DNA from: Gammaproteobacteria bacterium
Lineage (GTDB): Bacteria; Pseudomonadota; Gammaproteobacteria; Eutrophobiales; Eutrophobiaceae
Direction: 5' to 3'
DNA length: 64,000 bases
Assembly (NCBI GenBank): GCA_965202915.1
Contig: OZ241847.1
Coordinates: 1,665,972 to 1,729,971, forward strand
Part shown: piece by piece, positions 1 through 64,000 of the stretch
Position numbering within the stretch: the first letter of the stretch is position 1
Layout of the letters: the number at the start of each line of letters is the position of its first letter
Notes under the pieces: generated by a model
The model's database searches: none
What the model was told of the DNA's origin: nothing
Seen by the model: the letters and a program-made list of their open reading frames with translations, nothing else
Position numbers and translations under genes: made by a program

Positions 1-1
1 G

Positions 2-220
2 CAAGAACCGAATGAAATCTGGATGACCTATTACGATAATGGAGAATTCAGGAAACATTACCTCAAAAGCTGGGATGATAATAAAGGCACGTTGAGCATT
101 ATCACAGAGTCGCGTGACGGCAGCCTGCTTTACAACTTCGTACCCCGATCACACATCAATAGCAGGCGCCTTGGAGTTCTGTTATACAAACAACAAGAGA
201 AAGGACGAGGGGGGCGGTGA
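2..220 (+). CDS. Hypothetical protein, C-terminal fragment truncated by the window edge. It may belong to the phage remnant.
   Basis: The frame is open from base 2 to the stop at 218-220. No recognisable motif. It lies directly upstream of a phage morphogenesis gene. Confidence 0.2.
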   Translation, partial: QEPNEIWMTYYDNGEFRKHYLKSWDDNKGTLSIITESRDGSLLYNFVPRSHINSRRLGVLLYKQQEKGRGGR

Positions 221-357
221 CGATCCGAATGCAACGCCTATCGAGTGGGCGCCCACCACAATCATTACCCGCTTCATAAGATCCCGACAATCCTGGCTGG
301 CAAGAGGACACCTAACCCCTCGTACTATAACTATAGCAAACCACACGGAGAAATTCA

Positions 358-867
358 ATGAAAATTATCGTCCAATACGAGGACAACGAGGTACTTACTG
401 CCTTGAACCGCTTGCTTGCCGCCGGGCGCAATTTAAACCCTCTTATGAAGATTATCGCCAGTCACTTGGAAGATACCATCGAGGAAGCCTTCAAGACCGA
501 GACATCACCCGAAGGCAAAAAATGGCAAGCCCTCAGCGAGGTTACCAAGGATCATCGCGCCAAACAGAAAAAACGGACGGGTGAAATTCTCCAACTCAGT
601 GGCGAACTCGCCCGCAGCATCGTATCCCGCCACGACGCCACCAGTGCTATCGCTGGCACCAACATCAAATACGCCACCACCCACCAATTTGGCGCTAAAA
701 AGGGCGAGTTTGGCAGATTCTCAATAATCAAAACGCGGCAAGTAGTACCTATTCCCTGGGGTGATATTCCAGCCCGGCCGTTTCTCGGTGTCTCCAAACA
801 AACCCGGGTACAAATCAACAACGCGGTCCGCCGCCACATCAAAACTGCTTTTTCACCTCATGGATAA
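358..867 (+). CDS. Phage virion morphogenesis protein (Mu gpG / P2 S-like tail-completion family).
   Basis: 169 aa. RBS GGAGA precedes the ATG. The C-terminal motifs ...GTNIKYATTHQFGAKKG... and ...IPARPFLGVS... are typical of the phage virion morphogenesis family. It is isolated, with an AT-rich flank at 868-1100. Confidence 0.55.
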   Translation: MKIIVQYEDNEVLTALNRLLAAGRNLNPLMKIIASHLEDTIEEAFKTETSPEGKKWQALSEVTKDHRAKQKKRTGEILQLSGELARSIVSRHDATSAIAGTNIKYATTHQFGAKKGEFGRFSIIKTRQVVPIPWGDIPARPFLGVSKQTRVQINNAVRRHIKTAFSPHG

Positions 868-1124
868 GAACTAGCTCTCTTGCCAAGTTTTAATCATAAT
901 TTACCGCCCTGATCAACAACGATTAAAACTCGATTAAAAAACGATTATTATAACCATTATTCCACTAATTTTTCATCAATAATCGGTTAAAAAGTACAAT
1001 TTCAAATGTTAATTCCCTCTATTTTTCAATCCAAGAAACCATCAACGATTCAAAAACTTACCCCCCACACGCCCCTAACTGCAAATTCCCATTCTAAACA
1101 TCCCCCTACATTGACGGCCTGTCG

Positions 1125-2132
1125 GTGCTTGTGACGTTGGATTTGGGTGGCAACGCCTTCACCACGCTACCCGCCGGTGTCTTTGACGGCCTGTCGGCGC
1201 TTGAGGATTTGCGTTTGAATGACAGCGCCTTCACCACTCTGCCCGCTGATGTCTTTGACGGCCTGTCGGCGCTTGAGACCTTGGATTTGATTAGAAACGA
1301 CTTCACCACTCTGCCCGACGGCGTGTTTGACGACGTGCTGGACACCTTGGGCGCCATAGGCGAAGACTCGATCGCGAGCTTCCGTGTTGACGACACCGTC
1401 CGCAACGCCCATTTTGTCTGCTCGCGGGCGGACGCCGATGCCATTGTAGCCGCCACCGCCGGTGTGACCGACTGCCTGCGGATCACCACCGCGCAACTCG
1501 TCGCCGCTCTCTCGAATGCCGGCCTGAGTACGCTGACGATTTCCCAAGGCACACTGACGCCGGTGTTTGATCCCGCCACCTTCACTTACAGTGCCATGGT
1601 GCCCAATACCGTGACCACCCTCACCCTCACCCCCACGGCCGCCGGCAGTGGCGCAACCGTAGCCGTGACAGTGAACGCGGGAGCGGCGATCCCCAACCTC
1701 CCATTCACCGCCGCCCTCAACGTCGGCGCCAACGACATAGCAATCGTCGTTACCGCCGCGAACCCCATCACGCAGACCTACAGACTGACCGTAACCCGCG
1801 CCCTTCCGCTGGACCTGAATCAAGACCAGACCGTCAACGCCCAGGATGCCCAGATCCTGTATTATCTCTCGCTGACGCCCCGGCCCGACAACCTGCTGAA
1901 CACACTGCTGGGGAACGCCGAAAATATTGCCGCACTGGAGGCCGGAGCCGATGCCCTGGCGGGCGCAAACCGGTTCGACCTGGTCGGTAATGATGGCCTG
2001 AACCAGAATGACTGGCGGCTGCTGTACTATGCCCTGCGGTTTGAGGATGAGCTGAGTGCCAGCCCGGCACTGCAAGATGCGCTGGGGGTGACGGAGGCGA
2101 CTCTGCGTGCCGTGCGGTTGCTTATTGAATGA
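1125..2132 (+). CDS. Modular surface protein: leucine-rich repeats, a cadherin-like beta-sandwich and a C-terminal dockerin-like double repeat. Probably 5'-truncated.
   Basis: LRR-type repeats (FTTLPxGVFDGLSALExL) run from residue 1, and the repeat frame stays open upstream to a stop at 1095 without a convincing start. The mid region (GTLTPVFDPATFTYSAMVPNTVTTLTLTPTA...IAIVVTAANPITQTYRLTVTR) matches the Cadherin-like (PF12733) pattern. The C-terminus carries two D-x-N-x-D...LYY dockerin-like segments that are homologous to the N-terminus of the 36091..39123 protein. Confidence 0.55.
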   Translation: MLVTLDLGGNAFTTLPAGVFDGLSALEDLRLNDSAFTTLPADVFDGLSALETLDLIRNDFTTLPDGVFDDVLDTLGAIGEDSIASFRVDDTVRNAHFVCSRADADAIVAATAGVTDCLRITTAQLVAALSNAGLSTLTISQGTLTPVFDPATFTYSAMVPNTVTTLTLTPTAAGSGATVAVTVNAGAAIPNLPFTAALNVGANDIAIVVTAANPITQTYRLTVTRALPLDLNQDQTVNAQDAQILYYLSLTPRPDNLLNTLLGNAENIAALEAGADALAGANRFDLVGNDGLNQNDWRLLYYALRFEDELSASPALQDALGVTEATLRAVRLLIE

Positions 2133-2800
2133 CAGGAGTCGGGGTCTCCCGACCCCGATAAAACACACAATCGGCACGCCGGATTCTCTGTACAGGAGTC
2201 GGGGTCTCCCGACCCCGATAAAACACACAATCGGCACGCCGGATTCCCTGTACAGGATGACGGGTTTTCAACCCGTAGGCGGGTTTGGAAACCCACCCTC
2301 CTGTTTAAAACACACAATCGGCACGCCGGATTCTCTGTACAGGAGGACGGGTTTCCAAACCCGTCATAAATCATTCAACTTTTAATGTGTTTTTTTTTAT
2401 AGGAGTCGGGGTCTCCCGACCCCGATAAAACACACACTCGGCACGCCGGATTCTCTGTACAGGAGGACGGGTTTTCAACCCGTAGGCGGGTTTGGAAACC
2501 CACCCTCCTGTTTAAAACACACACCCGGCACGCCGGATTCCCTGAGCAACCGGGGTTTTCCAATCCGTCTTAAATCATTCAACTTTTAATGTGTTTTTTT
2601 TTAGGCGGGTTTGGAAACCCACCCTCCTGTTTAAAACACACACCCGGCGCGTCGGATTCTCTGAGCGACCGGTATTTCTGGACTGCATCGGGGCTTTTAA
2701 ATATAATGAAACAAGAGGTGGACGGGTTTTCAAATCCGTCTTTAATCATTCAACTTTTAATGTGTTTTTTTTAGGCGGGTTTGGAAACCCACCCTCCTGT
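2133..2800. repeat. Mosaic hairpin-repeat array (BIME/REP-like) in the intergenic region upstream of tkt.
   Basis: Six copies of a ~40-bp core (taaaacacacaNNcggcRcgYcggattcYctg). Each is flanked by short hairpin modules (caggag+tcggggtc-tccc-gaccccga; gacgggttttcaacccgt; gggtttggaaaccc) in both orientations. A 38-bp module (aaatcattcaacttttaatgtgttttttttt) occurs three times. Confidence 0.85.
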
Positions 2801-2814
2801 GGGAGCAATATATA

Positions 2815-4809
2815 GTGTTATCCAGGCGTGAACTTGCTAATGCGATACGAGTGTTGAGTATGGATGCGGTGCAGAATAGTAATTCCGGGCATCCGGGGGC
2901 GCCTATGGGTATGGCGGATTTTGCCGAGGTCCTGTGGAATGATTTTATTCGGCATAATCCGGGTAACCCGGATTGGTATAATCGCGACCGGTTTGTGATG
3001 TCGAATGGTCATGGTTCCATGTTGTTGTATTCCATCCTGCATCTGTGCGGTTATGATATTTCCATGGATGAGATAAAAAATTTCCGGCAACTGCATTCAA
3101 AGACGCCCGGCCATCCCGAATATGGCGATGCGCCCGGTGTGGAGGCGACCACCGGGCCGCTGGGACAGGGGCTGGCGAATGCGGTGGGTATGGCGGTCGC
3201 CGAGCGGGCGCTGGCGGTGCGTTTTAATCGCGATCGGTTCAATGTGATCGACCATCATACGTATTTTACGGTTGGCGACGGCTGCCTGATGGAGGGTATT
3301 TCGCATGAGGCCTGTTCATTGGCGGGCACGTTCAAACTCGGCAAATTGATCGGATTGTTTGACAGTAACCGGATCTCGATAGACGGCGACGTCAGGGGCT
3401 GGTTCACCGAGGACACGGCGCAGCGTTTTCAGGCGTATGGCTGGCAGGTGATCGATGCGGTGGACGGCCATGATCCGGAGCAGATTAAAACCGCTATCGC
3501 TGCGGCGATAGCGGAACGCGAGCGGCCCAGCCTGATCTGTTGCAATACCATTATTGGCCTGGGTTCGCCAAATAAACAGGATACCGCGGCCAGCCACGGC
3601 GCGCCTCTGGGTGAGGCCGAGGTGGAATTGGTGCGACGATCCCTGGGTTGGGATTTCGGGCCGTTTGAAATGCCCGCGGAATATTACCGGGGATGGGACG
3701 CCAGACAAAAGGGCGGACGGCTTGAGGACGATTGGAATGATTTATTCTGCGAGTATGAACGGGCACACCCGCGGGAGGCCGCCGAATTTCGGCGACGCAT
3801 GCGGGCAAAACTGCCGGCAGCCTGGCCGGAAGCCGCGAGTGCGTATATCGACCAGGTAAAACCTGAAAATATCGCCTCCCGCAAGGGTTCTCAAAATGCC
3901 TTAAATGCTTATGCCCCGGTGTTGCCTGAGCTGATCGGCGGTTCGGCGGATCTCACCGGTTCCAATCTGACCCGCGTCGACGGGTCCCGCACGCTGTCGG
4001 CGGATCGCCCCGACGGCAATTATATCTATTACGGCGTGCGGGAGTTTGCAATGGTGGCGATCAACAATGGCATCGCCCTGCACGGCGGCTTTATTCCCTA
4101 CGGCGGTACGTTTTTAATTTTTTCCGAATACGCCCGCAATGCGATCCGGATGGCGGCACTGATGGAACTGCGTACTATCTTTGTGCTGACCCATGATTCC
4201 ATCGGTCTCGGCGAGGACGGCCCCACCCATCAGGCGGTTGAACAGGCGGCGACGCTGCGCCTGATCCCCGGACTGTCGGTGTGGCGCCCCTGTGATGGTA
4301 CGGAAACCGCGGTGGCCTGGCGGCTGGCGATAGAACGCCTCAACGGCCCCACTGCGTTATTATTATCGCGCCAGACCCTGCCCCATATTCCCAGAAGCGG
4401 GCAACAGGTGGAGCGTATTCAATATGGTGCGTATGCCCTCACTCAGGTTGATATTGAGCCGGAATTAATTATTATTGCAACGGGTTCGGAAGTCGGTCTG
4501 GCCTATAATGTGGCCGTCAAACTCGGCGAGCAGGGTAAAAAGGTGCGGGCGGTGTCGATGCCGTCCACCGACGTGTTTGATCGACAACCGCGGGAGTACC
4601 GGGATTCGGTGTTAACGCCCGGCTGTAAAAAGCGTATTGCGATAGAAGCGGGGGTAAGCGATTACTGGAGAAAATACGTAGGCCTGGATGGGGCGGTGAT
4701 CGGGCTGGACGGCTTTGGTCGGTCGGCGCCGGGGGATGAGGTGTATCGCTATTTCGGCATTACCGAGGAATGCCTGACGGCGCTGGCGGTGGACGTTCTC
4801 GATTCATAA
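2815..4809 (+). CDS. tkt: Transketolase.
   Basis: 664 aa from a GTG start. The N-terminus [41 protein letters not shown] closely matches the E. coli TktA N-terminus. It is the first gene of a tkt-gap-pgk-fba cluster. Confidence 0.97.
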
Positions 4810-4824
4810 ACGGGGTATAAAAAC

Positions 4825-5838
4825 ATGGCAATTAGAGTGGGAATAAACGGATACGGCAGAATTGGCCGCAATATATTGCGCGCCGCCTATGAGTCCGGGC
4901 GCGATAAAGAGATTCAAATTGTGGCCATCAATGATCTGGGCGACGCCGGCAGCAACGCCCATCTGACCCGTTATGACACCGCCCACGGCAAATTTCCCGG
5001 CAGCGTCGAGACCGAACGCGATTGGATGATCGTCAATGGCGACCGGATAAAGGTGTTGTCTGAGCGGGATCCGGCGCGCCTGCCCTGGGGTGAACTGGAG
5101 GTCGATATCGTCTATGAATCCACCGGTTTGTTTGTCACCGGGGAAAAGGCCGGCGCCCACTTACAAGGCGGGGCAAAGAAGGTGATCATCTCGGCGCCCG
5201 GGGGCGAAGACGTGGATGCGACCATCGTCTATGGCGTCAATCATCACCTCCTGAAGGCCTCCGACCGGGTGATTTCAAATGCCTCGTGTACGACCAACTG
5301 TCTGGCGCCGGTGGTGCAGGTCATCGACGAACACGTTGGGCTTGTGAGCGGTATTATGACAACGGTGCACGCCTATACCAATGATCAGGTGCTCAGCGAC
5401 GTCTATCATCCCGATCTGCGGCGCGCCCGCTCGGCCACCATGTCGATGATCCCGACCAAAACCGGCGCCGCCAGGGCCGTGGGCCTGGTACTGCCGCAAC
5501 TCAAGGGCAAACTCAATGGTTACGCCATACGGGTGCCGACCCTTAATGTTTCGGTTATCGATCTCAGTCTGATCGCCGCCAGAGAAACCAGTGTCCGCGA
5601 AATTAATGCCCTTATGCGGGACGCCGCCGACGGCCGCTTGAAGGGGGTGCTGGCCTATAATGCGGAACCGTTGGTGTCGATAGATTTTAATCACCACCCG
5701 GCGTCTGCGATCCATGATGCGCCATTAACCCAGGTTATCGACGGTACCCTGGTGAAGGTGGTCGCCTGGTATGATAATGAATGGGGGTTCTCAAATAGAA
5801 TGCTGGACGTGGCGGTGGCGCTGATGCGGGCCGGCTGA
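4825..5838 (+). CDS. gap: Glyceraldehyde-3-phosphate dehydrogenase (type I).
   Basis: 337 aa. NAD-binding [10 protein letters not shown] and the active-site SCTTNCLAP motif are present. Confidence 0.97.
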
Positions 5839-5847
5839 GCAGTAACC

Positions 5848-7062
5848 GTGTCTATACTGGTAAAAATTGCCGATCTGGATCTGAATAATAAAACGGTACT
5901 CATCCGGGAAGATTATAATGTGCCGCTCAGAGACGGTCGGGTTGCGGACGATACCCGCATCGTCGCCAGCCTGCCGACCCTGCGGGAGATCGGCGCCGCC
6001 GAAAACGTGAAGATCATTATCGTCGCCCACCTGGGGCGTCCGATAGAGGGTGAATATGATGCGGCCTTTTCATTGCGCCCGGTTGCGGAGTGTCTGTCGC
6101 AACACCTGGGCGAGCCCATCCCACTGCTTAAAAACTGGATCGATGGCGTTGATTTTGGCGGTCATAAGCTGGTGCTGTGTGAAAACGTCCGCTTTGAGCG
6201 GGGCGAGAAAGATAATGAAGATGCGCTGGCCCGAAAAATGGCGGCACTGTGCAATATTTACGTGAACGATGCGTTTGCCACCGCCCACCGGGTTCAGGCT
6301 TCCACTTACGGGGTCGCCAAATATACCGCGATGGCCTGCGCCGGACCGTTATTGATCTCCGAACTCAAGGCCCTGTCCAAGGGGATCAAAGACCCTGAGC
6401 GGCCGTTGGTGGCGGTCGTCGGCGGGGCCAAGATCTCCACCAAACTGGTATTGCTGGAATCACTGGTGAATATTGCCGATCAACTGATCGTAGGCGGGGG
6501 CATAGCCAATACCCTGCTCCGGGCCGCGGGGTATCATATCGGTCGCTCACTGTATGAAGCCGATCTGGTTGGGGTCGCGGAAAAGATACTGCAACGGGCT
6601 GAAACCAGGCAATGCGCGATACCCCTGCCGGTGGACGTGGTCTGTGCAAAGGAGTGCAATGAGTCCGCCGGCGCCGAGGTAAAGCCGATAGCGGCGGTCG
6701 CCGATGATGATTTGATCCTGGACGTGGGCCCTGAAACCACCGCCACCCTGGTTGATTCCCTGGCGGGCGCCAATACCATCGTATGGAACGGGCCCCTGGG
6801 GGCGTTTGAATTTGATCAATTCGGTCAGAGTACCGGCGCGATAGCCGCCGCGATAGCCGCCAGTCCGGCGTATTCGATAGCCGGCGGCGGGGACACGCTG
6901 GCGGCGGTGACAAAATACGGCGTCACCGCCGGGATTGATTATATCTCCACCGGCGGCGGGGCATTTCTGGAATTTCTGGCGGGACAAAAATTACCGGCGA
7001 TAGCGATGCTGGAGGAAGCCACCCGCGCCTGGGTGGCGATGGAGCACGGCCGGGAACTGTAA
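5848..7062 (+). CDS. pgk: Phosphoglycerate kinase.
   Basis: 404 aa from a GTG start, with Pgk hallmarks (REDYNVPL, AHRAxAS, GGGAKISTK). Confidence 0.95.
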   Translation: MSILVKIADLDLNNKTVLIREDYNVPLRDGRVADDTRIVASLPTLREIGAAENVKIIIVAHLGRPIEGEYDAAFSLRPVAECLSQHLGEPIPLLKNWIDGVDFGGHKLVLCENVRFERGEKDNEDALARKMAALCNIYVNDAFATAHRVQASTYGVAKYTAMACAGPLLISELKALSKGIKDPERPLVAVVGGAKISTKLVLLESLVNIADQLIVGGGIANTLLRAAGYHIGRSLYEADLVGVAEKILQRAETRQCAIPLPVDVVCAKECNESAGAEVKPIAAVADDDLILDVGPETTATLVDSLAGANTIVWNGPLGAFEFDQFGQSTGAIAAAIAASPAYSIAGGGDTLAAVTKYGVTAGIDYISTGGGAFLEFLAGQKLPAIAMLEEATRAWVAMEHGREL

Positions 7063-7147
7063 GCGGCGATGATCGGCGGGGCCTGGCGTTGCCGGCAAAG
7101 TCCCAGGCATTCATTATAATATTCAAACTAACAACGCGGGGAGAGCT

Positions 7148-8173
7148 ATGACGATACGACAACAACTGCAGGAGACGGCGGCGGCGCTGGTTGCCCGGGG
7201 CAAGGGCATACTCGCGATAGACGAAAGCACGCCCACGATAAAGAAACGGTTTGATGCCATCGACGTCGAATCCACCGAGCAAAATCGCAGGAGCTATCGG
7301 GATCTGCTGATCACCAACCACGGCGACGCCGAATATATCAGCGGCATGATTCTGTATGACGAAACCATCCGCCAGGCCGCCGCCGACGGCACGCCCTTCC
7401 CACGGGTATTGATGAACAAAAACATTATGCCCGGCATTAAAGTCGACAAGGGCGCAAAAGAGCTGGCCCTGCACCCGGATGAAAAGGTAACCGAAGGACT
7501 GGATGGACTGGCCGACCGATTGGCCGAATACAACGCCCTCGGCGCGAAATTTGCCAAATGGCGCGCGGTGATCACGATAGGGGACAAGCTCCCCAGCCCG
7601 GCCTGCATAGACGCCAACGCCCATGCACTCGCCCGTTACGCCGGCCTGTGCCAGGCGGCCGGGCTGGTGCCGATAGTGGAACCGGAGGTATTGATGGACG
7701 CCGACCATACCATCGAGTGCTGTTACGAGGTGACCGCAAAAACCCTGTCGACCCTGTTTAATACGTTGCGTGGCCAGGGGGTCAGCATTGAACACACCCT
7801 GTTAAAAACCAATATGGTGATCGCCGGCAAACAATGTTCAAAGCAGGCCGGCGTCGACGAGGTGGCCGCGCAAACGGTGCGCTGTTTACGGCAAAACGTA
7901 CCGGCCGAGTTGCCGGGCATCGTGTTTCTTTCCGGCGGCCAGACCGCGGTACTTGCGACCGCCCACCTTAATGCAATGAACGCCGCCCATTCCGATCTGC
8001 CCTGGCCGTTGAGTTTTTCTTATGGCCGCGCATTGCAGGAGCCCTGCTTAAAGGTCTGGGGCGGCGACGCGGCAAATATTGCGGCGGCCCAAAAGGCATT
8101 ATTGCATCGTGAGCGATGCAACAGCCTGGCCTGTCTGGGGAAATATACGGAGGACGTGGAGCAGGCGGCCTGA
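7148..8173 (+). CDS. fba: Fructose-bisphosphate aldolase, class I.
   Basis: 341 aa. GKGILAIDES, the Schiff-base lysine context and the overall length are typical of class I FBA. Confidence 0.85.
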   Translation: MTIRQQLQETAAALVARGKGILAIDESTPTIKKRFDAIDVESTEQNRRSYRDLLITNHGDAEYISGMILYDETIRQAAADGTPFPRVLMNKNIMPGIKVDKGAKELALHPDEKVTEGLDGLADRLAEYNALGAKFAKWRAVITIGDKLPSPACIDANAHALARYAGLCQAAGLVPIVEPEVLMDADHTIECCYEVTAKTLSTLFNTLRGQGVSIEHTLLKTNMVIAGKQCSKQAGVDEVAAQTVRCLRQNVPAELPGIVFLSGGQTAVLATAHLNAMNAAHSDLPWPLSFSYGRALQEPCLKVWGGDAANIAAAQKALLHRERCNSLACLGKYTEDVEQAA

Positions 8174-8228
8174 TGCGCTTGTAGTGTACAAACTCTCCGG
8201 CGTTGGCCTATAATACAGGCTGTTTCAG

Positions 8229-8957
8229 ATGCTGAACAGGGGCAAAATAATGAGCAAACGCGGGGCTTACGGCGTGAACGAGGCCGTCGATTATAATGCG
8301 ATAAGCAGTGTTTGGACCGGCACGGATGCCGCGCTGCTTACGGAAATGCTGGATTTCTATCCGGTCATCGACACCGAGCCGATCCTGGATGCCACCTATA
8401 ACACGGGCCGCATGTGGCGGGGAACGGGCCGTAACCCTGTGTCCATGGACATCGACCCGCGGTACGCCCCCGATATTGTGGCGGACAACCGCGTTATGGC
8501 GGGCGTCCGGGACAATTCCTACGCAGTCGTGGTGTACGATCCGCCGCACGTCGGGCCGCAGGGCCGAGATAAGAGCAAAAAGCGCTTCGATGTGGACTTC
8601 GGCGCGACCATGGCTTGCGGAAAGGAGCACGGATGGAGCCTGAGCTACCTGTATCCGCCGTTCCTGGAGCAGGCCAGGCGCGTCCTCAAGCCGGATGGCA
8701 TTCTGCTCGCCAAGATCACCGACATTGTGAACAACCATCGCCAGCGCTGGGCGCACTGCGACTTCATAGCGATGGCCGGGAATGCCGGGTTCGTGGTCTG
8801 CGATCTGATTGTGAAAGTGCGAAAAGGGCCGATGAAGTCCACCAAATGGAAAAATGCTCAGCATGCCCGCAAGCGTCATTGTTTCTGGATCGTATGCCGC
8901 AACGGGCCATACAGCGAACGCAGGCTGAGTACCGGGGCCGATGTTGCGGTCGTATAA
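8229..8957 (+). CDS. Putative DNA amino-methyltransferase (N6-adenine/N4-cytosine type, DPPH variant of the DPPY motif).
   Basis: 242 aa. VVVYDPPH (motif IV-like) is preceded by a Gly-rich motif I-like segment. Its end overlaps the downstream GIY-YIG nuclease gene by 17 bp, as in R-M operons. Confidence 0.5.
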   Translation: MLNRGKIMSKRGAYGVNEAVDYNAISSVWTGTDAALLTEMLDFYPVIDTEPILDATYNTGRMWRGTGRNPVSMDIDPRYAPDIVADNRVMAGVRDNSYAVVVYDPPHVGPQGRDKSKKRFDVDFGATMACGKEHGWSLSYLYPPFLEQARRVLKPDGILLAKITDIVNNHRQRWAHCDFIAMAGNAGFVVCDLIVKVRKGPMKSTKWKNAQHARKRHCFWIVCRNGPYSERRLSTGADVAVV

Positions 8958-9474
8958 CCCACTCAGCATCGATGAACTGGGCCGGAACGCCGTGCGTGCC
9001 CTGATGGCCTACGACGTCGCCGAACTGCCACCCGGCGATCCGTTCCAGGGCGCAGGCGTCTATACGATCCACTACGCTGGGTCGTTTGCGCCATATGCAG
9101 GACTGGGTGAGACGCCGATCTATGTCGGCAGGGCAGACAATGACCTGCATGGCCGGCTGTCGGAGCACGCAGCGTCCATTGAAGCCGCAGAGAATCTGCG
9201 CCGCGATGAGTTCGGCTGCCGCTGGCTCGTGCTCGAACCGATCTGGATCAATCTGACCGAGAAAATCCTGATCGACCGGTACCGCCCCATCTGGAACAAG
9301 GTGCTGATAGGGTTCGGCATCCATGATCCGGGCGGTGGACGGCGCAATCAGCGTCGCTCCCAATGGGACACCGTGCATCCGGGAAGATCATGGTCGGCAA
9401 AGCAGCGCGAACCAGAGGAACCAGCCGGGCAACTGCTGGAACGAATCACACAGCATCGACGGCAAGAGCAATGA
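8941..9474 (+). CDS. GIY-YIG family nuclease, candidate type II restriction endonuclease (Eco29kI-like).
   Basis: 177 aa. GVYTIHY...PIYVGRADNDLHGRLSEH followed by conserved E and N residues gives the GIY-YIG catalytic pattern (Y, Y, R, H, E, N). It is translationally coupled to the upstream MTase. Confidence 0.5.
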   Translation: MLRSYNPLSIDELGRNAVRALMAYDVAELPPGDPFQGAGVYTIHYAGSFAPYAGLGETPIYVGRADNDLHGRLSEHAASIEAAENLRRDEFGCRWLVLEPIWINLTEKILIDRYRPIWNKVLIGFGIHDPGGGRRNQRRSQWDTVHPGRSWSAKQREPEEPAGQLLERITQHRRQEQ

Positions 9475-9593
9475 CGAAATAAGGACGGATCACAGGACAA
9501 AATTGACGCTGTTGCGCGAAAAGAATGGCCGTGCAGTGGCAACCGATGAATGCAACCGCTTGACTGTATTGCGCAACATGCTACACTTCATTT

Positions 9594-9866
9594 ATGATCA
9601 AGTCCTTCAAGCACAGAGGCCTGGAGATGTTTTACGAAAGTGGCAGTGTTAGAGGAATTCAGGCGAAGCACGCCGACAGACTGAGAATGCGACTGGCGGC
9701 CCCGGATACCGCTCAATCCATCGATGACATCGATATTCCAGGGTATCGATTGCATCCGTTGACGGGTGAGCGAACAGGTGGCTGGTCGATCACTGTAAAT
9801 GCAAACTGGCGCCTTTGAATTTAAAGAAGGAAATGTATATATATTAAATTACGAGGATTATCACTA
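9594..9866 (+). pseudogene. higB: HigB (RelE/ParE-superfamily) toxin interrupted by a +1 frameshift near 9813-9816.
   Basis: Frame 0 gives MIKSFKHRGLEMFYESGSVRGIQAKHADRLRMRL...GWSITVNANWRL then a stop at 9816-9818. The +1 frame continues FEFKEGNVYILNYEDYH and stops at TAA 9865-9867, overlapping the higA ATG (TAATG). Both parts match the canonical HigB (PF05015) N- and C-termini. Confidence 0.8.
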
Positions 9867-10160
9867 ATGGCTATGCACAATCCCCCCCATCCGGGTGAAT
9901 TTATCGTGGCTTCCTATATGGAACCATTTGGTTTAAGTTGCCACTATCTTGCTGCGAAATTAGACGTTGCCGCATCAACCCTTAACCGAGTGCTGAAAAA
10001 GCAAAGTGGTATCAGCCCGAAAATGGCACTGCGCCTGTCTAAAGCCCTGGGGCGTAGTCCTGAAAGCTGGCTGGTGATGCAGGATAATTATGATCTTTGG
10101 AAGGCAAGGGGACGGGTGGAACTTCAAAAGATCAAAAAGATACCCCTTAACGCCGCATAA
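9867..10160 (+). CDS. higA: HigA antitoxin (XRE-family HTH).
   Basis: 97 aa. The HTH segment ...LSCHYLAAKLDVAASTLNRVLKKQSGISPKMALRLSKALG... is present, and it sits immediately downstream of higB. Confidence 0.85.
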   Translation: MAMHNPPHPGEFIVASYMEPFGLSCHYLAAKLDVAASTLNRVLKKQSGISPKMALRLSKALGRSPESWLVMQDNYDLWKARGRVELQKIKKIPLNAA

Positions 10161-10277
10161 CCGCCCCCGGACGGGAACAACAAAGCCCTGGTCCGTGTGT
10201 TTGAGGGGTTGTTCAGAGGTGCTCTGATGATCAGTTGATTTGTATATTTAATCCAGCCGACGTAACATAGTAATACT

Positions 10278-10673
10278 ATGGCTGATATATGTCCCACAGT
10301 AGTCGTTATAGACGACAATAAAACCGTACTCTCTCAATTCCAGAGGAGTGTCGACAAACTCGATATGGAATTGAAGTTGATCTGTTTTGATGCTACGGCC
10401 GCGGCAATGGACTATTTAAAGGATAATAAACCCAAGGTCATCTTTCTGGATATACTGATGCCGGATATGAATGGCATTACTTTTTTGACCACCCTCAGAA
10501 AAATGCCCATGCACCAGTCAACATTTGTTATTATGATCACGTCCAAGGATTATGCCCAGGACCGACAGCTTGCAAGGGAATTGGGGGCGTTGGATTTTTT
10601 AACGAAACCCATCCCGACGCAGGTCATTACAGATTTAATTCTTACATATATCGATAAAGACAATCCTTATTAA
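10278..10673 (+). CDS. Single-domain response regulator (CheY-like receiver).
   Basis: 131 aa. The acidic pocket (VIDDN, ...FLDILMPDMNG) and conserved T/K positions are present, with no output domain. Confidence 0.8.
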   Translation: MADICPTVVVIDDNKTVLSQFQRSVDKLDMELKLICFDATAAAMDYLKDNKPKVIFLDILMPDMNGITFLTTLRKMPMHQSTFVIMITSKDYAQDRQLARELGALDFLTKPIPTQVITDLILTYIDKDNPY

Positions 10674-10689
10674 TTCGCCGCATTAAAGC

Positions 10690-11598
10690 ATGACCAGATA
10701 TTTGCACTTTTGGGGCGTGCGAGGTTCTTATGCCGCCCCGTTTGCAACCCATTTGAAGGTGGGGGGGAATACGTCTTGCGTGGAAATCAACGTCGATGGT
10801 CATTGTCTGATCTGCGACGCCGGTACCGGCATCATCCCTTTTGGGGAGGAGGCGATGACTAAAAACCAAACCAAAGAGCTGTTGGTTGTCCTGACCCATT
10901 ATCATTGGGATCATATCTGTGGCCTGCCTTTTTTTGTGCCGGCCTTTACCCCGGAATGGAAAATCCGGTTTTTTGGTCCCGGTGAAACGGAGGCGGAGAT
11001 ACGGCAAAATATCGGTTCCCAGATGCAGGCGCCTTATTTCCCGGTGGGCACTGAGACCTGGGCGGCGAATATCTCCTATATCGATCCGGCAATAACGCAT
11101 ATACCATACGGCCCGTTTTCAATTTCGAGATACGGGGTGCATCACCCCGGATTAACCTATGGTTACCGAATTGATACCGGTGGCAAATCGATAGTCTATG
11201 TTTCCGACAATGAGTGTCAGTTTTTTGATAAGTCGATAAAACGCGATTGGCCCAAATTCAGTGAAGAAGAGAAGGCGATGTTCCAGGAAATGAATCGGGA
11301 AGAATATGAAATTGAACTGCGCGGGGTCCGGGAGGCGGATATTTTAATCCATGACGCGCAGTATTCTCCCGAAGATTACCAGACGAAACGGGGCTGGGGT
11401 CATTCCTGTTATACCGACGTGGTCAACATGGCCATAGACGCCGGGGTGAAATCACTCTATATGTATCATCATGATCCAAACCATAATGATGATGAGATCG
11501 AAGCCTTCCATGAGGAAAGTTTGAAAATCATTCAGCAAAGAGGGGCTTCGTTACAATGTCACGTCGCCAGAGAAGGTCTGATCGTTCCTCTTGATTAA
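10690..11598 (+). CDS. MBL-fold metallo-hydrolase.
   Basis: 302 aa with the HxHxDH motif (LTHYHWDHICGLPFF) and downstream His/Asp ligands. Confidence 0.75.
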   Translation: MTRYLHFWGVRGSYAAPFATHLKVGGNTSCVEINVDGHCLICDAGTGIIPFGEEAMTKNQTKELLVVLTHYHWDHICGLPFFVPAFTPEWKIRFFGPGETEAEIRQNIGSQMQAPYFPVGTETWAANISYIDPAITHIPYGPFSISRYGVHHPGLTYGYRIDTGGKSIVYVSDNECQFFDKSIKRDWPKFSEEEKAMFQEMNREEYEIELRGVREADILIHDAQYSPEDYQTKRGWGHSCYTDVVNMAIDAGVKSLYMYHHDPNHNDDEIEAFHEESLKIIQQRGASLQCHVAREGLIVPLD

Positions 11599-11621
11599 CC
11601 GGTCACCATTGGGCCTTTAGC

Positions 11622-11822
11622 ATGATGCAAGTGATAGTGAACGGTCAAGATTATCATCTGGCCGAGGGCAGCACCATTGCCGGTCTCCTCACGCTGTTGG
11701 ACGTGGACGGAAAACTGGCGGTGGAAATCAATCACAGTATTATTCCCCGCGGCAATTTTGCCTCGCATACCATCCACCCCGGCGATGCGATAGAAATTAT
11801 CCGCGCCATTGGCGGCGGTTGA
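11622..11822 (+). CDS. thiS: Sulfur carrier protein ThiS.
   Basis: 66 aa ending in GG, with a ubiquitin-like fold pattern. It sits directly upstream of thiG. Confidence 0.85.
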
Positions 11823-11842
11823 TCCAGCCTGCGTATCGTAAT

Positions 11843-12640
11843 ATGAATACTCATACCCCCGCTGATCAACCACTGATTATTGCGAACGAGCGGTATCATT
11901 CACGTCTGCTGGTCGGCACCGGCAAGTATAAAGACGCGCGGGAAATGGACGCGGCCATTGCGGCAAGCGGCGCGCAGATCGTCACCATCGCAATCCGACG
12001 CATGAATATCGGACGAGACAAAGGCCAAACGGATCTGCTGGACCTGATCTCGCCGGATCAATACACGCTTTTACCGAACACGGCCGGCTGTTATGACGCC
12101 GAGTCGGCAATCCGTACCTGCCGGCTGGCGAGGGAATTACTCGATGGCCACACACTTATAAAACTGGAAGTCCTTGGCGATGAGAAAACGCTTTATCCCC
12201 ACCTGCCACAAACACTGAAGGCCGCGGAGCAGTTGATCAAGGATAATTTTGACGTTATGGTTTATACCACCGACGACCCGGTCATGGCGCGCGAATTTGA
12301 ACAGCTTGGTTGCGTTGCAGTGATGCCGCTGGCCGCACCCATCGGTTCCGGTCTGGGGATACGCAACCGCTATAATATACGCACCATCGTTGAAAATGCG
12401 TCCGTTCCAATTCTGGTGGACGCCGGCGTCGGCACCGCCTCTGACGCCGCTATCGCGATGGAGCTCGGCTGCGACGGGGTATTAATGAACACCGCCATTG
12501 CCGAGGCAAAGCAGCCGGTTTTAATGGCGGCGGCAATGAAAAAGGCAATGGCGGCCGGTCGGGAAGCCTATCTTGCCGGAAGAATGCCGCGCCGCGCCTA
12601 TGCCAGCGCGTCCTCTCCGATAGACGGCACTTTCTTTTAG
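11843..12640 (+). CDS. thiG: Thiazole synthase ThiG.
   Basis: [36 protein letters not shown] matches the ThiG N-terminus. An ATG at 11843 is chosen as the start (the ORF is open from 11819). Confidence 0.9.
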
Positions 12641-12646
12641 GCCAAC

Positions 12647-13378
12647 GTGCCGATGGGCAATGATCCGCCCGGCCGCCGCAGGATCCGCAGCTTTGTAAGG
12701 CGGGAAGGCAGAATGACCCCGGCTCAGCGGGCCGCGCTGGATGGCCTGTGGCAAAATTACGGCGTCGCCTATTCGCAGGCATTGCTTGCCCTCGCGGATA
12801 TTTTTGGCCGCAATGCGCCCGTTATTATCGACATCGGTTCGGGTGCGGGCACGTTCACCTTGCAGCACGCCCGGTGCCACCCCGAAAACAATTATATCGC
12901 CATCGAGGTCCACAGGCCGGGCGTGGGCCGGCTGTTGCGGGATATTCATAAATCCGGATTAAAAAATATTCGGATCATCAACCATGACGCGGTTGAGGTA
13001 CTGGAACATCAGATTCCATCAAACACCATAGATGAGATAACCATTTTCTTTCCCGATCCCTGGCCAAAAAAACGACATCACAAGCGCCGACTCATCCAAC
13101 CGCCTTTTCTGCAAACGCTCAAATCCGCGTTAAAATCAAACGGCCGGCTGTTCATCGCAACCGACTGGCCGGATTATGCCGCGCATATCATCGCCCTGTG
13201 CGACCATGATCCGGAATTAATTAATCTCGCCGGCCGCGGCAACCCGGCACCGCGCCCCAAATGGCGGCTGTTGACCGCATACGAAAACCGCGGATTAAAA
13301 TTAAAGCACGAGGTTAAGGATTTTTATTACGCCAAATCGCATGGCCGCCCGCAAATGCCATCGGCTTCCGGAGAATAG
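12647..13378 (+). CDS. trmB: tRNA (guanine46-N7)-methyltransferase TrmB.
   Basis: The N-terminal RRIRSFVRREGRMT resembles E. coli TrmB, and SAM-MTase motifs (IDIGSGAG, FFPDPWPKKRHHKRR) are present. Confidence 0.9.
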   Translation: MPMGNDPPGRRRIRSFVRREGRMTPAQRAALDGLWQNYGVAYSQALLALADIFGRNAPVIIDIGSGAGTFTLQHARCHPENNYIAIEVHRPGVGRLLRDIHKSGLKNIRIINHDAVEVLEHQIPSNTIDEITIFFPDPWPKKRHHKRRLIQPPFLQTLKSALKSNGRLFIATDWPDYAAHIIALCDHDPELINLAGRGNPAPRPKWRLLTAYENRGLKLKHEVKDFYYAKSHGRPQMPSASGE

Positions 13379-13509
13379 GGCGACCTTGCCGGCCCGCGTC
13401 CCGATCACTTTTTCCGGTCCGGGCTGCACCGGATTTGACGGCATTGATGCCGGTGGTACAATGGCACACAAGATACATCGTCATATTGAGTAATACAGTC
13501 GGGTGATCC

Positions 13510-14322
13510 ATGTCCAATCCAAGCAAACGCGATCCAGGCGGCCTCATCGATGAGGTCATTGCAATTGCCCGTAACGCCGGCGAAAAAATCATCGATATAT
13601 ACGACTCCAAATTTTCCATTGAATATAAAGCCGATAAATCGCCTTTGACCGCCGCCGATATTGCCGCGCATAACGCCATCTGCGAGCATTTGCAGCGGCT
13701 TACCCCGGAGCTCCCTATCCTGTCCGAAGAATCGGCTGCGATTCCGTATTCCACCCGCCGGACCTGGACGCAATACTGGTTGGTTGATCCCCTCGACGGC
13801 ACCCGTGAATTTGTTAAACGCAATGGTGAATTCACGGTCAATATTGCCCTTATTGACAACAATCAGCCGTTACTGGGCGTGATCCAGATACCGGTGTCCG
13901 ATGTATGCTATTACGGCATAGCGGGGCGGGGTGCGTACAAACAGGACCCGCACGGAACCACAACCGAGATCACCACCAAAACCACGGACCCGAATAATCT
14001 CACCATCGCCGGCAGCCGTTCCCATGGGAATAACCGGCAACGGGCATTCCTTGAGCAATTTCCCGACGCCAGAATAGTCGCCCTCGGCAGTTCATTAAAA
14101 CTATGTATGATAGCCGAAGGCATGGTGGATATTTATCCGCGTTTTGGCCCAACCTCGGAATGGGACACCGCCGCCGCCCAGGCCATAGTCGAAGCAGCCG
14201 GGGGCAGGGTCACGACCATGGCCATCGAACCCCTGATGTACAATCAAAGGGATACTCTGGTTAATCCCCATTTTGTCGTTATTGCCGACAAGCAGTTTGA
14301 CTGGCGACCCTATTTGCAATGA
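13510..14322 (+). CDS. cysQ: 3'(2'),5'-bisphosphate nucleotidase CysQ.
   Basis: 270 aa with inositol-monophosphatase-family motifs (WLVDPLDGTREF, the metal-binding D residues). Confidence 0.85.
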   Translation: MSNPSKRDPGGLIDEVIAIARNAGEKIIDIYDSKFSIEYKADKSPLTAADIAAHNAICEHLQRLTPELPILSEESAAIPYSTRRTWTQYWLVDPLDGTREFVKRNGEFTVNIALIDNNQPLLGVIQIPVSDVCYYGIAGRGAYKQDPHGTTTEITTKTTDPNNLTIAGSRSHGNNRQRAFLEQFPDARIVALGSSLKLCMIAEGMVDIYPRFGPTSEWDTAAAQAIVEAAGGRVTTMAIEPLMYNQRDTLVNPHFVVIADKQFDWRPYLQ

Positions 14323-14334
14323 GTGGAGATTCAG

Positions 14335-14350
14335 TGCCCCGGACGGGCAC
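14335..14350 (+). terminator. Weak candidate hairpin downstream of cysQ.
   Basis: gtgccc-ggac-gggcac forms a 6-bp GC stem with no strong U-run, so this is low-confidence. Confidence 0.25.
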
Positions 14351-14572
14351 CGGAATATTTAGAATCCGGAAACCGGCGTGTATGGATGGGTAAAGTGTGC
14401 CATCCCTGGCACGTTATTCTTCCGTGACCGCATCCTTTTTTATGTGCTATCCCTAAGGCCTTGGTATATCCTTATTGTTAAGGCCCAAACTTCTTCCTAT
14501 CCATGAAGTATAGGATATTGCCCGGGAATGTCTTGGTCAGGATGGGGTATTTTTCAATTAAAATATCTCACC

Positions 14573-16258
14573 TTAATGTAGTAAGAAATGGACAAGAACA
14601 AGGTAATAAAGCAGGCTGAGTCCCAGCAGGCCGATGATCAGCATGAGTTTATAACTCATGGTGTTATCAAATAATCTTGAGAGCCAGACGTTATTCCAGT
14701 CTGGTCGCCAGTGATCAATATGCCGCCGTATGTGGTTGCCGCCACCAATAATCATACCGCCGATATAATCAGCACCGGCCGGAAAACACTTTCTATAGAA
14801 CCAGTCAAAATCGAGGCTGATGGTTAAAGTGCGCCGCATCCGCGGGAGCATGATAAAAAACGCAAGCCCGGCAAACAGTAATAACTGCAATTGCGCCAGT
14901 ACGTGTTCACCGGTATAGGGAATATATTCAACCGGGTAGGGCAAAAGCGAATACAGGTAATTCGGAAATATCCCCAATAACAGACATAATAATGCAAACA
15001 GGATCATTGCCAATCGCATGTTCCACGGCGGATCATCGGGTCGCAACCCGGAATCTTTGTGGAAAAATACAAGCCATGGAAATTTAATCCCGGCGTGCAG
15101 AACCGCACCCGCGGAGGCGGCCTGTAACAACAGCCATACGTACGGCATGTGTTGGTCCACCGACGCCTGGGTTATCATGGATTTGCTGACAAAGCCGGAA
15201 GTCAGGGGGAAGGAAAGAGTGGACAGGGCGCCAATGATCGCGCACAGCGCGGTAATGGGCATGGATTGTATCAATCCCCCCAAATCAGTGCATTTACGTT
15301 TGCCGGTCATATATAAGACTGAGCCGGCCGCCATCAATAACAGGGCCTTGTAAATAATATGCGCGAACGCATGGGCGGCGGTACCGTTTAACGCCATCGG
15401 GGTGCCTATGCCTATGCCGCAGATCATGAAACCGACCTGGTTCACTATGCTATAGGCCAGGATTCGACGCATATCATTTTCAAGCAATGCGTAGATTATG
15501 CCGTAGAAGATCATGAATAGTCCGATCCAGATCAGAATCTCGGCCCCGGGAAATCCCCTGATTAATACATATACGGCGGTCTTGGTGGTAAATGCGGATA
15601 AAAATACCATGCCACAGAATGAGCTTTCAGGGTAAGCATCGGCCAGCCAGGCCGATAACGGTGGCGCTCCGGCGTTCAGCAGGAAACCGATCAATATCAG
15701 CCACGAGTAATAGTGGTCAAGGTCCATCAGCGAAAACTGAATCGATTGAGTTTCGATGAATTGGGCGGCTATCCCGGTCATTAAAATGACGCCACCCAGT
15801 AAATGGATAATGATATATCGGAATCCGGCCCGACGCGATAGATCGGTGGCGGCGGACCAAATCAAGATGGTCGAACCCACCGCCATGAGCTCCCAAAAGA
15901 TAAACAGGGAAATCAAGTCACCCGCGAGCACAACCGCCATTGCCGAGCCGGCATAGATAAACGCGGCCGATAGTTCAATGGGTTTTATTTGTCTAAAACA
16001 AAAAAAAGTGCCGCCAAACACGGTCAATCCGAACACAATAAGGAACAGGCGGCTAAGCTTATCCACCACGAGAGGCTGTAATTCAAATCCCAGGTAGGAG
16101 ATCCGACAGGCGTTTTCGGGATGGAGATCGACAATGCAATATAACGCCAGAAGAGGTATAAGCAAGGCCGCGTATTTTTTTATATTACCCCTCAGTATGG
16201 CCAGCACCAGTCCGCCGACAATCAGAATCAGCCCGGGATGAATGCAGCTATACGTCAT
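14573..16258 (-). CDS. Proton-conducting membrane transporter of the MrpD/NuoL/M/N antiporter family, with a C-terminal extension.
   Basis: 561 aa, polytopic, with the conserved antiporter-like core of the family. It is the last gene of a C-D-D-x-D cluster. Confidence 0.8.
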   Translation of the reverse strand: MTYSCIHPGLILIVGGLVLAILRGNIKKYAALLIPLLALYCIVDLHPENACRISYLGFELQPLVVDKLSRLFLIVFGLTVFGGTFFCFRQIKPIELSAAFIYAGSAMAVVLAGDLISLFIFWELMAVGSTILIWSAATDLSRRAGFRYIIIHLLGGVILMTGIAAQFIETQSIQFSLMDLDHYYSWLILIGFLLNAGAPPLSAWLADAYPESSFCGMVFLSAFTTKTAVYVLIRGFPGAEILIWIGLFMIFYGIIYALLENDMRRILAYSIVNQVGFMICGIGIGTPMALNGTAAHAFAHIIYKALLLMAAGSVLYMTGKRKCTDLGGLIQSMPITALCAIIGALSTLSFPLTSGFVSKSMITQASVDQHMPYVWLLLQAASAGAVLHAGIKFPWLVFFHKDSGLRPDDPPWNMRLAMILFALLCLLLGIFPNYLYSLLPYPVEYIPYTGEHVLAQLQLLLFAGLAFFIMLPRMRRTLTISLDFDWFYRKCFPAGADYIGGMIIGGGNHIRRHIDHWRPDWNNVWLSRLFDNTMSYKLMLIIGLLGLSLLYYLVLVHFLLH

Positions 16259-16490
16259 AATAATCGTCCCTGCGTTTAATAAAATAACCCAGCAATTTTA
16301 CAACCACTATCATCAAGGTGCAGACAATAAATCCATACACCACGTTGAAGGAAAAAAAATCGGCAATACTGAAATAGGCGTGCATTTTGATAAAAAATTC
16401 CGCAAATATGGTGATGATCAGGATCGCAGCGGCACCAATCCGAATCTTTTTAACGGTACTCGGCTGATATAGAAATTTAAGATTTATCAT
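16248..16490 (-). CDS. Small hydrophobic protein within the Mrp-like cluster.
   Basis: 80 aa with two predicted TM segments. It is translationally coupled (overlapping) to its neighbours. Confidence 0.4.
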   Translation of the reverse strand: MINLKFLYQPSTVKKIRIGAAAILIITIFAEFFIKMHAYFSIADFFSFNVVYGFIVCTLMIVVVKLLGYFIKRRDDYYDV

Positions 16491-16493
16491 CAG

Positions 16494-17951
16494 TTAAATG
16501 ATCCGCTCGGCAAGATTCAACACCCCGCCGGGCATGATAAAAAATAAAATGGTCAGCATCGCGGTAAGGCTTAATGCAATTAAAATGGGTGTGGGCGCTT
16601 CATGCACGCCCGGCGCCTGATCCGCTTGCCTGCGTTCAAAAAAGGCGGAATACACGATGGGCAGGAAATAGGCCGCGTTCAATAGCGTACTGATAATGAT
16701 GACCGCGATAGCAAACCAGGCTTCCATCGAATACGCGCCTTGCAGGATATACCATTTGCTCACGAATCCGGCCGTCGGTGGAATGCCTATCATCGACAAA
16801 CAACCGATGGTGAACGCGGTCATGGTAACCGGCATGGCGCGGCCCACTCCGGCTAATTCACTGACCCTGGTTTTGTGCGTGGCCGTATAAATCGAACCGG
16901 CGGCAAAAAACAGAGTGATTTTTCCAAACGCATGCGCAACCAGATGCAGTATTGCGCCGGTGATTGAAATCGGCACGAGTATGGCCGAGGCCATTATGAT
17001 GTAAGACAGTTGGCTGATTGTGGAATAGGCCAGTCGGCGTTTCAGATTATCCGATTTTAATGCAATGATTGAGGCATAGATAATAGTGGCGCCTGATATA
17101 TACAGCAATACCTGAGTATCCGGGGCGGCAAGCAGATAATCGGTGCCAAATACATAGATGATCACCTTGGTGACCGTGAACACACCGGCCTTTACAACGG
17201 CCACCGCATGTAACAGGGCGCTCACCGGGGTGGGTGCGACCATTGCGGCCGGCAACCATAGATGTATCGGTAACAACGCCGCCTTGCCGATGCCGTACAT
17301 AAACAGCAATAGTAGAATTAAAACGTATTCGGTCTGCATATGCCCCGCAAGCATGCCCCCGGGCTTGAAATCCAAGGTGCCGGTGATACTCCAGACCCAT
17401 ATCATCGCCGGCAGCAGCAAACAGATAGAAGTCGATAACAGAAATCCAAGATAAACCCGGCCCGCCTTTACCGCTTTATCATCGCCTTTATGGGTGACCA
17501 GGGGATAGGTTGAAAGTGTCAGGCCTTCATAAAAAATAAATAATGTTAACAAGTCGCCGGCGAAGGCAATGCCGATGGTAAAAAAAATCGCCAACGCAAA
17601 GAATATATAGAATCGAGTTTGATGTTTTTCATTATTCCCCCGCATATACCCGATAGAATAGATCGAGTTCACGATCCACAGCAATGAGGCCACCAGGGCA
17701 AAAATCAGTCCCAGGGGTTCAATCAAAAAATTGATTCCCGCGCCGCCCGGGAAGATCTGTATGAGATCGATTTTTGGCGGATTGCCGTCAAGCACCGGTT
17801 TGATAAGCAGGCTGATCAGTGCCAGTAGAATAATGCCGCCGATGATGGTGGCCGTCTCTCTTATATCCGGGCGCGCGCGGTTTAACGCGATAAAAAACAC
17901 GGTGATGATCGGCGTCAGCAAAGCCAATAGGATGACCGTGGCACTATCCAT
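16494..17951 (-). CDS. MrpD/NuoM/N-like antiporter subunit.
   Basis: 485 aa of the PF00361-type family. Its end overlaps the upstream paralog. Confidence 0.85.
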   Translation of the reverse strand: MDSATVILLALLTPIITVFFIALNRARPDIRETATIIGGIILLALISLLIKPVLDGNPPKIDLIQIFPGGAGINFLIEPLGLIFALVASLLWIVNSIYSIGYMRGNNEKHQTRFYIFFALAIFFTIGIAFAGDLLTLFIFYEGLTLSTYPLVTHKGDDKAVKAGRVYLGFLLSTSICLLLPAMIWVWSITGTLDFKPGGMLAGHMQTEYVLILLLLFMYGIGKAALLPIHLWLPAAMVAPTPVSALLHAVAVVKAGVFTVTKVIIYVFGTDYLLAAPDTQVLLYISGATIIYASIIALKSDNLKRRLAYSTISQLSYIIMASAILVPISITGAILHLVAHAFGKITLFFAAGSIYTATHKTRVSELAGVGRAMPVTMTAFTIGCLSMIGIPPTAGFVSKWYILQGAYSMEAWFAIAVIIISTLLNAAYFLPIVYSAFFERRQADQAPGVHEAPTPILIALSLTAMLTILFFIMPGGVLNLAERII

Positions 17952-19431
17952 TATTCGGCCCCAGGAGAAATGCCGCGGCTTGTTCGGCGATACCGGCGGT
18001 CAATGCGGTATTCAGGCCAAAAAACAGATTCAACGCCGCCAGTACGGATAACGCCGCCATGATCCCCGATAGTCGCCCGTTGCCGGATAACCCCGTTGCC
18101 GCGGTTAATGGCTTGAAATAAATCGATTCAGCAACCCGCCAGACGTAGATCACCGCCAGCAATGAGGCCACGAGGATAACCAGTGCAATGATCCATAATC
18201 CCTGTTCCAGACTGGCCTGGATCAAATACCATTTACTGATGAACCCGGCGGTTAACGGGACGCCGATAAGGCTTAGGCCGGCGATCATAAATATCGCCAT
18301 GGTCCAGGGCATCAGTTTGCCGGTACCATTGAGCCGGTCGATTGAAAGGGTATTGAATTTGTACCCTATCGAACCGACGCACATGAATAAGGTTGTTTTA
18401 ATGATCGCGTGATTAAACATGTGCACTAATGCCGCGGTGATTCCGGCAATGCTGTTAAAACTGATCGCCAACACCATGTAGCCTATTTGGGCAATGCTTG
18501 AATAAGCGAGCAGCATCGGAAGATTATCCTGCCTTATGGCCATTATCGACCCATAAAAAATGGTGATCACCGAGAGCAGCATCAAAATATGGCCTATTTG
18601 CATTGTATCAAAGACATACTCAGGGGGAAAAACCGAATAGAGAAACCGAATGAATACGTAAATAAACACTTTGGTTGTAGTGCCGGCCAGGAAAGTGGCG
18701 ACGGAGGAAGGGGCATGGGTATAGGCGTTGGGCAACCATGTATGCAATGGAAATACCGCGCATTTGATAAAAATCCCTATGGTAAAAAACGCCAGCGCAG
18801 TTTTAACGGTGCTGGTGTGTATGACCTCCGGCAGGCGCTGATAAATATCGGCCATATTGAGTGTCCCGGTCATAACGTACAATAACCCGACGGAGAGGAG
18901 TATGAAGGTCGCGCCTATGGTGCCATATATCAAATATTCATAGGCTGAAAACAATGCCCGTTTATCCTTGCCGACACTGATTAAGGCATAGGATGAAAGA
19001 GAGGCAATTTCTATAAACACAAACAGGTTGAACGCATCGCCGGTGACGATCACGCCCAGCAGTCCGGCCAGATTCAGTAAAAAAGCCGCATAAAAAAGAT
19101 AAATCCGGTCACTGGCAACTTCACTCCTGACCAGGCCGTGACTGCCGGATAAAATGATCGCCGCGAGCCCGGTTATGAAAACGGATACAAACGCATTGAC
19201 CTTATCCAGTCGGTATTCTATTCCCCAGGGAGCTAACCAGTCTCCTATGGCGTAACTCATCATCCCGGTATCAATAACCTGCTGTAATAATAAACAGGAT
19301 ATGATAAAGCTCGCCCAGGCCACCGCCGCGGTCAGCAGCCAGGTCAAGGTAACGTGGCGGATGATGATGCAGATTGGGGCAAAGATAAGCGGCACCAATA
19401 CCTGCAGGATGATAAGATGCGCGCCGATCAC
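17944..19431 (-). CDS. MrpD/NuoM/N-like antiporter subunit.
   Basis: 495 aa of the PF00361-type family. Confidence 0.85.
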   Translation of the reverse strand: MIGAHLIILQVLVPLIFAPICIIIRHVTLTWLLTAAVAWASFIISCLLLQQVIDTGMMSYAIGDWLAPWGIEYRLDKVNAFVSVFITGLAAIILSGSHGLVRSEVASDRIYLFYAAFLLNLAGLLGVIVTGDAFNLFVFIEIASLSSYALISVGKDKRALFSAYEYLIYGTIGATFILLSVGLLYVMTGTLNMADIYQRLPEVIHTSTVKTALAFFTIGIFIKCAVFPLHTWLPNAYTHAPSSVATFLAGTTTKVFIYVFIRFLYSVFPPEYVFDTMQIGHILMLLSVITIFYGSIMAIRQDNLPMLLAYSSIAQIGYMVLAISFNSIAGITAALVHMFNHAIIKTTLFMCVGSIGYKFNTLSIDRLNGTGKLMPWTMAIFMIAGLSLIGVPLTAGFISKWYLIQASLEQGLWIIALVILVASLLAVIYVWRVAESIYFKPLTAATGLSGNGRLSGIMAALSVLAALNLFFGLNTALTAGIAEQAAAFLLGPNNG

Positions 19432-19787
19432 GGATCACCCATATGATCTTTAATTTCGTCTTCTTCCACGGTCCCAAAGGCCTTATATATTCTGGCGGTC
19501 AATGCAAGCCCCAACGCGGTGGTGGCAATACCGACGACAATTGCGGTAAGGATCAGTACGTGCGGCAGCGGACTCGAGTAGAGGCTGTAGGAGTCGGATA
19601 ATATGGGCGCCGTCCCCCCCTGAATTTTTCCCATGGAAATGAAAAAAACAAATACCGACGCCTGAAATAAACTCAGGCCGATCAATTTCTTGATCAGGTT
19701 GCCATGGGTAATAATAATATAAAAACCCACCATCATTAAGATGATCACCATCCAGTAACTAAACAGGCCGACTATGCTCATGTTCAC
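19428..19787 (-). CDS. MrpC/NuoK-like small antiporter subunit.
   Basis: 119 aa with 3 TM segments and a typical MnhC/NuoK pattern. It is the first gene of the cluster. Confidence 0.75.
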   Translation of the reverse strand: MNMSIVGLFSYWMVIILMMVGFYIIITHGNLIKKLIGLSLFQASVFVFFISMGKIQGGTAPILSDSYSLYSSPLPHVLILTAIVVGIATTALGLALTARIYKAFGTVEEDEIKDHMGDP

Positions 19788-20072
19788 GTCTCAAATATAT
19801 AGAATCAGAAAATTTCAGGACAGAATTTGTTAAAGCTGGTGTATTATAACGGAAAATGTCGTTAGCAAGGCCATTGGGTCGGATTGAATGTTTGTTAAGC
19901 CCATAATGGATCGATCCCTTGCTCCCAGGGCCGCCCAAACGTGCCAAGTGAACGCGGATGATAATTGCTGATGGGTAATGCTGAAGCCAGATACAATCAA
20001 AATCGACGTTGGTACGGGCCGGTCGGGGATTTTTGTCGCCCTGGTAATAAGGCATCGGGGGGTTCGGACGCG

Positions 20073-20157
20073 GCGAAAGTGGCGGAATTGGCAGACGCGC
20101 TGGGTTTAGGTCCCAGTGGGGTAACCCGTGAGAGTTCGAGTCTCTCCTTTCGCACCA
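20073..20157 (+). tRNA. tRNA-Leu (anticodon TAG).
   Basis: Cloverleaf with a 7-bp acceptor stem gcgaaag/ctttcgc, a long variable arm, anticodon loop tt-TAG-gt, and an encoded CCA. Confidence 0.9.
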
Positions 20158-20182
20158 ACCATACAACACGGAAATACTGTTA

Positions 20183-21520
20183 ATGCAAGTAGTTGTTGAA
20201 AATACAGGTTCATTGGAACGCAAAATACGCGTGGACCTGCCGGAAGAAAGAGTGCTGGGTCAGATTAAAGAGCGTTTGCATTCGCTGATGCGCACCACCC
20301 GAGTAAGCGGATTTCGCCCCGGCAAGGTCCCGATGAAGATTATCGAAAGCCGCTATGGAGGCAGAGTAAGGCGGGAGATCGTCAGTGAAATGATTCGTAC
20401 CAGCCTGTATGAGGCCTTGCAGCAGGAAAATCTAAAGCCGGCCAATACCCCCCGGATCGATCAAATAGAGGACAAAGAGGGCAATGATCTGAGCTACACC
20501 GCGTCTTTCGAGGTGTATCCCGAAATTAATTTGACCCCGATGGATGCATTGGAGATAGAAAAGCCGACCACCGATATCAGTCAGCGGGACGTTGATAAAA
20601 TGGTGGAGGGGTTGAGAAGACGGCACGCCGGTTTCAACAGCGTTGCGAGGGTGGCGGCGATTGGAGACGTATTGAACATTAATTTTGAAGGGAAAATAGA
20701 CGGGCGGGTTTTTGACGGCGGTAACGCGGAACAATACGAGCTGGAATTGGGGTCCGGTGCATTGATTGAAGGCTTTGAACAGGGGTTGACGGGAAAATCA
20801 GCAAACCAGGACGTACGGCTTAAATTGAAATTGCCGGAAAATTATTATGATCAGGATTTGAAGGGTAAAGAGGCCGAGTTTGATATTCATATTAATGAGG
20901 TCAAAGAGGTTGTATTACCGGAACTGAATGACGAATTATTTCAGAAATACGGGGTTAAACAGGGCGGCGTTGATGCGTTCAGGGCGGAGATACGGGATAA
21001 TATGGACCGTCAGGCCGGAATGGTGATCCGTGGTAAATTAAAGGACGCGGTATTGGAGGCATTATTAAATGCAAATAAAATCGAACTGCCTCAATCCCTG
21101 ATACACAAGGCAGAGGATAGGCTGCGACAACAGATGAAGCAAAACCTGAGCCCGAATGATACGACCTCTTCGGGGCCGGATACGGCCGCCGATAAACGAT
21201 TTGTCGCGCAGGCGAGCAGGCAGGTTGCATTACAGCTGATTCTATCCGCGGTGATCAGCAAAAATGAGCTCAAGACCGATCCGGCCAAAGTCAGGGCCAT
21301 TATTGAGCAGGTGGCCGCGGGCTATGAAAGCCCGGACACGGTGATAAACTGGTACTATTCCAACCAGCAAAAGCTTGCCGAGGTGGAGGCTTTGGCATTG
21401 GAAGACGAGGTGGTTGACTGGGTCGCAAAACAGGCCAATATCACCGACAGGGCTTATACGTTTGACGAACTTATGAATAACGGGCAGACTATTCCCCCGG
21501 GCGTTCCATTAAACACTTGA
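20183..21520 (+). CDS. tig: Trigger factor.
   Basis: 445 aa with the N-terminus [20 protein letters not shown]. It is followed by clpP and clpX. Confidence 0.95.
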
Positions 21521-21528
21521 ATAGCTTC

Positions 21529-22182
21529 ATGGAAAATAAGGAAACACAAGCACTCAACCTGGTGCCGATGGTGGTTGAACAGACTTCTCGCGGGGAGCGT
21601 GCCTATGATATTTATTCCCGCTTGCTGAAGGAGCGGGTCGTATTCCTGGTCGGTCCGGTTGAAGACCACGTTGCCAATCTGATCGTGGCGCAATTATTGT
21701 TCCTGGAATCGGAAAATCCCGACAAGGATATTCATCTCTACATTAATTCACCCGGCGGCTCGGTTTCATCGGGCCTGGCAATTTATGATACCATGCAGTT
21801 TATCAGGCCGGACGTGAGCACAATGTGTATCGGACAATCGGCCAGCATGGGGGCGTTATTGCTGACCGGCGGCACCAAAGGCAAACGCTATGCTCTGCCT
21901 CATTCAAGGGTCATGATCCATCAACCATTGGGTGGATTTCAGGGGCAGGCCACCGATATAGACATCCATGCCAGGGAAATTCTGAAGGCCCGTGAACGTT
22001 TAAATGAAATTTTGACCCGGCATACCGGGCAGCCGTTGGAGACGATTCAGGCGGACACCGAACGCGACTATTTTATGAGCTCAGCCGAGGCCTGTGAATA
22101 CGGCTTAATTGACACAGTGCTTGAAGAAAGAACGAAGATTAATGAACAGGACGAAAAAGAAGCCGAGATGGTGAAGAAATAG
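21529..22182 (+). CDS. clpP: ATP-dependent Clp protease proteolytic subunit.
   Basis: [32 protein letters not shown] and the catalytic Ser/His/Asp context are present. ATG 21529 is taken as the start. Confidence 0.95.
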
Positions 22183-22222
22183 TCGGGATAAATATGATTT
22201 CCATAACTCTTGAGAACACGTT

Positions 22223-23503
22223 ATGAGTGACGGCACACAAAACAATAACAGCGAATCTGAGCGTCTTCTTTATTGCTCTTTTTGCGGCAAGAGCCAGCAT
22301 GAAGTGAGAAAATTAATCGCCGGTCCTTCGGTATTTATCTGTGATGAATGCGTTGAACTCTGCAACGATATCATCCGCGAGGAAATACACGGCACGTCGG
22401 TCAACGATAGAAGGGCGAGCCTGCCCACCCCGCATGAAATCAAGCAATTTCTGGATGAATACGTTATTGGCCAGGAACAATCCAAAAAGATCCTTTCGGT
22501 TGCGGTCTATAACCATTATAAGCGCCTTGAACAGGGATTGGAGAACTCGGAAGTCGAATTGGCCAAGAGTAACGTGCTGTTAATCGGGCCGACCGGCAGC
22601 GGTAAAACGCTGCTTGCGGAAACCATGGCTCGATTATTAAACGTACCCTTTACCATAGCCGATGCCACGACGCTCACCGAGGCCGGCTACGTCGGGGAAG
22701 ACGTCGAAAATATCATTCAGAAACTGTTGCAAAAATGCGACTACGACGTTGACAAGGCGCAAACCGGCATCGTCTATATCGATGAAATCGATAAAATCTC
22801 CCGTAAATCCGATAATCCTTCCATTACCCGCGACGTTTCCGGGGAAGGCGTGCAACAGGCCCTGTTGAAACTGATCGAAGGCACAATAGCCTCGGTTCCG
22901 CCGCAAGGGGGAAGAAAGCATCCGCAACAGGAATTTCTCAAGGTCAACACGGCAAATATCCTGTTTATGTGCGGCGGCACGTTTGCCGGTCTGGACAAAA
23001 TTATCAGAGACCGTTCCGAAAAGGGCGGGATAGGATTTTCGGCCAGGGTCAAGAGTAAGGACGATAAAAAGAGCATGAGCGATCTGTTACGCGAGATCGA
23101 ACCCGAAGATTTGATTCAATATGGCCTGATCCCGGAATTTGTCGGCCGGTTGCCGGTGGTGACAACCCTGGATGAACTGGATGAAGAGCAATTGGTGAGG
23201 ATCCTGTTGGAACCAAAGAATGCGATCACCAAACAATATACCCGACTGTTTGAAATGGAGGGTTGCGTGATTGAATTTTTTGAGGACGCATTACGCGCCG
23301 TGTCTAAGAAATCCATGGAACGGAAAACCGGCGCCCGCGGGTTGAGATCGGTGCTTGAAAACGTGCTGCTCGATACCATGTATGATTTGCCTTCCACGAA
23401 CAATGTATCGAAAGTGGTGATCGATGCAAACGTGATTAATAACAACGCCAAACCCTTGATCATCTATGAAGGCTCTGATATGCCTCAGGTGGCGGCGGAT
23501 TGA
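22223..23503 (+). CDS. clpX: ATP-dependent Clp protease ATP-binding subunit ClpX.
   Basis: Zinc-finger [32 protein letters not shown] and Walker A GPTGSGKT are present. Confidence 0.97.
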
Positions 23504-23605
23504 TCCCGTTTTTTATTGCGGCGGGCTTGAATTTTTGTTGCCAACGGCCATCTAATTGGATAGATACCGAGAACCAAAGCGGGAGTAATCAAAGCGGGGC
23601 TGAAT

Positions 23606-26041
23606 ATGCAAAAGAAACAATCTAAAAAAGACACGGCTTCATTCACTTATCCGATATTGCCGCTAAGAGACGTTGTGGTATATCCGCACATGGTCATTCC
23701 ATTATTTGTCGGTCGGGAAAAATCCGTCAGGGCCCTGAACAAGGCCATGAAAGGAGACAAACAAATACTGTTGGTCGCCCAGAAAAGCGCGGTGGAAGAT
23801 GAGCCCGGCAGAAACGAGATTTACAAGGTCGGCACCCTGGCAAATATTCTGCAACTGCTTAAATTGCCGGACGGCACGATTAAGGTGCTGGTGGAAGGTA
23901 CCACAAGAGTGCGTATCGTCAGCTTTGCCGAGGTTGAAAATATGTTCGCCGCAAAGGCGGAATTACTGGATACCGTGGATTTCGATGAACGTCAAATAGA
24001 TATAATATCACGTTCCGCGCTCCATCACTTTGACCAGTACGTGAAACTCAATAAAAAAATTCCCCCGGAGATCATTTCTTCTCTGACCAGCATAGATGAT
24101 CCCGGTCGTCTGGCCGATACCATCGCCGCACATATGTCGATCAAGATTGAGGACAAGCAACACGTACTTGAGATCACCGATATCCGCGATCGGCTGGAGC
24201 ATTTGATCCTCCTTATGCAGGAAGAAATGGACCTGCTGCAGGTGGAGAAACGCATTCGCGGTCGGGTTAAGAACCAGATGGAAAAGAGTCAACGCGAATA
24301 TTATCTGAATGAACAAATGAAGGCCATTCAGAAAGAATTGGGCGACGTGGAGAATGTAACCACCGAAGCCGACACGCTTGCCCAGAAGATAAAAAAAGCC
24401 GGCATGCATAAAGATGCAAAAGAGAAGGCGGTGGCCGAACTGAATAAATTAAAACTGATGTCACCGATGTCGGCCGAGGCCACCGTGGTTAGAAATTATA
24501 TCGATTGGCTGGTCGGAATGCCGTGGAAAAAACGCAGCAAGGTTTCAAAAAACATTGCCCGGGCTGAGCAGATCCTTGAGCAGGATCACTATGGTCTGGA
24601 AAAAGTGAAAGAGCGTATTCTCGAATATATGGCGGTGCAGCAACGCATCAAAAAAATGAAAGGGCCGATTTTATGTCTGGTTGGCCCGCCGGGGGTGGGT
24701 AAAACCTCGCTGGGGCGCTCGATAGCGCGGGCGACCTGCCGGGAATTTGTGCGCATGTCCCTGGGCGGCGTGCGCGATGAAGCCGAAATAAGGGGGCATC
24801 GCCGTACTTATATAGGCTCCATGCCCGGGAAAATCATCCAAAGCATGTTTAAGGTGGGTAAAAAGAATCCCCTGTTTCTATTGGATGAGATCGACAAGAT
24901 GGCAATGGATTTTCGGGGAGACCCGGCCTCGGCCCTGTTGGAAGTGCTCGATCCGGAACAAAATAACAGCTTTAGTGACCATTACCTTGAGGTGGATTAT
25001 GATTTATCGGAGGTAATGTTCGTCACCACCGCAAACAGTCTCAATATTCCCGCGGCCTTGCTCGATCGTATGGAAGTGATACATATTTCGGGTTACACCG
25101 AAGATGAAAAAGTCAACATTATGAAGCGCTATCTGTTCCCAAAACAGCTTGAACGCAACGGCCTCAAATCGGATGAGATAAGTATTGGTGAAAATACCAT
25201 CAGGGATATTATTCGCTATTATACCCGTGAGGCGGGGGTGCGCAGTCTGGAAAGGGAGGTGGTGAACATCTGCCGCAAAGTGGTGAAACAAATACTGCTT
25301 AAACCCACCGGCAAACGCAATATCATCACTCCCAAAAAACTTGAAAAGCTGCTGGGCATAAAACGGTTTCGCTTTGGCCGGGCCGAAGAGGAAAACCGCA
25401 TCGGTCAGGTTACCGGCCTGGCATGGACTGAGGTGGGCGGTGACTTATTAACCATTGAAGCGGCGGTCGTTCCCGGCAAAGGCAGGGCAACCCGCACCGG
25501 GCAGTTGGGCGACGTCATGCAGGAGTCGATCGAAGCCGCGATGACCGTGGTCAGGAGCCGAAGTAACATTCTTGGGATAGACGCGGAGTTCTATAAAACC
25601 CATGATTTTCATATACACGTTCCGGAGGGGGCGACCCCGAAAGACGGACCCAGCGCCGGGGTTGCGATGTGTACCGCGTTGGTTTCCGCCTTATGCGGCA
25701 TACCCGTTAAATCAAGCGTGGTAATGACCGGTGAAATTACCCTCAGGGGTGAGGTCTTGCCGATAGGCGGGTTGAAGGAAAAATTACTGGCGGCATTACG
25801 AGGGGGAATAGAGACCGTGCTGATTCCCCATGATAATGAAAGAGAATTGGCCGAGATACCGAAAAATATCAAGCAAAAACTGGATATAAAACCGGTACGC
25901 TGGATAGATGAAATACTGGAAATAGCGTTACAACACATGCCTGTTCCATTGAGCGACGATGGCCGGCAAGCGGATAAAATCATCGATAAGGAAAAAAAGA
26001 CCGGCGGCCAGAAAAAGGACCGCACCATAAGGCCGCATTGA
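23606..26041 (+). CDS. lon: Lon protease.
   Basis: 811 aa with the N-terminal LPLRDVVVYPHMVIPLFVGREKS, Walker A GPPGVGKTS, and the proteolytic S/K dyad region. Confidence 0.97.
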   Translation: MQKKQSKKDTASFTYPILPLRDVVVYPHMVIPLFVGREKSVRALNKAMKGDKQILLVAQKSAVEDEPGRNEIYKVGTLANILQLLKLPDGTIKVLVEGTTRVRIVSFAEVENMFAAKAELLDTVDFDERQIDIISRSALHHFDQYVKLNKKIPPEIISSLTSIDDPGRLADTIAAHMSIKIEDKQHVLEITDIRDRLEHLILLMQEEMDLLQVEKRIRGRVKNQMEKSQREYYLNEQMKAIQKELGDVENVTTEADTLAQKIKKAGMHKDAKEKAVAELNKLKLMSPMSAEATVVRNYIDWLVGMPWKKRSKVSKNIARAEQILEQDHYGLEKVKERILEYMAVQQRIKKMKGPILCLVGPPGVGKTSLGRSIARATCREFVRMSLGGVRDEAEIRGHRRTYIGSMPGKIIQSMFKVGKKNPLFLLDEIDKMAMDFRGDPASALLEVLDPEQNNSFSDHYLEVDYDLSEVMFVTTANSLNIPAALLDRMEVIHISGYTEDEKVNIMKRYLFPKQLERNGLKSDEISIGENTIRDIIRYYTREAGVRSLEREVVNICRKVVKQILLKPTGKRNIITPKKLEKLLGIKRFRFGRAEEENRIGQVTGLAWTEVGGDLLTIEAAVVPGKGRATRTGQLGDVMQESIEAAMTVVRSRSNILGIDAEFYKTHDFHIHVPEGATPKDGPSAGVAMCTALVSALCGIPVKSSVVMTGEITLRGEVLPIGGLKEKLLAALRGGIETVLIPHDNERELAEIPKNIKQKLDIKPVRWIDEILEIALQHMPVPLSDDGRQADKIIDKEKKTGGQKKDRTIRPH

Positions 26042-26197
26042 TATTGGCTCAGAGTATCAATTCGCGTGCCGCCCAGGCTCGCCCGCCCGGGCAATAACCC
26101 GACCACCGAAGCCACATTATTTTCCCAACCGGCCACCGCCGCCCGCAGGCCGGGCAATTAAAATCGTTGCCGCTGTCCGCCGGCGTCAAATGTTTGC

Positions 26198-26226
26198 TTG
26201 ACAATGGATATTCTTTAGTTTAGACT
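26198..26226 (+). promoter_or_regulatory. Candidate sigma70 promoter for the rubrerythrin gene, with an overlapping inverted repeat (26215..26239) as a possible repressor operator.
   Basis: TTGACA-N17-TAGACT. An imperfect palindrome TTAGTTTAGA-cttat-TCTAAATTAA overlaps the -10 element. Confidence 0.4.
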
Positions 26227-26265
26227 TATTCTAAATTAACTATTGAAGAGTATGGAGGAAAAATA

Positions 26266-26685
26266 ATGGGCTTAAAAGGATCCAAAACAGAGGATAATCT
26301 GAAAGAGGCATTTGCCGGTGAATCACAGGCAAACCGGCGCTATCTCTATTTCGCTCAAAAGGCGGACGTTGAGGGTTATAACGATGTATCTGCGGTATTT
26401 CGTTCCACCGCCGAAGGTGAAACCGGTCACGCGCACGGGCATATGGAATACCTGGAAGCGGTGGGTGATCCGGCAACCGGGGAACCCATAGGTTCAACCG
26501 ATCTGAATCTGAAGGCGGCCATAGCCGGTGAAACCTATGAATACACCGATATGTATCCGGGCATGGCGAAAACCGCGCGCGATGAAGGCTTTGATGAAAT
26601 CGCCGATTGGTTTGAAACCCTGGCGAAGGCGGAGCGTTCTCATGCAAATCGTTTCCAGAAGGCGCTGGATTCATTGGCGGCTTAA
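26266..26685 (+). CDS. Rubrerythrin/erythrin-like diiron four-helix-bundle protein (no rubredoxin domain).
   Basis: 139 aa with E...EXXH diiron ligand pairs ([47 protein letters not shown]). RBS GGAGG. Confidence 0.8.
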
Positions 26686-26710
26686 TCTCTTGTCGGTTAT
26701 CGCCTCTGAT

Positions 26711-26740
26711 AAAGCCGGGTTTGTCCCGGCTTTATTTATT
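26711..26740 (+). terminator. Rho-independent terminator after the rubrerythrin gene.
   Basis: aaagccggg-tttgt-cccggcttt is an 8-9-bp GC stem, followed by TATTTATT. Confidence 0.7.
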
Positions 26741-26763
26741 GATTTCAACGACGGATCGCAATA

Positions 26764-28107
26764 GTGGCGATCTCGTCCGACGCCCGCGAAGGCAGCCTGG
26801 AAGCGCCCACGCGCCACCCGATCAACTGGAAAGACGCTTCATTCTATGATGAGGCGGCGCTGTTCGGCGAATTGGAACGAGTCTATGATATTTGTCATGG
26901 TTGTCGCCGCTGCGTCAGTTTGTGCCATGCCTTTCCAACGCTTTTCGATTTGATCGATAACTCCGATACGCTGGAGGTGGACGGCGTGGCAAAGCCGGAT
27001 TACTGGAAGGTCGTGGAGCAGTGCTATCTTTGCGATCTGTGTTATCTGACCAAATGCCCTTATGTTCCACCGCATGAATGGAACGTCGATTTTCCCCATT
27101 TGATGCTGCGGGCGAAGGCGGTCAAACATAAAAATGGCGGCAATAACGCAAGGGATAAAATACTTACCTCCACCGATCGAGTCGGGACTCTTGCCGGTAT
27201 TCCGGTTATCGCCCAGACTGTAAACGCGGTGAACGCCAATCCGATGGCCAGGAAGATCGTCGAAGCAACGACCGGCATATCGGCGAAGGCGGTATTACCC
27301 AAATTCCATGGCAGGACCCTGCGGAAACGATTCAAGCACGGGCCGGCACAGGATATGGAGCCGCTAAAGACCGAGCGCACCCATGGCCGGGTCGCGATTT
27401 TTGTGACTTGCTACGGCAACAGAAACGGTCCCGGGCCGGTTGAAGATTTAATCAGCGTCCTCAGGCATAACGATATACCGGTCACCCTGGTAAAACAGGA
27501 AAAATGCTGCGGGATGCCGAAACTGGAGCTGGGTGATCTTGATGCGGTTGAAAAATTGAAGCAATATAATATACCGCAACTGGCCGGACTCGCCGATGAG
27601 AATTGGGACCTGATCGCGCCGATTCCTTCCTGTGTGCTGATGTACAAACAGGAGTTGCCGTTATTATTCGCCGATGACGGTGCAGTGGCAAAAGTGGCCC
27701 GGGCTTTTTTTGACCCGTTTGAATACCTCATGCTGAGACACCGGGAAAATCTGTTGAAAACCGATTTTGCCAATCGCCTGGGTTCGGTTGCATATCACGT
27801 TCCATGTCATCAACGGGTTCAGAACATTGGTTTGAAGACCAAACAAATACTGCAACTTGTCCCGGACACCAGGGTCGAGGTGATAGAGCGTTGTTGCGGC
27901 CACGACGGGGTGTACGCGGTGAAACGGGAATATTATGATATTGCCGCGAAAATCTGCAGGCCGGTGGCGGATAAAATCCGGCAATACGACGCCGATCATT
28001 ATATCAGTGATTGCCCGATGGCCGGGAGCCATATTGAAAATCAAATGGATACCGGCAAAACCGCCGCCAGTCCGTTCACTCTGTTACACCGGGCCTATGG
28101 CATTTGA
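26764..28107 (+). CDS. (Fe-S)-binding protein with CCG domains (GlpC/GlcF/HdrD-like).
   Basis: 447 aa. It has 4Fe-4S motifs (CHGCRRCVSLC, CYLCDLCYLTKCP) and two Cys-rich CCG-type segments (CCGMP..., CCGHDG...). Confidence 0.7.
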   Translation: MAISSDAREGSLEAPTRHPINWKDASFYDEAALFGELERVYDICHGCRRCVSLCHAFPTLFDLIDNSDTLEVDGVAKPDYWKVVEQCYLCDLCYLTKCPYVPPHEWNVDFPHLMLRAKAVKHKNGGNNARDKILTSTDRVGTLAGIPVIAQTVNAVNANPMARKIVEATTGISAKAVLPKFHGRTLRKRFKHGPAQDMEPLKTERTHGRVAIFVTCYGNRNGPGPVEDLISVLRHNDIPVTLVKQEKCCGMPKLELGDLDAVEKLKQYNIPQLAGLADENWDLIAPIPSCVLMYKQELPLLFADDGAVAKVARAFFDPFEYLMLRHRENLLKTDFANRLGSVAYHVPCHQRVQNIGLKTKQILQLVPDTRVEVIERCCGHDGVYAVKREYYDIAAKICRPVADKIRQYDADHYISDCPMAGSHIENQMDTGKTAASPFTLLHRAYGI

Positions 28108-28116
28108 GGAGATGAT

Positions 28117-28704
28117 ATGAAGAAATTAAGCCGCGCGGAGCTGCTGTCTCTGGAGGAGTACTCGACCAGGCGTAAAGAGTTTCGTGCCAGGGTAATGCAA
28201 CACAAAAAAAATCGGCGCTTGTCCATCGGCCCGAACGCAACCTTATATTTTGAAGACTCTTTAACGGTGCAATACCAGATTCAGGAAATGTTGCGCGCCG
28301 AACGCATATTTGAGGCCGACGGCATACAGGAAGAATTGGACGCCTATAACCCGCTCATTCCCGACGGCGGTAATTGGAAGGCCACCTTCATGATCGAATT
28401 TGCCGATTCCGACGACAGAAAAAAGGCCCTGCAGACTATGATTGATATCGAAAATTCAGTATGGTTAAGGATCAATGACATGAAGCAGGTATGGCCGGTC
28501 AGCGATGAAGATATTGAACGTTCATCCGATCAAAAAACCTCGGCCGTTCATTTTCTCAGGTTTGAATTGACCCCTGAGATGATCTCGGCGTTAAAAAATG
28601 GCGATGGCACCCTCGCCTGTGGCATCGATCACGCGGCCTATAATCATCGAGTGTCTCCGGTTCCGAACCAGATCCGCGATTCCCTGATAGCGGATTTGTC
28701 CTGA
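28117..28704 (+). CDS. Conserved hypothetical protein (DUF3501-like), co-transcribed with the CCG Fe-S protein.
   Basis: 195 aa with no catalytic motif recognised. The gene family is recalled from memory as frequently adjacent to HdrD-like and rubrerythrin genes. Confidence 0.4.
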   Translation: MKKLSRAELLSLEEYSTRRKEFRARVMQHKKNRRLSIGPNATLYFEDSLTVQYQIQEMLRAERIFEADGIQEELDAYNPLIPDGGNWKATFMIEFADSDDRKKALQTMIDIENSVWLRINDMKQVWPVSDEDIERSSDQKTSAVHFLRFELTPEMISALKNGDGTLACGIDHAAYNHRVSPVPNQIRDSLIADLS

Positions 28705-28862
28705 TAGCGGATTTAAGTTAATCCGCGGACTCTTGTACCGGATTTGTCTCCCGGCAGCCTGTCGCAACCAAATGCGGCAATGGCACTTCCGGTTTGACCC
28801 TTGCCGGTGTATGCTATTGCTTTCCGCCCGGATATAAAACCCGTCAGTATGGATAGATAGCC

Positions 28863-30749
28863 TTGGTTGCAAAATACAACGCCTCAGATATAGAGATATT
28901 GACCGGCCTGGAACCGGTCCGCAAACGCCCGGGCATGTACACCGATACAAGCTGTCCCAATCATCTGGTGCAGGAGCTTGTCGATAACAGCGTTGACGAG
29001 GCGATAGCCGGTCACGCCGCCAGCATAGAAGTCGTGTTGCATGCGGATGCGTCCATATCGGTCAGTGATGATGGCAGGGGTATGCCGGTGGACACCCATC
29101 CGGGCAAAAACATATCCGGGGTTGAAGTGATCCTGACTTGTCTGCATTCGGGGGGGAAATTCTCCGATAAAAATTACAAATTTTCCGGCGGCCTGCACGG
29201 CGTCGGGGTGTCGGTTGTGAACGCGCTGTCCAGGCATCTGGAAATATGGGTGCGGCGTGACGGCAAACAATACCATATGGCGTTTGCCGATGGTGACAAG
29301 CAATCCGAACTCGAGGTGATCGGCAGCCTGGGCAAAAAAAACACCGGCACCATGATCCGTTTCCGGCCTGATCCGCAATATTTCAGCTCGATACAGATCT
29401 CCCGCGGCCGCCTGAAACATCTGCTCAGAGCGAAGGCGATACTGGCGTCGGGATTGCTGGTGCGGCTGCGGGATGAAGCAAACGATGAAACCATGGAATG
29501 GTCTTATCAGGACGGGATCCGCAATTATTTGACCAATCAGTTGCAGGGCCGGGAACTATTGCCGCCTGAGCCGCTGATCGGTTCAATGGAAGGCAACAAA
29601 GAAGCCGTCGACTGGGCAATACACTGGTTGCCGGAAAAGGCGGATTTAATCACCGAAAGTTTTGTCAACCTGGTGCCAACCCCGCTGGGGGGCACGCATG
29701 TGAATGGCCTGAGGCAGGGATTATTGGAGGCAATTCGGGAGTTTTGCATCTCGCGCAATCTGTTGCCCAGGGGGATGAAGCTGGTTTCCGAAGACGTCTG
29801 GGAACGCTGCTGTTATCTGTTATCAGTCAAACTGGACGCGCCCCAGTTTGTCGGACAAACCAAGGAAAGATTATCGTCAAGAGAATGCCTGGCCTTTATA
29901 TCCGGCGTCGTTAAAGATACCACCGGCCACTGGTTGCATCGGCACGTGGAAATGGGCCAGAAAATTGCCGAACTGGTGATTGCCAGCGCCCAAACGCGGA
30001 TCAAAAACAGTAAAAAAATTGTCAGGAAAAAAGTATCCGGCGGCCCGGCGTTGCCGGGTAAACTCGCCGATTGCGCGATTCAGGATAATCAGGTTTCAGA
30101 ATTATTTTTGGTGGAGGGTGATTCCGCCGGCGGTTCGGCGAAACAGGCAAGAGAGCGCGAATACCAGGCGATCATGCCGTTACGCGGCAAAATACTGAAT
30201 TCATGGGAACTGGATTCCGCCGAGGTGCTGGCCTCAAAAGAGGTGCATGATATTGCGATTGCAATCGGCATCGAACCGGGGAGTGGCGATCTCAACGGCC
30301 TGCGCTACGGCAAGATATGTATTCTGGCCGACGCCGATTCAGACGGCGCCCATATCGCAACCTTATTATGCGCGTTATTTATGAAACATTTCCGGCCGCT
30401 GGTACAGGCGGGTCGGATCTACGTGGCGATGCCGCCCCTGTATCGCATAGACGCGGGCAGGGACGTGTATTACGCACTTGACGAGGCCGAAAGAGACGGC
30501 ACCCTGGATCAGATTTCGGCGGAAAAAAAGTCCGGCAAGGTCTCGGTACAGCGGTTCAAGGGCCTGGGGGAAATGAACCCGATGCAACTGCGTGAGACCA
30601 CCATGGCACCGGAAACCCGGCGGCTGATTCGCCTGGGCCTGGATGATATTCCCGGCACGGAACAGATGCTGGACATGTTGCTTGCCAAAAAAAGGGCGGG
30701 TGACCGCAGAGACTGGCTCGAATCCAAGGGAGACCTGGCAAAGATTTAA
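28863..30749 (+). CDS. parE: DNA topoisomerase IV subunit B.
   Basis: 628 aa (ParE length, not GyrB). GHKL ATPase and Toprim motifs are present, and it is followed by parC. Confidence 0.9.
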
Positions 30750-30763
30750 TCCGGGGATCAGAG

Positions 30764-33085
30764 TTGCCGTCATCTTCACAGGGGGGCAAACCGCATTCGG
30801 AGCAGATTCTAAACGCTATTGTTATGCCCAAATCACTGAACCTCGATCTCGAACAACCGGAAAAACAGCCCCTGCATGAATTTGCCGAGCAGGCTTATCT
30901 GGATTATTCCATGTACGTCATTCTGGACCGGGCGATCCCCGCCATCGGTGACGGTCTTAAACCGGTGCAGCGCCGGATCATTTATGCCATGTCCGAATTG
31001 GGCCTAAAGGCGACCGCAAAATATAAAAAATCCGCCCGTACCATCGGCGACGTGATCGGTAAATTTCATCCCCACGGCGATGCCGCCTGTTATGAATCGA
31101 TGGTATTAATGGCGCAGGATTTTTCCTGCCGTTATCCATTGATCGATGGTCAGGGTAATTGGGGGTCCATGGATGATCCCAGGTCCTTTGCCGCAATGCG
31201 TTATACCGAGTCAAAACTGACCGCCTATGCCGACCTGTTGATGAGCGAGGTCGGCCAGGGTACGGTCGACTGGATGCCGAATTTTGACGGCACCCTGCGG
31301 GAACCGCAATTACTGCCGGCGCGCTTGCCCAATATCCTGTTAAACGGATCGGCGGGCATTGCGGTGGGCATGGCCACCAATATTCCGCCGCATAACCTGC
31401 GCGAGGTCGCGGCCGCCTGCATCCATTTGCTGGACTCGCCCAGGGCCACGGTTGAAGAACTCTGTGAATATATCAAAGCCCCTGATTTTCCCACCAACGC
31501 CGAAATCATTACCCCGGTCGAGGAGCTTTTGGAGATCTATAAAAGCGGCGGCGGCTCAGTCAAAATGCGGGCCGTGTGGCAGCGGGAGGACGATAATATT
31601 ATTATCACCGCGTTGCCGTACCAGAGTGCCGGCGGTCGGGTGTTGGAACAGATAGCCGCGCAAATGCAGGCGAAAAAACTGCCGATGCTGGCCGATCTGC
31701 GAGATGAATCCGATCATGAGAACCCCACCCGGCTGGTGTTGATCCCCCGTTCCGGCCGATTCGACCCGGATAAATTGATGTCGCATCTGTTTGCCACCAC
31801 CGATCTGGAGAAAAGCAGCCGGGTTAATCTGAATATCATCGGCATCAATGGCCGGCCACGGGTAAAAGACCTGGCGACGATCCTCAGGGAATGGTTGCAA
31901 TATCGGCTGGCGACGGTCAGACGCCGCCTGCAGCATCGCCTGGACAGCATAGAGGCACAACTGCATATATTGGCGGGCCTGATGATCGCCTATCTGAACC
32001 TGGACGCGATCATTGCGATAATACGGGAACAGGAGAACCCGAAATTAATACTGCGGCGGCAGTTTGCACTCAGCGACCGGCAGGCCGAGGCGATACTGGA
32101 ATTAAAATTACGCAAACTGGCCCGATTGGAGGAGCTCAAACTCAAGGGCGAACTCGATAAACTTGAGGCCGAACGCCGCTCATTGCAGCAGATTCTCGGC
32201 TCCCGGCGGCGGCTCAATACATTGATCAAACGAGAGTTACAGGCGGACGCGAAAACCTTTGGCGATGACAGACTATCACCATTGAAGCAAAGACGGGAAG
32301 CCAGGGCCATCGACCCGGTAAGCCTGGTGCCCACCGAACCGATCACCGTTATTCTTTCAAAAAAAGGCTGGATCAGGGCCGCAAAGGGCCATAACATCGA
32401 TCCGCTGGCATTGAATTATCGCAGTGGTGACGGCCTCCGGCAGACCAGCGCCGGCAGAAGTAATCAAAACGTTTTATTGCTGGATTCCACCGGCCGCTGC
32501 TATTCCCTGCCGGCACATTCCCTGGCCTCCGCACGCGGTCTGGGTGAACCGGTTTCAGGACGGTTGATGCCGCCGGATGGCGCGGTATTTATCGGCGTGA
32601 TGACCGGCGATCCCGAGGCCATGTATTTGCTGGCCTCGGACGCCGGCTATGGTTTTGTTGCAACCCTGGCGGCGCTGCATACCAGGAATAAAAACGGCAA
32701 GGCGGTGATCACCGTGCCGGCAGGGGCAAAGCTGCTTTGCCCGGCGGGGGTTGACGACGTGGAAACCGGTCGAGTGGCGGTAGTCAGCTCAATCGGGCGG
32801 TTGCTGATTTTTCCAATCGCTGAATTACCGGTATTGTCGAAGGGCAAGGGCCTGAAGATCATTCAAATTCCGCCGCAAAAATTGAAGACAGGAGCGGAAC
32901 GGGTCGCCGCAATCACCGCCCTTGGCCACGCCGATGATCTGATCATTCACTCAGGCCAGAGATATATGACCCTCAGGCGGCGCGATCAGGAATACTATCT
33001 TGGCCGCCGCGGACGCCGAGGCAACACCCTGCCGCAGGGGTTTCGCAACGTCGCCCGGTTAAAGGCCGGCGGGGTCGATACGTGA
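30764..33085 (+). CDS. parC: DNA topoisomerase IV subunit A.
   Basis: 773 aa. The N-terminus [45 protein letters not shown] matches E. coli ParC. Confidence 0.9.
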
Positions 33086-33426
33086 ACGGCGGTTGCGTCG
33101 GAAGACGACCCTTGCCAGGCGGTGAATCTGCACATCCTATGACCACTTGCACACCGCCTATAACCACGAACATCGTAAAGCACGGCACAAAGGCGTATAT
33201 GAATGGAATGGCTCACACAAACGGCATTGAGAGTGTCTGGGCGATGCTGAAAAGAGGGATTTACGGCACCTATCACCATGTCAGCAAAAAGCACCTTAAC
33301 CGCTATATTGACGAGTTCATATTCCATTTGAATGAGGGAAACGTCAATGTCTTGCTGGTAAGCCGTATCGCTTCGTTGAGTTGTATGAGCGCAGGCATGC
33401 CCTATAAGCCACTGCTCAGGGGATGA
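33082..33426 (+). mobile_element. IS1595-family (ISXO2-like) transposase C-terminal remnant.
   Basis: ...HTNGIESVWAMLKRGIYGTYHHVSKKHLNRYIDEFIFHLNEGNV... matches the C-terminal DDE-region tail of IS1595-family transposases. The N-terminal ~250 aa are absent, and the fragment abuts the parC stop codon. Confidence 0.65.
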
Positions 33427-34343
33427 GCACAATGCCAAGTCTCAATGCTATTGCGGCTAGTTGTTCAAAGTCCATATTCCAGTCACGCATTATCACCGGC
33501 GATGTTCTGAAAACACTGAAAAACCAGCCCTTTAATCTGAAGTTTGATGTAGTAATTGCCGACCCGCCGTATAACATTGGCAAGGATTTTGGGAACAACA
33601 ACGATAGCCTACCTATTGACGATTATGTCGACTGGTGCAACCAATGGCTAGAGCAATGCTTTCGCCTGTTGACCGATAATGGATTGGTCTATGTGTACGG
33701 GTTCCACGAGGTTTTAGCGCGTATTGCAGTAAATTATCCGGTGGATGAGCAACGCTGGCTGGCGTGGCATTACACTAACAAAGCAGTGCCATCCTCAAAG
33801 TTCTGGCAACGATCCCACGAGGCAATCCTGTGCCTGTGGAAACCGGGGACCAAGCGGCCAATATTGGAAATTGACCAAATCCGAGAACCATACACACCCA
33901 ATTTCCTCAAATGTGCTGGCAGGGAGAGAAACGACACAAAGGGCAGGTACAGCAAAAAAGGAAAAAAGACAATTTACAACGACAACGGCGGCGCACTTCC
34001 TCGTGATGTAATTGATATACCTGCATTAGCTGGCGGTGCTGGTCGGGTGGAGCGGTGGTTTTCATGCCGGGAATGTGGCGGAGAGGTGAGGCCGCCTAGT
34101 GAATTGGCAAATCATGCTGGCCACAGCATACTCAAACATCCTACTCAAAAACCAATGGAGTTGACTAGGCGGCTGATATTGTCCCGAATCAACGGCCGGC
34201 AGGGCCGCACCTTGATACCCTTCACAGGGTCAGGCTCCGAGTGTGTAGTTGCAAAATCGCTTGGAGTCGAGTTTCTTGGCATTGAAATCAATCCTGAATA
34301 CGCTAAATTCGGGCGCAGTTGGTTAAAGCAATGTACCACTTGA
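33423..34343 (+). CDS. Site-specific DNA methyltransferase (N4/N6 amino-MTase, beta class).
   Basis: 306 aa. DPPY (VVIADPPYNIG) lies upstream of motif I (IPFTGSGSECVVA). The HPTQKP motif and a Cys-rich insert are present. Confidence 0.85.
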   Translation: MSTMPSLNAIAASCSKSIFQSRIITGDVLKTLKNQPFNLKFDVVIADPPYNIGKDFGNNNDSLPIDDYVDWCNQWLEQCFRLLTDNGLVYVYGFHEVLARIAVNYPVDEQRWLAWHYTNKAVPSSKFWQRSHEAILCLWKPGTKRPILEIDQIREPYTPNFLKCAGRERNDTKGRYSKKGKKTIYNDNGGALPRDVIDIPALAGGAGRVERWFSCRECGGEVRPPSELANHAGHSILKHPTQKPMELTRRLILSRINGRQGRTLIPFTGSGSECVVAKSLGVEFLGIEINPEYAKFGRSWLKQCTT

Positions 34344-34921
34344 CTCCGCGAATGACGCAACGGCTCAAAGCGGACCTGGCCAAATACCACGATCTGTTCA
34401 CAGGAAAACGATGCGAGAGTTGGGAATTGGAAGAGTTGATTGTTGCAGCAATCAAATCAGACACGCAGGCACAGCATCATGTTCGTTGGCAGGAAAAGGG
34501 GCATGATGATCTCGCCGATATTGTCGTGCGGACGAATGGATCACAGCATTCAATTCAAATCAAATCCGGGCAGATAAAAGCAGGCAAGTTGATATTGTCT
34601 GGCCACAGATTGGGCCGATTCAATGGCGTAATGGATGATATTGGCGCATACCTCAATACGCCGAGAGCAAATATCATGGCGGTTCCGCACAGATTGATAG
34701 ATGATAGCAAAGGGCGCCAGCATATTTATCGCGTATGCTATGTGGATATTAAGATAATGACTGGCCTTGAGACCAATAAATGGGAAAAGCGGGGCGCGCA
34801 ATATGTCCAAACAAACGCGGGAGGTGTAGAGTTCTCTTTGCGGCCGTCTATGAGTTGGCAAATCTGGTGGGCTATACCCGTAAGCCTAATTGAACAAACC
34901 GATGAGTTTGTTATCGGCTAG
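34319..34921 (+). CDS. Putative type II restriction endonuclease (PD-(D/E)XK-like), cognate to the upstream MTase.
   Basis: 200 aa overlapping the MTase by 25 bp. A candidate catalytic core HDDLADIVVR...SIQIKSG (D...D...QxK) is present. The assignment rests mainly on context. Confidence 0.45.
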   Translation: MVKAMYHLTPRMTQRLKADLAKYHDLFTGKRCESWELEELIVAAIKSDTQAQHHVRWQEKGHDDLADIVVRTNGSQHSIQIKSGQIKAGKLILSGHRLGRFNGVMDDIGAYLNTPRANIMAVPHRLIDDSKGRQHIYRVCYVDIKIMTGLETNKWEKRGAQYVQTNAGGVEFSLRPSMSWQIWWAIPVSLIEQTDEFVIG

Positions 34922-34991
34922 TTTGTTTATTTCAGGGTATAATTCCCTAATATAGCCTCTTTTCCAGCCCATCTATATTTTAAAGAAAAAA

Positions 34992-35554
34992 ATGACGACC
35001 TTCAGCACCAATCAATTCAAACCCGGCTTAAAGCTGATGATAGACGGCGAGCCGTGCTCGATTATTGAAACCGAATTTATTAAATCCGGCAAGAGACAGG
35101 CGTTCAACCGGGTGAAATTGCGCAACCTGAAAAATGGCCGGGTACTGGAAAAAACCTGGAATTCGGGTGACAGTGTCGCCGCCGCGGACGTGATGGAACT
35201 GGATATGCAGTATCGGACGGCGGTCTGTGGCATTTTATGGATCCAGATTCATATGAACAATACGCCGCCACCGCAACCGTGATGACCGACGTCAGTCCCT
35301 GGCTGAAAGGCGGCGAAGTATGCCTGGTCACACTCTGGAATGACTCACTTTTATCCGTGCTGCCGCCGAATTTCGTGATGCTGGCAATAGCCGAAACCGA
35401 TCCGGGGCTGGTGGGAGATACCGTATCATCCGGCACAAAGCCGGCAAAATTGGAAACCGGCGCGATGATAAAAGTGCCGCTGTTTATTGACACCGGTGAA
35501 ATTGTCAAAATAGACACCCGCACCGGTGAATACGTTGGCCGCAGCAAATCCTAG
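34992..35554 (+). CDS. efp: Elongation factor P. Its frame is interrupted by an apparent 1-nt deletion near 35211-35216 (ORFs 34992..35282 and 35237..35554).
   Basis: The N-terminal part [46 protein letters not shown]...MQY and, in the -1 frame, [16 protein letters not shown]...[27 protein letters not shown] align collinearly with E. coli EF-P. The junction is TAT-CGG versus an expected TATTCG. Confidence 0.85.
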
Positions 35555-35595
35555 CGGTCACCGCCGCAGTTAGCCGCGTCGCAACAAACATTTTA

Positions 35596-35624
35596 TTGAC
35601 GTTTCGGTGCAATATGGCTATACT
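35596..35624 (+). promoter_or_regulatory. Strong candidate sigma70 promoter for the FG-GAP protein gene.
   Basis: TTGACG-N17-TATACT, followed by a direct repeat ttttggttaagat x2 and the RBS AGGAG before ATG 35742. Confidence 0.55.
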
Positions 35625-35741
35625 TTCAATGATTGGCCCGATAGGTGATTTACGGGGCTATTTCGGGACCATTTCGTTTTTGGTTAAGATTTTGGTTAAG
35701 ATATTACCCCTTACAACGCTTAGGATATACAGGAGCTTCAG

Positions 35742-36032
35742 ATGGGCAGCAAGGCAAAATTCAAGGGCGGCTTATTGCGCCCGGTATCGCTGACGACCGG
35801 GTTGCCGGTGCTCGGTGCCTTTGGCAGCAACCGGATTTACCGCAGCACTGAGCAAACCGACGCCGAGATCGACCCCGGAGCCGGGCTTATTTTGTCGCCG
35901 GACGCAACGACTGGATTGCCGGGGCAAGTTGAGGCGCTTATCCTGTCGGCAAACCCGGCCTCTGGTCCGCTGAGTTTTACCCCCCCCCCCCCCCCTCAAT
36001 CCCAAGCCAGGCCTAGCGTCACAGGCATATAG
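35742..36032 (+). CDS. 5' segment (96 codons) of the FG-GAP repeat protein gene, terminated by a frame shift at the poly-C tract.
   Basis: A good promoter and RBS sit upstream. The ORF runs into the C16 tract (coding TPPPPP) and stops 36 nt later. The downstream 1010-codon frame is open from 35974 through the same tract. Confidence 0.6.
   Translation: MGSKAKFKGGLLRPVSLTTGLPVLGAFGSNRIYRSTEQTDAEIDPGAGLILSPDATTGLPGQVEALILSANPASGPLSFTPPPPPQSQARPSVTGI
35980..35995 (+). repeat. Homopolymeric poly-C tract (16 nt) inside the coding region, a candidate slipped-strand phase-variation switch.
   Basis: C16 read directly from the sequence. C15 or C18 would fuse 35742..36032 with 36091..39123 into one ~1,126-codon ORF. 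Confidence 0.9.
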
Positions 36033-36090
36033 CCCCTCCGGGCACCTGGCCCTGTCCGCCAGTCTGCCGTACCTGCCGGCCGCGCAGTCG

Positions 36091-39000
36091 GTGGCACCAC
36101 CACCGCCGGTGACCCCGGCAAACCCGTTACCCCCGGCGTCCGCGCTTATCGACCAACAATCGCAGGCCTTTGAGCCGCTTGCACTGCACGCCACCGCAAC
36201 CGGGCCACAGCGGCCCGAAGTCGCATTTCAGACCGGCGCTGTATCCCTGGTCTCTCTGAACCTGAACCAACAGCAGGGTATAGAGGCGCAAGACGCACAA
36301 ATACTGTATTACGTCGCCCTGTCGCCGGCCAATTTGACGACCCTGCTGGACAATCTGAGGGGAACCGACGCCGAGGCGGATCTTATAACCCGTGCGAATG
36401 CCTGGCTGAACCAGGACCTGGGCCTGAGCACCCTGCCCGATCTGAACAATGACAATATCCTGAACCAGGAGGATGCACGCATCCTGTACTATGCCTATCG
36501 GTTTGGCGATCTGCTGCGCGTCAGTCCCAGCCTGCGCGAGGCAATACTGGGCGATCTGACCGACGAAGACGATAGTGCCGCCAATCCGGATGACGTATAT
36601 CGGGAGATACTGGACCGGACTGGGTTATTCAGGCCGTCGGTGATCGACCTGACCAGCCTTGGTGAGGCCGACGGCTTTATTATCCAGGGCGATGCGGCCA
36701 GGGACGGGGCGGGCGTGAGCGTATCCACTGTCGGCGACGTCAACGGCGACGGCTATGCCGATGTAATCGTCGGGGCGCGCGGTGGCGACGACGGTGGCAG
36801 GAATGCCGGCGAGGCCTACGTGGTATTTGGCAGGGCGGGCGCCTTTGGCAGCCTGGACGGCACCAACCGCCGGGTGATCGACCTGACCAGCCTTAGCGAG
36901 GCGGACGGTTTTATCATCCAGGGCTTGGGAGGCGACCAGGTGGGCGAGGGCATATCCGGCGCCGGCGACGTCAACGGCGACGGCTATGCCGACCTGATTG
37001 TTGGGGCGCACCTGGGTGACGACGGTGGCAGGAATGCCGGCGAGGCCTACGTGGTGTTTGGTAAGGCGGGCTTCTTTGGCAGCCTGGACGGCACCGACCG
37101 CCGGGTGATCGACCTGACCAGCCTTAGCGAGACGGACGGCTTTATTATCCAGGGCGACGCGGTCGGGGACCGTGCAGGCGAGCGCGTATCCGGCGCCGGG
37201 GACGTGAATGGCGACGGCTTTGCCGATCTGATCGTCGGGGCGCAGTCGGCCAACGACGGTGGTACCGATGCCGGCGAGGCCTACGTGGTGTTCGGCAGGG
37301 CGGGCCCCTTTGGCAGCTTGGACGGCACCAGCCGCCGGGTGATCGACCTGACCCGCCTTAGCGAGACGGACGGCTTTATTATCCAGGGCGACGCGGTCGG
37401 GGACCGTGCGGGCTGGAGCGTATCCGGCGCCGGGGACGTGAACGGTGACGGCTATGCCGACCTGATCGTCGGGGCGCTCTATGGCGACGACGGCGGGGAA
37501 AATGCCGGCGAGGCCTATGTCGTGTTCGGCAGAGCATCCGGCTTTGGCAGTGACGTCACCACCACAGTGGATGGGGAAGGCAGCTTCATCCGCCGGGTGA
37601 TCGACCTGACTGGTCTGAGCGAAGCCGATGGCTTTATCATCCAGGGCGATGAGGCCGGTGCCTATGCGGGCAATAGAGTTGGTGATACTGCGGGCTTTAG
37701 CGTATCCGGCGCCGGGGACGTGAACGGCGACGGCTATGCCGACCTGATTGTCGGGGCACGCCGGGGTGACGACGGTGACGACGTTGACGTCAATGCCGGC
37801 GAGGCCTACGTGGTGTTAGGCAAGGCGGGCGGCTTTGGTATTGACGTCACCACCACAGTTGAGAGGGAAGGCAGCTTCACCCGCCGGGTGATCGACCTGA
37901 CGAGCCTGGCCGCGGAGGACGGCTTTATCATCCAGGGCGATATGGCTGGGGACAATGCGGGCTTTAGCGTATCCACTGCCGGGGACTTCAACGGCGACGG
38001 CTTTGCCGACCTGATCGTCGGGGCACTTGGGGGCGACGACGGTGGGGAAAATGCCGGCGAGGCCTACGTGGTGTTCGGCAAGGCGGGCGGTTTTGGTATT
38101 GACGTCACCACCACAGTTGAGGGGGAAGGCAGCTTCACCCGCCGGGTGGTCGACCTGGATGGCCTGGTTGCAACGGACGGCTTTATTATCCAGGGTGATG
38201 CGCCTGGCGACTATGCGGGCTATAGCGTATCCGCTGCCGGCGATATAAACGGCGACGGCTATGCCGACCTGATCGTCGGAGCAATCAGGGGCGACGACGG
38301 TGACGACAGTGACATCAATGCCGGCGAGGCCTACGTGCTGTTCGGCGGCCTGGCCGCCGGCCTAAGTTCCGAGGCCACCGTATTACTCGGCACCGGCGGC
38401 AACGACGACCTCAACGTCGACGGCCGTGCCACGGTTGTACTCGCCGGCGCCGGCGATGACGTGCTGACCGTGGACGGCTTCACCAATACCGATCTGCTCA
38501 AATTCGATGGCGGCACCGGCACCGATACCCTGCGCTTCGCCAACCCCGACGCAGACACCGGCCTGAGCCTGGATTTAAGCACCCTCGCCGACACCCGCCT
38601 GAGCAGCATAGAGCGCATAGACCTCAGTGGCAGCGGCGACAATAGGCTAACCCTGATCCGTCTGGACCTGTTGAACCTGTCCGAGGCGCGCACTAATGGC
38701 CGCGCCGAGCTACGGGTCGACGGCAACGCCGGCGACCGCGTCAGCGCCACCGATACCGGCTGGACGCAGCAGGCTGATATCATCACCGACGACGGCATGT
38801 ACAGGGTCTTTGACAACGGCAATGCCCGCCTGCTGGTCAATATGGAGGTGGCGCTGGGCGACAATTTAATGGCGGCCAGCATGGCCAGCCGGGATGAGCT
38901 CCTGCAAAGCTGTTGCGGCACGCAGACCGTCGATATCCGCGCATTGCTGCAGGCCCTGCCGCCGCCGGACGAAGAGCAACAGCGCAGGATCATGGAAGAT

Positions 39001-39123
39001 GAATTGGCGATGTTGGGGCCGTCACCGGAGGCAAAGGCGGCGATGATGCCTGATGAACCCACGGCGGCACCGGAGACCGACCTGTTCGACCTGCCGCCGC
39101 TCATCCCGGATGATGGCATGTAG
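36091..39123 (+). CDS. Large FG-GAP (integrin-alpha-like beta-propeller) repeat protein with an N-terminal Pro-rich linker plus a dockerin-like module and a C-terminal Gly/Asp-rich region loosely reminiscent of RTX repeats. It is probably the distal part of the phase-variable gene starting at 35742.
   Basis: About 10 tandem ~72-aa repeats (RRVIDLTSLSEADGFIIQGD...GDVNGDGYADLIVGA...DGG.NAGEAYVVFG.AG.FG) match the FG-GAP consensus. The N-terminus carries a dockerin-like pair (LNLNQQQGIEAQDAQILYY..., DLNNDNILNQEDARILYYAYRF). The C-terminus has GGNDDLNVDG...AGAGDDVLTVDG...FDGGTGTDTLRF. Confidence 0.8.
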   Translation: MAPPPPVTPANPLPPASALIDQQSQAFEPLALHATATGPQRPEVAFQTGAVSLVSLNLNQQQGIEAQDAQILYYVALSPANLTTLLDNLRGTDAEADLITRANAWLNQDLGLSTLPDLNNDNILNQEDARILYYAYRFGDLLRVSPSLREAILGDLTDEDDSAANPDDVYREILDRTGLFRPSVIDLTSLGEADGFIIQGDAARDGAGVSVSTVGDVNGDGYADVIVGARGGDDGGRNAGEAYVVFGRAGAFGSLDGTNRRVIDLTSLSEADGFIIQGLGGDQVGEGISGAGDVNGDGYADLIVGAHLGDDGGRNAGEAYVVFGKAGFFGSLDGTDRRVIDLTSLSETDGFIIQGDAVGDRAGERVSGAGDVNGDGFADLIVGAQSANDGGTDAGEAYVVFGRAGPFGSLDGTSRRVIDLTRLSETDGFIIQGDAVGDRAGWSVSGAGDVNGDGYADLIVGALYGDDGGENAGEAYVVFGRASGFGSDVTTTVDGEGSFIRRVIDLTGLSEADGFIIQGDEAGAYAGNRVGDTAGFSVSGAGDVNGDGYADLIVGARRGDDGDDVDVNAGEAYVVLGKAGGFGIDVTTTVEREGSFTRRVIDLTSLAAEDGFIIQGDMAGDNAGFSVSTAGDFNGDGFADLIVGALGGDDGGENAGEAYVVFGKAGGFGIDVTTTVEGEGSFTRRVVDLDGLVATDGFIIQGDAPGDYAGYSVSAAGDINGDGYADLIVGAIRGDDGDDSDINAGEAYVLFGGLAAGLSSEATVLLGTGGNDDLNVDGRATVVLAGAGDDVLTVDGFTNTDLLKFDGGTGTDTLRFANPDADTGLSLDLSTLADTRLSSIERIDLSGSGDNRLTLIRLDLLNLSEARTNGRAELRVDGNAGDRVSATDTGWTQQADIITDDGMYRVFDNGNARLLVNMEVALGDNLMAASMASRDELLQSCCGTQTVDIRALLQALPPPDEEQQRRIMEDELAMLGPSPEAKAAMMPDEPTAAPETDLFDLPPLIPDDGM

Positions 39124-39131
39124 CCACCACC

Positions 39132-39424
39132 GGAGCCCGTGACTCCCGTCGCGGGTAAAACAACCCCCCCTGACAAGGGGGCAGGGGGGGTTCCCCCAAC
39201 ACCGGCACCTTACCCCAATCACCCCGGATTCCCAAACTGCACCGAGTCTTTGCCGAACAACACCAAACCACCCCAATTAACACCAAACCCCCCAACCCCC
39301 CTTGTCAGGGGGGCTACTGAGCGACACCGGCACCTTTCCCCCAACCAACACCGTGAGCGGGGCTGAGTTGCGGGTTGACGATAATGTTGATTGTTATATA
39401 CCCGCGACGGGAGTCACGGGCTCC
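39132..39424. mobile_element. MITE-like element copy A (293 bp) with 26-bp perfect terminal inverted repeats.
   Basis: ggagcccgtgactcccgtcgcgggta ... tacccgcgacgggagtcacgggctcc. The interior shares ~200 bp with copy B and carries C/G homopolymer hairpins. It begins 9 bp after the stop codon of the FG-GAP gene. Confidence 0.8.
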
Positions 39425-39580
39425 TGTGATGAGCGGTGCAGGCCTCTGCTGAACAATTTCATTTGATAACGGCGGGGCGTGGGTCTATACTGACTATATG
39501 AAAGATACGAGCATACCGGTAACACCCTGTGGCAAGTGGATGATAACTGTCGTCCCGTATAAATTATCCGGTACCTGAAT

Positions 39581-40027
39581 ATGGAAGCCATCGCATTTGA
39601 TACCCATAAATTTGTCAAGCACCTGACTGCATCGGGTTTCACCGAAGCGCAGGCGGAAGCCCTGGCCGGTGAGCAGGTCGATATGATTAACAGCAATCTG
39701 GCCACCAAGGCCGACATAGAGAAACTGCGCCTGGCCACCAAGGCCGACATAGAGAAACTGCGCCTGGCCACCAAGGCGGACATAGAGCAACTGCGCGCGG
39801 ACACCAGGGCGGACATTGCCGAGGTGAAGGCGGACATAGAGAAACTGCGCCTGGCCACCCAGGAGGACATAGAGAAACTGCGCCTGGCGACCCAGGCGAA
39901 CATAGAGCAACTGCGCGCGGACACCAGGGCGGACATTGCCAATACCGAATCAAGACTGACGCGCTGGATCGTTGGTGCGATGATTGCGCAGATCGGCGTG
40001 GTTGTCGGGTTGATTAAATTGAGTTGA
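39581..40027 (+). CDS. DUF1640-like coiled-coil protein with a C-terminal transmembrane helix and internal 11-aa tandem repeats.
   Basis: 148 aa. The N-terminus MEAIAFDTHKFVKHLTASGFTEAQAEALAG is followed by (LATKADIEKLR)n encoded by 33-nt tandem repeats (~39697-39950) and a C-terminal hydrophobic WIVGAMIAQIGVVVGLI. Confidence 0.6.
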   Translation: MEAIAFDTHKFVKHLTASGFTEAQAEALAGEQVDMINSNLATKADIEKLRLATKADIEKLRLATKADIEQLRADTRADIAEVKADIEKLRLATQEDIEKLRLATQANIEQLRADTRADIANTESRLTRWIVGAMIAQIGVVVGLIKLS

Positions 40028-40029
40028 CA

Positions 40030-40292
40030 GGAGCCCGTGACTCCCGTCGCGGGTAAAACCCACACCCAGCACGCCGGATTCCCCAACCCCCCCGGATTCC
40101 CAAACTGCACCGAGTCTTTGCCGAACAACACCAAACCACCCCAATTAACACCAAACCCCCCAACCCCCCTTGTCAGGGGGGCTACTGAGCGACGCCGGCA
40201 CCTTTCCCCCAACCAACACTGTGAGTCGTGCTGAGTTGCGGGTTGACGATAATGTTGATTGTTATATACCCGCGACGGGAGTCACGGGCTCC
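40030..40292. mobile_element. MITE-like element copy B (263 bp), same family and orientation as copy A.
   Basis: Identical TIRs. Its 5' module (caggag+hairpin+taaaacccacacccagcacgccggattcc) is homologous to the core unit of the 2133..2800 array. Confidence 0.8.
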
Positions 40293-40411
40293 TGTAACTA
40301 TAAGGCAACCGCCGGACAAAACCCGCCAGGCCGGATCTGCCGGGATCAAACAATATCTATTATGCTCGGCCTGCTTTACAATGTAAGCGATATGAACGGA
40401 ATGAGCCTGCA

Positions 40412-41443
40412 ATGATTAAAGCCGGAATTATTGGCGCCGCCGGTTACAGTGGCGTTGAATTAATGCGTCTGTTGCTGAGCCATCCCGAAGTTGATTTGCA
40501 TTGCGCGACCTCGGATACGGAAAATGGCAACAAAATAAGTGACTGTTTTCCGGGGTTTCGCGGGCACCTTGATTTGGTCTTCAGCGATCATGACGCTGAT
40601 TTGTTATTTCAGTCGGACGTGATTTTTTTTGCCACGCCGAGTGCGGTGGCGATGGCCAAAGCGGCGACGTATCTGGCAAAAAAGATCAGGATCATAGACC
40701 TGTCGGCTGATTTCCGTCTGCGGGATGAGACGACCTGGCAGCAGTGGTATGGGGTAAAACATGCCCATCCTGAGTTATTGCGGGAGGCCGTTTATGGCTT
40801 GCCTGAAATAAACCGGGAGCGAATAAAAACCGCGCAACTGGTTGCCAATCCGGGTTGTTACCCCACCGCCATCCTGTTGGCATTGATACCCCTTATGGAA
40901 ACCAACGGGATCGATGTTAATGAGATCATCGCGGATGCAAAATCCGGGGTCAGTGGCGCCGGTCGCCAACGGCGGCCGGAACAGGGCTACTGTGAAATTG
41001 ACGGTGGCTTCAGGGCCTATGCGGCTTCAGGGCACCGGCATTTGCCGGAAATATTGCAGATATTGCAGGTTTATAGCGAGGCCAAAATCGATTTGACTTT
41101 CGTCCCGCATCTGGCCCCGATGATACGCGGTATAGAGGCCACAATCTATGCCCGTTTAAGCGACGTCGGTGTCGATGTTCGGAGGCTTTATCAGGAGCGC
41201 TATCAAAATGAGTATTTTGTGGACGTGATGCCGGTCGGCGCACACCCGGACACGCGCTCGGTCAAAGCCACTAATCTATGCCGAATAGCATTGCATCGGC
41301 CCGGCGATGGTGATCGCCTGGTGGTGCTGTCGGTGCTTGATAACCTGGTTAAAGGGGCGGCCGGTCAGGCCGTGCAGAACATGAATCTTATGTTCGGTAT
41401 CGAGGAAAAGACCGGTCTCGTCAACCTGGCTGAGTGCCCTTGA
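40412..41443 (+). CDS. argC: N-acetyl-gamma-glutamyl-phosphate reductase.
   Basis: 343 aa with MIKAGIIGAAGYSGVELMRLL and the catalytic Cys region (ANPGCYPTA). Confidence 0.93.
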   Translation: MIKAGIIGAAGYSGVELMRLLLSHPEVDLHCATSDTENGNKISDCFPGFRGHLDLVFSDHDADLLFQSDVIFFATPSAVAMAKAATYLAKKIRIIDLSADFRLRDETTWQQWYGVKHAHPELLREAVYGLPEINRERIKTAQLVANPGCYPTAILLALIPLMETNGIDVNEIIADAKSGVSGAGRQRRPEQGYCEIDGGFRAYAASGHRHLPEILQILQVYSEAKIDLTFVPHLAPMIRGIEATIYARLSDVGVDVRRLYQERYQNEYFVDVMPVGAHPDTRSVKATNLCRIALHRPGDGDRLVVLSVLDNLVKGAAGQAVQNMNLMFGIEEKTGLVNLAECP

Positions 41444-41456
41444 TGGACGCAATCCC

Positions 41457-42173
41457 ATGCACAGGCTGATCGTTAAACCGCATCGCCCGTTATATTCTTA
41501 TCTGATCATGATAGCCGCGGGTATTGCGCTGTTTGCCGGCGTCTGGCTGCCGCTCAATTATTATCAGCCGAATATCGCTCAGGAGCTGGTGACGCCTAAG
41601 GACGTTCAGTCGTCGGAGGGGGGTAAGCGGCCGCTGGAGAGTGAAAATAAGGTATTGGCAGAAAAGATAATACGATTGGAACGCGATCTGCAGATAGACC
41701 GCATGACCGCTATCGCTCTACAGAAGGAGATCATGGAGCTACAGGGTAAAGTCGGTGAATTGACCGGTGAACTGGAATTTTATCAGAGCATTATGGGCTC
41801 AACTCAAAACTCCAATGGCTTGAATATACATAAATTGCTGGTCGAACCGATGAAAGCGCCATACTATTACCGCTTCAAACTTATATTAACGCACGTCGCC
41901 AAGGATCGTATTGTTGCGGTCGAGGGAGAGATGGATTTATTGATAGACGGAATAAAAGATGGTAATATGCAGATCTTGAAATTAAAGGACATAGTCGCCG
42001 ATGGTGAATGGGTGCCAAACTTCAAGTTCAAGAATTTCAAGCGCATTCATGGAAGTCTGGTTTTGCCGGAAGGGTTTGAACCGGTTAGAATAACCGCTCG
42101 GCTTGATCGCAAGGGGCGAAAAAATACGGTGATTGAAAAGACCCTGGATTGGTCGGACGCAATTAAACAATGA
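41457..42173 (+). CDS. Hypothetical membrane-anchored coiled-coil protein.
   Basis: 238 aa with an N-terminal TM (IMIAAGIALFAGVWLPL), a ~60-aa coiled coil and a C-terminal globular region. It overlaps the downstream bactofilin gene. Confidence 0.5.
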   Translation: MHRLIVKPHRPLYSYLIMIAAGIALFAGVWLPLNYYQPNIAQELVTPKDVQSSEGGKRPLESENKVLAEKIIRLERDLQIDRMTAIALQKEIMELQGKVGELTGELEFYQSIMGSTQNSNGLNIHKLLVEPMKAPYYYRFKLILTHVAKDRIVAVEGEMDLLIDGIKDGNMQILKLKDIVADGEWVPNFKFKNFKRIHGSLVLPEGFEPVRITARLDRKGRKNTVIEKTLDWSDAIKQ

Positions 42174-42183
42174 AGAGATAAAT

Positions 42184-42615
42184 ATGTTTGGCGGACAAAA
42201 AAAACGTAAATCCACGCGGATAGACACCTTGATTGGGCAATCCTCCAAATTTGCCGGTGATATTCATTTTAGTGGCGGACTGCATATTGATGGTACCGTC
42301 AAGGGTAACGTGTATGCGGAGCATGATGGTAAATCCATGCTATCGCTCAGCGAGTCCGGCCGTATTGAAGGCGAGGTGAAGGTTCCATTCGTGGTGCTCA
42401 ACGGGATCGTTATCGGTGACGTCCACGGAGGCGAGCACGTGCAACTCTCTCCGAAGGCAAATATTACCGGCAACGTGTATTATAATTTGATAGAAATAGC
42501 AATAGGCGCTGAAGTCAACGGCAAATTGGTGCGCTATACGGACGCCGAAGATGAACAATCAGAAGTCGATCATATTGACGTGCTGGAAACAGCCAATAAC
42601 GGAGGTTTAACATGA
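42184..42615 (+). CDS. Bactofilin family cytoskeletal protein.
   Basis: The N-terminus [44 protein letters not shown] matches the bactofilin (DUF583) beta-helical repeat pattern. ATG 42184 is taken as the start. Confidence 0.85.
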
Positions 42616-42956
42616 CGGATCAGGAACAAAGCCCGGTTATTTTTACCGACGCCGCCGCCTCCAAGGTAAAACGACTCATTGCAGAGGAGGACAATGACGG
42701 GCTGATGCTGAGAGTATTTATCAGTGGTGGCGGTTGTTCGGGGTTTCAATATGGCTTTACCTTTGATGAAGATATGACTGAGGGCGACACGGTGGTGGAA
42801 AATGCCGGCGTCAAACTTTTAATCGATCCTATGAGTTTTCAATATCTGGCGGGGGCGGAGATAGACTATACCGAGGGCCTTGAAGGCGCACAGTTTTTGA
42901 TTCGCAATCCCAATGCCACCACAACCTGCGGCTGTGGCCAGTCTTTTACGGCTTGA
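42612..42956 (+). CDS. erpA: Iron-sulfur cluster insertion protein ErpA (HesB/IscA family).
   Basis: 114 aa with [14 protein letters not shown]...CGCGQSF, three conserved Cys. Confidence 0.9.
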
Positions 42957-43012
42957 GCGTGAGGGTCGAAGTAGCTCTATGGGTGGCTCTATGGGCCGTT
43001 CTATGGGGGGCT

Positions 43013-43753
43013 CTATCGGCGTTCGGCTTCGGCTCTGGCGATGACCCAGATATCAAGATTGGCGATCTGCTGTTTTTTCAATAGTCGACTGATCTCATTC
43101 ACGGTTGCGCCGGTGGTGATCACGTCGTCCACCAGCGCGATTCTTTTGCCTTTATAACTATCGTTAAGCCTGAACGCCCTGGCAATGTTGCTCCTGCGCT
43201 GTCGTGCATTCAAGGTCGCCTGCGGTTTGGTGGGTCTGACGCGGCTTATGCCTTGACTGCGGCATTCGATCCCAAGCAATGAGGATAATTTCTCGGCAAA
43301 TAAAACCGATTGATTAAACCCGCGCCGGCACTGCCTTTGCCAATGCAGCGGCACCGGCAGCAGCAAATCCGGCGGATCGCGATAGTTGGATAGTTTGTCT
43401 TTATGAAAATAGTATGCAAAACAAGCGGCGAGCTCGGCAAAGTATTGATATTTGTATTTGCCGATGATGCGGTCCGAGGGGTAGCGATAATGATAAAGGG
43501 CCAGACAGGAATTGTAAGCGGGCGGGGCGGTGATGCAATTACCGCAAACTCCCTGATGGCCGACCGGCATGGAACATATCGCGCAATAGGGCGGATTAAT
43601 CAGCATATCCCGGTGGCATTGCCGGCACCAGGCCAGAGGGCTGTCGCCGCCACAGAGCAGGCAGTAACCGGCGCGTTTTATAACGCCACCGCGGTCTTTG
43701 GAGGCCAGTCCTTTGCAACGGCTCAGTATCCGGGAAATCCTTTTCAATGACAT
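43013..43753 (-). CDS. comF: ComF family protein (phosphoribosyltransferase-domain competence protein).
   Basis: 246 aa with N-terminal Cys pairs (CLLCGG...C..C) and the C-terminal PRTase motif IALVDDVITTGATV. Confidence 0.85.
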   Translation of the reverse strand: MSLKRISRILSRCKGLASKDRGGVIKRAGYCLLCGGDSPLAWCRQCHRDMLINPPYCAICSMPVGHQGVCGNCITAPPAYNSCLALYHYRYPSDRIIGKYKYQYFAELAACFAYYFHKDKLSNYRDPPDLLLPVPLHWQRQCRRGFNQSVLFAEKLSSLLGIECRSQGISRVRPTKPQATLNARQRRSNIARAFRLNDSYKGKRIALVDDVITTGATVNEISRLLKKQQIANLDIWVIARAEAERR

Positions 43754-43851
43754 GCTTATGAATCAACAACGATTATCGATGATTCATTATAAATGAATTA
43801 ATCACGTTATATAATGACCAGCTCCCCTGATCCGGTTAGGCCAGATAAATA

Positions 43852-44832
43852 ATGATAAGCGAACAAGCCGCTGAAGTCCGCACCAACGACACCGCCATAC
43901 GCCACGATTGGCAAATCGACGAGGTGGTCGATCTGCTGTCCGCGCCGATCTCTGAGCTGCTGTTCTCAGCCCAGGCAATCCATCGTCAATATTTTGACCC
44001 CAATACTATCCAGTTGAGCACCCTGGTGAACATCAAGACCGGCGGTTGCCCGGAGGATTGTGCCTATTGTCCGCAAAGCGCCCGTTATCATACCGGGGTG
44101 TCGGCGACGCCGATGATGAGCGTTGATGCGGTCAGGAAATCGGCCGAACGGGCCAGGGCCAACGGCGCCGGCCGTTTCTGTATGGGCGCCGCCTGGCGAC
44201 AACCGCGGGACCGTGATATTGAAACGGTGGTCGATATGATCAAAAGCGTCAAGGAGACCGGCCTTGAAAGTTGCGCGACCCTCGGCATGTTGACCGGCAA
44301 ACAGGCGCGCCGCCTGCAACGGGCGGGGCTTGATTTCTATAATCATAATCTCGATAGCTCCGCGTCTTTTTATAAAAAGATCATCTCCACCCGCGAATAT
44401 CAGGATCGTTTAACCACTCTGTCTCATGTCCGGGCGGCGGGTATTAAGGTCTGCTGCGGCGGTATCATAGGCATGGGTGAACGCATCACCGACCGGGCCG
44501 GGTTATTATTAACCCTGGCAAACATGGCCCGACATCCTGAAAGCGTGCCGATCAATTATCTGGTGAAAATTGCCGGCACGCCCCTTGAGGCGGTTGCCGA
44601 GGTCGATCCTTTTGATTTCATAAGAACCATAGCGGCGGCCAGGATCATGATGCCCAAATCGTGGGTCAGATTGGCCGCGGGCCGGGATCAGATGAATGAA
44701 CAAATGCAGGTGCTGTGTTTTCTTGCCGGCGCAAATTCGATATTCTACGGCGACAAATTGCTTACCGCAAAGAATCCTGAGATCCGCCGGGACCGGGCCT
44801 TGTTACAACGCCTGGGAATAAAACCCGCGTAA
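43852..44832 (+). CDS. bioB: Biotin synthase.
   Basis: Radical-SAM [11 protein letters not shown] and the overall BioB pattern. Confidence 0.95.
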
Positions 44833-44857
44833 AAACGGACATGACCGGGTCGCGTCA

Positions 44858-46024
44858 TTGAGCATTGCAAAGCAAGCATGGGCCGGCGAACTGCGGCAGA
44901 GAAAAATCGCTCATCTATCGCGTGTGCGACACAGAATCGACGCGGTCGATAACACCAGGATCACTCTGAATGGCAGACAGTTAGTCAATTTCTCCAGCAA
45001 TAATTACCTTGGGCTGGCGCAGCACCCCAATCTCAAACACGCCTTTATAAAGGCTGCCGAAATTTACGGCATGGGTGCCGGCGCCTCGCAATTGGTGTCC
45101 GGCTACAGCCACCCGGCAAGGCAACTGGAAGACGAGATCGCCGAGTTCACCGGCAGACAGCGAAGCATCCTGTTTTCAAGCGGTTATCTTGCCAACCTGA
45201 GCGCGGTTTCCTCGTTTCTCGACCACAAAGGCAGCGTCTATCTCGACCGGCTTTGTCATGCCTCGTTAATTGACGCGGCGTTATTGTCACGGGCAAAATT
45301 TAAACGCTATCGGCATGCCAGTGCCGAGTCTTTGAATCAATGCCTGAGCAAGGACCTTCGGGCAACAAAACTGGTGCTTACCGATACTATATTCAGCATG
45401 GATGGTGATTTTGCACCGGTACCTGAAATGGCAAAAATATGCGGTCATCATCGCGCGTTGCTGGTTGCGGATGATGCCCACGGCATTGGGGTAATGGGCG
45501 CAACCGGGGCCGGGTCGCTGGAGTATCTCAAGCTGTCCCAGGATGACGTGCCGGTATTGGTGGGCACCTTCAGCAAGGCCTTTGGCCTGTCCGGGGCGTT
45601 TATTGCGGGGTCAAATGAGCTGGTCGAAATGGTCATACAAAAAGGCCGTTCAGCCATATATTCAACCGCGTTAATGCCGGCCGTCGCGGCGGCGGCCAGT
45701 GAGGCGCTGAAGTTGATAAAAACCGAATCATGGCGCCGGGAGAAACTGTTCGATTTGATTCAATTCTTCAGATCGGAGAGCGTCAAGGCGGAATTGAACG
45801 TGCTGGATTCCAGTACGCCGGTGCAGTCTTTGATTATCGGCGCCAGCCAGGCGGCGGTGGAAGCCGGCAGGCAATTACTCGCCGCCGGATTTTATATCCC
45901 GGCAATACGCCCTCCAACCGTGCCGGCGGGAACGGCAAGGCTACGAATAACCCTCACCGCGGAGCATACGAAAAAGGATATAAAGACATTGCTGCAATCG
46001 CTGTCACGGCTAAGCCCGGCATGA
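44858..46024 (+). CDS. bioF: 8-amino-7-oxononanoate synthase.
   Basis: 388 aa PLP-dependent acyltransferase with the Lys motif region TFSKAFG. Placed between bioB and bioC. Confidence 0.9.
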   Translation: MSIAKQAWAGELRQRKIAHLSRVRHRIDAVDNTRITLNGRQLVNFSSNNYLGLAQHPNLKHAFIKAAEIYGMGAGASQLVSGYSHPARQLEDEIAEFTGRQRSILFSSGYLANLSAVSSFLDHKGSVYLDRLCHASLIDAALLSRAKFKRYRHASAESLNQCLSKDLRATKLVLTDTIFSMDGDFAPVPEMAKICGHHRALLVADDAHGIGVMGATGAGSLEYLKLSQDDVPVLVGTFSKAFGLSGAFIAGSNELVEMVIQKGRSAIYSTALMPAVAAAASEALKLIKTESWRREKLFDLIQFFRSESVKAELNVLDSSTPVQSLIIGASQAAVEAGRQLLAAGFYIPAIRPPTVPAGTARLRITLTAEHTKKDIKTLLQSLSRLSPA

Positions 46025-46146
46025 AAAAACATGTATCATTACCCTTAAAACCGGGCGATAGGGATGGCCTCCTGTTGTCGCCGTGCTTTGTTTATGCCAC
46101 AGGCTGATTTGTTGCGGAAGTTGTCTAATATGCGCCGGGATCAATA

Positions 46147-47031
46147 ATGGAAGATGATCATTTCATATCCCCCGATCAGATTAGGGCGGCATTTGACTCG
46201 GCGGCGAAAGAATATGATAAACACGCGGTATTGCAACGGACGGTGCTGGCCCATCTGATGGAGAGACTGGAATTAATCAGGCTAAACGGCGATACCCTCC
46301 TGGATTTGGGCGCCGGTACCGGCGGGGGGGGGAAACTGTTACGTAAACGCTTCAAAAAAGCGACCATTATCGCGGCCGATATCTCTCACGGCATGTTATT
46401 GCATTCGGCCAATCGGGGTATTTTATCGGGCAGAAAGCATTATCGAGTTTGTACCGACGCGCATGGGTTGCCGTTCACGGATAGTTTGTTTGAATTGGTG
46501 TTCACCAATCTAATGTTGCAGTGGAGCAGCGACGTCGACCGGGTGTTCGGCGAAATACGGCGGGTATTAAGGCCCGGCGGTCTGGTGGTATTCAGCAGTT
46601 TTGCCCCCGCTACCCTGCAAGAGCTGCGGCAAAGCTGGAACAGAGTCGATGACCGTATTCACGTCAATGCCTTTTATGACGTGCATGATCTTGGCGACGC
46701 CCTGGTCAGGGCCGGTCTGAGCGAGGCAGTGCTGGATACCGAAAATATCGTCGTCCAATATGCCAGATGCCGGGATTTATTAATGGATTTGAAGAAGATC
46801 GGCGCCGGCAACAGGGTGCATGGCCGGCGCAGGACCTTGACCGGCAAACAACGATTCCGGGACATGATGAATGCCTACGAGGCCCGCCGCAACGATGACG
46901 GCTTGCCGGCCACCTATGAAATCGTCTATGGTCATGCATGGAATGTGGGCGATGGGCCGGATCAGTCCGCCGTCGATGGCGAGCATATCGTGCCGCTGGA
47001 ACAAGTCACAAGATCGTTAAGGTCCCGCTGA
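46147..47031 (+). CDS. bioC: Malonyl-[ACP] O-methyltransferase.
   Basis: 294 aa SAM-MTase (LLDLGAGTGGG) in the bio operon. Confidence 0.8.
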   Translation: MEDDHFISPDQIRAAFDSAAKEYDKHAVLQRTVLAHLMERLELIRLNGDTLLDLGAGTGGGGKLLRKRFKKATIIAADISHGMLLHSANRGILSGRKHYRVCTDAHGLPFTDSLFELVFTNLMLQWSSDVDRVFGEIRRVLRPGGLVVFSSFAPATLQELRQSWNRVDDRIHVNAFYDVHDLGDALVRAGLSEAVLDTENIVVQYARCRDLLMDLKKIGAGNRVHGRRRTLTGKQRFRDMMNAYEARRNDDGLPATYEIVYGHAWNVGDGPDQSAVDGEHIVPLEQVTRSLRSR

Positions 47032-47033
47032 CA

Positions 47034-47726
47034 TTGGCCGGGGGCATTTTTGTAACCGGGACCGACACCGACGTCGGTAAAACCTGGTTTTGCCGGGGTC
47101 TGATGGCGGCGTTACAGGCTCAGGGTCGGACAGTCTGCGGCATGAAGCCGGTCGCGAGTGGCGCCAACGCCCGCCTGGTCAATGAAGATGCGCTGCAACT
47201 GCAACGGCAAAGCAGCATAGAGTTCGATTATCAACTGGTTAACCCGTTTGTCTATCGTCCCGCGATTGCTCCACATATTGCCGCTGAGCTGGCGGCCAAT
47301 CCGGTCAATCTTGATGTGTTGAAAAGCGCATTTGCGGCCATACAGTCGCGTTCGGAGCTGGTGATCGTTGAAGGCATAGGTGGCTGGCGGGTGCCGCTTT
47401 CCAAAGAGCTGTTCCTGCCTGAGCTGGTGCGGGCATTACGGTTACCGGTGATCATGGTAGTGGGGCTGCGGGTTGGCTGTCTAAATCACGCCATTTTAAC
47501 GGCCGAGGCAATAATGAGGGATAATATCAACCTGTTGGGTTGGGCCGCAAATTGTATCGACCCGGATTTTCAGTATCTGCAACATAACCTGGCGACCCTG
47601 GAACAAGCCATTAGCGCGCCGTTAATCGCACAAATTCCATATTTAACGGAATTAAATGTTGGCACCATCATGGAAGCGATAACAAACCGTCCGGGGGTTG
47701 ATTGGGATAAATGGTGCGATGGGTAA
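47034..47726 (+). CDS. bioD: Dethiobiotin synthetase.
   Basis: GIFVTGTDTDVGKT P-loop at the N-terminus. A TTG at 47034, immediately after the bioC stop, is preferred over the long overlapping ORF start at 46938. Confidence 0.8.
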   Translation: MAGGIFVTGTDTDVGKTWFCRGLMAALQAQGRTVCGMKPVASGANARLVNEDALQLQRQSSIEFDYQLVNPFVYRPAIAPHIAAELAANPVNLDVLKSAFAAIQSRSELVIVEGIGGWRVPLSKELFLPELVRALRLPVIMVVGLRVGCLNHAILTAEAIMRDNINLLGWAANCIDPDFQYLQHNLATLEQAISAPLIAQIPYLTELNVGTIMEAITNRPGVDWDKWCDG

Positions 47727-47834
47727 AATCCCGTATGAATTTGAGTGTGTTGATCCCAAAAAACGTGTAATACGTGTTGGACCGATACAGCGGGTTGATG
47801 CAGATCAGATATATTGATACCATGGCGTTTCATT

Positions 47835-47910
47835 TCCCCGGTAGCTCAGTTGGTAGAGCGGGTGACTGTTAATCACTAGGTCGGCGGTTCGAGCCCGTCC
47901 CGGGGAGCCA
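47835..47910 (+). tRNA. tRNA-Asn (anticodon GTT).
   Basis: 76 nt with acceptor tccccgg/ccgggga, anticodon loop cu-GUU-aa, TPsiC loop ttcgagc, and an encoded CCA. Confidence 0.9.
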
Positions 47911-48228
47911 GATTATTCATTAATAAGCAGATAACGTGCAATTTTCTCGAAAGATTGAGATGGGAAGACGGCAAGATGGGCCAAATTGACTGTATTGTGG
48001 ACTGACGCCCATTAAAATAAGAAAATTATTATTCATCACGATCACTATTAACACATGAGTATCTGTCCAATATGAACGGCATAACCGCAATTTTCATAAG
48101 CAGGCGCCGGCTCCATGGGGTTGTCGTTATGCTGGCTAAAGGAGTGGATGCATTGGGTCATGATCATGATCTTTGATCAACCCTGTGAACAAGCGAAATT
48201 CATTTCCTCAAAGACGGGTGGTACGCTG

Positions 48229-49122
48229 ATGGATGACGTTACTCAGGCCGGCTTTCATAAGAAAATCAACAGCCTGGAGTTAATTCACAGCGGCAAGGTC
48301 AGAGACAGCTATGCCGTTGATGACCAACATATGCTGATGGTTGCTTCTGATCGACTATCCGCGTTTGACGTGATTTTGCCCGATCTGATCCCGGGTAAAG
48401 GCCGGGTTCTGACCGCAGTATCCAACTTCTGGCTGGCACGCACGCGCGGTATTATCAGAAATCATTTAAGCGAATTGACCGTGGATGAGGTTGTTGCTGA
48501 CGCCGAGGAACGCCGGGTTTTGACGGGACGAAGCGTGGTTGTAAAAAGATTAACCCCGCTGCCGGTGGAGGCCATAGTGCGGGGTTATATCATCGGTTCC
48601 GCCTGGGAACAGTATCGCCAAACCGGGGCCATTTGTGGAATGACACTGCCATCGGGGTTGCGCCAGGCACAACGGCTGCCGGAGACGATTTTTACTCCCT
48701 CAACCAAAGCGGCGGTGGGTGATCATGATGAAGCCATGAGCTTTGAAAAAATGACCGATATGATCGGAGCGGCACTGGCCGAACGAATCAGACAAGCGAG
48801 TTTGCGGATATATGCCGAATCGGCCGGATATGCGCTACAACGCGGTATTATTATTGCCGACACTAAATTTGAATTTGGCCTGGACGAGGATAAGGAATTG
48901 GTTTTGATGGATGAAGTATTAACCCCGGATTCATCGCGTTTTTGGCCGGTCGATTCTTATCGGATGGATATGAGCCCTGCCTGCCTCGACAAACAATATG
49001 TGCGCGACTATCTGCAAACACTGGACTGGGATAAGACTGCGCCGGGGCCAAATCTGCCGCAGCAGGTGCTGCACCAGACCGCTGCGAAATATCGTGAAGT
49101 GGAACGAAGGTTAATTGCCTGA
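48229..49122 (+). CDS. purC: Phosphoribosylaminoimidazole-succinocarboxamide synthase (SAICAR synthetase).
   Basis: LIHSGKVRDSY...SDRLSAFD... motifs. ATG 48229 is chosen, because the ORF's upstream extension has no homology. Confidence 0.9.
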   Translation: MDDVTQAGFHKKINSLELIHSGKVRDSYAVDDQHMLMVASDRLSAFDVILPDLIPGKGRVLTAVSNFWLARTRGIIRNHLSELTVDEVVADAEERRVLTGRSVVVKRLTPLPVEAIVRGYIIGSAWEQYRQTGAICGMTLPSGLRQAQRLPETIFTPSTKAAVGDHDEAMSFEKMTDMIGAALAERIRQASLRIYAESAGYALQRGIIIADTKFEFGLDEDKELVLMDEVLTPDSSRFWPVDSYRMDMSPACLDKQYVRDYLQTLDWDKTAPGPNLPQQVLHQTAAKYREVERRLIA

Positions 49123-49767
49123 GTGGACGCAATTAATAAACTCATAGCCGGGTTTCACCGGTTTCGTGAACACTATTACGTGGCACGACCGGAGTTAATT
49201 GCACAACTGGTCAAACAAGGCCAATCACCGCAGACACTGGTGATCGCCTGTTGTGACTCCCGCGTGAATCCGGCGATGGTGCTGAATACCGAGCCCGGTG
49301 ATATTTTTGTCATTCGCAACGTCGCCAATATTGTTCCGCCCTGTGAAGATGATGGCAAATCCCACCACGGCACCGGCGCCGCAATAGAATTTGCAGTAAA
49401 ACATCTCGGCGTTAAGCATATTATCGTTTTTGGTCATAGTCAGTGCGGTGGCATTAGAAGTCTGATGGAAGGCAGGCACGCCGGCTCAGATTATGGCTTT
49501 ATTGACCCATGGATGAGCATACTCGCGTCGGCACAGGCACGGATACTAAAAGAATTTTCCGGGAGCCCTTTTGATGATCAGTGCCATCAATGCGAGCTGG
49601 CCGGCATAGAGGTTTCCCTGGATAATATTTGCAGTTTCCCATGGATAAAAAATAAAATGGCTCAAGGCGCTTTATATGTGCACGGCTGGTACTTTAATAT
49701 AGGCGCGGGTGAATTATTGAGAAAAGACCTTGAATCCGGCGAGTTTGTCCCGGTCGATCACAGCTAG
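49123..49767 (+). CDS. can: Beta-class carbonic anhydrase.
   Basis: 214 aa with CCDSRV, HGHSQCGG and other beta-CA zinc ligand motifs. Confidence 0.9.
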   Translation: MDAINKLIAGFHRFREHYYVARPELIAQLVKQGQSPQTLVIACCDSRVNPAMVLNTEPGDIFVIRNVANIVPPCEDDGKSHHGTGAAIEFAVKHLGVKHIIVFGHSQCGGIRSLMEGRHAGSDYGFIDPWMSILASAQARILKEFSGSPFDDQCHQCELAGIEVSLDNICSFPWIKNKMAQGALYVHGWYFNIGAGELLRKDLESGEFVPVDHS

Positions 49768-50048
49768 GCGGCTCGACCCGGACAGAAATTGGGGTTTTTA
49801 CCAAGGTTGACGGCAACCTTAGCATCGATCCCCTAAGCGATCAAAGGTGGTACTTGAAAGTAAAGGGTGAACCGGTCCGGAAAGATCAAACCGCAGCCAT
49901 AGGCCATGCCGGCAACAGGAATGGTCTGAAATAATGCGGCTGACATAACCAGACCAGCGGTATATAACAGGATGATATAGTGAAACAGAATAATTTTTGC
50001 CTCTTCGGGAAGGCAATCACCTGTTAAAATTTGGAATAATACCTGCGA

Positions 50049-50122
50049 TTGGGGGTTCGTCTAATGGTAGGACTGCGGACTCTGACTCCGCCAGTAGAGG
50101 TTCGAATCCTCTACCCCCAGCC
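50049..50122 (+). tRNA. tRNA-Gln (anticodon CTG).
   Basis: 74 nt with acceptor tgggggt/accccca and anticodon loop cu-CUG-ac. The 3' half is nearly identical to E. coli tRNA-Gln (ggttcgaatcc...cccagcca). Confidence 0.9.
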
Positions 50123-50616
50123 AATAAAATTCCAATAACATTCCAATAACATTCCGGGATCCCCTAAAAAATTGATTTCGCGGATGCGGAAGTTTTTGCG
50201 CCCGGCCGCGAATTTCGGAATATATCCGTCCTCATAAAAGATGATTTTCGGGTATAATAAATACAAATACCACCCGGATGAGGCTATTATGGCTGATTGC
50301 CCGGGTTATTTGAGGTGCCGGCCGGCGGTCGTCTGCGATAGTGATTGCCGGATCATGCAAATACTGCTATATTGACAGTCCGGCCGGTTTTGGGCTTTTT
50401 ATAATGGTGGACGTTCGTGGCAGGTGAAAAAACCAGCCCGGTCAACCCTATGGCCAACAAAACGGCGGTTACGGCTCAAGTTAAAGAGAATGCCCTGTTG
50501 AATACGGAACGCAGGGCTGAACGATTGCTTAGCTTGATATAAATTAAGTCAACAATGAAATGTGTGCTCCGACATAACTGAAGCAATGGTTAAGCGCGCA
50601 GACAAAGGATTTTAAA

Positions 50617-52773
50617 ATGAAAAGAATGCTAATCAACGGCACTCAGCCTGAAGAGCTGCGTGTTGCAATGGTTGATGGTCAGCGATTATACGATCTGTAT
50701 ATCGAGTCAACCATCAGGGAACAAAAGAAAGCCAATATTTATAAAGGCCAGGTTATCCGCATTGAACCGAGTTTGGAGGCGGCGTTTATCAATTATGGCG
50801 CTGACCGCTACGGGTTTCTTCCGTTTAAGGAAATAGCCCATACCTTGTTCAAGGGTCACCAGAACGACGCCGATGACGGCAAAACTGTGGTTAAGGAAAG
50901 GCTCAGGGAAGGACAGGAATTTACCGTGCAAATAGAAAAGGAAGAGCGCGGCAACAAGGGGGCGGCCCTTACCACCTTTATCAGTTTGGCCGGTCGCTAT
51001 TTGATATTAATGCCCAATAACCCCGGTGCGGGGGGCGTATCCCGGCATATAGAGGGGAATGATCGCGTTGAAGCAAAAGAGGCGCTGAGGGTGCTTGAGT
51101 GTCCTCAGGGGATGGGAATAATTCTACGCACCGCCGGTGGCGGCAAATCATCTGAAGAGCTCCAATGGGACCTGGATTATTTGTTGCAGCTATGGAATGC
51201 AATCAAGACCGCCGCCGATTCAAAACCGGCTCCGTTCCTGATTTATCGGGAAAGTGAAACCATCATTCGCGCTATTCGAGATTATTTGAGAAAAGACATT
51301 AACGAAATATGGGTGGATGATCCGGATATTCACAAGCGCACCTATGATTTTATGAAACAGGTGATGCCACATAACCTGGAAAAACTAAAACTTTACACCG
51401 ACAGTGATCCGCTGTTCGTGCGGTATCAGATCGAAACCCAGATTGAATCGGCATTCTCCAGAGAAGTCAGACTGCCTTCCGGGGGGGCATTGATTATCGA
51501 TCATACCGAAGCGCTGACGTCCGTCGATATCAATTCGGCTCGGGCAACCGCGGGCAGTGATATTGAAGAAACTGCAATGACTACCAACCTTGAAGCCGCG
51601 GAAGAAATAGCGCGGCAGTTGCGCCTTAGAGATCTGGGCGGCTTGATCGTGATAGATTTTATCGATATGACAAGTACGCGCAATCAACGTCAAATTGAGA
51701 ATAAGATCAGGGAGCAGTTGCGCGTGGATCGGGCCCGGGTACAAATTGGTCCGATATCACGCTTTGGCTTACTGGAGATGTCACGCCAGCGCCTGCGCCT
51801 GTCCCTGGGGGAGTCCAGTCATATTGTCTGCCCCCGTTGTGACGGACAAGGCACTATCCGGGGGGTTGAATCGTTTGCTTTGGCGGTATTGCGCATCATA
51901 GAAGAACAGGCGATTAAAGATCTGACGGCGAAAGTTGTGGTGCAATTGCCTATCGATACGGCAACATTTCTATTGAATGAAAAACGCGGCATGCTGAGTG
52001 ATATTGAACATCGTCACGACATTAGTATTGTACTGACGCCCAATGCCTTGATGGCCACTCCGCATTACCGGCTGGAGCGCGTCAGACTCTCCGAATCCAA
52101 TCTTCAAGAGCATAAGAAGGCCAGTTATGAACTGCCGACTCAATCCATGGAGGAGGAAAATGACGGCACCTATACTCACCATCGCAAGCGGCAAATTGAG
52201 CAGCCTGTAATAAAACGGCCCATCCCAACAAGAATCCCGGCGCCCAATGCCGGCGAAAAAAAGAGTTTTTTGGTTAGAATCTTCAGAAAGCTGTTTGGCC
52301 TGTCTGAGGAAAATGACTCCGGCAAAAAAACTGATCGCCGCGAATACTCGGGGCGTGGACGCAGATATTCCAATAACAGCGAGCGCAGACGCAACCGAAA
52401 TCGGAGGCGGGGCCGCAGGCAAACCGGTGACGCCGTGGAGAATAAAATGCGCCACAATGATCGGACCGGGAAAGATGGACAGCGGCGCCGAGGATCAGAG
52501 ACGGGCAATAGCGAGCGATCCTCAAATCCACGCCGGGGCAGACGCGGCGGGAACCGTAGAAACAGTCGGAACACGAATCATACCGTGTCGGCAAACGAGA
52601 CTAACCCGGGTAATAAGAAACAGGACGATATGCCAACGGTAACGGCGGATCAAGATCGGTTTTATCCCTTGCCTCAAACTAATAAACCGGTTGATGCATT
52701 GGATTTACCCAAAAAAGAACTAAGCCGAACTCCATCCGTCCCAAGGGTCCAACCTTACGAAGATACTGATTAG
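50617..52773 (+). CDS. rne: Ribonuclease E.
   Basis: The N-terminal [30 protein letters not shown] and S1/catalytic domains are present, with an Arg-rich C-terminal scaffold region. A long 5' UTR (50123-50616) is typical of rne. Confidence 0.93.
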
Positions 52774-52811
52774 GACGGCGTTGCCGGCACAATCTCCGAT
52801 TTGGCACATGG

Positions 52812-54392
52812 CTAAGCGCCGGTGGCATATTCTCGAATTGCATGAAACTGAATATCCGGCCAACGTTTCATAGTAAGGTTTAAATTAACCATGGACGGGG
52901 CTAAATAGGCCAACCTATCCCTCCCATCGATGGCAAGATTATCGAGAGCTCTGTGTTTGAATAACCCCAACCGCTTGTCATCGGGACATTCTATCCAACG
53001 GGCGGCAACGGTCGGAATATTATCATAACTGCAGGTTACGCCATACTCTTCCCGCAAACGCCAGGCAACGACGTCAAACTGTAATACGCCCACTGCTCCA
53101 AGAATCAAATCATTATTATTTAATGGCTTGAACAGTTGTGCCGCGCCTTCTTCCCCAAGCTGTATCAATCCTTTATGCAATGCCTTTAATTTCAACGGGT
53201 CACGCAGGCAAATACGACGAAACAATTCCGGGGCGAAATGGGGAATGCCGGTGAAGGTTAAATGTTCGCCTTCTGTAAAGGTGTCACCGACTTGTATCGT
53301 ACCGTGATTATGCAGTCCGATAATATCACCCGGCCAGGCTTCTTGAGTTTGGCTGCGTGCTCCGGCCATGAACGTCAGGGCATTACTGATCTGCGCGTCC
53401 CGATTTAATCTGACGTGATGCAACTTCATTCCCTTTCGATATTGGCCCGAGCAAACACGTAAAAATGCAATTCGATCATGATGAGCACGATCCATATTAG
53501 CCTGGACCTTGAAAACAAAACCGGTCAACTTCGATTCATCCGGTTCAACTCTGCGCTCCTCACATTTTCTTACCAGCGGTGCCGGCGCATACGATGAGAA
53601 ATAGTCCAGCAGTTCCTTTATGCCAAGATTGTGCAACGCTGAGCCAAAAAATACCGGGGTTTGCCGTCCGGAAAGAAATTTCTTCGCATCATGTTGTTCG
53701 CAGGCCCCCAGGATCAGTTCCGTTTCTTCGCGTAATTGATTGATCTCCCCAGCCGGCATGTTCGCGTCGCTTATATCAATCGGCTCAGCATGCACCACTT
53801 TATTTTTTTTATCATAAATCCTTATAGTATTGCGGGACAAATGATAAATCCCTCCAAGTCTTTGTCCCGCGCCAATTGGCCAGGTTATCGGGACGCATTT
53901 AATATCAAGATCGCGTTCTATTTCATCGAGCAGTTCAATCGGTTCTTTTCCCTCCCGGTCCAATTTGTTGATAAAGGTGATAATCGGAGTATTGCGCAGC
54001 CGGCAAACGTCCATGAGTTTGCGTGTTCTTTGCTCCACGCCCTTTGCCAGGTCAATAACCATTAACGCCGAGTCCACTGCGGTCAAAGTACGATAGGTAT
54101 CTTCCGAAAAATCAGCATGTCCCGGGGTGTCCAGCAGGTTTATTATTTTGTCATTATATTCAAATCGCATTACCGAACTGGTAATCGAGATGCCTCGCTG
54201 TTTTTCCATGTCCATCCAATCCGAGGCGGCATGCCGTGATGATTTTTTTGCTTTTATTGTGCCTGCCGTTTGTATTGTGCCGCCGTGCAATAGCAATTGC
54301 TCAGTAACCGTGGTTTTGCCGGCGTCCGGATGGGAAATGATTGCAAACGTGCGTCTCTTGTTGATTTTATTGACAAAACTACTATCACTCAT
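52812..54392 (-). CDS. prfC: Peptide chain release factor 3.
   Basis: 526 aa with the GTPase G1 [12 protein letters not shown], and full-length similarity to RF3. Confidence 0.95.
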
Positions 54393-54498
54393 ACCGCTAA
54401 AACCCCAGTTTGTACTTAAATTTGTACTTGTTTGTTAAATTGCCCTTTCGGGGCTAAAAAGTGCGCTATTCTACCGAATAACCGCAACTCTAACTATT

Positions 54499-55398
54499 TT
54501 ACTGCTCTAAAACATCTTTCAACGTATCAATCTGCTGCTGATAGATTTCCGGCCTATCCCGCCTGAATTGCTCTAAGTTCGAGAGTTTCCATTTTACCGA
54601 TGGAAATTCCTGAAAATCATAAATCGACCAATCTGGCTCTAAACCATTAAGGCTTAGTAAAAACGCTCTATCATTTTCATTTAAACTCGTCTTTACCGTT
54701 TCGATTAATTGCAGTCTTGTGGCCTCATATTCATCGTAACTAAACTCAATCACGTTCATGCCTTCAAACTGATTTTCAAACGCCGTTCGCTGATCGATCA
54801 AATGAGGAACAAGCATTTCATGGGTCGGGCGATTACTGCTCACCAGACCCAAAATGAAGCCTTGCTTGATCTCATCGGTAAAGCCTTCATTATCCAGTAA
54901 CAGCTTTACATCAAATAAATCTCGTGGATGTTGCCTGTCCAGGGCAGCACATAACTTGCCACCATATAATTGCGCCAAGGGTACAAGCGGCATCGCACAA
55001 AACGCATCAAATTCCTCTTGAGCGGCTTCGCAAAGTGGCTTCTTATTGGAGTCACCCAGCAGGCCTCGCCCTACCATGTTTACTTCTATCTTGATGAGTA
55101 CACCGTGCTCATCCAGTTGTAATTTGCAAACCTTCTCTTTGTGTTGAACGCGTATTGACGAGCGCAACCCTTCGATACGATCTTTAATGCGAACAAGCGC
55201 CGCATTAATCCCATCAAGCGTTTCATTACGTTCAGCAATCTCGACATAGGTTAAATCGATATCAACCGACAGCCTTGGCATATCGCGCATAAAGAGATTG
55301 ATCGCCGTGCCGCCATGCATGGCAAAACATGCTTCTTTAGCTACTTCTGGCAACACATCCAAAAGCAGCCTGACCTGTTTTTTGCAGGCGTCATTCAT
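54499..55398 (-). CDS. AbiEii/AbiGii-family nucleotidyltransferase toxin (type IV TA / abortive infection).
   Basis: 299 aa. The N-terminal MHGGTAINLFMRDMPRLSVDIDLTY matches the DUF1814/AbiEii motif. Confidence 0.8.
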   Translation of the reverse strand: MNDACKKQVRLLLDVLPEVAKEACFAMHGGTAINLFMRDMPRLSVDIDLTYVEIAERNETLDGINAALVRIKDRIEGLRSSIRVQHKEKVCKLQLDEHGVLIKIEVNMVGRGLLGDSNKKPLCEAAQEEFDAFCAMPLVPLAQLYGGKLCAALDRQHPRDLFDVKLLLDNEGFTDEIKQGFILGLVSSNRPTHEMLVPHLIDQRTAFENQFEGMNVIEFSYDEYEATRLQLIETVKTSLNENDRAFLLSLNGLEPDWSIYDFQEFPSVKWKLSNLEQFRRDRPEIYQQQIDTLKDVLEQ

Positions 55399-56165
55399 GC
55401 CGCCGCCTCTAATTCCCTGGGAACGGTTATCTGGTATTTCGAGACATAGACGCCATCGCTCACGATGGCACGTTTACCTGAGCCCAAATCAACCTTATCC
55501 AGATTGATATAACCAAGCCATTCATGGCCTGCCTTATCTGCCAAATACAAAAACAGGCGCTTCACTTTGATAGAGGTGCAGGCTTCAAGTAATTTTTGTA
55601 CTGTTGCCGGCCGCAAATTATTCAAGCCTTGCATCAGCTCAAACACCTCGACAAGCGGCTGAGACTTGGGTGCCAAATATAAACATTCCATTACTGCACG
55701 AGCAGAGCCGGATATCTGCACCTTAAAACTTTTATGATCGATCTCGACCAAACCAAGATCAGGCGGCAAAAAGCTCGTCAGCTTACACTCTACGCTCAAG
55801 CCCCAATCCCGCTTTTTAAACCAAAGCGGCAAGCTCTCATCCTTACCACCAAAAAGCTGTGCCCTCTTTGTAGAAAGCTCCAAATAGTGGGATTTCCCCT
55901 GCAATGACAGTGCTGTTTTGCCCGCCGGATGCACATAGAGGCCGAGCTGAGACTGCAAAGCATAGATGCCCCCCAAATAGTCCACTTGATCACCATGGCG
56001 TATCAGAGCACCCGTGCCGATAGAATCAAACCACTGGCTTTTCTTGTACTGTTTTTGCAGATCGAGGCTATAGCCCTGTTCTGTCAACCATGCGGAAGAG
56101 AGCACTATGCCCGAAGGCTGAGTGCTAAGCAGAGTGTTTAATTTTGACTCTCTCTCGGTATTCAT
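55395..56165 (-). CDS. AbiEi-family antitoxin/transcriptional regulator.
   Basis: 256 aa. The N-terminal winged-HTH pattern LLSTQPSGIVLSSAWLTEQGYS...YKKSQWFDSIGTGALI is typical of AbiEi. It overlaps AbiEii by 4 bp. Confidence 0.7.
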   Translation of the reverse strand: MNTERESKLNTLLSTQPSGIVLSSAWLTEQGYSLDLQKQYKKSQWFDSIGTGALIRHGDQVDYLGGIYALQSQLGLYVHPAGKTALSLQGKSHYLELSTKRAQLFGGKDESLPLWFKKRDWGLSVECKLTSFLPPDLGLVEIDHKSFKVQISGSARAVMECLYLAPKSQPLVEVFELMQGLNNLRPATVQKLLEACTSIKVKRLFLYLADKAGHEWLGYINLDKVDLGSGKRAIVSDGVYVSKYQITVPRELEAAA

Positions 56166-56507
56166 AATCCCAATATATCTATTTTTTTAAACTAAATCAA
56201 CGAAAAGGTTTATATTATCTACTATTTAGGAATTTTAAATACCTTAATATAATATTTTTTAAACACAAAAGAACGACACTCGTGTCAACATTGTTTTAGC
56301 CCTTGTGACAGACCAGGCGCAAGGGCTGTTTTGGGGGCTCAGTTTGGCCCGGCAGGAGACAATACAAGCAGAAGCATGAAGCGATTAAGGCCAAAAGGCC
56401 GATGAGCCCCAAAAGCGCGAACGAGTCAATATGGCAACCTGAGACAGGTTGTAACGATTTGAATTTAATATAGTTAATGTCTTTTGGTGACTCTGGTTGT
56501 CTTATTG

Positions 56508-56567
56508 GTCTGAATCGGGATGGGAAATGATTGCAAACGTGCGGCGCTTTGATAACTTTTCAGTTAT
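56508..56567 (-). pseudogene. Displaced 5' fragment of prfC (codons ~8-26), left at the far side of the AbiE insertion.
   Basis: The minus-strand translation ...[19 protein letters not shown] matches the prfC N-terminus [19 protein letters not shown]. At the nucleotide level ggatgggaaatgattgcaaacgtgcg is shared with 54328-54353. Confidence 0.7.
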
Positions 56568-56597
56568 CGGGTGGGATAATCGAGTCCTGAGTACAGG

Positions 56598-57305
56598 TTA
56601 AGTTATCAGATGTTTCATCTGTTTCACGGCTTCATACATACCGACAAATACAGCCCTGGCAACAATGCTGTGACCGATATTGAGTTCCGTGAGCCCGGGA
56701 ATCGACGCAATTTGTGCAATGTTTTCATAATGCAATCCGTGCCCGGCATGGACGTTTAGGCCCAAATCATTGCCAACAACAACGCCGGCCTTGATCTTTT
56801 CCAATTCCATCGCGATCTCCGAATCGTCGGCATCGGCAAAATGTCCGGTATGCAGTTCGATACAGGGCGCACCGACCTCCGCCGCCGCCTCCAACTGCTC
56901 GGGCACGGCGTCAATAAAAAGTGATACCCTTATCCCCGCGTCGGCAAGTCTGATTGATGCATTCCTGATGGTTTCGGTTTGATTGATAACGTCAAGCCCG
57001 CCTTCGGTCGTCAGTTCCCGTCTTTTTTCAGGGACTAAACAGCAATATTGCGGTCTCATCGCTTCGGCGCACCGTATCATTTCTTCCGTTACCGCCATTT
57101 CCAAATTGATCGGGATGGTGACCGCCTGTTGCAGGTTTTTCAGGTCCGCGTCCTGGATATGGCGGCGGTCTTCGCGTAAATGCACGGTGATTGAATCAGC
57201 CCCGGCCTTCTCCGCGATCAGCGCCGCCGACACCGGATCAGGGTATTGCGTGAACCGCGCCTGTCGCAACAGGGCAACGTGATCTATATTTACCCCCAGT
57301 AACAT
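56598..57305 (-). CDS. pdxJ: Pyridoxine 5'-phosphate synthase.
   Basis: 235 aa with [17 protein letters not shown] and conserved PdxJ barrel motifs. Confidence 0.95.
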
Positions 57306-57332
57306 GATCGATGAACGTTCAACCGGGTAACG

Positions 57333-58058
57333 TCAACCCGCGCATTCAGATAAATAGGCGCTGTAGAGGCGGCGGCTGGCCAAAGGTTTATTCCCCAGAT
57401 ATATTCCGAGCACGGCCCGCATTAATGCTTTTGTTTCCGACTGGACTTTTTCATCGTTGGCGTCTATGGTTTCCTGATGTAATGCGATTAATGCCCGCCC
57501 CGATATTGCAACGTAATTACTTGAATCGGGAGGGTTGAGTAACGGCCCCGAATCATATTGATAGTAATATTGGGCATCCACGTCTATCGTGTCTCCGGCG
57601 CCTATTGGCTGATCCAAAATCAATCCATAGCCCAATGATTGCAACAGCCGCTTTTCAAAATACCGGATAATGGCGCCTTCCGGGTAATCCCTGGACAGTT
57701 TTGACAGGACGGTATCGTAGGCCGCAAATAAATCCGGGTGCGCTTCGTGTTTATGCAATAAACGGATGATTATTTCATTGATATAAAACCCGCTCATAAT
57801 TTGATGCGGTTTCCAGGTGATCATTTTTGTCTCAGGTTCAATCTGGGTAAGCGTGCCCAATTCACTGCGTATCGTCCATCCGAGTTGCAGGCGCTGATAG
57901 GGTTTGAATAAAAAACGCCGGCTGTTTGATCGACGTTTGGCGCCTTTGGCGACCAGATCGACCCGGCCATGAACCATGGAAAACACCTGTAATAACAGGC
58001 TGGTCTCCCGATAATTGCGCATGTGCAGAATATAGCAGGAGTGGGCCGGAACTTTCAT
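57333..58058 (-). CDS. recO: DNA repair protein RecO.
   Basis: 241 aa with the N-terminal OB-fold pattern ...YILHMRNYRETSLLLQVFSMVHGRVDLVAKGA. Its position between pdxJ and era is conserved. Confidence 0.9.
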   Translation of the reverse strand: MKVPAHSCYILHMRNYRETSLLLQVFSMVHGRVDLVAKGAKRRSNSRRFLFKPYQRLQLGWTIRSELGTLTQIEPETKMITWKPHQIMSGFYINEIIIRLLHKHEAHPDLFAAYDTVLSKLSRDYPEGAIIRYFEKRLLQSLGYGLILDQPIGAGDTIDVDAQYYYQYDSGPLLNPPDSSNYVAISGRALIALHQETIDANDEKVQSETKALMRAVLGIYLGNKPLASRRLYSAYLSECAG

Positions 58059-58070
58059 GATCGGAGCACT

Positions 58071-58976
58071 CTAGTTTATATAACCAAATTGTCTTAACGC
58101 AAATTCCGAATCCGCCCATTTCTTGCGTATTCTGACCCAGGTATTTAAATTAACCTGCGCGTGCAACATATCCTGCAAGTCTTTCCTTGCCTCTTGCCCG
58201 ACTTGCTTTAACAGTTTTCCACCCCTGCCAATAACTATCGCTTTTTGTCCCATTGTTTCCACCCAGATCACCGCATTGACGTGGATAATTTTTTCCGTAC
58301 ATTTGAAGTCTTCAATTGTGACCGATAGTTTATATGGTAACTCTTGCCCCAGTCTTTTCGTGAGTTTTTCACGGATAAACTCAGAGGCAAAAAACCGTTC
58401 ACTGCGATCGGTGATCCGGTCTTTGGAATAAATCGGTTCCGCGACCGGCAGGTAACCGGGGATGCAGGCTTCAACTCGCTCCACGCCTTTGCCTCTGCTT
58501 GCCGATATCGGAATTATTTCAGCGAATGAATAGCGTTGCACCATGTCTTCAATAAATGGCAACAGGGCCCGTTTACGGCCTGCTTTATCAATTTTATTGG
58601 CGATCAAGATGGGTGATTTATTATTCTTCAGCAAAAATTCCATGACCTTTCCATCCATCCTGGTCCAATTCAAGGCTTCCACTATCAACAGCACTACGTC
58701 AACGTGCCGTATCGAATTTATGACCTCTCGATTCATGTAGCGATTCAGCGCAAGTCGCGGCGCTATCTGAAAACCGGGCGTATCTATAAAGATGGCCTGA
58801 TGCTGTCGGTCGGTCTTGATCCCGGCCAACCTCCAGCGCGTAGTTTGGGGTTTGCGAGAAACAATGCTGAGTTTCCGGCCCAATAACCTGTTCAGCAACG
58901 TCGACTTGCCGACGTTGGGCCGACCGATCAATGCCACGTGACCGCAACGAAATTTGCCGTCTTGATTCCTATTCAA
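58071..58976 (-). CDS. era: GTPase Era.
   Basis: G1 GRPNVGKSTLLN plus a KH domain. A TTG at 58976, immediately after the rnc stop, is preferred. The annotated ORF extends further with no homology. Confidence 0.9.
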   Translation of the reverse strand: MNRNQDGKFRCGHVALIGRPNVGKSTLLNRLLGRKLSIVSRKPQTTRWRLAGIKTDRQHQAIFIDTPGFQIAPRLALNRYMNREVINSIRHVDVVLLIVEALNWTRMDGKVMEFLLKNNKSPILIANKIDKAGRKRALLPFIEDMVQRYSFAEIIPISASRGKGVERVEACIPGYLPVAEPIYSKDRITDRSERFFASEFIREKLTKRLGQELPYKLSVTIEDFKCTEKIIHVNAVIWVETMGQKAIVIGRGGKLLKQVGQEARKDLQDMLHAQVNLNTWVRIRKKWADSEFALRQFGYIN

Positions 58977-59631
58977 GATGAGTATCGCCCCGGTGAATTT
59001 TATCCAAAACCAGACCGGCCGCACTTTGTTCGGCATTGCGCCTGCTTGTGCCTTCCGCCACCACGGATTCATCCATGCCTTCTATCGCACACTGGACGGT
59101 GAAAACACGATCGTGCGGCCGGCCGGATTCATTAATCACGGAATAAACGGGCAGGGGTAATTGCCTCGCCTGCATATATTCCTGCAACGTCGTCTTTGGG
59201 TCTTTGGGAAGTGTGTCGGGAGAGATGGAAGCCAATAATTCGGCATAAATATTCAAAATGCAATCGCGACAGTCGGCAAAATCAGAATCCAGGTAAATTG
59301 CACCTATCAATGCCTCGAGTGCATCGGCTAATATCGAATCACGGTGCCAGACACCGCTTTTCAACTCGCTCCCTCCCAGTTTTAAATGCCGGGATAAATC
59401 CGCTTCTCCGGCAAGTCTGGCCAATGTTTCCTTTTTGACCAGAAACGCCCTGAGCCGGCTCAACTCTCCGACGGCGGCGGAGGGAAATTTCAGGAACAGT
59501 GCCTCGGCAATCACACAACCCAAAATGGCGTCACCCAGATATTCAAGCCTGTCATTATTGCATGAATCAGCACTGCGATGGGTTAATGCCTGTTGCAACA
59601 GGCCCGTATCTTTAAATTTATAGTCCAGCAA
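58969..59631 (-). CDS. rnc: Ribonuclease III.
   Basis: Signature HRSADSCNNDRLEYLGDAILG and a C-terminal dsRBD. Confidence 0.95.
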   Translation of the reverse strand: MLDYKFKDTGLLQQALTHRSADSCNNDRLEYLGDAILGCVIAEALFLKFPSAAVGELSRLRAFLVKKETLARLAGEADLSRHLKLGGSELKSGVWHRDSILADALEALIGAIYLDSDFADCRDCILNIYAELLASISPDTLPKDPKTTLQEYMQARQLPLPVYSVINESGRPHDRVFTVQCAIEGMDESVVAEGTSRRNAEQSAAGLVLDKIHRGDTHLE

Positions 59632-59645
59632 ATCCCGTAAGTGTA

Positions 59646-60113
59646 CTATTTTTCAGCATCGGCATCGCCGTTTGCGTCGGCACTGTCGAGTAATGAGACC
59701 GTGCTTGTGGCACCTTCTCCAAGTGGAATTGCTTCTTTCACGTTAAGCATCAGATTAAGATTGGAAAAAAGTTTGTTGGCCGCCTGATAGGTCACGATCA
59801 AGGTTTTTTTATTGGTTTTTCTGTTCGTATCAACAACCACACGTTGCTTATTTTCTCTTAGTTCACTCTCTCCGAACCGATTAAGATTATTGATATCCGC
59901 TCGTTTTACAAAGGCTCTGATGATATCTCTGTCATTTTTAACTTTTTCTTTTGGCTCTGCCGCCACCCCTTGCATTATCGTCCGCAGGCCGAAGTATTCA
60001 TTATATAGAGGGAATACCGATAACACAAAGAGTAAATAAGTCGCGATGATGCCCATCACAATGCATACTCCCAGGAAGGTTATGCCCGATTGTTTTTTTA
60101 CAGGATATTTCAT
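59646..60113 (-). CDS. DUF4845-like small membrane-anchored protein between lepB and rnc.
   Basis: ATG with RBS GGGAGA. An N-terminal TM (ITFLGVCIVMGIIATYLLFVL) is present, and the position is conserved in gammaproteobacteria. Confidence 0.6.
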   Translation of the reverse strand: MKYPVKKQSGITFLGVCIVMGIIATYLLFVLSVFPLYNEYFGLRTIMQGVAAEPKEKVKNDRDIIRAFVKRADINNLNRFGESELRENKQRVVVDTNRKTNKKTLIVTYQAANKLFSNLNLMLNVKEAIPLGEGATSTVSLLDSADANGDADAEK

Positions 60114-60142
60114 TATCTTGTCTCCCAAAAATATTTCGGTTA

Positions 60143-60931
60143 TCAAATCATCTTCATGCCAATTCTACTGAAATCGATGCCGCCGTTTTTAGAATCCCAA
60201 TTCATCCAGATCATGAACGCCCTGCCGATAAGATTCTCTTCCGGCACAAATCCCCAAAAACGACTATCCCTGCTGTTGTCACGATTATCCCCCAGGACAA
60301 AATAATGACCTTCCGGGACAATGCTCTCAATTCGTTGAGAAGCCCGGTTCGGATCGATAAGTATTTCATGTTCGATATCACCCAGAATTTCCGTGCGCAA
60401 TGATGCACCGTTCATAATAATACCCGATCCATAGGCTTTATACCTGCCTTTTAGTATTTGGGTAATGGATACGTCATTGATATGCAGACCTTTATCAGAA
60501 TAGGCGATCCTGTCTCCTGGCAGGCCCACTATTCTTTTGATAAAAGGGATGCCGGGGTCCTGCGGATAGCGGAATACCACAATATCACCCCGCTCAGGCG
60601 TACTCATGGCAAGAATTTTATTATGCAAAACCGGCAGGCGCAGGCCATATTCGTATTTATTCACCAAAATAAAATCGCCGATTAAAAGCGTCGGCATCAT
60701 CGATGCCGATGGGATCTTGAATGGCTCAACCAAAAATGACCGCAATAACAGTACAACCAGAAATATGGGGAAAAAGGAACGGGCGTATTCCACCACAAGC
60801 GGTACCCTGGATTGTTCATTTGCGTCCTCCCGCTGCGAACGCCCGGCCGCAAACAATAGCGCGTCCAGTCCCCAAATCAGGCCGCTGCCAAAAGTGAGCA
60901 CGACCAGCAATGCCGCAAAATCAAAGTTCAT
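60143..60931 (-). CDS. lepB: Signal peptidase I.
   Basis: Catalytic Ser region [10 protein letters not shown] and Lys box; 262 aa. Confidence 0.93.
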
Positions 60932-62724
60932 TTTCCCTTGCCTACGTGCAAGACGGCCATGAACGCCGCCTGCGGAATTTCGACCGATCCAAATTGTTTC
61001 ATGCGTTTTTTGCCGGTTTTCTGTTTTTCAAGCAGCTTGCGTTTGCGAGTGACGTCACCGCCGTAACACTTTGCGGTAACATTTTTTCTCAACGCCTTGA
61101 CGGTTTGTCTGGTAAGTATCTTTGAACCAATCGCCGCCTGAATCGTGACGTCAAACATCTGCCTGGGAATAAATTCTTTAATTTTCTCCGCCAATTCTCT
61201 GCCCCGCGTCCGAGATTGTTCATGGTGTACTATGCAGGACATTGCGCCCACCTGCTCATTGTTAATCAATATATCCAGTTTTACCAGCTTGGCGGGTTCG
61301 AACCTTAAAAAGGTATAATCAAACGATGCAAACCCTCTGCTTACGGATTTAAGCCTGTCGAAAAAATCGAGCACGACTTCGCGCATTGGCATTGCAAATG
61401 ACAAGGCAACCTGTTTGCCCGAATACTGTAATTTTTTCTGTATCCCCTGCTTTGCGATGCACAGGGTGATCACGTTACCCAGATATTCCTGAGGTACCAG
61501 TATATCCACCTGAATAATCGGTTCTCTGATCTCGATAATATTATTGACAGGAGGCAAATCGGAGGGATTATCAATGGCAATAATACCATCGTTTCTGGTC
61601 ACCACCTCATACACGACGGTGGGCGCGGTGGTGATCAAATCCAGATTATATTCCCGTTCCAGTCTTTCCCGAATGATCTCCATATGCAACATGCCAAGGA
61701 ATCCGCAACGGTAACCAAATCCAAGCGCCTGAGACGTTTCCGGTTCGTAGTGCAAGGCGGCGTCATTCAACCGCAACCTGGCCAGCGCCTCTCTGAATGA
61801 ATCATAATCAGCGGCATTTACCGGAAACAAACCTGCAAATACCCGCGGTTTGATCACCTGAAATCCGGGCAGCGCAACCGTTGCCCCTGATCTGACCGCG
61901 GTTAAGGTATCGCCAACCGGCGCGCCGTCTATATCCTTTATGCTGGCGACAACGTAACCGATTTCCCCGGTATGCAAAACCTCATCCGATACGCGTTTAG
62001 GGGTAAATCGTCCAAGCTGATCGACCAGATAATCACGCCCGGTGGACATGACTCGTATCTTTTCACCGGCCCTGAGCGTACCGTCGACCACCCGGACCAG
62101 TGACACTACTCCCGAATATTTGTCAAACCATGAGTCGATAATCAACGCCTTTAACGGATTTTCCGGTTTGCCGTTCGGCGGTGGCACCCTGGAGATCAAA
62201 CTGTCGAGCAGGGGTTTTATGCCGCGGCCGGTTTTGGCACTGACGCAAATGGCGTCCCGTGCCTCAATACCAATAATTTCTTCTATTTCCCTGATCACCC
62301 TGTCCGGTTCGGCAGAGGTCAAATCAATCTTGTTCAGCACCGGCACCACTGTAAGACCATTGTCTATTGCGGTAACACAGTTTGCGACGCTTTGGGCCTC
62401 CACGCCCTGTACCGCGTCTATGACCAGCAAAGCACCCTCGCATGCCGCCATGGAGCGGGATACTTCATAACTGAAATCCACGTGTCCGGGGGTGTCGATC
62501 ATATTGAACTGATAACAATTACCATCATCCGCTTTATAATTGAGGGAAACACTTTGTGCCTTGATGGTTATCCCCCTTTCCCGCTCAAGCTCCATCGAAT
62601 CGAGCACCTGCGCCGACATTTCGCGGTCGGACAGGCCGCCGCAAATCTGGATAAATCGGTCGGCCAGGGTCGATTTGCCATGGTCAATATGGGCGATGAT
62701 TGAAAAATTGCGTATTTTCTTCAT
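60928..62724 (-). CDS. lepA: Elongation factor 4.
   Basis: 598 aa with the N-terminus [23 protein letters not shown] and the LepA C-terminal domain. Confidence 0.97.
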
Positions 62725-62860
62725 TGGGAACTTACAGTCGAACGTGCCGGGGACGCCGCGATTCTAATTGCATACGGCGGACGATTCAAACTTGTGCCGG
62801 GGGCCATAATCCGGGTGCTAATCTCACGCGCACCGAATATCATTACCATGCAATGATCAT

Positions 62861-64000
62861 CTAGCCGGCTTTTATATCGGGCAGGCCCAGGATATTTATC
62901 TTTATCCGTCGTATTTCGTCGCGATTTTTTGCCGCCTGTTCGAATTCAAGATCACGAGCATGCTGATGCATTTGCTCCTCCAGTTTTTTCACTTTCTTCA
63001 TGAGTAATTCCGGAGACATGCCATTATAAACGGCTTTTTCCTCGGCAACCTTATTATATTTTCTGTTCTTGCCGGCGTGGTGGGTATCGGACAGCTCCAT
63101 GATATCGGTAACCGTCTTGCTTATGCCTTGCGGTTCAATACCGTGGCGCTTATTAAATTGCCGTTGTTTTTTTCTTCTGCGCTGCGTTTCGTCCACCGCC
63201 TTCCGTATTGAACCGGTGATATTGTCGGCATAGAGTATCGCCTTGCCGTTGATATTTCTCGCCGCCCGCCCTATGGTCTGAATCAAGGTGGTGCCGGACC
63301 GTAAGAATCCTTCTTTATCCGCGTCCAGAATCGCGACTAATGAAACCTCCGGCATATCCAGCCCTTCACGCAATAGATTGATGCCAACCAGCACGTCAAA
63401 CTCACCCAGGCGCAAATTACGAATAATCTCCACCCGTTCCACCGTGTCGATATCGGAATGCAGGTATCTGACGCGGACGTCGTGATCGGTCAGATAATCG
63501 GTTAAATCTTCCGCCATGCGCTTTGTCAAGGTGGTCACCAATACCCGCTCATTTAACGAAACCCGTTCGTTAATCTCCGAGAGCAGATCATCCACTTGAC
63601 TGACAACCGGTCTCACCTCCACTTCCGGATCCAACAGCCCGGTCGGTCTGACAAGCTGCTCAACGACGTGGCCCGAACGTTCGAGCTCGTAAGTCCCCGG
63701 AGTGGCTGAGATAAAAACCGTCTGCGGTGACAGTGATGTAAATTCATCAAAGCACAGCGGCCGATTATCCAGCGCCGAAGGCAGGCGAAAACCATACTCC
63801 ACCAGTGTTTGCTTTCTTGATCGGTCGCCTCTGTACATTCCCCCCAACTGGGGAACCGTAACGTGGCTTTCATCGATAAATAACAACGCATCTTTCGGCA
63901 AATAATCGATCAAAGTCGGCGGCGGTTGCCCAGCCGCGCGTCCGGATAAATAACGAGAGTAATTCTCAATACCGCTGCAATAGCCAATTTCGAGGATCAT
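62861..64000 (-). CDS. uvrB: Excinuclease ABC subunit B, C-terminal ~379 aa. The 5' end lies beyond the window.
   Basis: Helicase C-terminal motifs and the terminal UVR domain (...[28 protein letters not shown]). Confidence 0.93.

Follow-up and report, generated by a model that had tools for sequence, protein, structure and literature searches.

The window, a stretch of 64,000 nucleotides, carries on its forward strand an open reading frame of 1010 codons at 36091..39123. This frame was taken for a whole gene in an earlier, sequence-only reading, but it accounts for the last 90% of a gene of 3.38 kb (35742..39123), namely the part that lies 3' of a frameshift. The start of the gene is the ATG at 35742, and a Shine-Dalgarno-like AGGAG (35731..35735, +) can be read directly from the sequence 6 nt 5' of it, while inspection of the sites upstream of GTG 36091 and GTG 36109 revealed no comparable Shine-Dalgarno. 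The true 5' end (35742..35979, +), recognized by alignment of the leaders of related proteins, encodes a conserved leader (MGSKAKFKGGLLRPVSLTTGLPVLGAFGSNRIYR) and the start of a Pro-rich spacer and, as assembled, lies in a frame that differs from that of the main ORF. The two frames are split by a C16 homopolymer (35980..35995, +), which is read from the sequence and is the longest homopolymer of the window. A tract of 15 or 18 C gives a single continuous ORF, 35742..39123, of 1126 or 1127 aa, respectively. With one C deleted, residues 1-1125 of the resulting 1126-aa protein align with residues 1-1180 of a 1180-aa paralogue (P0006) at 57.7% identity over 1216 columns, an alignment that takes in the 96-aa ORF upstream as well as the main ORF. 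The length of the C16 tract is identical in a closely related contig (L001), where a 1004-aa gene call matches the ORF 36091..39123 at 1003 of 1004 residues, its GTG start being written as M.

The central part of the protein is a predicted calcium-binding FG-GAP beta-propeller, as the sequence-only reading had proposed (Pfam FG-GAP, E=1.9e-49), although with exactly seven repeats rather than the approximately ten that it had counted. Seven blades (ORF residues 194-760; 36670..38370, +) are given by the seven stretches matched in Pfam and by regular-expression counts, in which the motifs GD[VFI]NGDG[YF]AD[VL]IVGA, AGEAYV[VL][FL]G and DGFIIQG occur seven times each, in units of 65-97 aa; the seven are predicted to form one propeller. 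The calcium loop DxNxDGxxD is found, in the form GD[VFI]NGDG[YF]AD (GDxNGDGxAD), in every one of the seven blades, and the closest PDB sequence matches of the propeller are integrins alpha-V, alpha-IIb, alpha-4 and alpha-5 (~3e-8).

The propeller is followed by a degenerate RTX-like block (38389..38535, +; residues 767-815), in which a motif search locates three GGxGxDxLx-type nonapeptides (GTGGNDDLN, AGAGDDVLT and GGTGTDTLR). This block is locally similar to the RTX regions of the PueAB (7e-5) and RTX_toxin (0.0027) models, far below their whole-protein cutoffs, and no Pfam match to PF00353 was found in the window protein at E<=1. Homologues of the C-terminal cassette, which are named 'Ca2+-binding RTX toxin-like protein', carry PF00353 repeats at the equivalent position, which upholds the earlier description of a Gly/Asp-rich, RTX-reminiscent C-terminal region. 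Adjacent to it is a conserved, beta-rich domain (LSSIERIDLSG...ELRVDGNAGD...GW...NGNARLLVN; 38536..38850, +) that aligns with seven homologues (P0071, P0075, P0076, P0080, P0081, P0083 and P0089) and has no PDB or Pfam match. The acidic C-terminal tail (38851..39123, +) is likewise present where it had been described, after the nonapeptides; its ending, ...DLFDLPPLIPDDGM followed by the stop codon, is conserved in four paralogues of the same class (class A, below; P0006, P0013, P0014 and P0017).

Between the spacer and the propeller lies a module (ORF residues ~50-180; 36238..36630, +; DDVYREILDRTG), delimited by BLASTP, profiles and AF2, that is made up of loop 1 with a helix, a helical insert, loop 2 with a long helix, and a terminal helix. 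In the family alignment, its calcium-loop 1 (36259..36294, +; NLNQQQGIEAQD) is the most degenerate loop 1 of the family (N1, N3, Q5, E9, D12), and its calcium-loop 2 (36439..36474, +; DLNNDNILNQED) is canonical (D1, N3, D5, N9, D12). That this two-segment N-terminal module is shared with the C-terminus of the ORF at 1125..2132, as first noticed from the sequence alone, is supported by BLASTP (5e-17, 38% identity over 129 aa) and by tblastn, which finds just these two copies in the window (43-44% identity over ~103 aa). The second copy, defined by BLASTP, tblastn and Pfam, occupies the extreme C-terminus of that ORF (1797..2129, +), with loop 1 at 1812..1847 (DLNQDQTVNAQD) and loop 2 at 1977..2012 (DLVGNDGLNQND).

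The LRR and cadherin-like identity ascribed to the ORF 1125..2132 (+) is also correct (Pfam LRR_8, 6.3e-20; Cadherin-like PF12733, 1.7e-18). Comparison with its relative P0001 identifies this ORF as a 5'-truncated remnant of a gene for an LRR, cadherin-like and module protein: what it encodes is the last 335 aa of a protein of the 823-aa type, with 80% identity to P0001 residues 492-823. The homology to P0001 begins abruptly at window position 1110, and the preceding DNA is non-homologous (35.5% GC). Both module genes are thus disrupted as assembled, and it may be that this genome has no working copy of either; the sequence-only reading had mentioned neither disruption.

The module is a genuine shared unit that, judged from its conserved positions, carries EF-hand/dockerin-type loops, and not the generic low-complexity segment that had been considered as an alternative. 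In an alignment of 34 family modules, loop 1 has D1 in 25, N3 in 32, D5 in 30 and D12 in all 34, and loop 2 has D1 in 32, N3 in 28, D5 in 27, D or N at position 9 in 32 and again D12 in all 34. Each loop is followed by an (A)(Q/R)ILYY helix, so that the module contains the two duplicated loop-helix segments (~22 residues, with a 12-residue EF-hand-like loop) expected of a dockerin, and the faces of the post-loop helices are conserved as well (ILYY, RF..LL). Of the 34 modules, 30 give a Dockerin_1 match in Pfam at E<=1 (best 2.1e-8), and in six of the proteins (P0015, P0016, P0050, P0055, P0057 and an ORF of the related locus L084) the score of 24.5-26.7 bits exceeds the gathering threshold of PF00404 (22.9 bits). 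Neither copy in the window does so: the first has no Dockerin_1 match at E<=1 and the second scores 15.5 bits (E=0.021). Since relatives pass the Dockerin_1 cutoff and the window copies fail it, the link between the window and dockerins is transitive only. Among 25 PDB matches of the family profile, 24 are dockerin-bearing chains (best 2y3n_B, 1e-5) and none is a calmodulin-type EF-hand protein; weak matches to EF-hand Pfam models are also seen.

The dockerin-type assignment of the sequence-only reading therefore stands as regards the conserved loops, the relatives that pass Dockerin_1 and the dockerins in the PDB, and falls short in the window copies themselves, which lie below the cutoff. 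The structure prediction that it had called for is similarly two-sided. Given the family alignment, AF2 models the module with confidence (pLDDT 84.3, pTM 0.75), but the model contains five helices, and fold searches with the module returned no significant match. The compact, ~60-70-aa three-helix fold and the similarity to solved dockerins that would be expected of a dockerin were not found. The module is 105-135 aa long, about twice the size of a dockerin; roughly 30-40 aa of this are a helical insert, and its two loops are spaced by 55-60 residues versus ~31-33 in 1daq and 2mte. The Pfam and PDB matches, moreover, span only the two loop-helix half-segments (~17-20 aa) and not a contiguous dockerin. 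Relatedness to dockerins is supported at the level of the family, and the dockerin reading as a whole in part. Non-cellulosomal dockerin-like modules have been surveyed (Peer et al., 2009, as cited in PMC2930009).

Among 1.84 billion cluster representatives, the module family comprises 59 clusters at E<=1e-3, 25 of them with E<=1e-10, and one 2.49-Mb contig bears at least six module carriers. The passengers are very different (LRR, Cadherin-like, GLUG, CARDB, M23, M10, Trypsin_2 together with PPC, P_proprotein, He_PIG, Cadherin_3 and FG-GAP), so the proposal that one module is borne by many different surface proteins, made from the two carriers in the window, extends to the whole family. The carriers fall into two export classes. 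In class B, whose passengers include LRR, cadherin-like and peptidase domains, a hydrophobic N-terminal signal peptide is present and the module ends 5-45 residues before the C-terminus; in approximately 45 of the 59 clusters the module forms the extreme C-terminus of a protein with an N-terminal signal peptide. In class A, which consists of giant RTX-type FG-GAP or cadherin proteins, the module stands behind a conserved non-Sec leader that is common to seven proteins (the window protein, P0006, P0013, P0014, P0015, P0017 and P0022) and has a peak hydrophobicity of 1.5-2.1, versus 2.4-3.7 for the class B signal peptides. Class A is further marked by an excess of acidic residues (177 versus 66 basic), only 2 Cys and an RTX-type C-terminal cassette. 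Its paralogues with cadherin/Ig extenders reach more than 6000 aa, with arrays of Cadherin_3, Cadherin or Big_9 in P0014, P0015 and genes of the related locus L087.

A Pfam scan of the 30 other ORFs of the window found neither a cohesin-like or other candidate receptor nor type I secretion ABC/MFP/TolC genes, and no Cohesin or other candidate partner was found in six related loci (L002, L003 and L084-L087). Because the window holds neither a cohesin-like partner nor secretion genes, a display system is something that we infer. Downstream of the propeller gene, a CCDC90-like/DUF1640 coiled-coil ORF with a C-terminal hydrophobic segment (39581..40027, +; PF07798, 4.4e-14) is flanked by 215-bp direct repeats, and DUF1640 ORFs are similarly found beside module ORFs in a related locus. 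Whether the ORF 39581..40027 is part of the module system is uncertain.

Because the C16 tract places the leader out of frame, three readings of the gene present themselves: a slipped-strand phase switch caught in its OFF state, a homopolymer whose length was wrongly determined, or a pseudogene. A long homopolymer that sets the frame from within the 5' coding region is what would be expected of a phase-variable gene. The second possibility, a homopolymer-length error of long-read assembly in a gene that is really intact and constitutive (15 or 18 C), is a serious contender, though we lean against it. A one-base change is enough to give a full-length ORF colinear with P0006, a 16-nt homopolymer is difficult to size, the contig names suggest long-read metagenome assemblies, and frameshifts abound in a related contig of low coverage (L087, 5x). 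The window contig, however, has a coverage of 58x, and it and L001 both have exactly 16 C despite differing elsewhere, by 7 SNPs, two indels in efp and a 1.8-kb insertion, none of these remaining differences being a homopolymer error. The runs of Pro or Gly encoded close to the 5' end of four family genes (P0014, P0024, P0025 and P0026) also argue against an assembly error, since they suggest, from sequence, recurrent variable G/C tracts; the related P0024 and P0025 have runs of P8 and P5, respectively, and P0014 one of G9.

The explanation that we favor, with a probability of roughly 55%, is that the locus carries a gene, disrupted as assembled, for an RTX-type, calcium-binding FG-GAP exoprotein, whose module docks it and the other carriers to a common surface receptor. 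The predicted product, of ~1126 aa, is very acidic, has many putative calcium sites and resembles RTX-type proteins that are secreted or displayed at the surface. It would comprise, in order, the ~35-aa conserved leader, which is not Sec-like; the Pro-rich spacer, with the C16 run in its DNA; the ~130-aa dockerin-type module, with two EF-hand-like loop-helix segments around a helical insert; the seven-bladed, integrin-alpha-like FG-GAP propeller, with a calcium motif per blade; and the degenerate RTX block, the conserved beta-rich domain and the conserved acidic tail. The module would fold on binding calcium outside the cell and would then dock its carrier to the common cell-surface receptor. 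In the RTX-type class it sits at the N-terminal end, which would be cell-proximal because that end would exit a type I secretion channel last. In the Sec-type class it forms the very C-terminus, an arrangement known from classical dockerin-bearing enzymes. The presence of a rare module on dozens of exported proteins suggests such a shared surface-docking system. More tentatively, the system may be a non-cellulosomal display of its own kind, with a ~130-aa enlarged dockerin-type module outside all curated family models, two export routes, one receptor that is possibly not a cohesin, and switching by G/C tracts. If so, Sec-exported enzymes and LRR proteins would be tagged C-terminally, and giant RTX-type FG-GAP/cadherin adhesins N-terminally, in a cell-proximal position.

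That the module is instead an intramolecular, calcium-dependent folding or stability element of large exoproteins, an EF-hand pair with no docking role, seems unlikely to us. The calcium-loop residues are indeed its most conserved positions, the remainder of the protein also consists of calcium-dependent units (FG-GAP, RTX), and the weak EF-hand matches and the lack of a partner among the 30 other ORFs of the window are as this explanation would have them. Nevertheless, the module is always terminal or leader-proximal, single-copy and attached to unrelated passengers, as is typical of a targeting or docking tag; the helix faces that follow the loops are conserved along with the loops, and the PDB matches are to dockerins rather than to EF-hand proteins. 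Still less probable is a sorting or secretion signal for a dedicated export or processing machinery, to which the lineage restriction of the module, its many cargo types and its predominance at the C-termini of signal-peptide-bearing proteins might point. The class A module is near the N-terminus, after a leader, and no associated machinery genes were seen near the loci examined. The module is also a helical calcium-binding domain, unlike the known C-terminal sorting domains, of which the T9SS CTD is a beta-sandwich and PEP-CTERM and LPXTG signals contain a transmembrane helix.

Compared with integrin alpha, the window protein shares with it and with bacterial FG-GAP proteins (PF01839) the seven blades and the DxNxDGxxD loops. 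The calcium motif of integrin alpha is, however, found only in blades 4-7, whereas all seven blades carry it here; the blades are 65-97 aa long, with inserted loops in blades 4-6, and the protein is bacterial and lacks thigh and calf domains. Homopolymeric G/C tracts are a feature of phase-variable surface-protein genes in Neisseria, Haemophilus, Campylobacter and Bordetella, and the window gene resembles these in having C16 in its 5' coding part, with a length that sets the frame of the body. It differs in that length variation, by which phase variation is defined, is not seen between the two assemblies (16 C each) and in that the host is an uncultured environmental gammaproteobacterium.

With the type I dockerins of cellulosomal enzymes (PF00404), the module has in common the two duplicated DxNxDxxx[DN]xxD loop and helix segments, placement at the end of a wide variety of secreted proteins from a single organism, and significant profile matches that are restricted to dockerins. 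In contrast to those 60-70-aa domains, it measures 105-135 aa and has five helices, including the helical insert and an extra terminal helix, as well as characteristic ILYY and RF motifs; it occurs in a Gram-negative gammaproteobacterium, sometimes near the N-terminus, and only its half-segments match Pfam or PDB, with no significant fold match.

The resemblance to RTX adhesins, taken against the minimum criteria for the LapA, MpIBP and FrhA type (bioRxiv 10.1101/2025.09.30.679566), includes a very acidic, Cys-poor protein with calcium-dependent domains and no Sec signal, a C-terminal RTX-type block and tail, giant paralogues with cadherin/Ig-like repeats, and an N-terminal end that probably serves as the anchor. 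However, the window protein has no recognizable retention module and, by Pfam, no Ig-like extender array; its RTX block is limited to three degenerate nonapeptides, no genes for type I secretion lie nearby, and the part that would act as anchor is a dockerin-type module with calcium loops. It is very doubtful that this is a canonical LapA-type adhesin whose N-terminal region, module included, is a retention module that plugs a TolC-like pore. In favor of this, the protein is laid out in the same order, from an anchor end at the N-terminus through a repetitive core to an RTX region and acidic tail at the C-terminus, and extender-bearing paralogues of more than 6000 aa exist. Retention modules, however, fold independently of calcium (bioRxiv 10.1101/2025.09.30.679566), whereas the sole folded unit at this N-terminus is built on two calcium loops. 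In the window protein and P0013, the first 165-181 aa match no Pfam or NCBIfam family at E<=10, and Sec-type proteins carry this module, too, at their C-terminus.

A conceptual precedent for docking comes from a Gram-negative, for which it is proposed that an RTX protein exported by type I secretion is tethered to the surface by a cohesin at its N-terminus that binds the dockerin of its neighbour. The proposed pair is that of Cag_2037 (N-terminal cohesin, RTX) and Cag_2038 (C-terminal dockerin) of Chlorobium chlorochromatii (bioRxiv 10.64898/2026.03.19.712371). Both systems are Gram-negative and non-cellulosomal, and in both the N-terminal end of an RTX-type exoprotein would retain it at the surface. 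In the Chlorobium pair, however, the RTX protein contributes the cohesin and its neighbour a canonical dockerin, whereas here the RTX-type protein itself bears the divergent dockerin-like module, which is spread over dozens of proteins.

Two copies, and only two, of a two-segment dockerin-type module are encoded in the window, one in the N-terminal unit of the ORF at 36091..39123 (+ strand, 1010 aa) and the other at the C-terminus of the ORF at 1125..2132. The relationship that the sequence-only reading had proposed between these segments is borne out by BLASTP (5e-17, 38% identity over 129 aa) and by tblastn between the two copies (43-44% over ~103 aa). A profile of the two copies, searched against 1.84 billion cluster representatives, returned 59 proteins with E<=1e-3, 25 with E<=1e-10 and 3 with E<=1e-30 (family representatives, here numbered P00xx); this exhaustive search was needed because word-indexed homologue searches gave no match with a single module as the query and only 7 short proteins with the family alignment. 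One 2.49-Mb contig holds at least six carriers (P0001, P0004, P0006, P0013, P0024 and a member of the P0012 cluster). No confirmed relative was found among 185,579 GTDB species genomes and the JGI metagenomes scanned with the two most conserved module peptides, [QP]DAQILYY and LYY[AV][LYH]RF[EG][DE]. Furthermore, the ParE protein of the window is at most 73-74% identical to that of any GTDB representative (the best being uncultured Gammaproteobacteria and a Thiotrichaceae MAG) and Tol-Pal genes are present in related loci. The host is therefore an uncultured gammaproteobacterium to which no sequenced representative is close.

An alignment of 34 family sequences resolves the module into an internal duplication of a segment in which a 12-residue loop leads into a helix, with the consensus LDLNxDxxIxAQDAQILYY ... 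DLNxDGxxDxQDARILYYAxRFxDLL. Every sequence has Asp at position 12 of either loop, and D1, N3 and D5 are conserved in 25-32 of the 34 sequences. The earlier reading of the module as dockerin-like is partly supported, at the level of the family: 30 of the 34 modules match Pfam Dockerin_1 with E<=1 (best 2.1e-8), several full-length relatives score above the 22.9-bit cutoff of that model, and five short members carry PF00404 as their precomputed Pfam annotation. Against all PDB sequences, the family profile matched 25 chains with E<=10, of which 24 contain dockerins (best 2y3n_B, 1e-5; 4fl4_A, 3.9e-4; 1daq_A, 3.7e-3) and none is a calmodulin-type EF-hand protein. However, both window copies fall below the Pfam threshold. 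The Dockerin_1 and PDB matches span only the two half-segments (~17-20 aa each), and the loops are 55-60 residues apart, compared with about 31-33 in the solved dockerins 1daq and 2mte. Of the two loops of the window protein, the first (NLNQQQGIEAQD) is more degenerate than in any other family member, and the second (DLNNDNILNQED) is canonical. An alignment-based AF2 model, the only one from which the structure of the module is read here, has five helices over 118 residues (pLDDT 84.3, pTM 0.75); prediction from a single sequence gave a pLDDT of 44. A further terminal helix, TDAxYRxLLRRAxxLR, is present in most members and reads DDVYREILDRTG in the window protein. In our reading, the module is of the dockerin type, homologous to dockerins or at least formed from the same duplicated loop-helix unit, is enlarged by a helical insert, and lies outside PF00404 as currently defined.

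The carriers of this module form two architectural classes. In the majority (class B), the N-terminal signal peptide is hydrophobic (peak Kyte-Doolittle 2.4-3.7), the module ends 5-45 residues before the C-terminus, and the passengers comprise LRR, Cadherin-like, GLUG, CARDB, M23 and M10 peptidase, Trypsin_2 + PPC, P_proprotein, He_PIG and Big_9 domains. In class A (the window gene, P0006, P0013, P0014 and P0017, and the fragments P0015, P0019, P0022 and P0023), a weakly hydrophobic leader (peak 1.5-2.1) is followed by a Pro-rich spacer of 120-150 aa, the module at residues ~160-295, and cadherin and/or FG-GAP arrays, which reach up to 3623 aa among the P members and more than 6000 aa in the related locus L087. 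Searches of Pfam, NCBIfam and PDB assign leader and spacer to no family. The leader was also considered as a Sec or lipoprotein signal; P0006 and P0022 do contain the motif IGAC, but conservation does not extend to the Cys and the leaders are only weakly hydrophobic, so that this reading was rejected as a general feature. Common to class A is a C-terminal cassette in which an RTX-type block and a conserved domain precede a tail ending DLFDLPPLIPDDG. The cassette matches no family in Pfam, NCBIfam or PDB; in its homologues, PF00353 repeats occupy the same position, and for some of these proteins the name given at the source is 'Ca2+-binding RTX toxin-like protein'.

The FG-GAP propeller attributed to the 36091..39123 ORF is recovered by Pfam (PF01839, 1.9e-49, 7 matched stretches, together with FG-GAP_2 and FG-GAP_3), with the number of blades revised from the ~10 first suggested: motif counting yields exactly 7 units of 65-97 aa, in which DGFIIQG, GD[VFI]NGDG[YF]AD[VL]IVGA and AGEAYV[VL][FL]G occur 7 times apiece, and the propeller is therefore seven-bladed. 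Its proposed calcium binding agrees with a DxNxDGxxD calcium motif in 7 of 7 blades, and the nearest PDB sequences are the propellers of integrin alpha-V, alpha-IIb, alpha-4 and alpha-5 (~3e-8). The RTX-like region and the acidic tail predicted for the C-terminus are likewise present, as three RTX-like nonapeptides after the propeller (residues 767-815) and an acidic stretch behind these and the conserved domain. Exact look-up returned no record for the 1010-aa ORF or for P0006.

Comparison with P0006 (1180 aa) points to a gene that is longer than this ORF, starts at ATG 35742 and is broken at a homopolymer. Residues 1-35 of P0006 (MTDKAKLKGL...VIGACNSNRIYR) match a 96-aa ORF in another frame just upstream (35742..36032), and a stretch of 16 C (35980..35995, + strand) lies where the two frames overlap. 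No other homopolymer in the 64-kb window reaches this length, and among G and C runs a G9 comes second. Removing one C or adding two creates a single ORF at 35742..39123, and the 1126-aa protein obtained with one C removed aligns with P0006 over its residues 1-1125 at 57.7% identity. In the sequence, AGGAG lies ahead of ATG 35742 at a spacing of 6 nt, and no similar site precedes GTG 36091 or GTG 36109. The fused protein contains 177 acidic and 66 basic residues and 2 Cys, a composition that suggests export by type I secretion.

In a closely related metagenome contig (L001, ENA ERZ25068762), the gene call begins at GTG 36109 and the whole gene is identical to that of the window, C16 included, with 7 SNPs, two indels in efp and a 1.8-kb insertion distinguishing the two sequences outside it. 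The frame break has one of three explanations: the gene is in the OFF phase of slipped-strand switching, both assemblies mis-size the homopolymer, or the frameshift is fixed. Pro/Gly runs near the N-termini of family members hint, indirectly, at tract-length variation: among the 59 representatives, 4 of the 6 runs of at least 5 residues fall within the first 104 residues, namely G9 in the Pro-rich spacer of P0014, where the window gene has its C16, and the Pro runs ahead of the signal peptides of P0024 (P8), P0025 (P5) and P0026 (P8). At the nucleotide level, no G/C homopolymer of 8 or more occurs in L087 or L084-L086, and the related locus L002 has only an unrelated G12. If the gene is phase-switched, the C16 tract would be a simple on/off control.

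The second carrier, at 1125..2132, was rightly described as LRR/cadherin-like (LRR_8 6.3e-20, Cadherin-like 1.7e-18), and by its sequence it is a 5'-truncated remnant. It corresponds to residues 492-823 of the 823-aa LRR protein P0001 (80% identity) and, in P0002, to the C-terminal 341 residues; the ORF starts in mid-LRR without a signal peptide, homology ends abruptly at position 1110 on the upstream side, and the 256 bp preceding the start codon have 35.5% GC and stop codons throughout. An ORF at 358..867, Mu-type phage morphogenesis-like by eye, is followed by AT-rich DNA (869..1124) up to the truncation point, and the two may mark the event that deleted the 5' part of the LRR gene. Directly 3' of the remnant, 2132..2800 is dense in short direct repeats (29-271 bp, 86-100% identical), none of which is in common with the repeats downstream of the FG-GAP gene. 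Both module genes (36091..39123 and 1125..2132) have a GC3 of 0.75-0.76 and an overall GC of 0.62-0.64, compared with a GC3 of 0.48-0.65 in window housekeeping genes (n=9), which may reflect foreign origin or a family-specific composition. The practical gain is a corrected gene model, with its start at 35742, and the recognition of the second carrier as a remnant.

Upstream of the FG-GAP gene, efp (elongation factor P, 34992..35554) is split into two ORFs in the window and intact (186 aa) in L001, relative to which the window sequence has 9 bp inserted (35018-35026) and 7 bp deleted (after 35215). The ~1.8 kb at 33129..34944, where L001 has 394 bp with an IS1595 Zn-ribbon ORF, encode an N6_N4 DNA methylase (33423..34343, 5.2e-32) and a 200-aa ORF without a family, and may represent a restriction-modification unit that was inserted. 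At 8229..9474, an Eco29kI-type restriction endonuclease (4.9e-44) adjoins an ORF with only a weak match to the DNA methylase family (20.0 bits, under the 26.7-bit cutoff), and an AbiEi/AbiEii type IV toxin-antitoxin pair lies among housekeeping genes at 54499..56165.

Locus L087 (ENA ERZ25068762 ctg147652, 1..20444, 5x coverage) contains, in tandem, giant class A genes of >5387 aa and >6350 aa, in which Cadherin_3 alternates with FG-GAP, together with an ORF that consists of leader and module and equals P0022. Numerous frameshifts interrupt every one of these, and low coverage is the probable source of the errors. In L084, an LRR gene is split into a 715-aa LRR ORF and a 165-aa module ORF (P0030) by a frame change at 7850..8010, near CCCCGGGGG, and three contigs from a single sample share this structure. 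In L002 and L003 (10001..10507), ORFs of 162-168 aa that encode the module alone and lack a signal peptide occupy a position of conserved synteny between pfkB and the queC-queE / ybgF-pal-tolB-tolA-tolR-tolQ cluster; they look like C-terminal remnants of GLUG-type proteins.

Domain order, conserved calcium-ligand positions, the spread of the module over unrelated passengers and its terminal or leader-proximal placement are direct observations. Mechanistically, the module would fold with calcium outside the cell and dock its carrier onto a receptor common to all carriers; in class A, it would mark the N-terminal end, which is cell-proximal and the last to emerge in type I-secreted adhesins, given the organization described for RTX adhesins (bioRxiv 10.1101/2025.09.30.679566). 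The retention module of canonical RTX adhesins folds without calcium (bioRxiv 10.1101/2025.09.30.679566), whereas a calcium-loop module would have to act after export, and because of this difference the window protein is not assigned to the LapA type. In Chlorobium chlorochromatii, an RTX protein secreted by the type I route has been proposed to be tethered through a cohesin-dockerin contact (bioRxiv 10.64898/2026.03.19.712371), and there is thus a precedent for the concept in a Gram-negative. No cohesin or other receptor and no type I secretion genes were found among the 30 other window ORFs scanned, which are housekeeping, restriction-modification or toxin-antitoxin genes. One possible lead is the DUF1640/CCDC90-like coiled-coil ORF directly downstream of the FG-GAP gene (39581..40027; PF07798, 4.4e-14); since it is flanked by 215-bp direct repeats (39213-39427 and 40081-40295, 96.7% identical), it may be merely a repeated element. 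This ORF has internal tandem repeats (ATKADIEKLRL) and a hydrophobic C-terminal segment. In the unrelated locus L084-L086, three DUF1640 ORFs are interleaved with module-bearing ORFs behind the split LRR gene.

Docking of dockerins to cohesins is textbook knowledge for Gram-positive cellulosomes, and the roles of these modules elsewhere are mostly obscure; non-cellulosomal dockerin-like modules were reportedly treated by Peer et al. in 2009. A divergent dockerin-type module is here reused in a Gram-negative, where its carriers range from peptidases and LRR proteins to giant calcium-binding adhesins. If docking is its function, type I-secreted adhesins would be kept on the cell by a means other than the LapA-type retention plug, and engineering would gain a new, orthogonal protein-protein pair that depends on calcium. 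Precedents exist for FG-GAP propellers, RTX-type exoproteins, non-cellulosomal dockerin-like modules and homopolymer phase switches as kinds; what is new in comparison is this enlarged module family without a curated model of its own, its use at both protein ends on carriers that seem to take different export routes, its position at the N-terminal end of RTX-type giants, and the C16 tract in the spacer.

Follow-up and report, generated by a model that had tools for sequence, protein, structure and literature searches.

In Neisseria, NIME arrays consist of hairpin-type inverted repeats of ~20 nt (dRS3) that flank families of 20-240-bp spacer repeats, the RS elements (PMC1797815). The number of units in these arrays varies between strains, and the arrays adjoin genes for variable surface proteins, with homopolymer tracts that make some of these genes phase-variable; NIMEs were proposed to be recombination substrates or targets of a recombinase and, according to the same authors, Neisseria was the only genus in which arrays of this kind had been observed (PMC1797815). 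The REP/BIME/REPIN repeats are a second point of reference. The defining features of REPINs have been described, and in P. fluorescens SBW25 the two sites of a doublet are spaced 34-110 nt apart and hybrid doublets are absent (PMC3337134). A third type of arrangement is the composite bounded by MITEs, such as TIME-COMPs and integron mobilization units, for which there is also precedent (PMC13367494). Here, we compare these systems with a locus of an uncultured gammaproteobacterium, in which two short elements with inverted ends bracket one DUF1640 gene. The window, that is, the whole stretch of DNA that was analyzed, has a length of 64,000 nt.

The initial annotation had proposed two elements with identical inverted ends. 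The 26-mer GGAGCCCGTGACTCCCGTCGCGGGTA was indeed found four times in the window, at 39132 and 40030 on the plus strand and at 39399 and 40267 on the minus strand, with 0 copies expected from shuffles. The inverted repeats extend beyond this 26-mer and reach 29 nt (ACAGGAG...GGGTA), and the boundaries of the elements were refined to 39129-39427 and 40027-40295. Over these 29 nt the two ends of element 2 match at 100% and those of element 1 at 97%, owing to a single mismatch at the left end of element 1 (ACC for ACA). The features of the window that are referred to below are as follows.

2132..2800, plus strand: second cluster of the same family, with 10 strong hairpin sites and one weak model match
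36091..39123, plus strand: gene of an FG-GAP repeat surface protein, immediately upstream of element 1
39129..39427, plus strand: element 1, 299 bp, with spacer modules between a left and a right hairpin site
39129..39157, plus strand: left hairpin site of element 1, ACCGGAG CCCGTGAC TCCC GTCGCGGG TA; covariance model score 46.4 bits
within 39129..39427, plus strand: spacer modules of element 1, namely the CCCCCCTGACAAGGGGG palindrome, ACACCGGCACCTT, GGATTCCCAAACTGCACCG and GCTGAGTT..TTGACGATAATGTTG
39399..39427, minus strand: right hairpin site of element 1, the left-site sequence inverted, with the outer end ...CTCCTGT; 49.8 bits
39428..39580, plus strand: conserved cassette leader, with 35 nt common to element-flanked paralogs, a promoter and a 5' UTR
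39581..40027, plus strand: DUF1640/CCDC90-like gene, 148 aa; Pfam PF07798, E=4.4e-14
40027..40295, plus strand: element 2, 269 bp, with a left hairpin site, a CAGCACGCCGGATTC module, the common 215-nt right part and a right hairpin site
40027..40055, plus strand: left hairpin site of element 2, ACAGGAG CCCGTGAC TCCC GTCGCGGG TA, abutting the TGA stop; 52.5 bits
40267..40295, minus strand: right hairpin site of element 2; 51.8 bits

The two elements share 97% identity over their left 33 nt and again over their right 215 nt (7 mismatches), which agrees with the interior of about 200 bp that they had been said to share, and they are distinguished by a left-central stretch of 51 nt in element 1 and 21 nt in element 2. 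They lie in direct orientation with exactly one ORF between them, as originally described, and this ORF is the DUF1640/CCDC90-like gene. The first copy was correctly placed 9 bp past the FG-GAP gene (stop at 39123, GGAG at 39132), and the first base of element 2 is the A of the TGA stop codon of the DUF1640 gene. No credible ORF was found inside either element (269-299 bp). Each whole element folds into one long hairpin via its ends (z = -8.9 and -6.7 for elements 1 and 2).

The window elements had no match in an Rfam search at E<=1, element 1 had no blastn match in a plasmid collection, and the seven ORFs running through the elements had no exact match in a protein collection. A degenerate head-loop-tail pattern gave zero matches in viral contigs. 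A scan with the 20-nt hairpin yielded 2 matches in genome contigs and 2 in metagenome contigs, all of which were chance matches with unrelated flanks. The arrangement itself is identical in L001, an independent contig of a sister strain, and the contig of a third strain (L008, 98.5% identical) opens inside the right end of element 2. Because these contigs were assembled independently and contain the same arrangement and a start within element 2, respectively, misassembly of the element pair was ruled out, including the misassembly of a single copy that had been raised as an objection.

All four ends of the two elements belong to one type of hairpin site of ~30 nt, in which the head ACAGGAG is followed by a stem of 8 bp with a loop of four bases, TCC[C/T/A], and by the tail TA(A/T)AA. 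The stem sequence differs among copies and its pairing is kept: over 13 distinct site variants, drawn from the window and related contigs, 96% of stem positions were paired. Changes on both sides were observed in seven of the eight stem pairs, a count that is somewhat circular since the sites were partly selected for pairing; the head-and-tail pattern by itself finds the same sites. None of 500 shuffles matched the observed percentage paired, the number of cells changed on both sides or the covariation score, and 14 of 500 matched the number of pairs with changes on both sides. Controls slid by 1-3 columns were just 33-51% paired. A T-G wobble is retained on the ACAGGAG strand.

We ran a covariance model of the hairpin site (R1) over 211 kb, which comprised the window and the fetched loci. 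This gave 46 matches at E<=1, including 40 at E<1e-5, and all 46 fall in 5 clusters adjoining DUF1640 or giant surface-protein genes, in a set of loci that was reached via DUF1640 paralogs and is biased toward this gene. The 14 strong sites of the window form two clusters, at 2130-2802 and at 39127-40297, which start just past the stop codons of genes for large surface-type proteins (LRR and FG-GAP, respectively). No strong site was detected in the other 62 kb of the window, and no sites were found in L004, L009, L013, L014, L015 or L017.

The array at 2132-2800 starts directly after the TGA of a leucine-rich-repeat (LRR) protein gene and ends upstream of tkt. It extends over 0.67 kb without a DUF1640 gene, behind an unrelated LRR gene. 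Two stem classes are present, TCGGGGTC/GACCCCGA and GGTGGGTT/AACCCGCC, and the sites are interleaved with CGGCACGCCGGATTC and AAATCATTCAACTTTTAATGTG modules. The architecture of CAGGAG, 8-bp hairpin and TAAAAC is common to this array and elements 1 and 2, with stems that differ and remain complementary. Of the two elements, only element 2 contains the CGGCACGCCGGATTC module, in a copy with one mismatch. The initial annotation had assigned the array and the two elements to one dispersed family. Our results agree with a single family of the same architecture, but not with its dispersal, as the sites in the 211 kb scanned are limited to a few clusters. We also considered an origin of the 3' end of the LRR gene from the 3' end of a DUF1640 gene, and rejected it: the local alignment score of 11 was reached by 183 of 2000 shuffles, and other gene ends match this score too.

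The clusters are mosaic in composition. Single elements often mix stem classes, a U1-type site on the left being combined with one of M or B type on the right, and in one case the right site itself is a hybrid of two stem classes (TCGGGGAC-TCCC-GTTGCGGG). Half-units and tandem right ends are frequent, and a hairpin-deleted end was also seen. Element lengths range from 180 to 390 nt, and the left and right sites within doublets are spaced 211-241 nt apart.

One explanation for such units would be that they are REPIN-like, each site being a REP and each element an inverted REP doublet that was moved as a single-stranded hairpin by a Y1/HUH (RAYT) transposase encoded elsewhere, with the DUF1640 gene carried between two doublets. 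The sites resemble REPs in being imperfect GC-rich palindromes with a conserved 5' head, whose inverted pairs fold into the long hairpins described above. They are extragenic and often start right past stop codons, the ends are better conserved than the spacers, and target duplications are absent. However, REPs have a GTAG-type head, and the head here is ACAGGAG. The spacing of 211-241 nt also differs from the 34-110 nt of P. fluorescens SBW25, and hybrid stem-class doublets, which are common here, do not occur in that organism (PMC3337134). In addition, the sites in the 211 kb scanned are tightly clustered rather than dispersed. No RAYT gene was found in the window or fetched loci (211 kb), which is a weak argument because RAYTs are single-copy genes. 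Overall, we consider a REPIN-like origin possible, though rather unlikely.

The gene enclosed by the two elements belongs to a multicopy family. Its 33-nt repeats encode LATKADIEKLR units, and the protein has a C-terminal transmembrane helix. In these units, we recognized the beta-layer motif that has been reported from DUF1640 membrane proteins, [aliphatic]-A-T-K-[polar]-[D/E] (PMC4786415). The source genome contains at least nine DUF1640 paralogs, of which at least eight are further genes on the 2.49-Mb source contig; these show 55-81% identity, and more paralogs were found on sister-strain contigs. Their length varies from 111 to 281 aa and is set by the number of repeats. The DUF1640 family also matches two PHROG families of unknown function. 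In the leader of the gene, a strong sigma-70-like promoter (TTGATA-17-TATACT) is predicted at 39463-39491, and this promoter is present in every cassette.

The initial annotation had asked whether the unit of element, gene and element occurs elsewhere as a block, and we found that it does in the loci fetched. The block has the order element, ...CTCCTGT, 35 conserved nt, promoter, 5' UTR, ORF, TGA/CAGGAG hairpin and element, and it occurs twice in tandem in L010, once in L011/L012 and two to three times in L016. In an alignment of four blocks, conservation runs from ...CTCCTGT via the promoter, the ORF and TGA/CAGGAG into the downstream modules. The outer ends of the block are sharp: at four independent loci homology stops at ACMGGAG and CTCCTGT, and no flanking DNA beyond these ends is common to different block loci.

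Such a recurring unit with inverted ends could suggest classical non-autonomous TIR transposons (MITEs) moved by a DDE transposase, in which case the block would be a MITE-bounded composite. This is consistent with the 29-bp terminal inverted repeats, with the small size of the ORF-free elements and with a cargo gene lying between two direct copies at several loci. However, no target-site duplications (2-10 bp direct repeats) were detected at any complete copy, including element 1, element 2, the L010 copy at 10743-10926 and the L011 copy, and the whole block also lacks one, being preceded by GCCACC and followed by AACTAT in the window and by GCTGCT and AAAAAA, respectively, in L011. Further arguments against MITEs are the different stem classes of the left and right ends of many copies, the frequent half-units and tandem right ends, and the occurrence of the sites solely in clusters in the 211 kb scanned. 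No transposase or integrase adjoins the elements in the window or the fetched loci; the only transposase remnants are IS1595 and ISL3 fragments located away from the elements. In the sequences examined, neither a transposase with matching ends nor a recombinase for the sites was noticed. We regard transposition as MITEs as improbable. The annotation had left a choice between a MITE-based composite and a recombination cassette, and it is the cassette half that fits better, whereas the MITE half is at odds with the missing duplications and the often unmatched ends.

Differences among strains and relatives were then compared across both clusters. A relative (L009) that is 92% identical over argC and the downstream genes lacks the whole 1.18-kb block. 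It keeps a 3' remnant of the FG-GAP gene, which is otherwise mostly deleted, and the argC leader, and ~35-41 nt of unrelated sequence replace the block. The comparison with relatives that had been suggested as a check for target-site duplications therefore did not offer a clean empty site. L009 shows a presence/absence difference in which insertion is inseparable from loss, because of the unrelated nucleotides and the FG-GAP deletion. In the nearest other genus (L004, argC 71% identical), groESL is located upstream of argC and hairpin sites are absent. DUF1640 genes of other genera were found in ordinary segmental duplications (L013) or had no flanking repeats (L014). In L015, a DUF1640 gene and a decayed tandem copy have the same promoter and no hairpin sites; since such a gene exists without any element, the hairpin repeats are an add-on to the DUF1640 gene unit.

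The region upstream of tkt differs even between close strains. In the sister strain (L016), it contains three DUF1640-type genes (76, 162 and 281 aa) and 14 strong sites, and its counterpart in the window is the LRR gene followed by 10 strong sites. Collinearity of the two sequences (99.6%) begins inside the array, at position 2602 of the window, and they differ upstream of this position. Elements of one locus are 97-98.5% identical to each other. Across loci the identity of elements is 78-88%, with the exception of a 48-nt core that reaches 96-98%, and values of 90-94% were obtained for the neighboring promoter and 5' gene ends. This pattern of higher identity within than between loci points to local homogenization or recent local duplication. 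The neighbors of the repeat clusters are giant LRR, FG-GAP and cadherin genes. The giant adhesin-type genes beside the arrays carry homopolymer switches.

The left hairpin starts 6 nt past the stop codon in six of the eight intact canonical copies of DUF1640 that we examined. This position, together with the conserved promoter after the right site, the retained T-G wobble on the ACAGGAG strand and the stem covariation, which is consistent with selection on structure, would fit the idea that the hairpins act in cis as RNA or DNA signals for the DUF1640 unit (3'-end stabilizers, insulators or translation modulators) that were co-duplicated with it by segmental duplication, nothing being mobile itself. 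However, such signals would not be expected to form a 0.67-kb array behind an LRR gene without DUF1640, nor would this idea account for blocks whose ends are sharp at the sites, at loci without common flanking DNA, or for arrays that differ between 99.6%-identical strains. A U-tract for terminator function is also absent, and there was no Rfam family match. We find this explanation quite improbable.

The variation of array content by strain, and the series of genes in the same orientation that are each followed by a structured imperfect palindrome, are also reminiscent of integrons. The locus would then be a cassette array without integrase (an attC cluster), in which each element is an attC site and each DUF1640 gene a cassette, and the inner boxes TAAAAC...GTTTTA do include AAC...GTT. 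By eye, however, the boxes (G)TAAAAC ... GTT(A/T)T(A/T) depart from RYYYAAC/GTTRRRY, and attC sites have nothing equivalent to the outer hairpins. While attC sites are 57-141 nt long, the elements have 180-390 nt. Moreover, integron cassettes mostly lack promoters, whereas a promoter accompanies each of the present cassettes, which are all paralogous, and no integrase gene was found in the window or flanks. An attC cluster is therefore very improbable in our judgment.

With moderate confidence, we favor the reading that the elements are lineage-specific intergenic mosaic hairpin repeats (NIME/BIME-like), which serve as recombination substrates and as cassette boundaries. Each unit is an inverted pair of ~30-nt hairpin sites bounding shuffled spacer modules, and two such units with a promoter-bearing DUF1640 gene between them make up a 1.17-kb cassette. 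The cassette family is multicopy and present singly or in tandem beside giant surface-protein genes. Recombination at these repeats or between them may duplicate, remove and relocate cassettes, and unequal crossing-over together with gene conversion would account for the arrays and for the similarity of elements within a locus. That the ends are sharp at new loci suggests an added step that is specific to the hairpin sites, probably carried out by some enzyme, and cut-and-paste DDE transposition is probably not the mechanism. On the other hand, true transposition by an enzyme that does not duplicate its target would likewise be compatible with sharp ends at the hairpin sites. The hairpin 6 nt past the stop codon may in addition shape the 3' end of the mRNA.

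A more specific possibility, which we put forward as a speculation that is unlikely to be correct, is that the hairpin sites are targets of a dedicated structure-specific recombinase, by which DUF1640 cassettes with their promoters would be excised, inserted and shuffled next to giant adhesin genes that are phase-variable. Such a system would resemble integrons or NIMEs but use a novel kind of recombination site, and it would occur in a host other than Neisseria and lack a known integrase. We know of no phage or recombinase that uses these hairpin sites.

If the reading as mosaic hairpin repeats holds, an uncultured gammaproteobacterium independently evolved a type of array thought to be peculiar to Neisseria. 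The arrays would bound a multicopy, length-variable gene for a membrane coiled-coil protein and adjoin giant adhesin-type genes, and they differ among strains that are otherwise 99.6-99.9% identical. These loci would then lend themselves to studies of how short repeats with a secondary structure promote the local amplification and exchange of genes, and the hairpin motif would provide a concrete sequence for seeking the responsible enzyme. For annotation, the locus would serve as a warning that perfect inverted repeats around a gene need not imply a MITE or composite transposon driven by a transposase.

Comparison with the known systems may be summarized as follows. As in MITE-bounded composites (TIME-COMPs and integron mobilization units), a cargo gene lies between two direct inverted-repeat elements and the unit is found at more than one locus. 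Unlike in these composites, target-site duplications are missing, the ends are unmatched in many copies, and the cargo is a chromosomal paralog family and not an accessory resistance gene; to our knowledge, the present elements have no cognate transposase. Given that no duplication, dispersal or partner element was seen and that the ends of many copies are unmatched, the elements and the cassette fit a DDE-type MITE or composite transposon poorly, and intergenic mosaic repeats fit best. REP/BIME/REPIN sequences share with the present sites the GC-rich imperfect palindromes, the conserved head, the inverted doublets forming one hairpin, the mosaic clusters with linker motifs, the extragenic location near stop codons and the lack of target duplication. 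They differ in the head, and the sites described here have longer spacers (211-241 nt), common hybrid doublets, a clustered distribution, a gene enclosed between units and no RAYT in the window or fetched loci. With NIMEs, the likeness extends to hairpin inverted repeats that separate families of spacer repeats in clustered arrays, to a number of units that differs by strain (window versus the L016 tkt array) and to surface-gene neighbors, here of LRR, FG-GAP and cadherin type. In dRS3 (ATTCCC-N8-GGGAAT), the arms are conserved and the center is variable, whereas in the present sites it is the stem that varies, with a conserved loop and conserved flanks. The present arrays occur in an uncultured gammaproteobacterium and, unlike NIMEs, enclose a dedicated multicopy DUF1640 gene whose expression is predicted. 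Since the site sequence is unrelated to dRS3, the likeness to NIMEs is one of analogy and not of membership; the neisserial NIME array is the closest described system.

In the window and in two related contigs carrying the element-DUF1640-element block (L010 and L011), the giant FG-GAP ORF was divided from an N-terminal ORF of 96-133 aa by a long homopolymer:

Window 35742-39123: homopolymer tract and FG-GAP region, with C16 at 35980-35995
L010 12462-12493: homopolymer tract, G32
L011 11147-11164: homopolymer tract, G18

Removal of one base from the homopolymer, or addition of two, makes the N-terminal and FG-GAP ORFs a single ORF, whose length would be 1126 aa in the window, more than 2800 aa in L010 and more than 3200 aa in L011. 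The homopolymer looks like a slipped-strand phase-variation switch that was captured in the OFF state; alternatively, the tract length may be an assembly error.

The 18-nt palindrome CCCCCCTTATCAGGGGGG, a spacer module of the elements, was also found in the regions of giant FG-GAP/cadherin ORFs, both within the 5' part of these ORFs and immediately upstream of them, at the following positions (L012 is a third related contig with the block):

L010 12551-12707 and 14034
L011 11223-11316 and 12685
L012 2762-2855 and 4224

The DUF1640 ORF contained approximately 7 tandem repeats of 33 nt (window 39698-39940, 84-93% identity), each encoding an 11-residue unit, LATKADIEKLR. Its paralogues ranged from 111 to 281 aa and varied in repeat count.

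Comparison with sister strains revealed several further differences, which involved the following window features:

358-867: phage virion-morphogenesis gene (Phage_tail_S)
900-2131: LRR-repeat protein gene
8941-9474: Eco29kI-type GIY-YIG restriction endonuclease
33423-34343: DNA methyltransferase-like ORF, with a DPPY motif spotted by eye

The first two genes lie upstream of the hairpin-repeat array that begins at 2132. The sister strain has asmA, mutY, yggX and DUF1640 cassettes ahead of the array, which places the array at the boundary of a strain-specific island. A second strain-variable island, which includes the endonuclease gene, occupies window 8170-9833, and the sister-strain contig L016 has DUF1652 and EcsC genes at this position. 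The methyltransferase-like ORF shares a 1.8-kb segment (33129-34944) with an ORF of 200 aa and a C-terminal IS1595-type fragment. This segment is missing in the sister-strain contig L001, where 395 bp containing an IS1595 zinc-ribbon fragment stand in its place. The efp gene (window 34992-35554) is intact in L001 (186 aa) but is represented by two ORFs in the window, which relative to L001 carries 9 extra bp at 35018-35026 and lacks 7 bp after 35214; the split is explained either by efp being a pseudogene or by an error in the sequence.

The window also contained a toxin-antitoxin pair:

54499-56165, minus strand: AbiEii toxin and AbiEi antitoxin

The pair is a type IV toxin-antitoxin or abortive-infection module.

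Follow-up and report, generated by a model that had tools for sequence, protein, structure and literature searches.

[quoted passage not shown] Their 17-bp attP consensus reads ATcATcTCtCACCCtGA (PMC9058013), tandem arrays occur at the prfC site (PMC5812530) and the SXT integrase cluster includes the prfC-integrating phage cdt-I (PMC8138268). Stx2c and Stx1a prophage records and the literature (PMC8138268, PMC2791158) also place prfC among the phage integration sites of E. coli, as had been stated in a first interpretation of the present DNA (hereafter the sequence-only reading). These prophage records start with the 5′ fragment of E. coli prfC and show an annotated 14-bp duplication and GTACAWA repeats. 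The Stx prophages are 50-kb functional elements with intact int. An arm-domain integrase is encoded immediately after the displaced native fragment, both of their arms carry GTACAWA repeats and the right end gives prfC a new start codon and N-terminus. In SXT/R391 ICEs, int lies beside the displaced 5′ fragment and prfC is restored with a new 5′ end from the element. Some of these ICEs bear abiEi-ii or other toxin-antitoxin modules that stabilise them. Cis-mobilisable elements (CIMEs) and other att-flanked remnants of integrative elements that lack an integrase are known in Streptococcus thermophilus. AbiE systems, including Lactococcus AbiE and AbiEi/AbiEii of Streptococcus agalactiae, were reportedly treated by Dy et al. 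in 2014 and Hampton et al. in 2018, and AbiEi is an autoregulator of its own promoter.

We compared these systems with the pdxJ-prfC junction of the window, i.e. the whole 64-kb stretch of DNA analysed here. [quoted passage not shown] Comparison of the sequences makes it very probable that a small integrative island, with the AbiE pair as cargo, once entered the start of prfC and that the insert is what its decay has left. The sequence-only reading is borne out in its essentials; the site, which it did not name, is the classical SXT/R391 attB. Insertion of this kind is ordinary and already understood, and current understanding is not overturned by it.

Table 1. Coordinates of the features at the pdxJ-prfC junction, in positions of the window.
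Feature	Position	Strand	Basis or remark
prfC, resident, full-length hybrid, 526 aa	52812..54392	-	Pfam GTP_EFTU, EF-G_D2, RF3_C
SXT-type 17-bp site in attR, ATCATTTCCCATCCGGA	54325-54341	-	comparison with 17-bp consensus
attR core, 26-nt exact repeat, in prfC	54328..54353	-	repeat search
Element-supplied prfC leader (P′ arm)	54393..54498	-	kept across AbiE elements of different hosts
Two AGTACAAA direct repeats in prfC leader	54409-54416, 54421-54428	-	putative arm sites
Small hairpin in prfC leader	54442-54454	-	
Conserved TAGAAT, -10-like box, in prfC leader	within 54465-54475	-	putative promoter role
abiEii, nucleotidyltransferase toxin, 299 aa, intact	54499..55398	-	Pfam PF08843 1.5e-33, profile positions 1-231 of 238
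abiEi, antitoxin and transcriptional regulator, 256 aa, intact	55395..56165	-	PF17194 (AbiEi_3_N) and PF11459 (AbiEi_3)
AT-rich abiEi promoter/operator region (predicted)	56157..56292	-	promoter scan
Palindrome IR2 GGGATTATGAATACC, over abiEi start codon	56157-56171	-	
-10 TATATT of abiEi promoter	56172-56177	-	promoter scan
-35 TTGATT of abiEi promoter	56195-56200	-	promoter scan
Palindrome IR1 GGTATTTAAAATTCC	56229-56243	-	
TTGACA upstream of abiEi promoter	within 56283-56292	-	promoter scan
Conserved structured non-coding segment (~120 nt)	56299..56419	-	blastn, 83-88% identity to L088, L091, L102, L090, L089, L112, L103
Deletion junction, int and ardA missing (about 1.7 kb in L091)	56420..56424	-	where two homologies meet
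Remnant of integrase-proximal attL arm, CGATTCAGACCAATAAGACA ... GCCATATTGAC	56425..56517	-	aligns with attL arms of L099, L102, L091, L116
17-bp site in attL, ATCATTTCCCATCCCGA	56515-56531	-	comparison with 17-bp consensus
attL core, second 26-nt copy, adjoining pdxJ	56518..56543	-	repeat search
Displaced native prfC 5′ end, pseudogene fragment	56544..56597	-	translation; likeness to L167 N-terminus MSSARKELLKRRTF
pdxJ, native upstream neighbour of prfC	56598..57305	-	Pfam PdxJ 5e-99; pdxJ-prfC synteny in L167, L001

The two repeat copies share 32 of 35 nt (54325-54359 and 56515-56549), within which the 26-mer CGCACGTTTGCAATCATTTCCCATCC is exact. At prfC codons IISHPD, the repeat spans the 17-bp attB that serves SXT/R391 ICEs as well as the Stx prophages of E. 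coli, and both 17-bp sites of the window read ATCATTTCCCATCC(G/C)GA. In a three-way attB/attL/attR alignment, attL was composed of host-left and element-right sequence and attR of element-left and host-right sequence. The crossover position, directly after IISHP, is common to the window element, the Stx1a/Stx2c prophages and phage cdt-I (LC727877 and others; PMC8138268), and the junction lies where it does in L116/L117 and in the Stx prophage. L116 and L117 are 99.6% identical up to ...ATCTCGCACCC, where they split, exactly at the window junction position, into an int-bearing element and prfC, respectively. Third codon positions are of host type across all 26 nt in both repeat copies, a pattern that one simple crossover with an ordinary attP would not predict and that calls either for an attP of matching sequence or for gene conversion afterwards.

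The window element has what marks IntSXT-cluster elements, namely the 17-bp prfC site, flanking repeats with an uninterrupted site in relatives and its own prfC 5′ coding end, but it is classed as a remnant and not as a complete member of the cluster because an arm-domain integrase is absent beside attL. SXT/R391 ICEs have the same 17-bp target and form tandem arrays there; they are about 100 kb long, whereas the window element measures 2.2 kb (its parent type about 3.9 kb) and contains none of their xis, setCD/setR, relaxase and type IV secretion genes. With abiEi and abiEii as the sole genes of the 2.19-kb insert, it is not an ICE. Unlike the Stx prophages, it has no phage genes, its cargo being the AbiE gene pair.

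The junction is uninterrupted in the two closest relatives found, whose alignment the sequence-only reading had put forward as the way to define the empty site. In L167, the closest relative found (PdxJ 73% and PrfC 75% identical), the order is lepA-lepB-rnc-era-recO-pdxJ-prfC, the prfC ATG is overlapped by the pdxJ stop and there is no insert, while the Legionellales MAG L001 has 41 nt between pdxJ and prfC and likewise no insert. The duplicated prfC fragment was found in neither of the two. The PrfC search of genome contigs, which returned relatives of ≤69% identity only, gave L001 (empty) and the Wenzhouxiangella MAG L002, where the site is occupied and no displaced fragment is left.

As had been suggested, prfC carries a replacement 5′ end from the insert. 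In hosts where the prfC body reaches no more than 58-70% identity, the leader and initial codons that follow AbiE still agree with those of the window at 72-86%, and the N-terminus of the resident protein fits the element type M[SGA]DSNF[IVL]NEINKRRT of unrelated hosts. Codons 1 to about 14 are element-derived and host DNA resumes from about codon 23, with the identity switching at the core. The Stx2c prophage of E. coli has repeats similar to those of the leader (GTACATA) ahead of its new prfC start, and the insert would supply the promoter of prfC as well. On the pdxJ side, a diverged copy of prfC codons ~8-26 had been described about 30 bp from the pdxJ stop. The displaced copy is real, but its homology is slightly narrower and restricted to 12 residues, i.e. 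residues 12-23 of resident PrfC, while the final codons of the displaced frame (SDQ-stop) are element DNA. The distance agrees, as an ATA codon (56567-56565) sits 30 nt from the stop, and this ATA may be the mutated ATG of native prfC. No ATG, GTG or TTG was found in the 48 nt from the pdxJ stop to KRR. The fragment (..EKLSKRRT) resembles the native N-terminus of L167 (..KELLKRRT), and because the start codon is absent, it is this modest similarity, together with its position, that identifies it as the native 5′ end.

Within the insert, AbiEi combines a wHTH N-domain with a C-terminal antitoxin domain and is adjacent to the DUF1814 nucleotidyltransferase AbiEii, the genes overlapping by 4 nt. 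PADLOC models recognised both (AbiEi, 282 bits, 9.2e-85; AbiEii, 385 bits, 7.5e-116), NCBIfam had no model matching either protein, and a search of viral contigs with the AbiEi alignment found nothing. AbiEi was 67-94% identical to 80 metagenomic homologues. The bicistronic overlapping operon, the AbiEi_3_N and AbiEi_3 domains, the DUF1814/NTase toxin and the paired inverted repeats in the promoter region are shared with known AbiE systems; the predicted operator repeats differ from the known ones in sequence. The very AT-rich stretch pointed out in the sequence-only reading (GC 0.30 at 56100-56299) corresponds to the conserved, predicted abiEi promoter/operator region, in which a sigma-70-like promoter is flanked by both palindromes. 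These are kept in 14 elements as GGTAyTTAAArTACC and GGTAyyATGArTACC and, by analogy with known AbiEi autoregulation, are a candidate AbiEi operator. Most likely the pair works as a type IV toxin-antitoxin/abortive-infection module and at first served to stabilise the island.

In metagenomic relatives the parent element is ~3.9 kb long and consists of attL, an Arm-DNA-bind_3 tyrosine integrase, ardA, the structured ~120-nt segment, abiEi-abiEii, a leader with GTACAAA repeats and the new prfC start, and attR. AbiEi/AbiEii (72-92% identity) lay upstream of prfC in 25 of the 56 evaluable metagenomic loci, at ≤300 nt in 22 of these 25, and prfC at the 25 loci was only 58-64% identical except in L135 (73%, partial match). 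A constant linkage of the AbiE pair to prfC was rejected, as the other 31 loci showed different contexts. Displaced prfC fragments occur upstream of AbiE in L099/L100, L134, L121, L146, L102, L091, L116/L117 and L138; in L138, L091, L116/L117 and L102 the next feature after the fragment is an integrase gene or what is left of one, and in these loci as well as in L173 and L174 an integrase is present or pseudogenised at the homologous position. Vibrio diabolicus and Alcanivorax show this attL architecture too. L116 encodes its integrase at 15717-16937, on a neighbouring island that occupies the same prfC site; the protein combines the domains Arm-DNA-bind_3, Phage_int_M and Phage_integrase and is 50.6% identical to E. 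coli Stx-prophage integrases. This integrase of the relatives (51%) was compared with Stx-phage integrases only, its presumed kinship to IntSXT drawing on that comparison and on literature clustering (PMC8138268). NCBIfam gave only a weak generic match to it, and tblastn against plasmids returned generic integrases only, ~50% identical. All AbiE-linked integrases seen are dead. The prfC gene is a defence-island hotspot with tandem arrays.

The proposal that the integrase had been lost from a decayed island which kept its defence cargo agrees with the attL side, where relatives keep int beside attL and the window retains no more than the initial ~93 nt of the arm, joined to the structured segment. 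Homology with the attL arms of L102, L091 and L099 stops at ...GCCATATTGAC (56425-56435), and homology to the region after ardA begins at 56419. The window attL arm lacks the GTACAWA repeats found ahead of int in relatives, and tblastn with related integrases detected none in the insert or in the entire 64-kb window. In full-length elements the structured segment sits between ardA and abiEi; its folding z-scores were -2.2 (RNA) and -2.9 (DNA), and only 6 of 38 pairs of the predicted consensus fold showed compensatory changes, in 10 sequences only with 83% mean identity. The only match of the Rfam scan (52000-58000), to a plant miRNA at 56424-56509, was below threshold and was taken as chance.

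A bolder reading is that the units of ~3.9 kb with int, ardA, the structured segment and abiEi/ii constitute an undescribed family of minimal prfC islands sharing attB with SXT/R391 ICEs and Stx/cdt phages as competitors or hitchers, with AbiE locking the island in and segment 56299-56419 being oriT-like or a single-strand promoter for conjugative mobilisation. We consider it unlikely; if true, lock-in by AbiE would explain why all AbiE-linked integrases are dead, and the remnant in the window would keep the transfer/regulatory segment along with the addiction/defence module.

It is quite improbable that the int-less 2.2-kb unit is still mobile in the manner of CIMEs, moved in trans by an IntSXT-cluster integrase of a co-resident ICE, phage or island, with the structured segment maybe oriT-like. 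As in CIMEs, the cargo lies between attL and attR without a recombinase of its own; the att cores are both intact and share all 26 nt, other hosts also have AbiE units that lack int and have a prfC fragment as boundary (L099/L100, 2.05 kb; L134, 2.3 kb) and the structured segment adjoining ardA is conserved. The gene ardA is typical of conjugative leading regions. However, the window attL arm is cut short with loss of the GTACAWA repeats, the presumed arm sites, the window's junction was seen in no other locus, no related integrase lies in the 64-kb window and none among the best 120 of 947 integrase homologues was attributable to the window genome. Because the int-deletion junctions of the window and L099 differ, the two losses represent independent decay and not copies of one mobile form, which in comparison with CIMEs argues for plain decay. 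A single int-less ancestor of both, which would imply mobilisation in trans, was rejected for the same difference.

Import of the pdxJ-side fragment, island and prfC 5′ block together by homologous recombination (transformation/transduction) instead of integration here would suit the wide horizontal spread of the module (metagenome-derived loci L085-L164) and the agreement of the two copies over 26 nt with host-type codons, which is a little unusual for a simple crossover. It is nevertheless very improbable, as the pdxJ-side fragment is continuous with the host's own pdxJ and similar to the N-terminus native to L167, the closest relative, and identity switches exactly at the core; even if true, the structure would still have been made by site-specific integration in a donor and the nature of the feature would be unchanged. 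Finally, the objection anticipated by the sequence-only reading, that the repeat is chance or shared GTPase P-loop similarity and AbiE merely lies in a long intergenic region, is excluded although the 12 homologous residues include the start of the G1 motif conserved in translational GTPases, because the identity covers 26 of 26 nt, the 26-mer has only its two matches in 64 kb with ≤3 mismatches tolerated and none in 100 shuffles, lepA and era of the window do not match it, the insert is absent in relatives and the junction recurs in many other loci.

For the decayed island, the comparisons show that site-specific integration at the prfC attB stranded the native first codons beside pdxJ and joined the remainder of prfC to the element-borne leader and N-terminus. 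They also show a later deletion that took out int and ardA and left the island fixed where it was, and prfC may now be transcribed from the element promoter, by read-through from abiE, or both.

The finding explains the 2.2-kb gap in the otherwise conserved pdxJ-prfC junction of this genome, in which RF3 is encoded by a hybrid gene whose start, and probably promoter too, come from a mobile element. The SXT/R391 prfC site is used also by very small defence/addiction islands of Vibrio diabolicus and of marine Gammaproteobacteria that are uncultured, and such small islands stack in tandem and then lose their integrases. This bears on the entry of SXT-type resistance ICEs at occupied prfC sites and on how toxin-antitoxin cargo fixes islands in genomes.

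The abortive-infection genes of the window lie in a run from prfC through rnc in which every gene is coded by the minus strand. Both products are full length, AbiEii against Pfam PF08843 (PADLOC AbiEii, 385 bits) and AbiEi against Pfam PF17194 and PF11459 (PADLOC AbiEi, 282 bits), and putatively function as an addiction and abortive-infection module, with palindromes at 56229-56243 and 56157-56171 around a sigma-70-like promoter as candidate AbiEi operators. The sequence-only reading had taken this pair for the cargo of a decayed island in the 5' end of prfC, and the direct repeat it proposed was borne out, as 54325-54359 and 56515-56549 are identical at 32 of 35 nt. The exact 26-mer CGCACGTTTGCAATCATTTCCCATCC, hereafter the core, has no further copy in the 64 kb beyond 54328-54353 and 56518-56543, even when three mismatches are allowed, and did not turn up in 100 shuffles. 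A similarity limited to a GTPase motif was excluded because lepA and era, other GTPase genes of the window, do not match. The pdxJ-side copy translates into a prfC-like peptide followed by SDQ and a stop. This displaced fragment contains no ATG, GTG or TTG, and its expected start codon is occupied by ATA (56567-56565), presumably a mutated ATG. The third codon positions are of host type across all 26 nt in both copies, which is not predicted by a single crossover with a typical attP.

Features of the window and of the comparison loci
Feature	Sequence	Position	Strand	Remark
rne	window	50617-52773	+	
prfC	window	52812-54392	-	
abiEii	window	54499-55398	-	
abiEi	window	55395-56165	-	
non-coding stretch	window	between abiEi and pdxJ		432 nt
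structured non-coding segment	window	56299-56419	-	~120 nt
pdxJ	window	56598-57305	-	
recO, era, rnc	window	beyond pdxJ at higher coordinates	-	
integrase	L138	324-1540		full-length gene, two in-frame stops
integrase	L091	5462-6708		frameshifted
AbiE-linked integrase	L116/L117	11515-12312		truncated at residue 264
integrase	L102	8753-8983		77-residue remnant
integrase of extra element	L116	15717-16937		intact, 406 aa; Arm-DNA-bind_3, Phage_int_M and Phage_integrase domains
L173	Vibrio diabolicus JAMQRO010000033	8715-19209		type I restriction-modification cargo
L174	Alcanivorax sp. IL3 CP179933	8750-19239		prophage-like region

Empty sites were found in two other genomes. The closest relative found, represented by a 2.57-Mb contig (L167; PdxJ 73% and PrfC 75% identical to those of the window), has the order lepA-lepB-rnc-era-recO-pdxJ-prfC-...-rne, with the prfC ATG overlapped by the pdxJ stop and no duplicated prfC fragment between pdxJ and prfC; in a Legionellales MAG (L001), pdxJ and prfC are separated by 41 nt. 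In a three-way alignment, attL of the window agrees with L167 to the pdxJ side of the core, and attR agrees with it to the prfC side. The native N-terminus of PrfC in L167, MSSARKELLKRRTF, resembles the displaced fragment (..EKLSKRRTF), unlike the resident N-terminus of the window.

Scanning metagenomes with AbiEi yielded 80 loci (67-94% identity), 56 of them with enough downstream sequence to be evaluated for prfC. On the same strand downstream of AbiE, prfC was present in 25 of the 56 (within 300 nt in 22), where AbiEi is 72-92% identical to that of the window whereas PrfC is 58-64% identical (73% over a partial match in one locus, L135). The resident prfC of those hosts nearly always starts with M[SGA]DSNF[IVL]NEINKRRT, as in the window, and is preceded by a conserved leader of ~110 nt that contains a pair of directly repeated GTACAAA motifs, a TAGAAT box and a small hairpin. 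The identity of the window to other elements drops from 72-86% upstream of the core to 58-70% downstream, with the opposite pattern against L167 (52% upstream, 68-77% downstream). Together these comparisons directly demonstrate that the element brings along the leader and first codons of the resident prfC. The AbiE pair itself is a promiscuous cassette and not a prfC-specific one, as it occurs in other contexts at 31 of the 56 evaluable loci. Besides, a Wenzhouxiangella MAG (L002, 6105-8000) carries the pair (AbiEi 71%, AbiEii 63% identical) immediately before a prfC whose leader is of the element type; the displaced fragment is gone, sdaA being found 130 nt upstream of abiEi, a state more decayed than that of the window. 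In SRR23871860, one of two read sets containing the strain, the assembly breaks within abiEi, the pdxJ-side contig (L084) stopping at 7569, in residue 143 of AbiEi, and the one on the prfC side (L082) beginning within the AbiEi C-terminus, perhaps because coverage is low or strains differ at the island.

A natural occupied/unoccupied pair at the prfC crossover point is provided by the contigs L116 and L117, which are 99.6% identical up to ...TTCGCTATCATCTCGCACCC; past it, L117 runs into prfC (GGATGCTGGTAAAACC) and L116 runs CGATCAAGCCC... into an integrase, L116 having one extra integrative element from position 15515 onward. The pdxJ-side junction of the window, ...ATCATTTCCCATCC followed by CGATTCAGACC, is at the same position with a similar continuation. 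Apart from its integrase, the extra element encodes a functionally unassigned 172-aa ORF and an IetA-like anti-phage ATPase, so that L116 comprises three successive units carrying AbiE, ArdA with a divergent AbiE pair, and the ATPase. Cargo at other loci includes PDC-S06 with a type III restriction enzyme, both upstream of ardA-abiE (L088), an HTH-Fic pair (L091) and MerR/MerC (L146). In these marine bacteria prfC behaves as a hotspot at which small islands stack in tandem, and tandem arrays are known to arise at the prfC site (PMC5812530).

The closer classical parallel is SXT/R391, a group of ICEs whose integration target is the prfC 5' end (PMC2791158). The window repeat contains ATCATTTCCCATCC(G/C)GA, their 17-bp attachment site in the prfC 5' end, the consensus of which is ATcATcTCtCACCCtGA with up to 23.5% mismatch tolerated (PMC9058013). 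The integrases of SXT and phage cdt-I form one prfC-targeting cluster in the IntSXT (DUF4102) subgroup (PMC8138268), and across its whole length the L116 integrase shares 50.6% identity with those encoded by the Stx2c and Stx1a prophages of E. coli. The records of these prophages begin with an E. coli prfC 5' fragment, followed past the junction by NN and a stop, have an annotated 14-bp duplication (CATTATTTCTCACC) and GTACAWA repeats preceding int, and end on the right with GTACATA repeats and a new prfC start up to the junction with DAGKT. As these records and PMC8138268 place prfC as a target, the sequence-only reading was correct in naming prfC a phage integration site in E. coli. The attL architecture of native fragment, GTACA repeats and int also occurs in two cultured bacteria, Vibrio diabolicus and Alcanivorax sp. 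IL3.

Displaced prfC fragments were found upstream of AbiE in L099/L100, L134, L121, L146, L102, L091, L116/L117 and L138, and in several of these (L138, L091, L116/L117, L102) the fragment is directly followed by a gene for a P4-like integrase or what is left of one. The best full-length reference, L091, has 3.87 kb between cores in the order attL, int, ardA (Pfam ArdA), structured segment, abiEi, abiEii, leader, prfC. The attL arm of the window shares homology with the arms of L099, L102, L091 and L116 over ~93 nt, up to GCCATATTGAC (56425-56435), and after 5 nt meets the post-ardA segment of full-length elements (56299-56419 in the window). One deletion therefore removed int and ardA, in agreement with the earlier view that the island had lost its integrase. 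In L099/L100 int is also absent, but as the junction differs, the two losses are independent decay events. The left breakpoints in the window and L099 (~9830) lie 5 nt apart at a small palindrome (GTCAtatTGAC) of the attL arm; TTGAC recurs at the upstream -35-like box of abiEi, so microhomology may be involved.

The structured segment forms a 15-bp outer stem (TTTTGGGGCTCA...TGAGCCCCCAAAA) and a second hairpin, and at least nine other prfC islands share it at 83-88% identity, in every case immediately downstream of ardA. No Rfam family matched it, its folding z-scores were -2.2 (RNA) and -2.9 (DNA), and the test for covariation was underpowered. Candidate roles are an ardA terminator, a site resembling oriT and a single-strand promoter.

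Comparison shows that the element inserted site-specifically at the IISHPD codons of prfC, replacing its 5' end and displacing the native one, with int and ardA lost later. The GTACAAA repeats (54409-54428) are putative arm-type integrase sites, and prfC would be driven by the TAGAAT box (~54465-54475), by read-through from the abiE operon, or by both. The observation is confirmed, and the island interpretation is upheld by the empty sites, the 5'-end replacement, the use of prfC by E. coli phages and the loss of int. Every AbiE-linked integrase seen has been inactivated, whether through in-frame stops, a frameshift, a truncation or erosion to a remnant, and the sole intact one among the AbiE-retrieved metagenomic loci, in L116, has cargo other than AbiE. 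This suggests that islands bearing a toxin-antitoxin (TA) module become fixed, as the module may penalise island loss; a comparable stabilising role is reported for SXT mosAT (PMC2654960). What lies between pdxJ and prfC here is a decayed element, lacking an integrase, of the known class of prfC-5'-end integrative elements, with its AbiE module intact.
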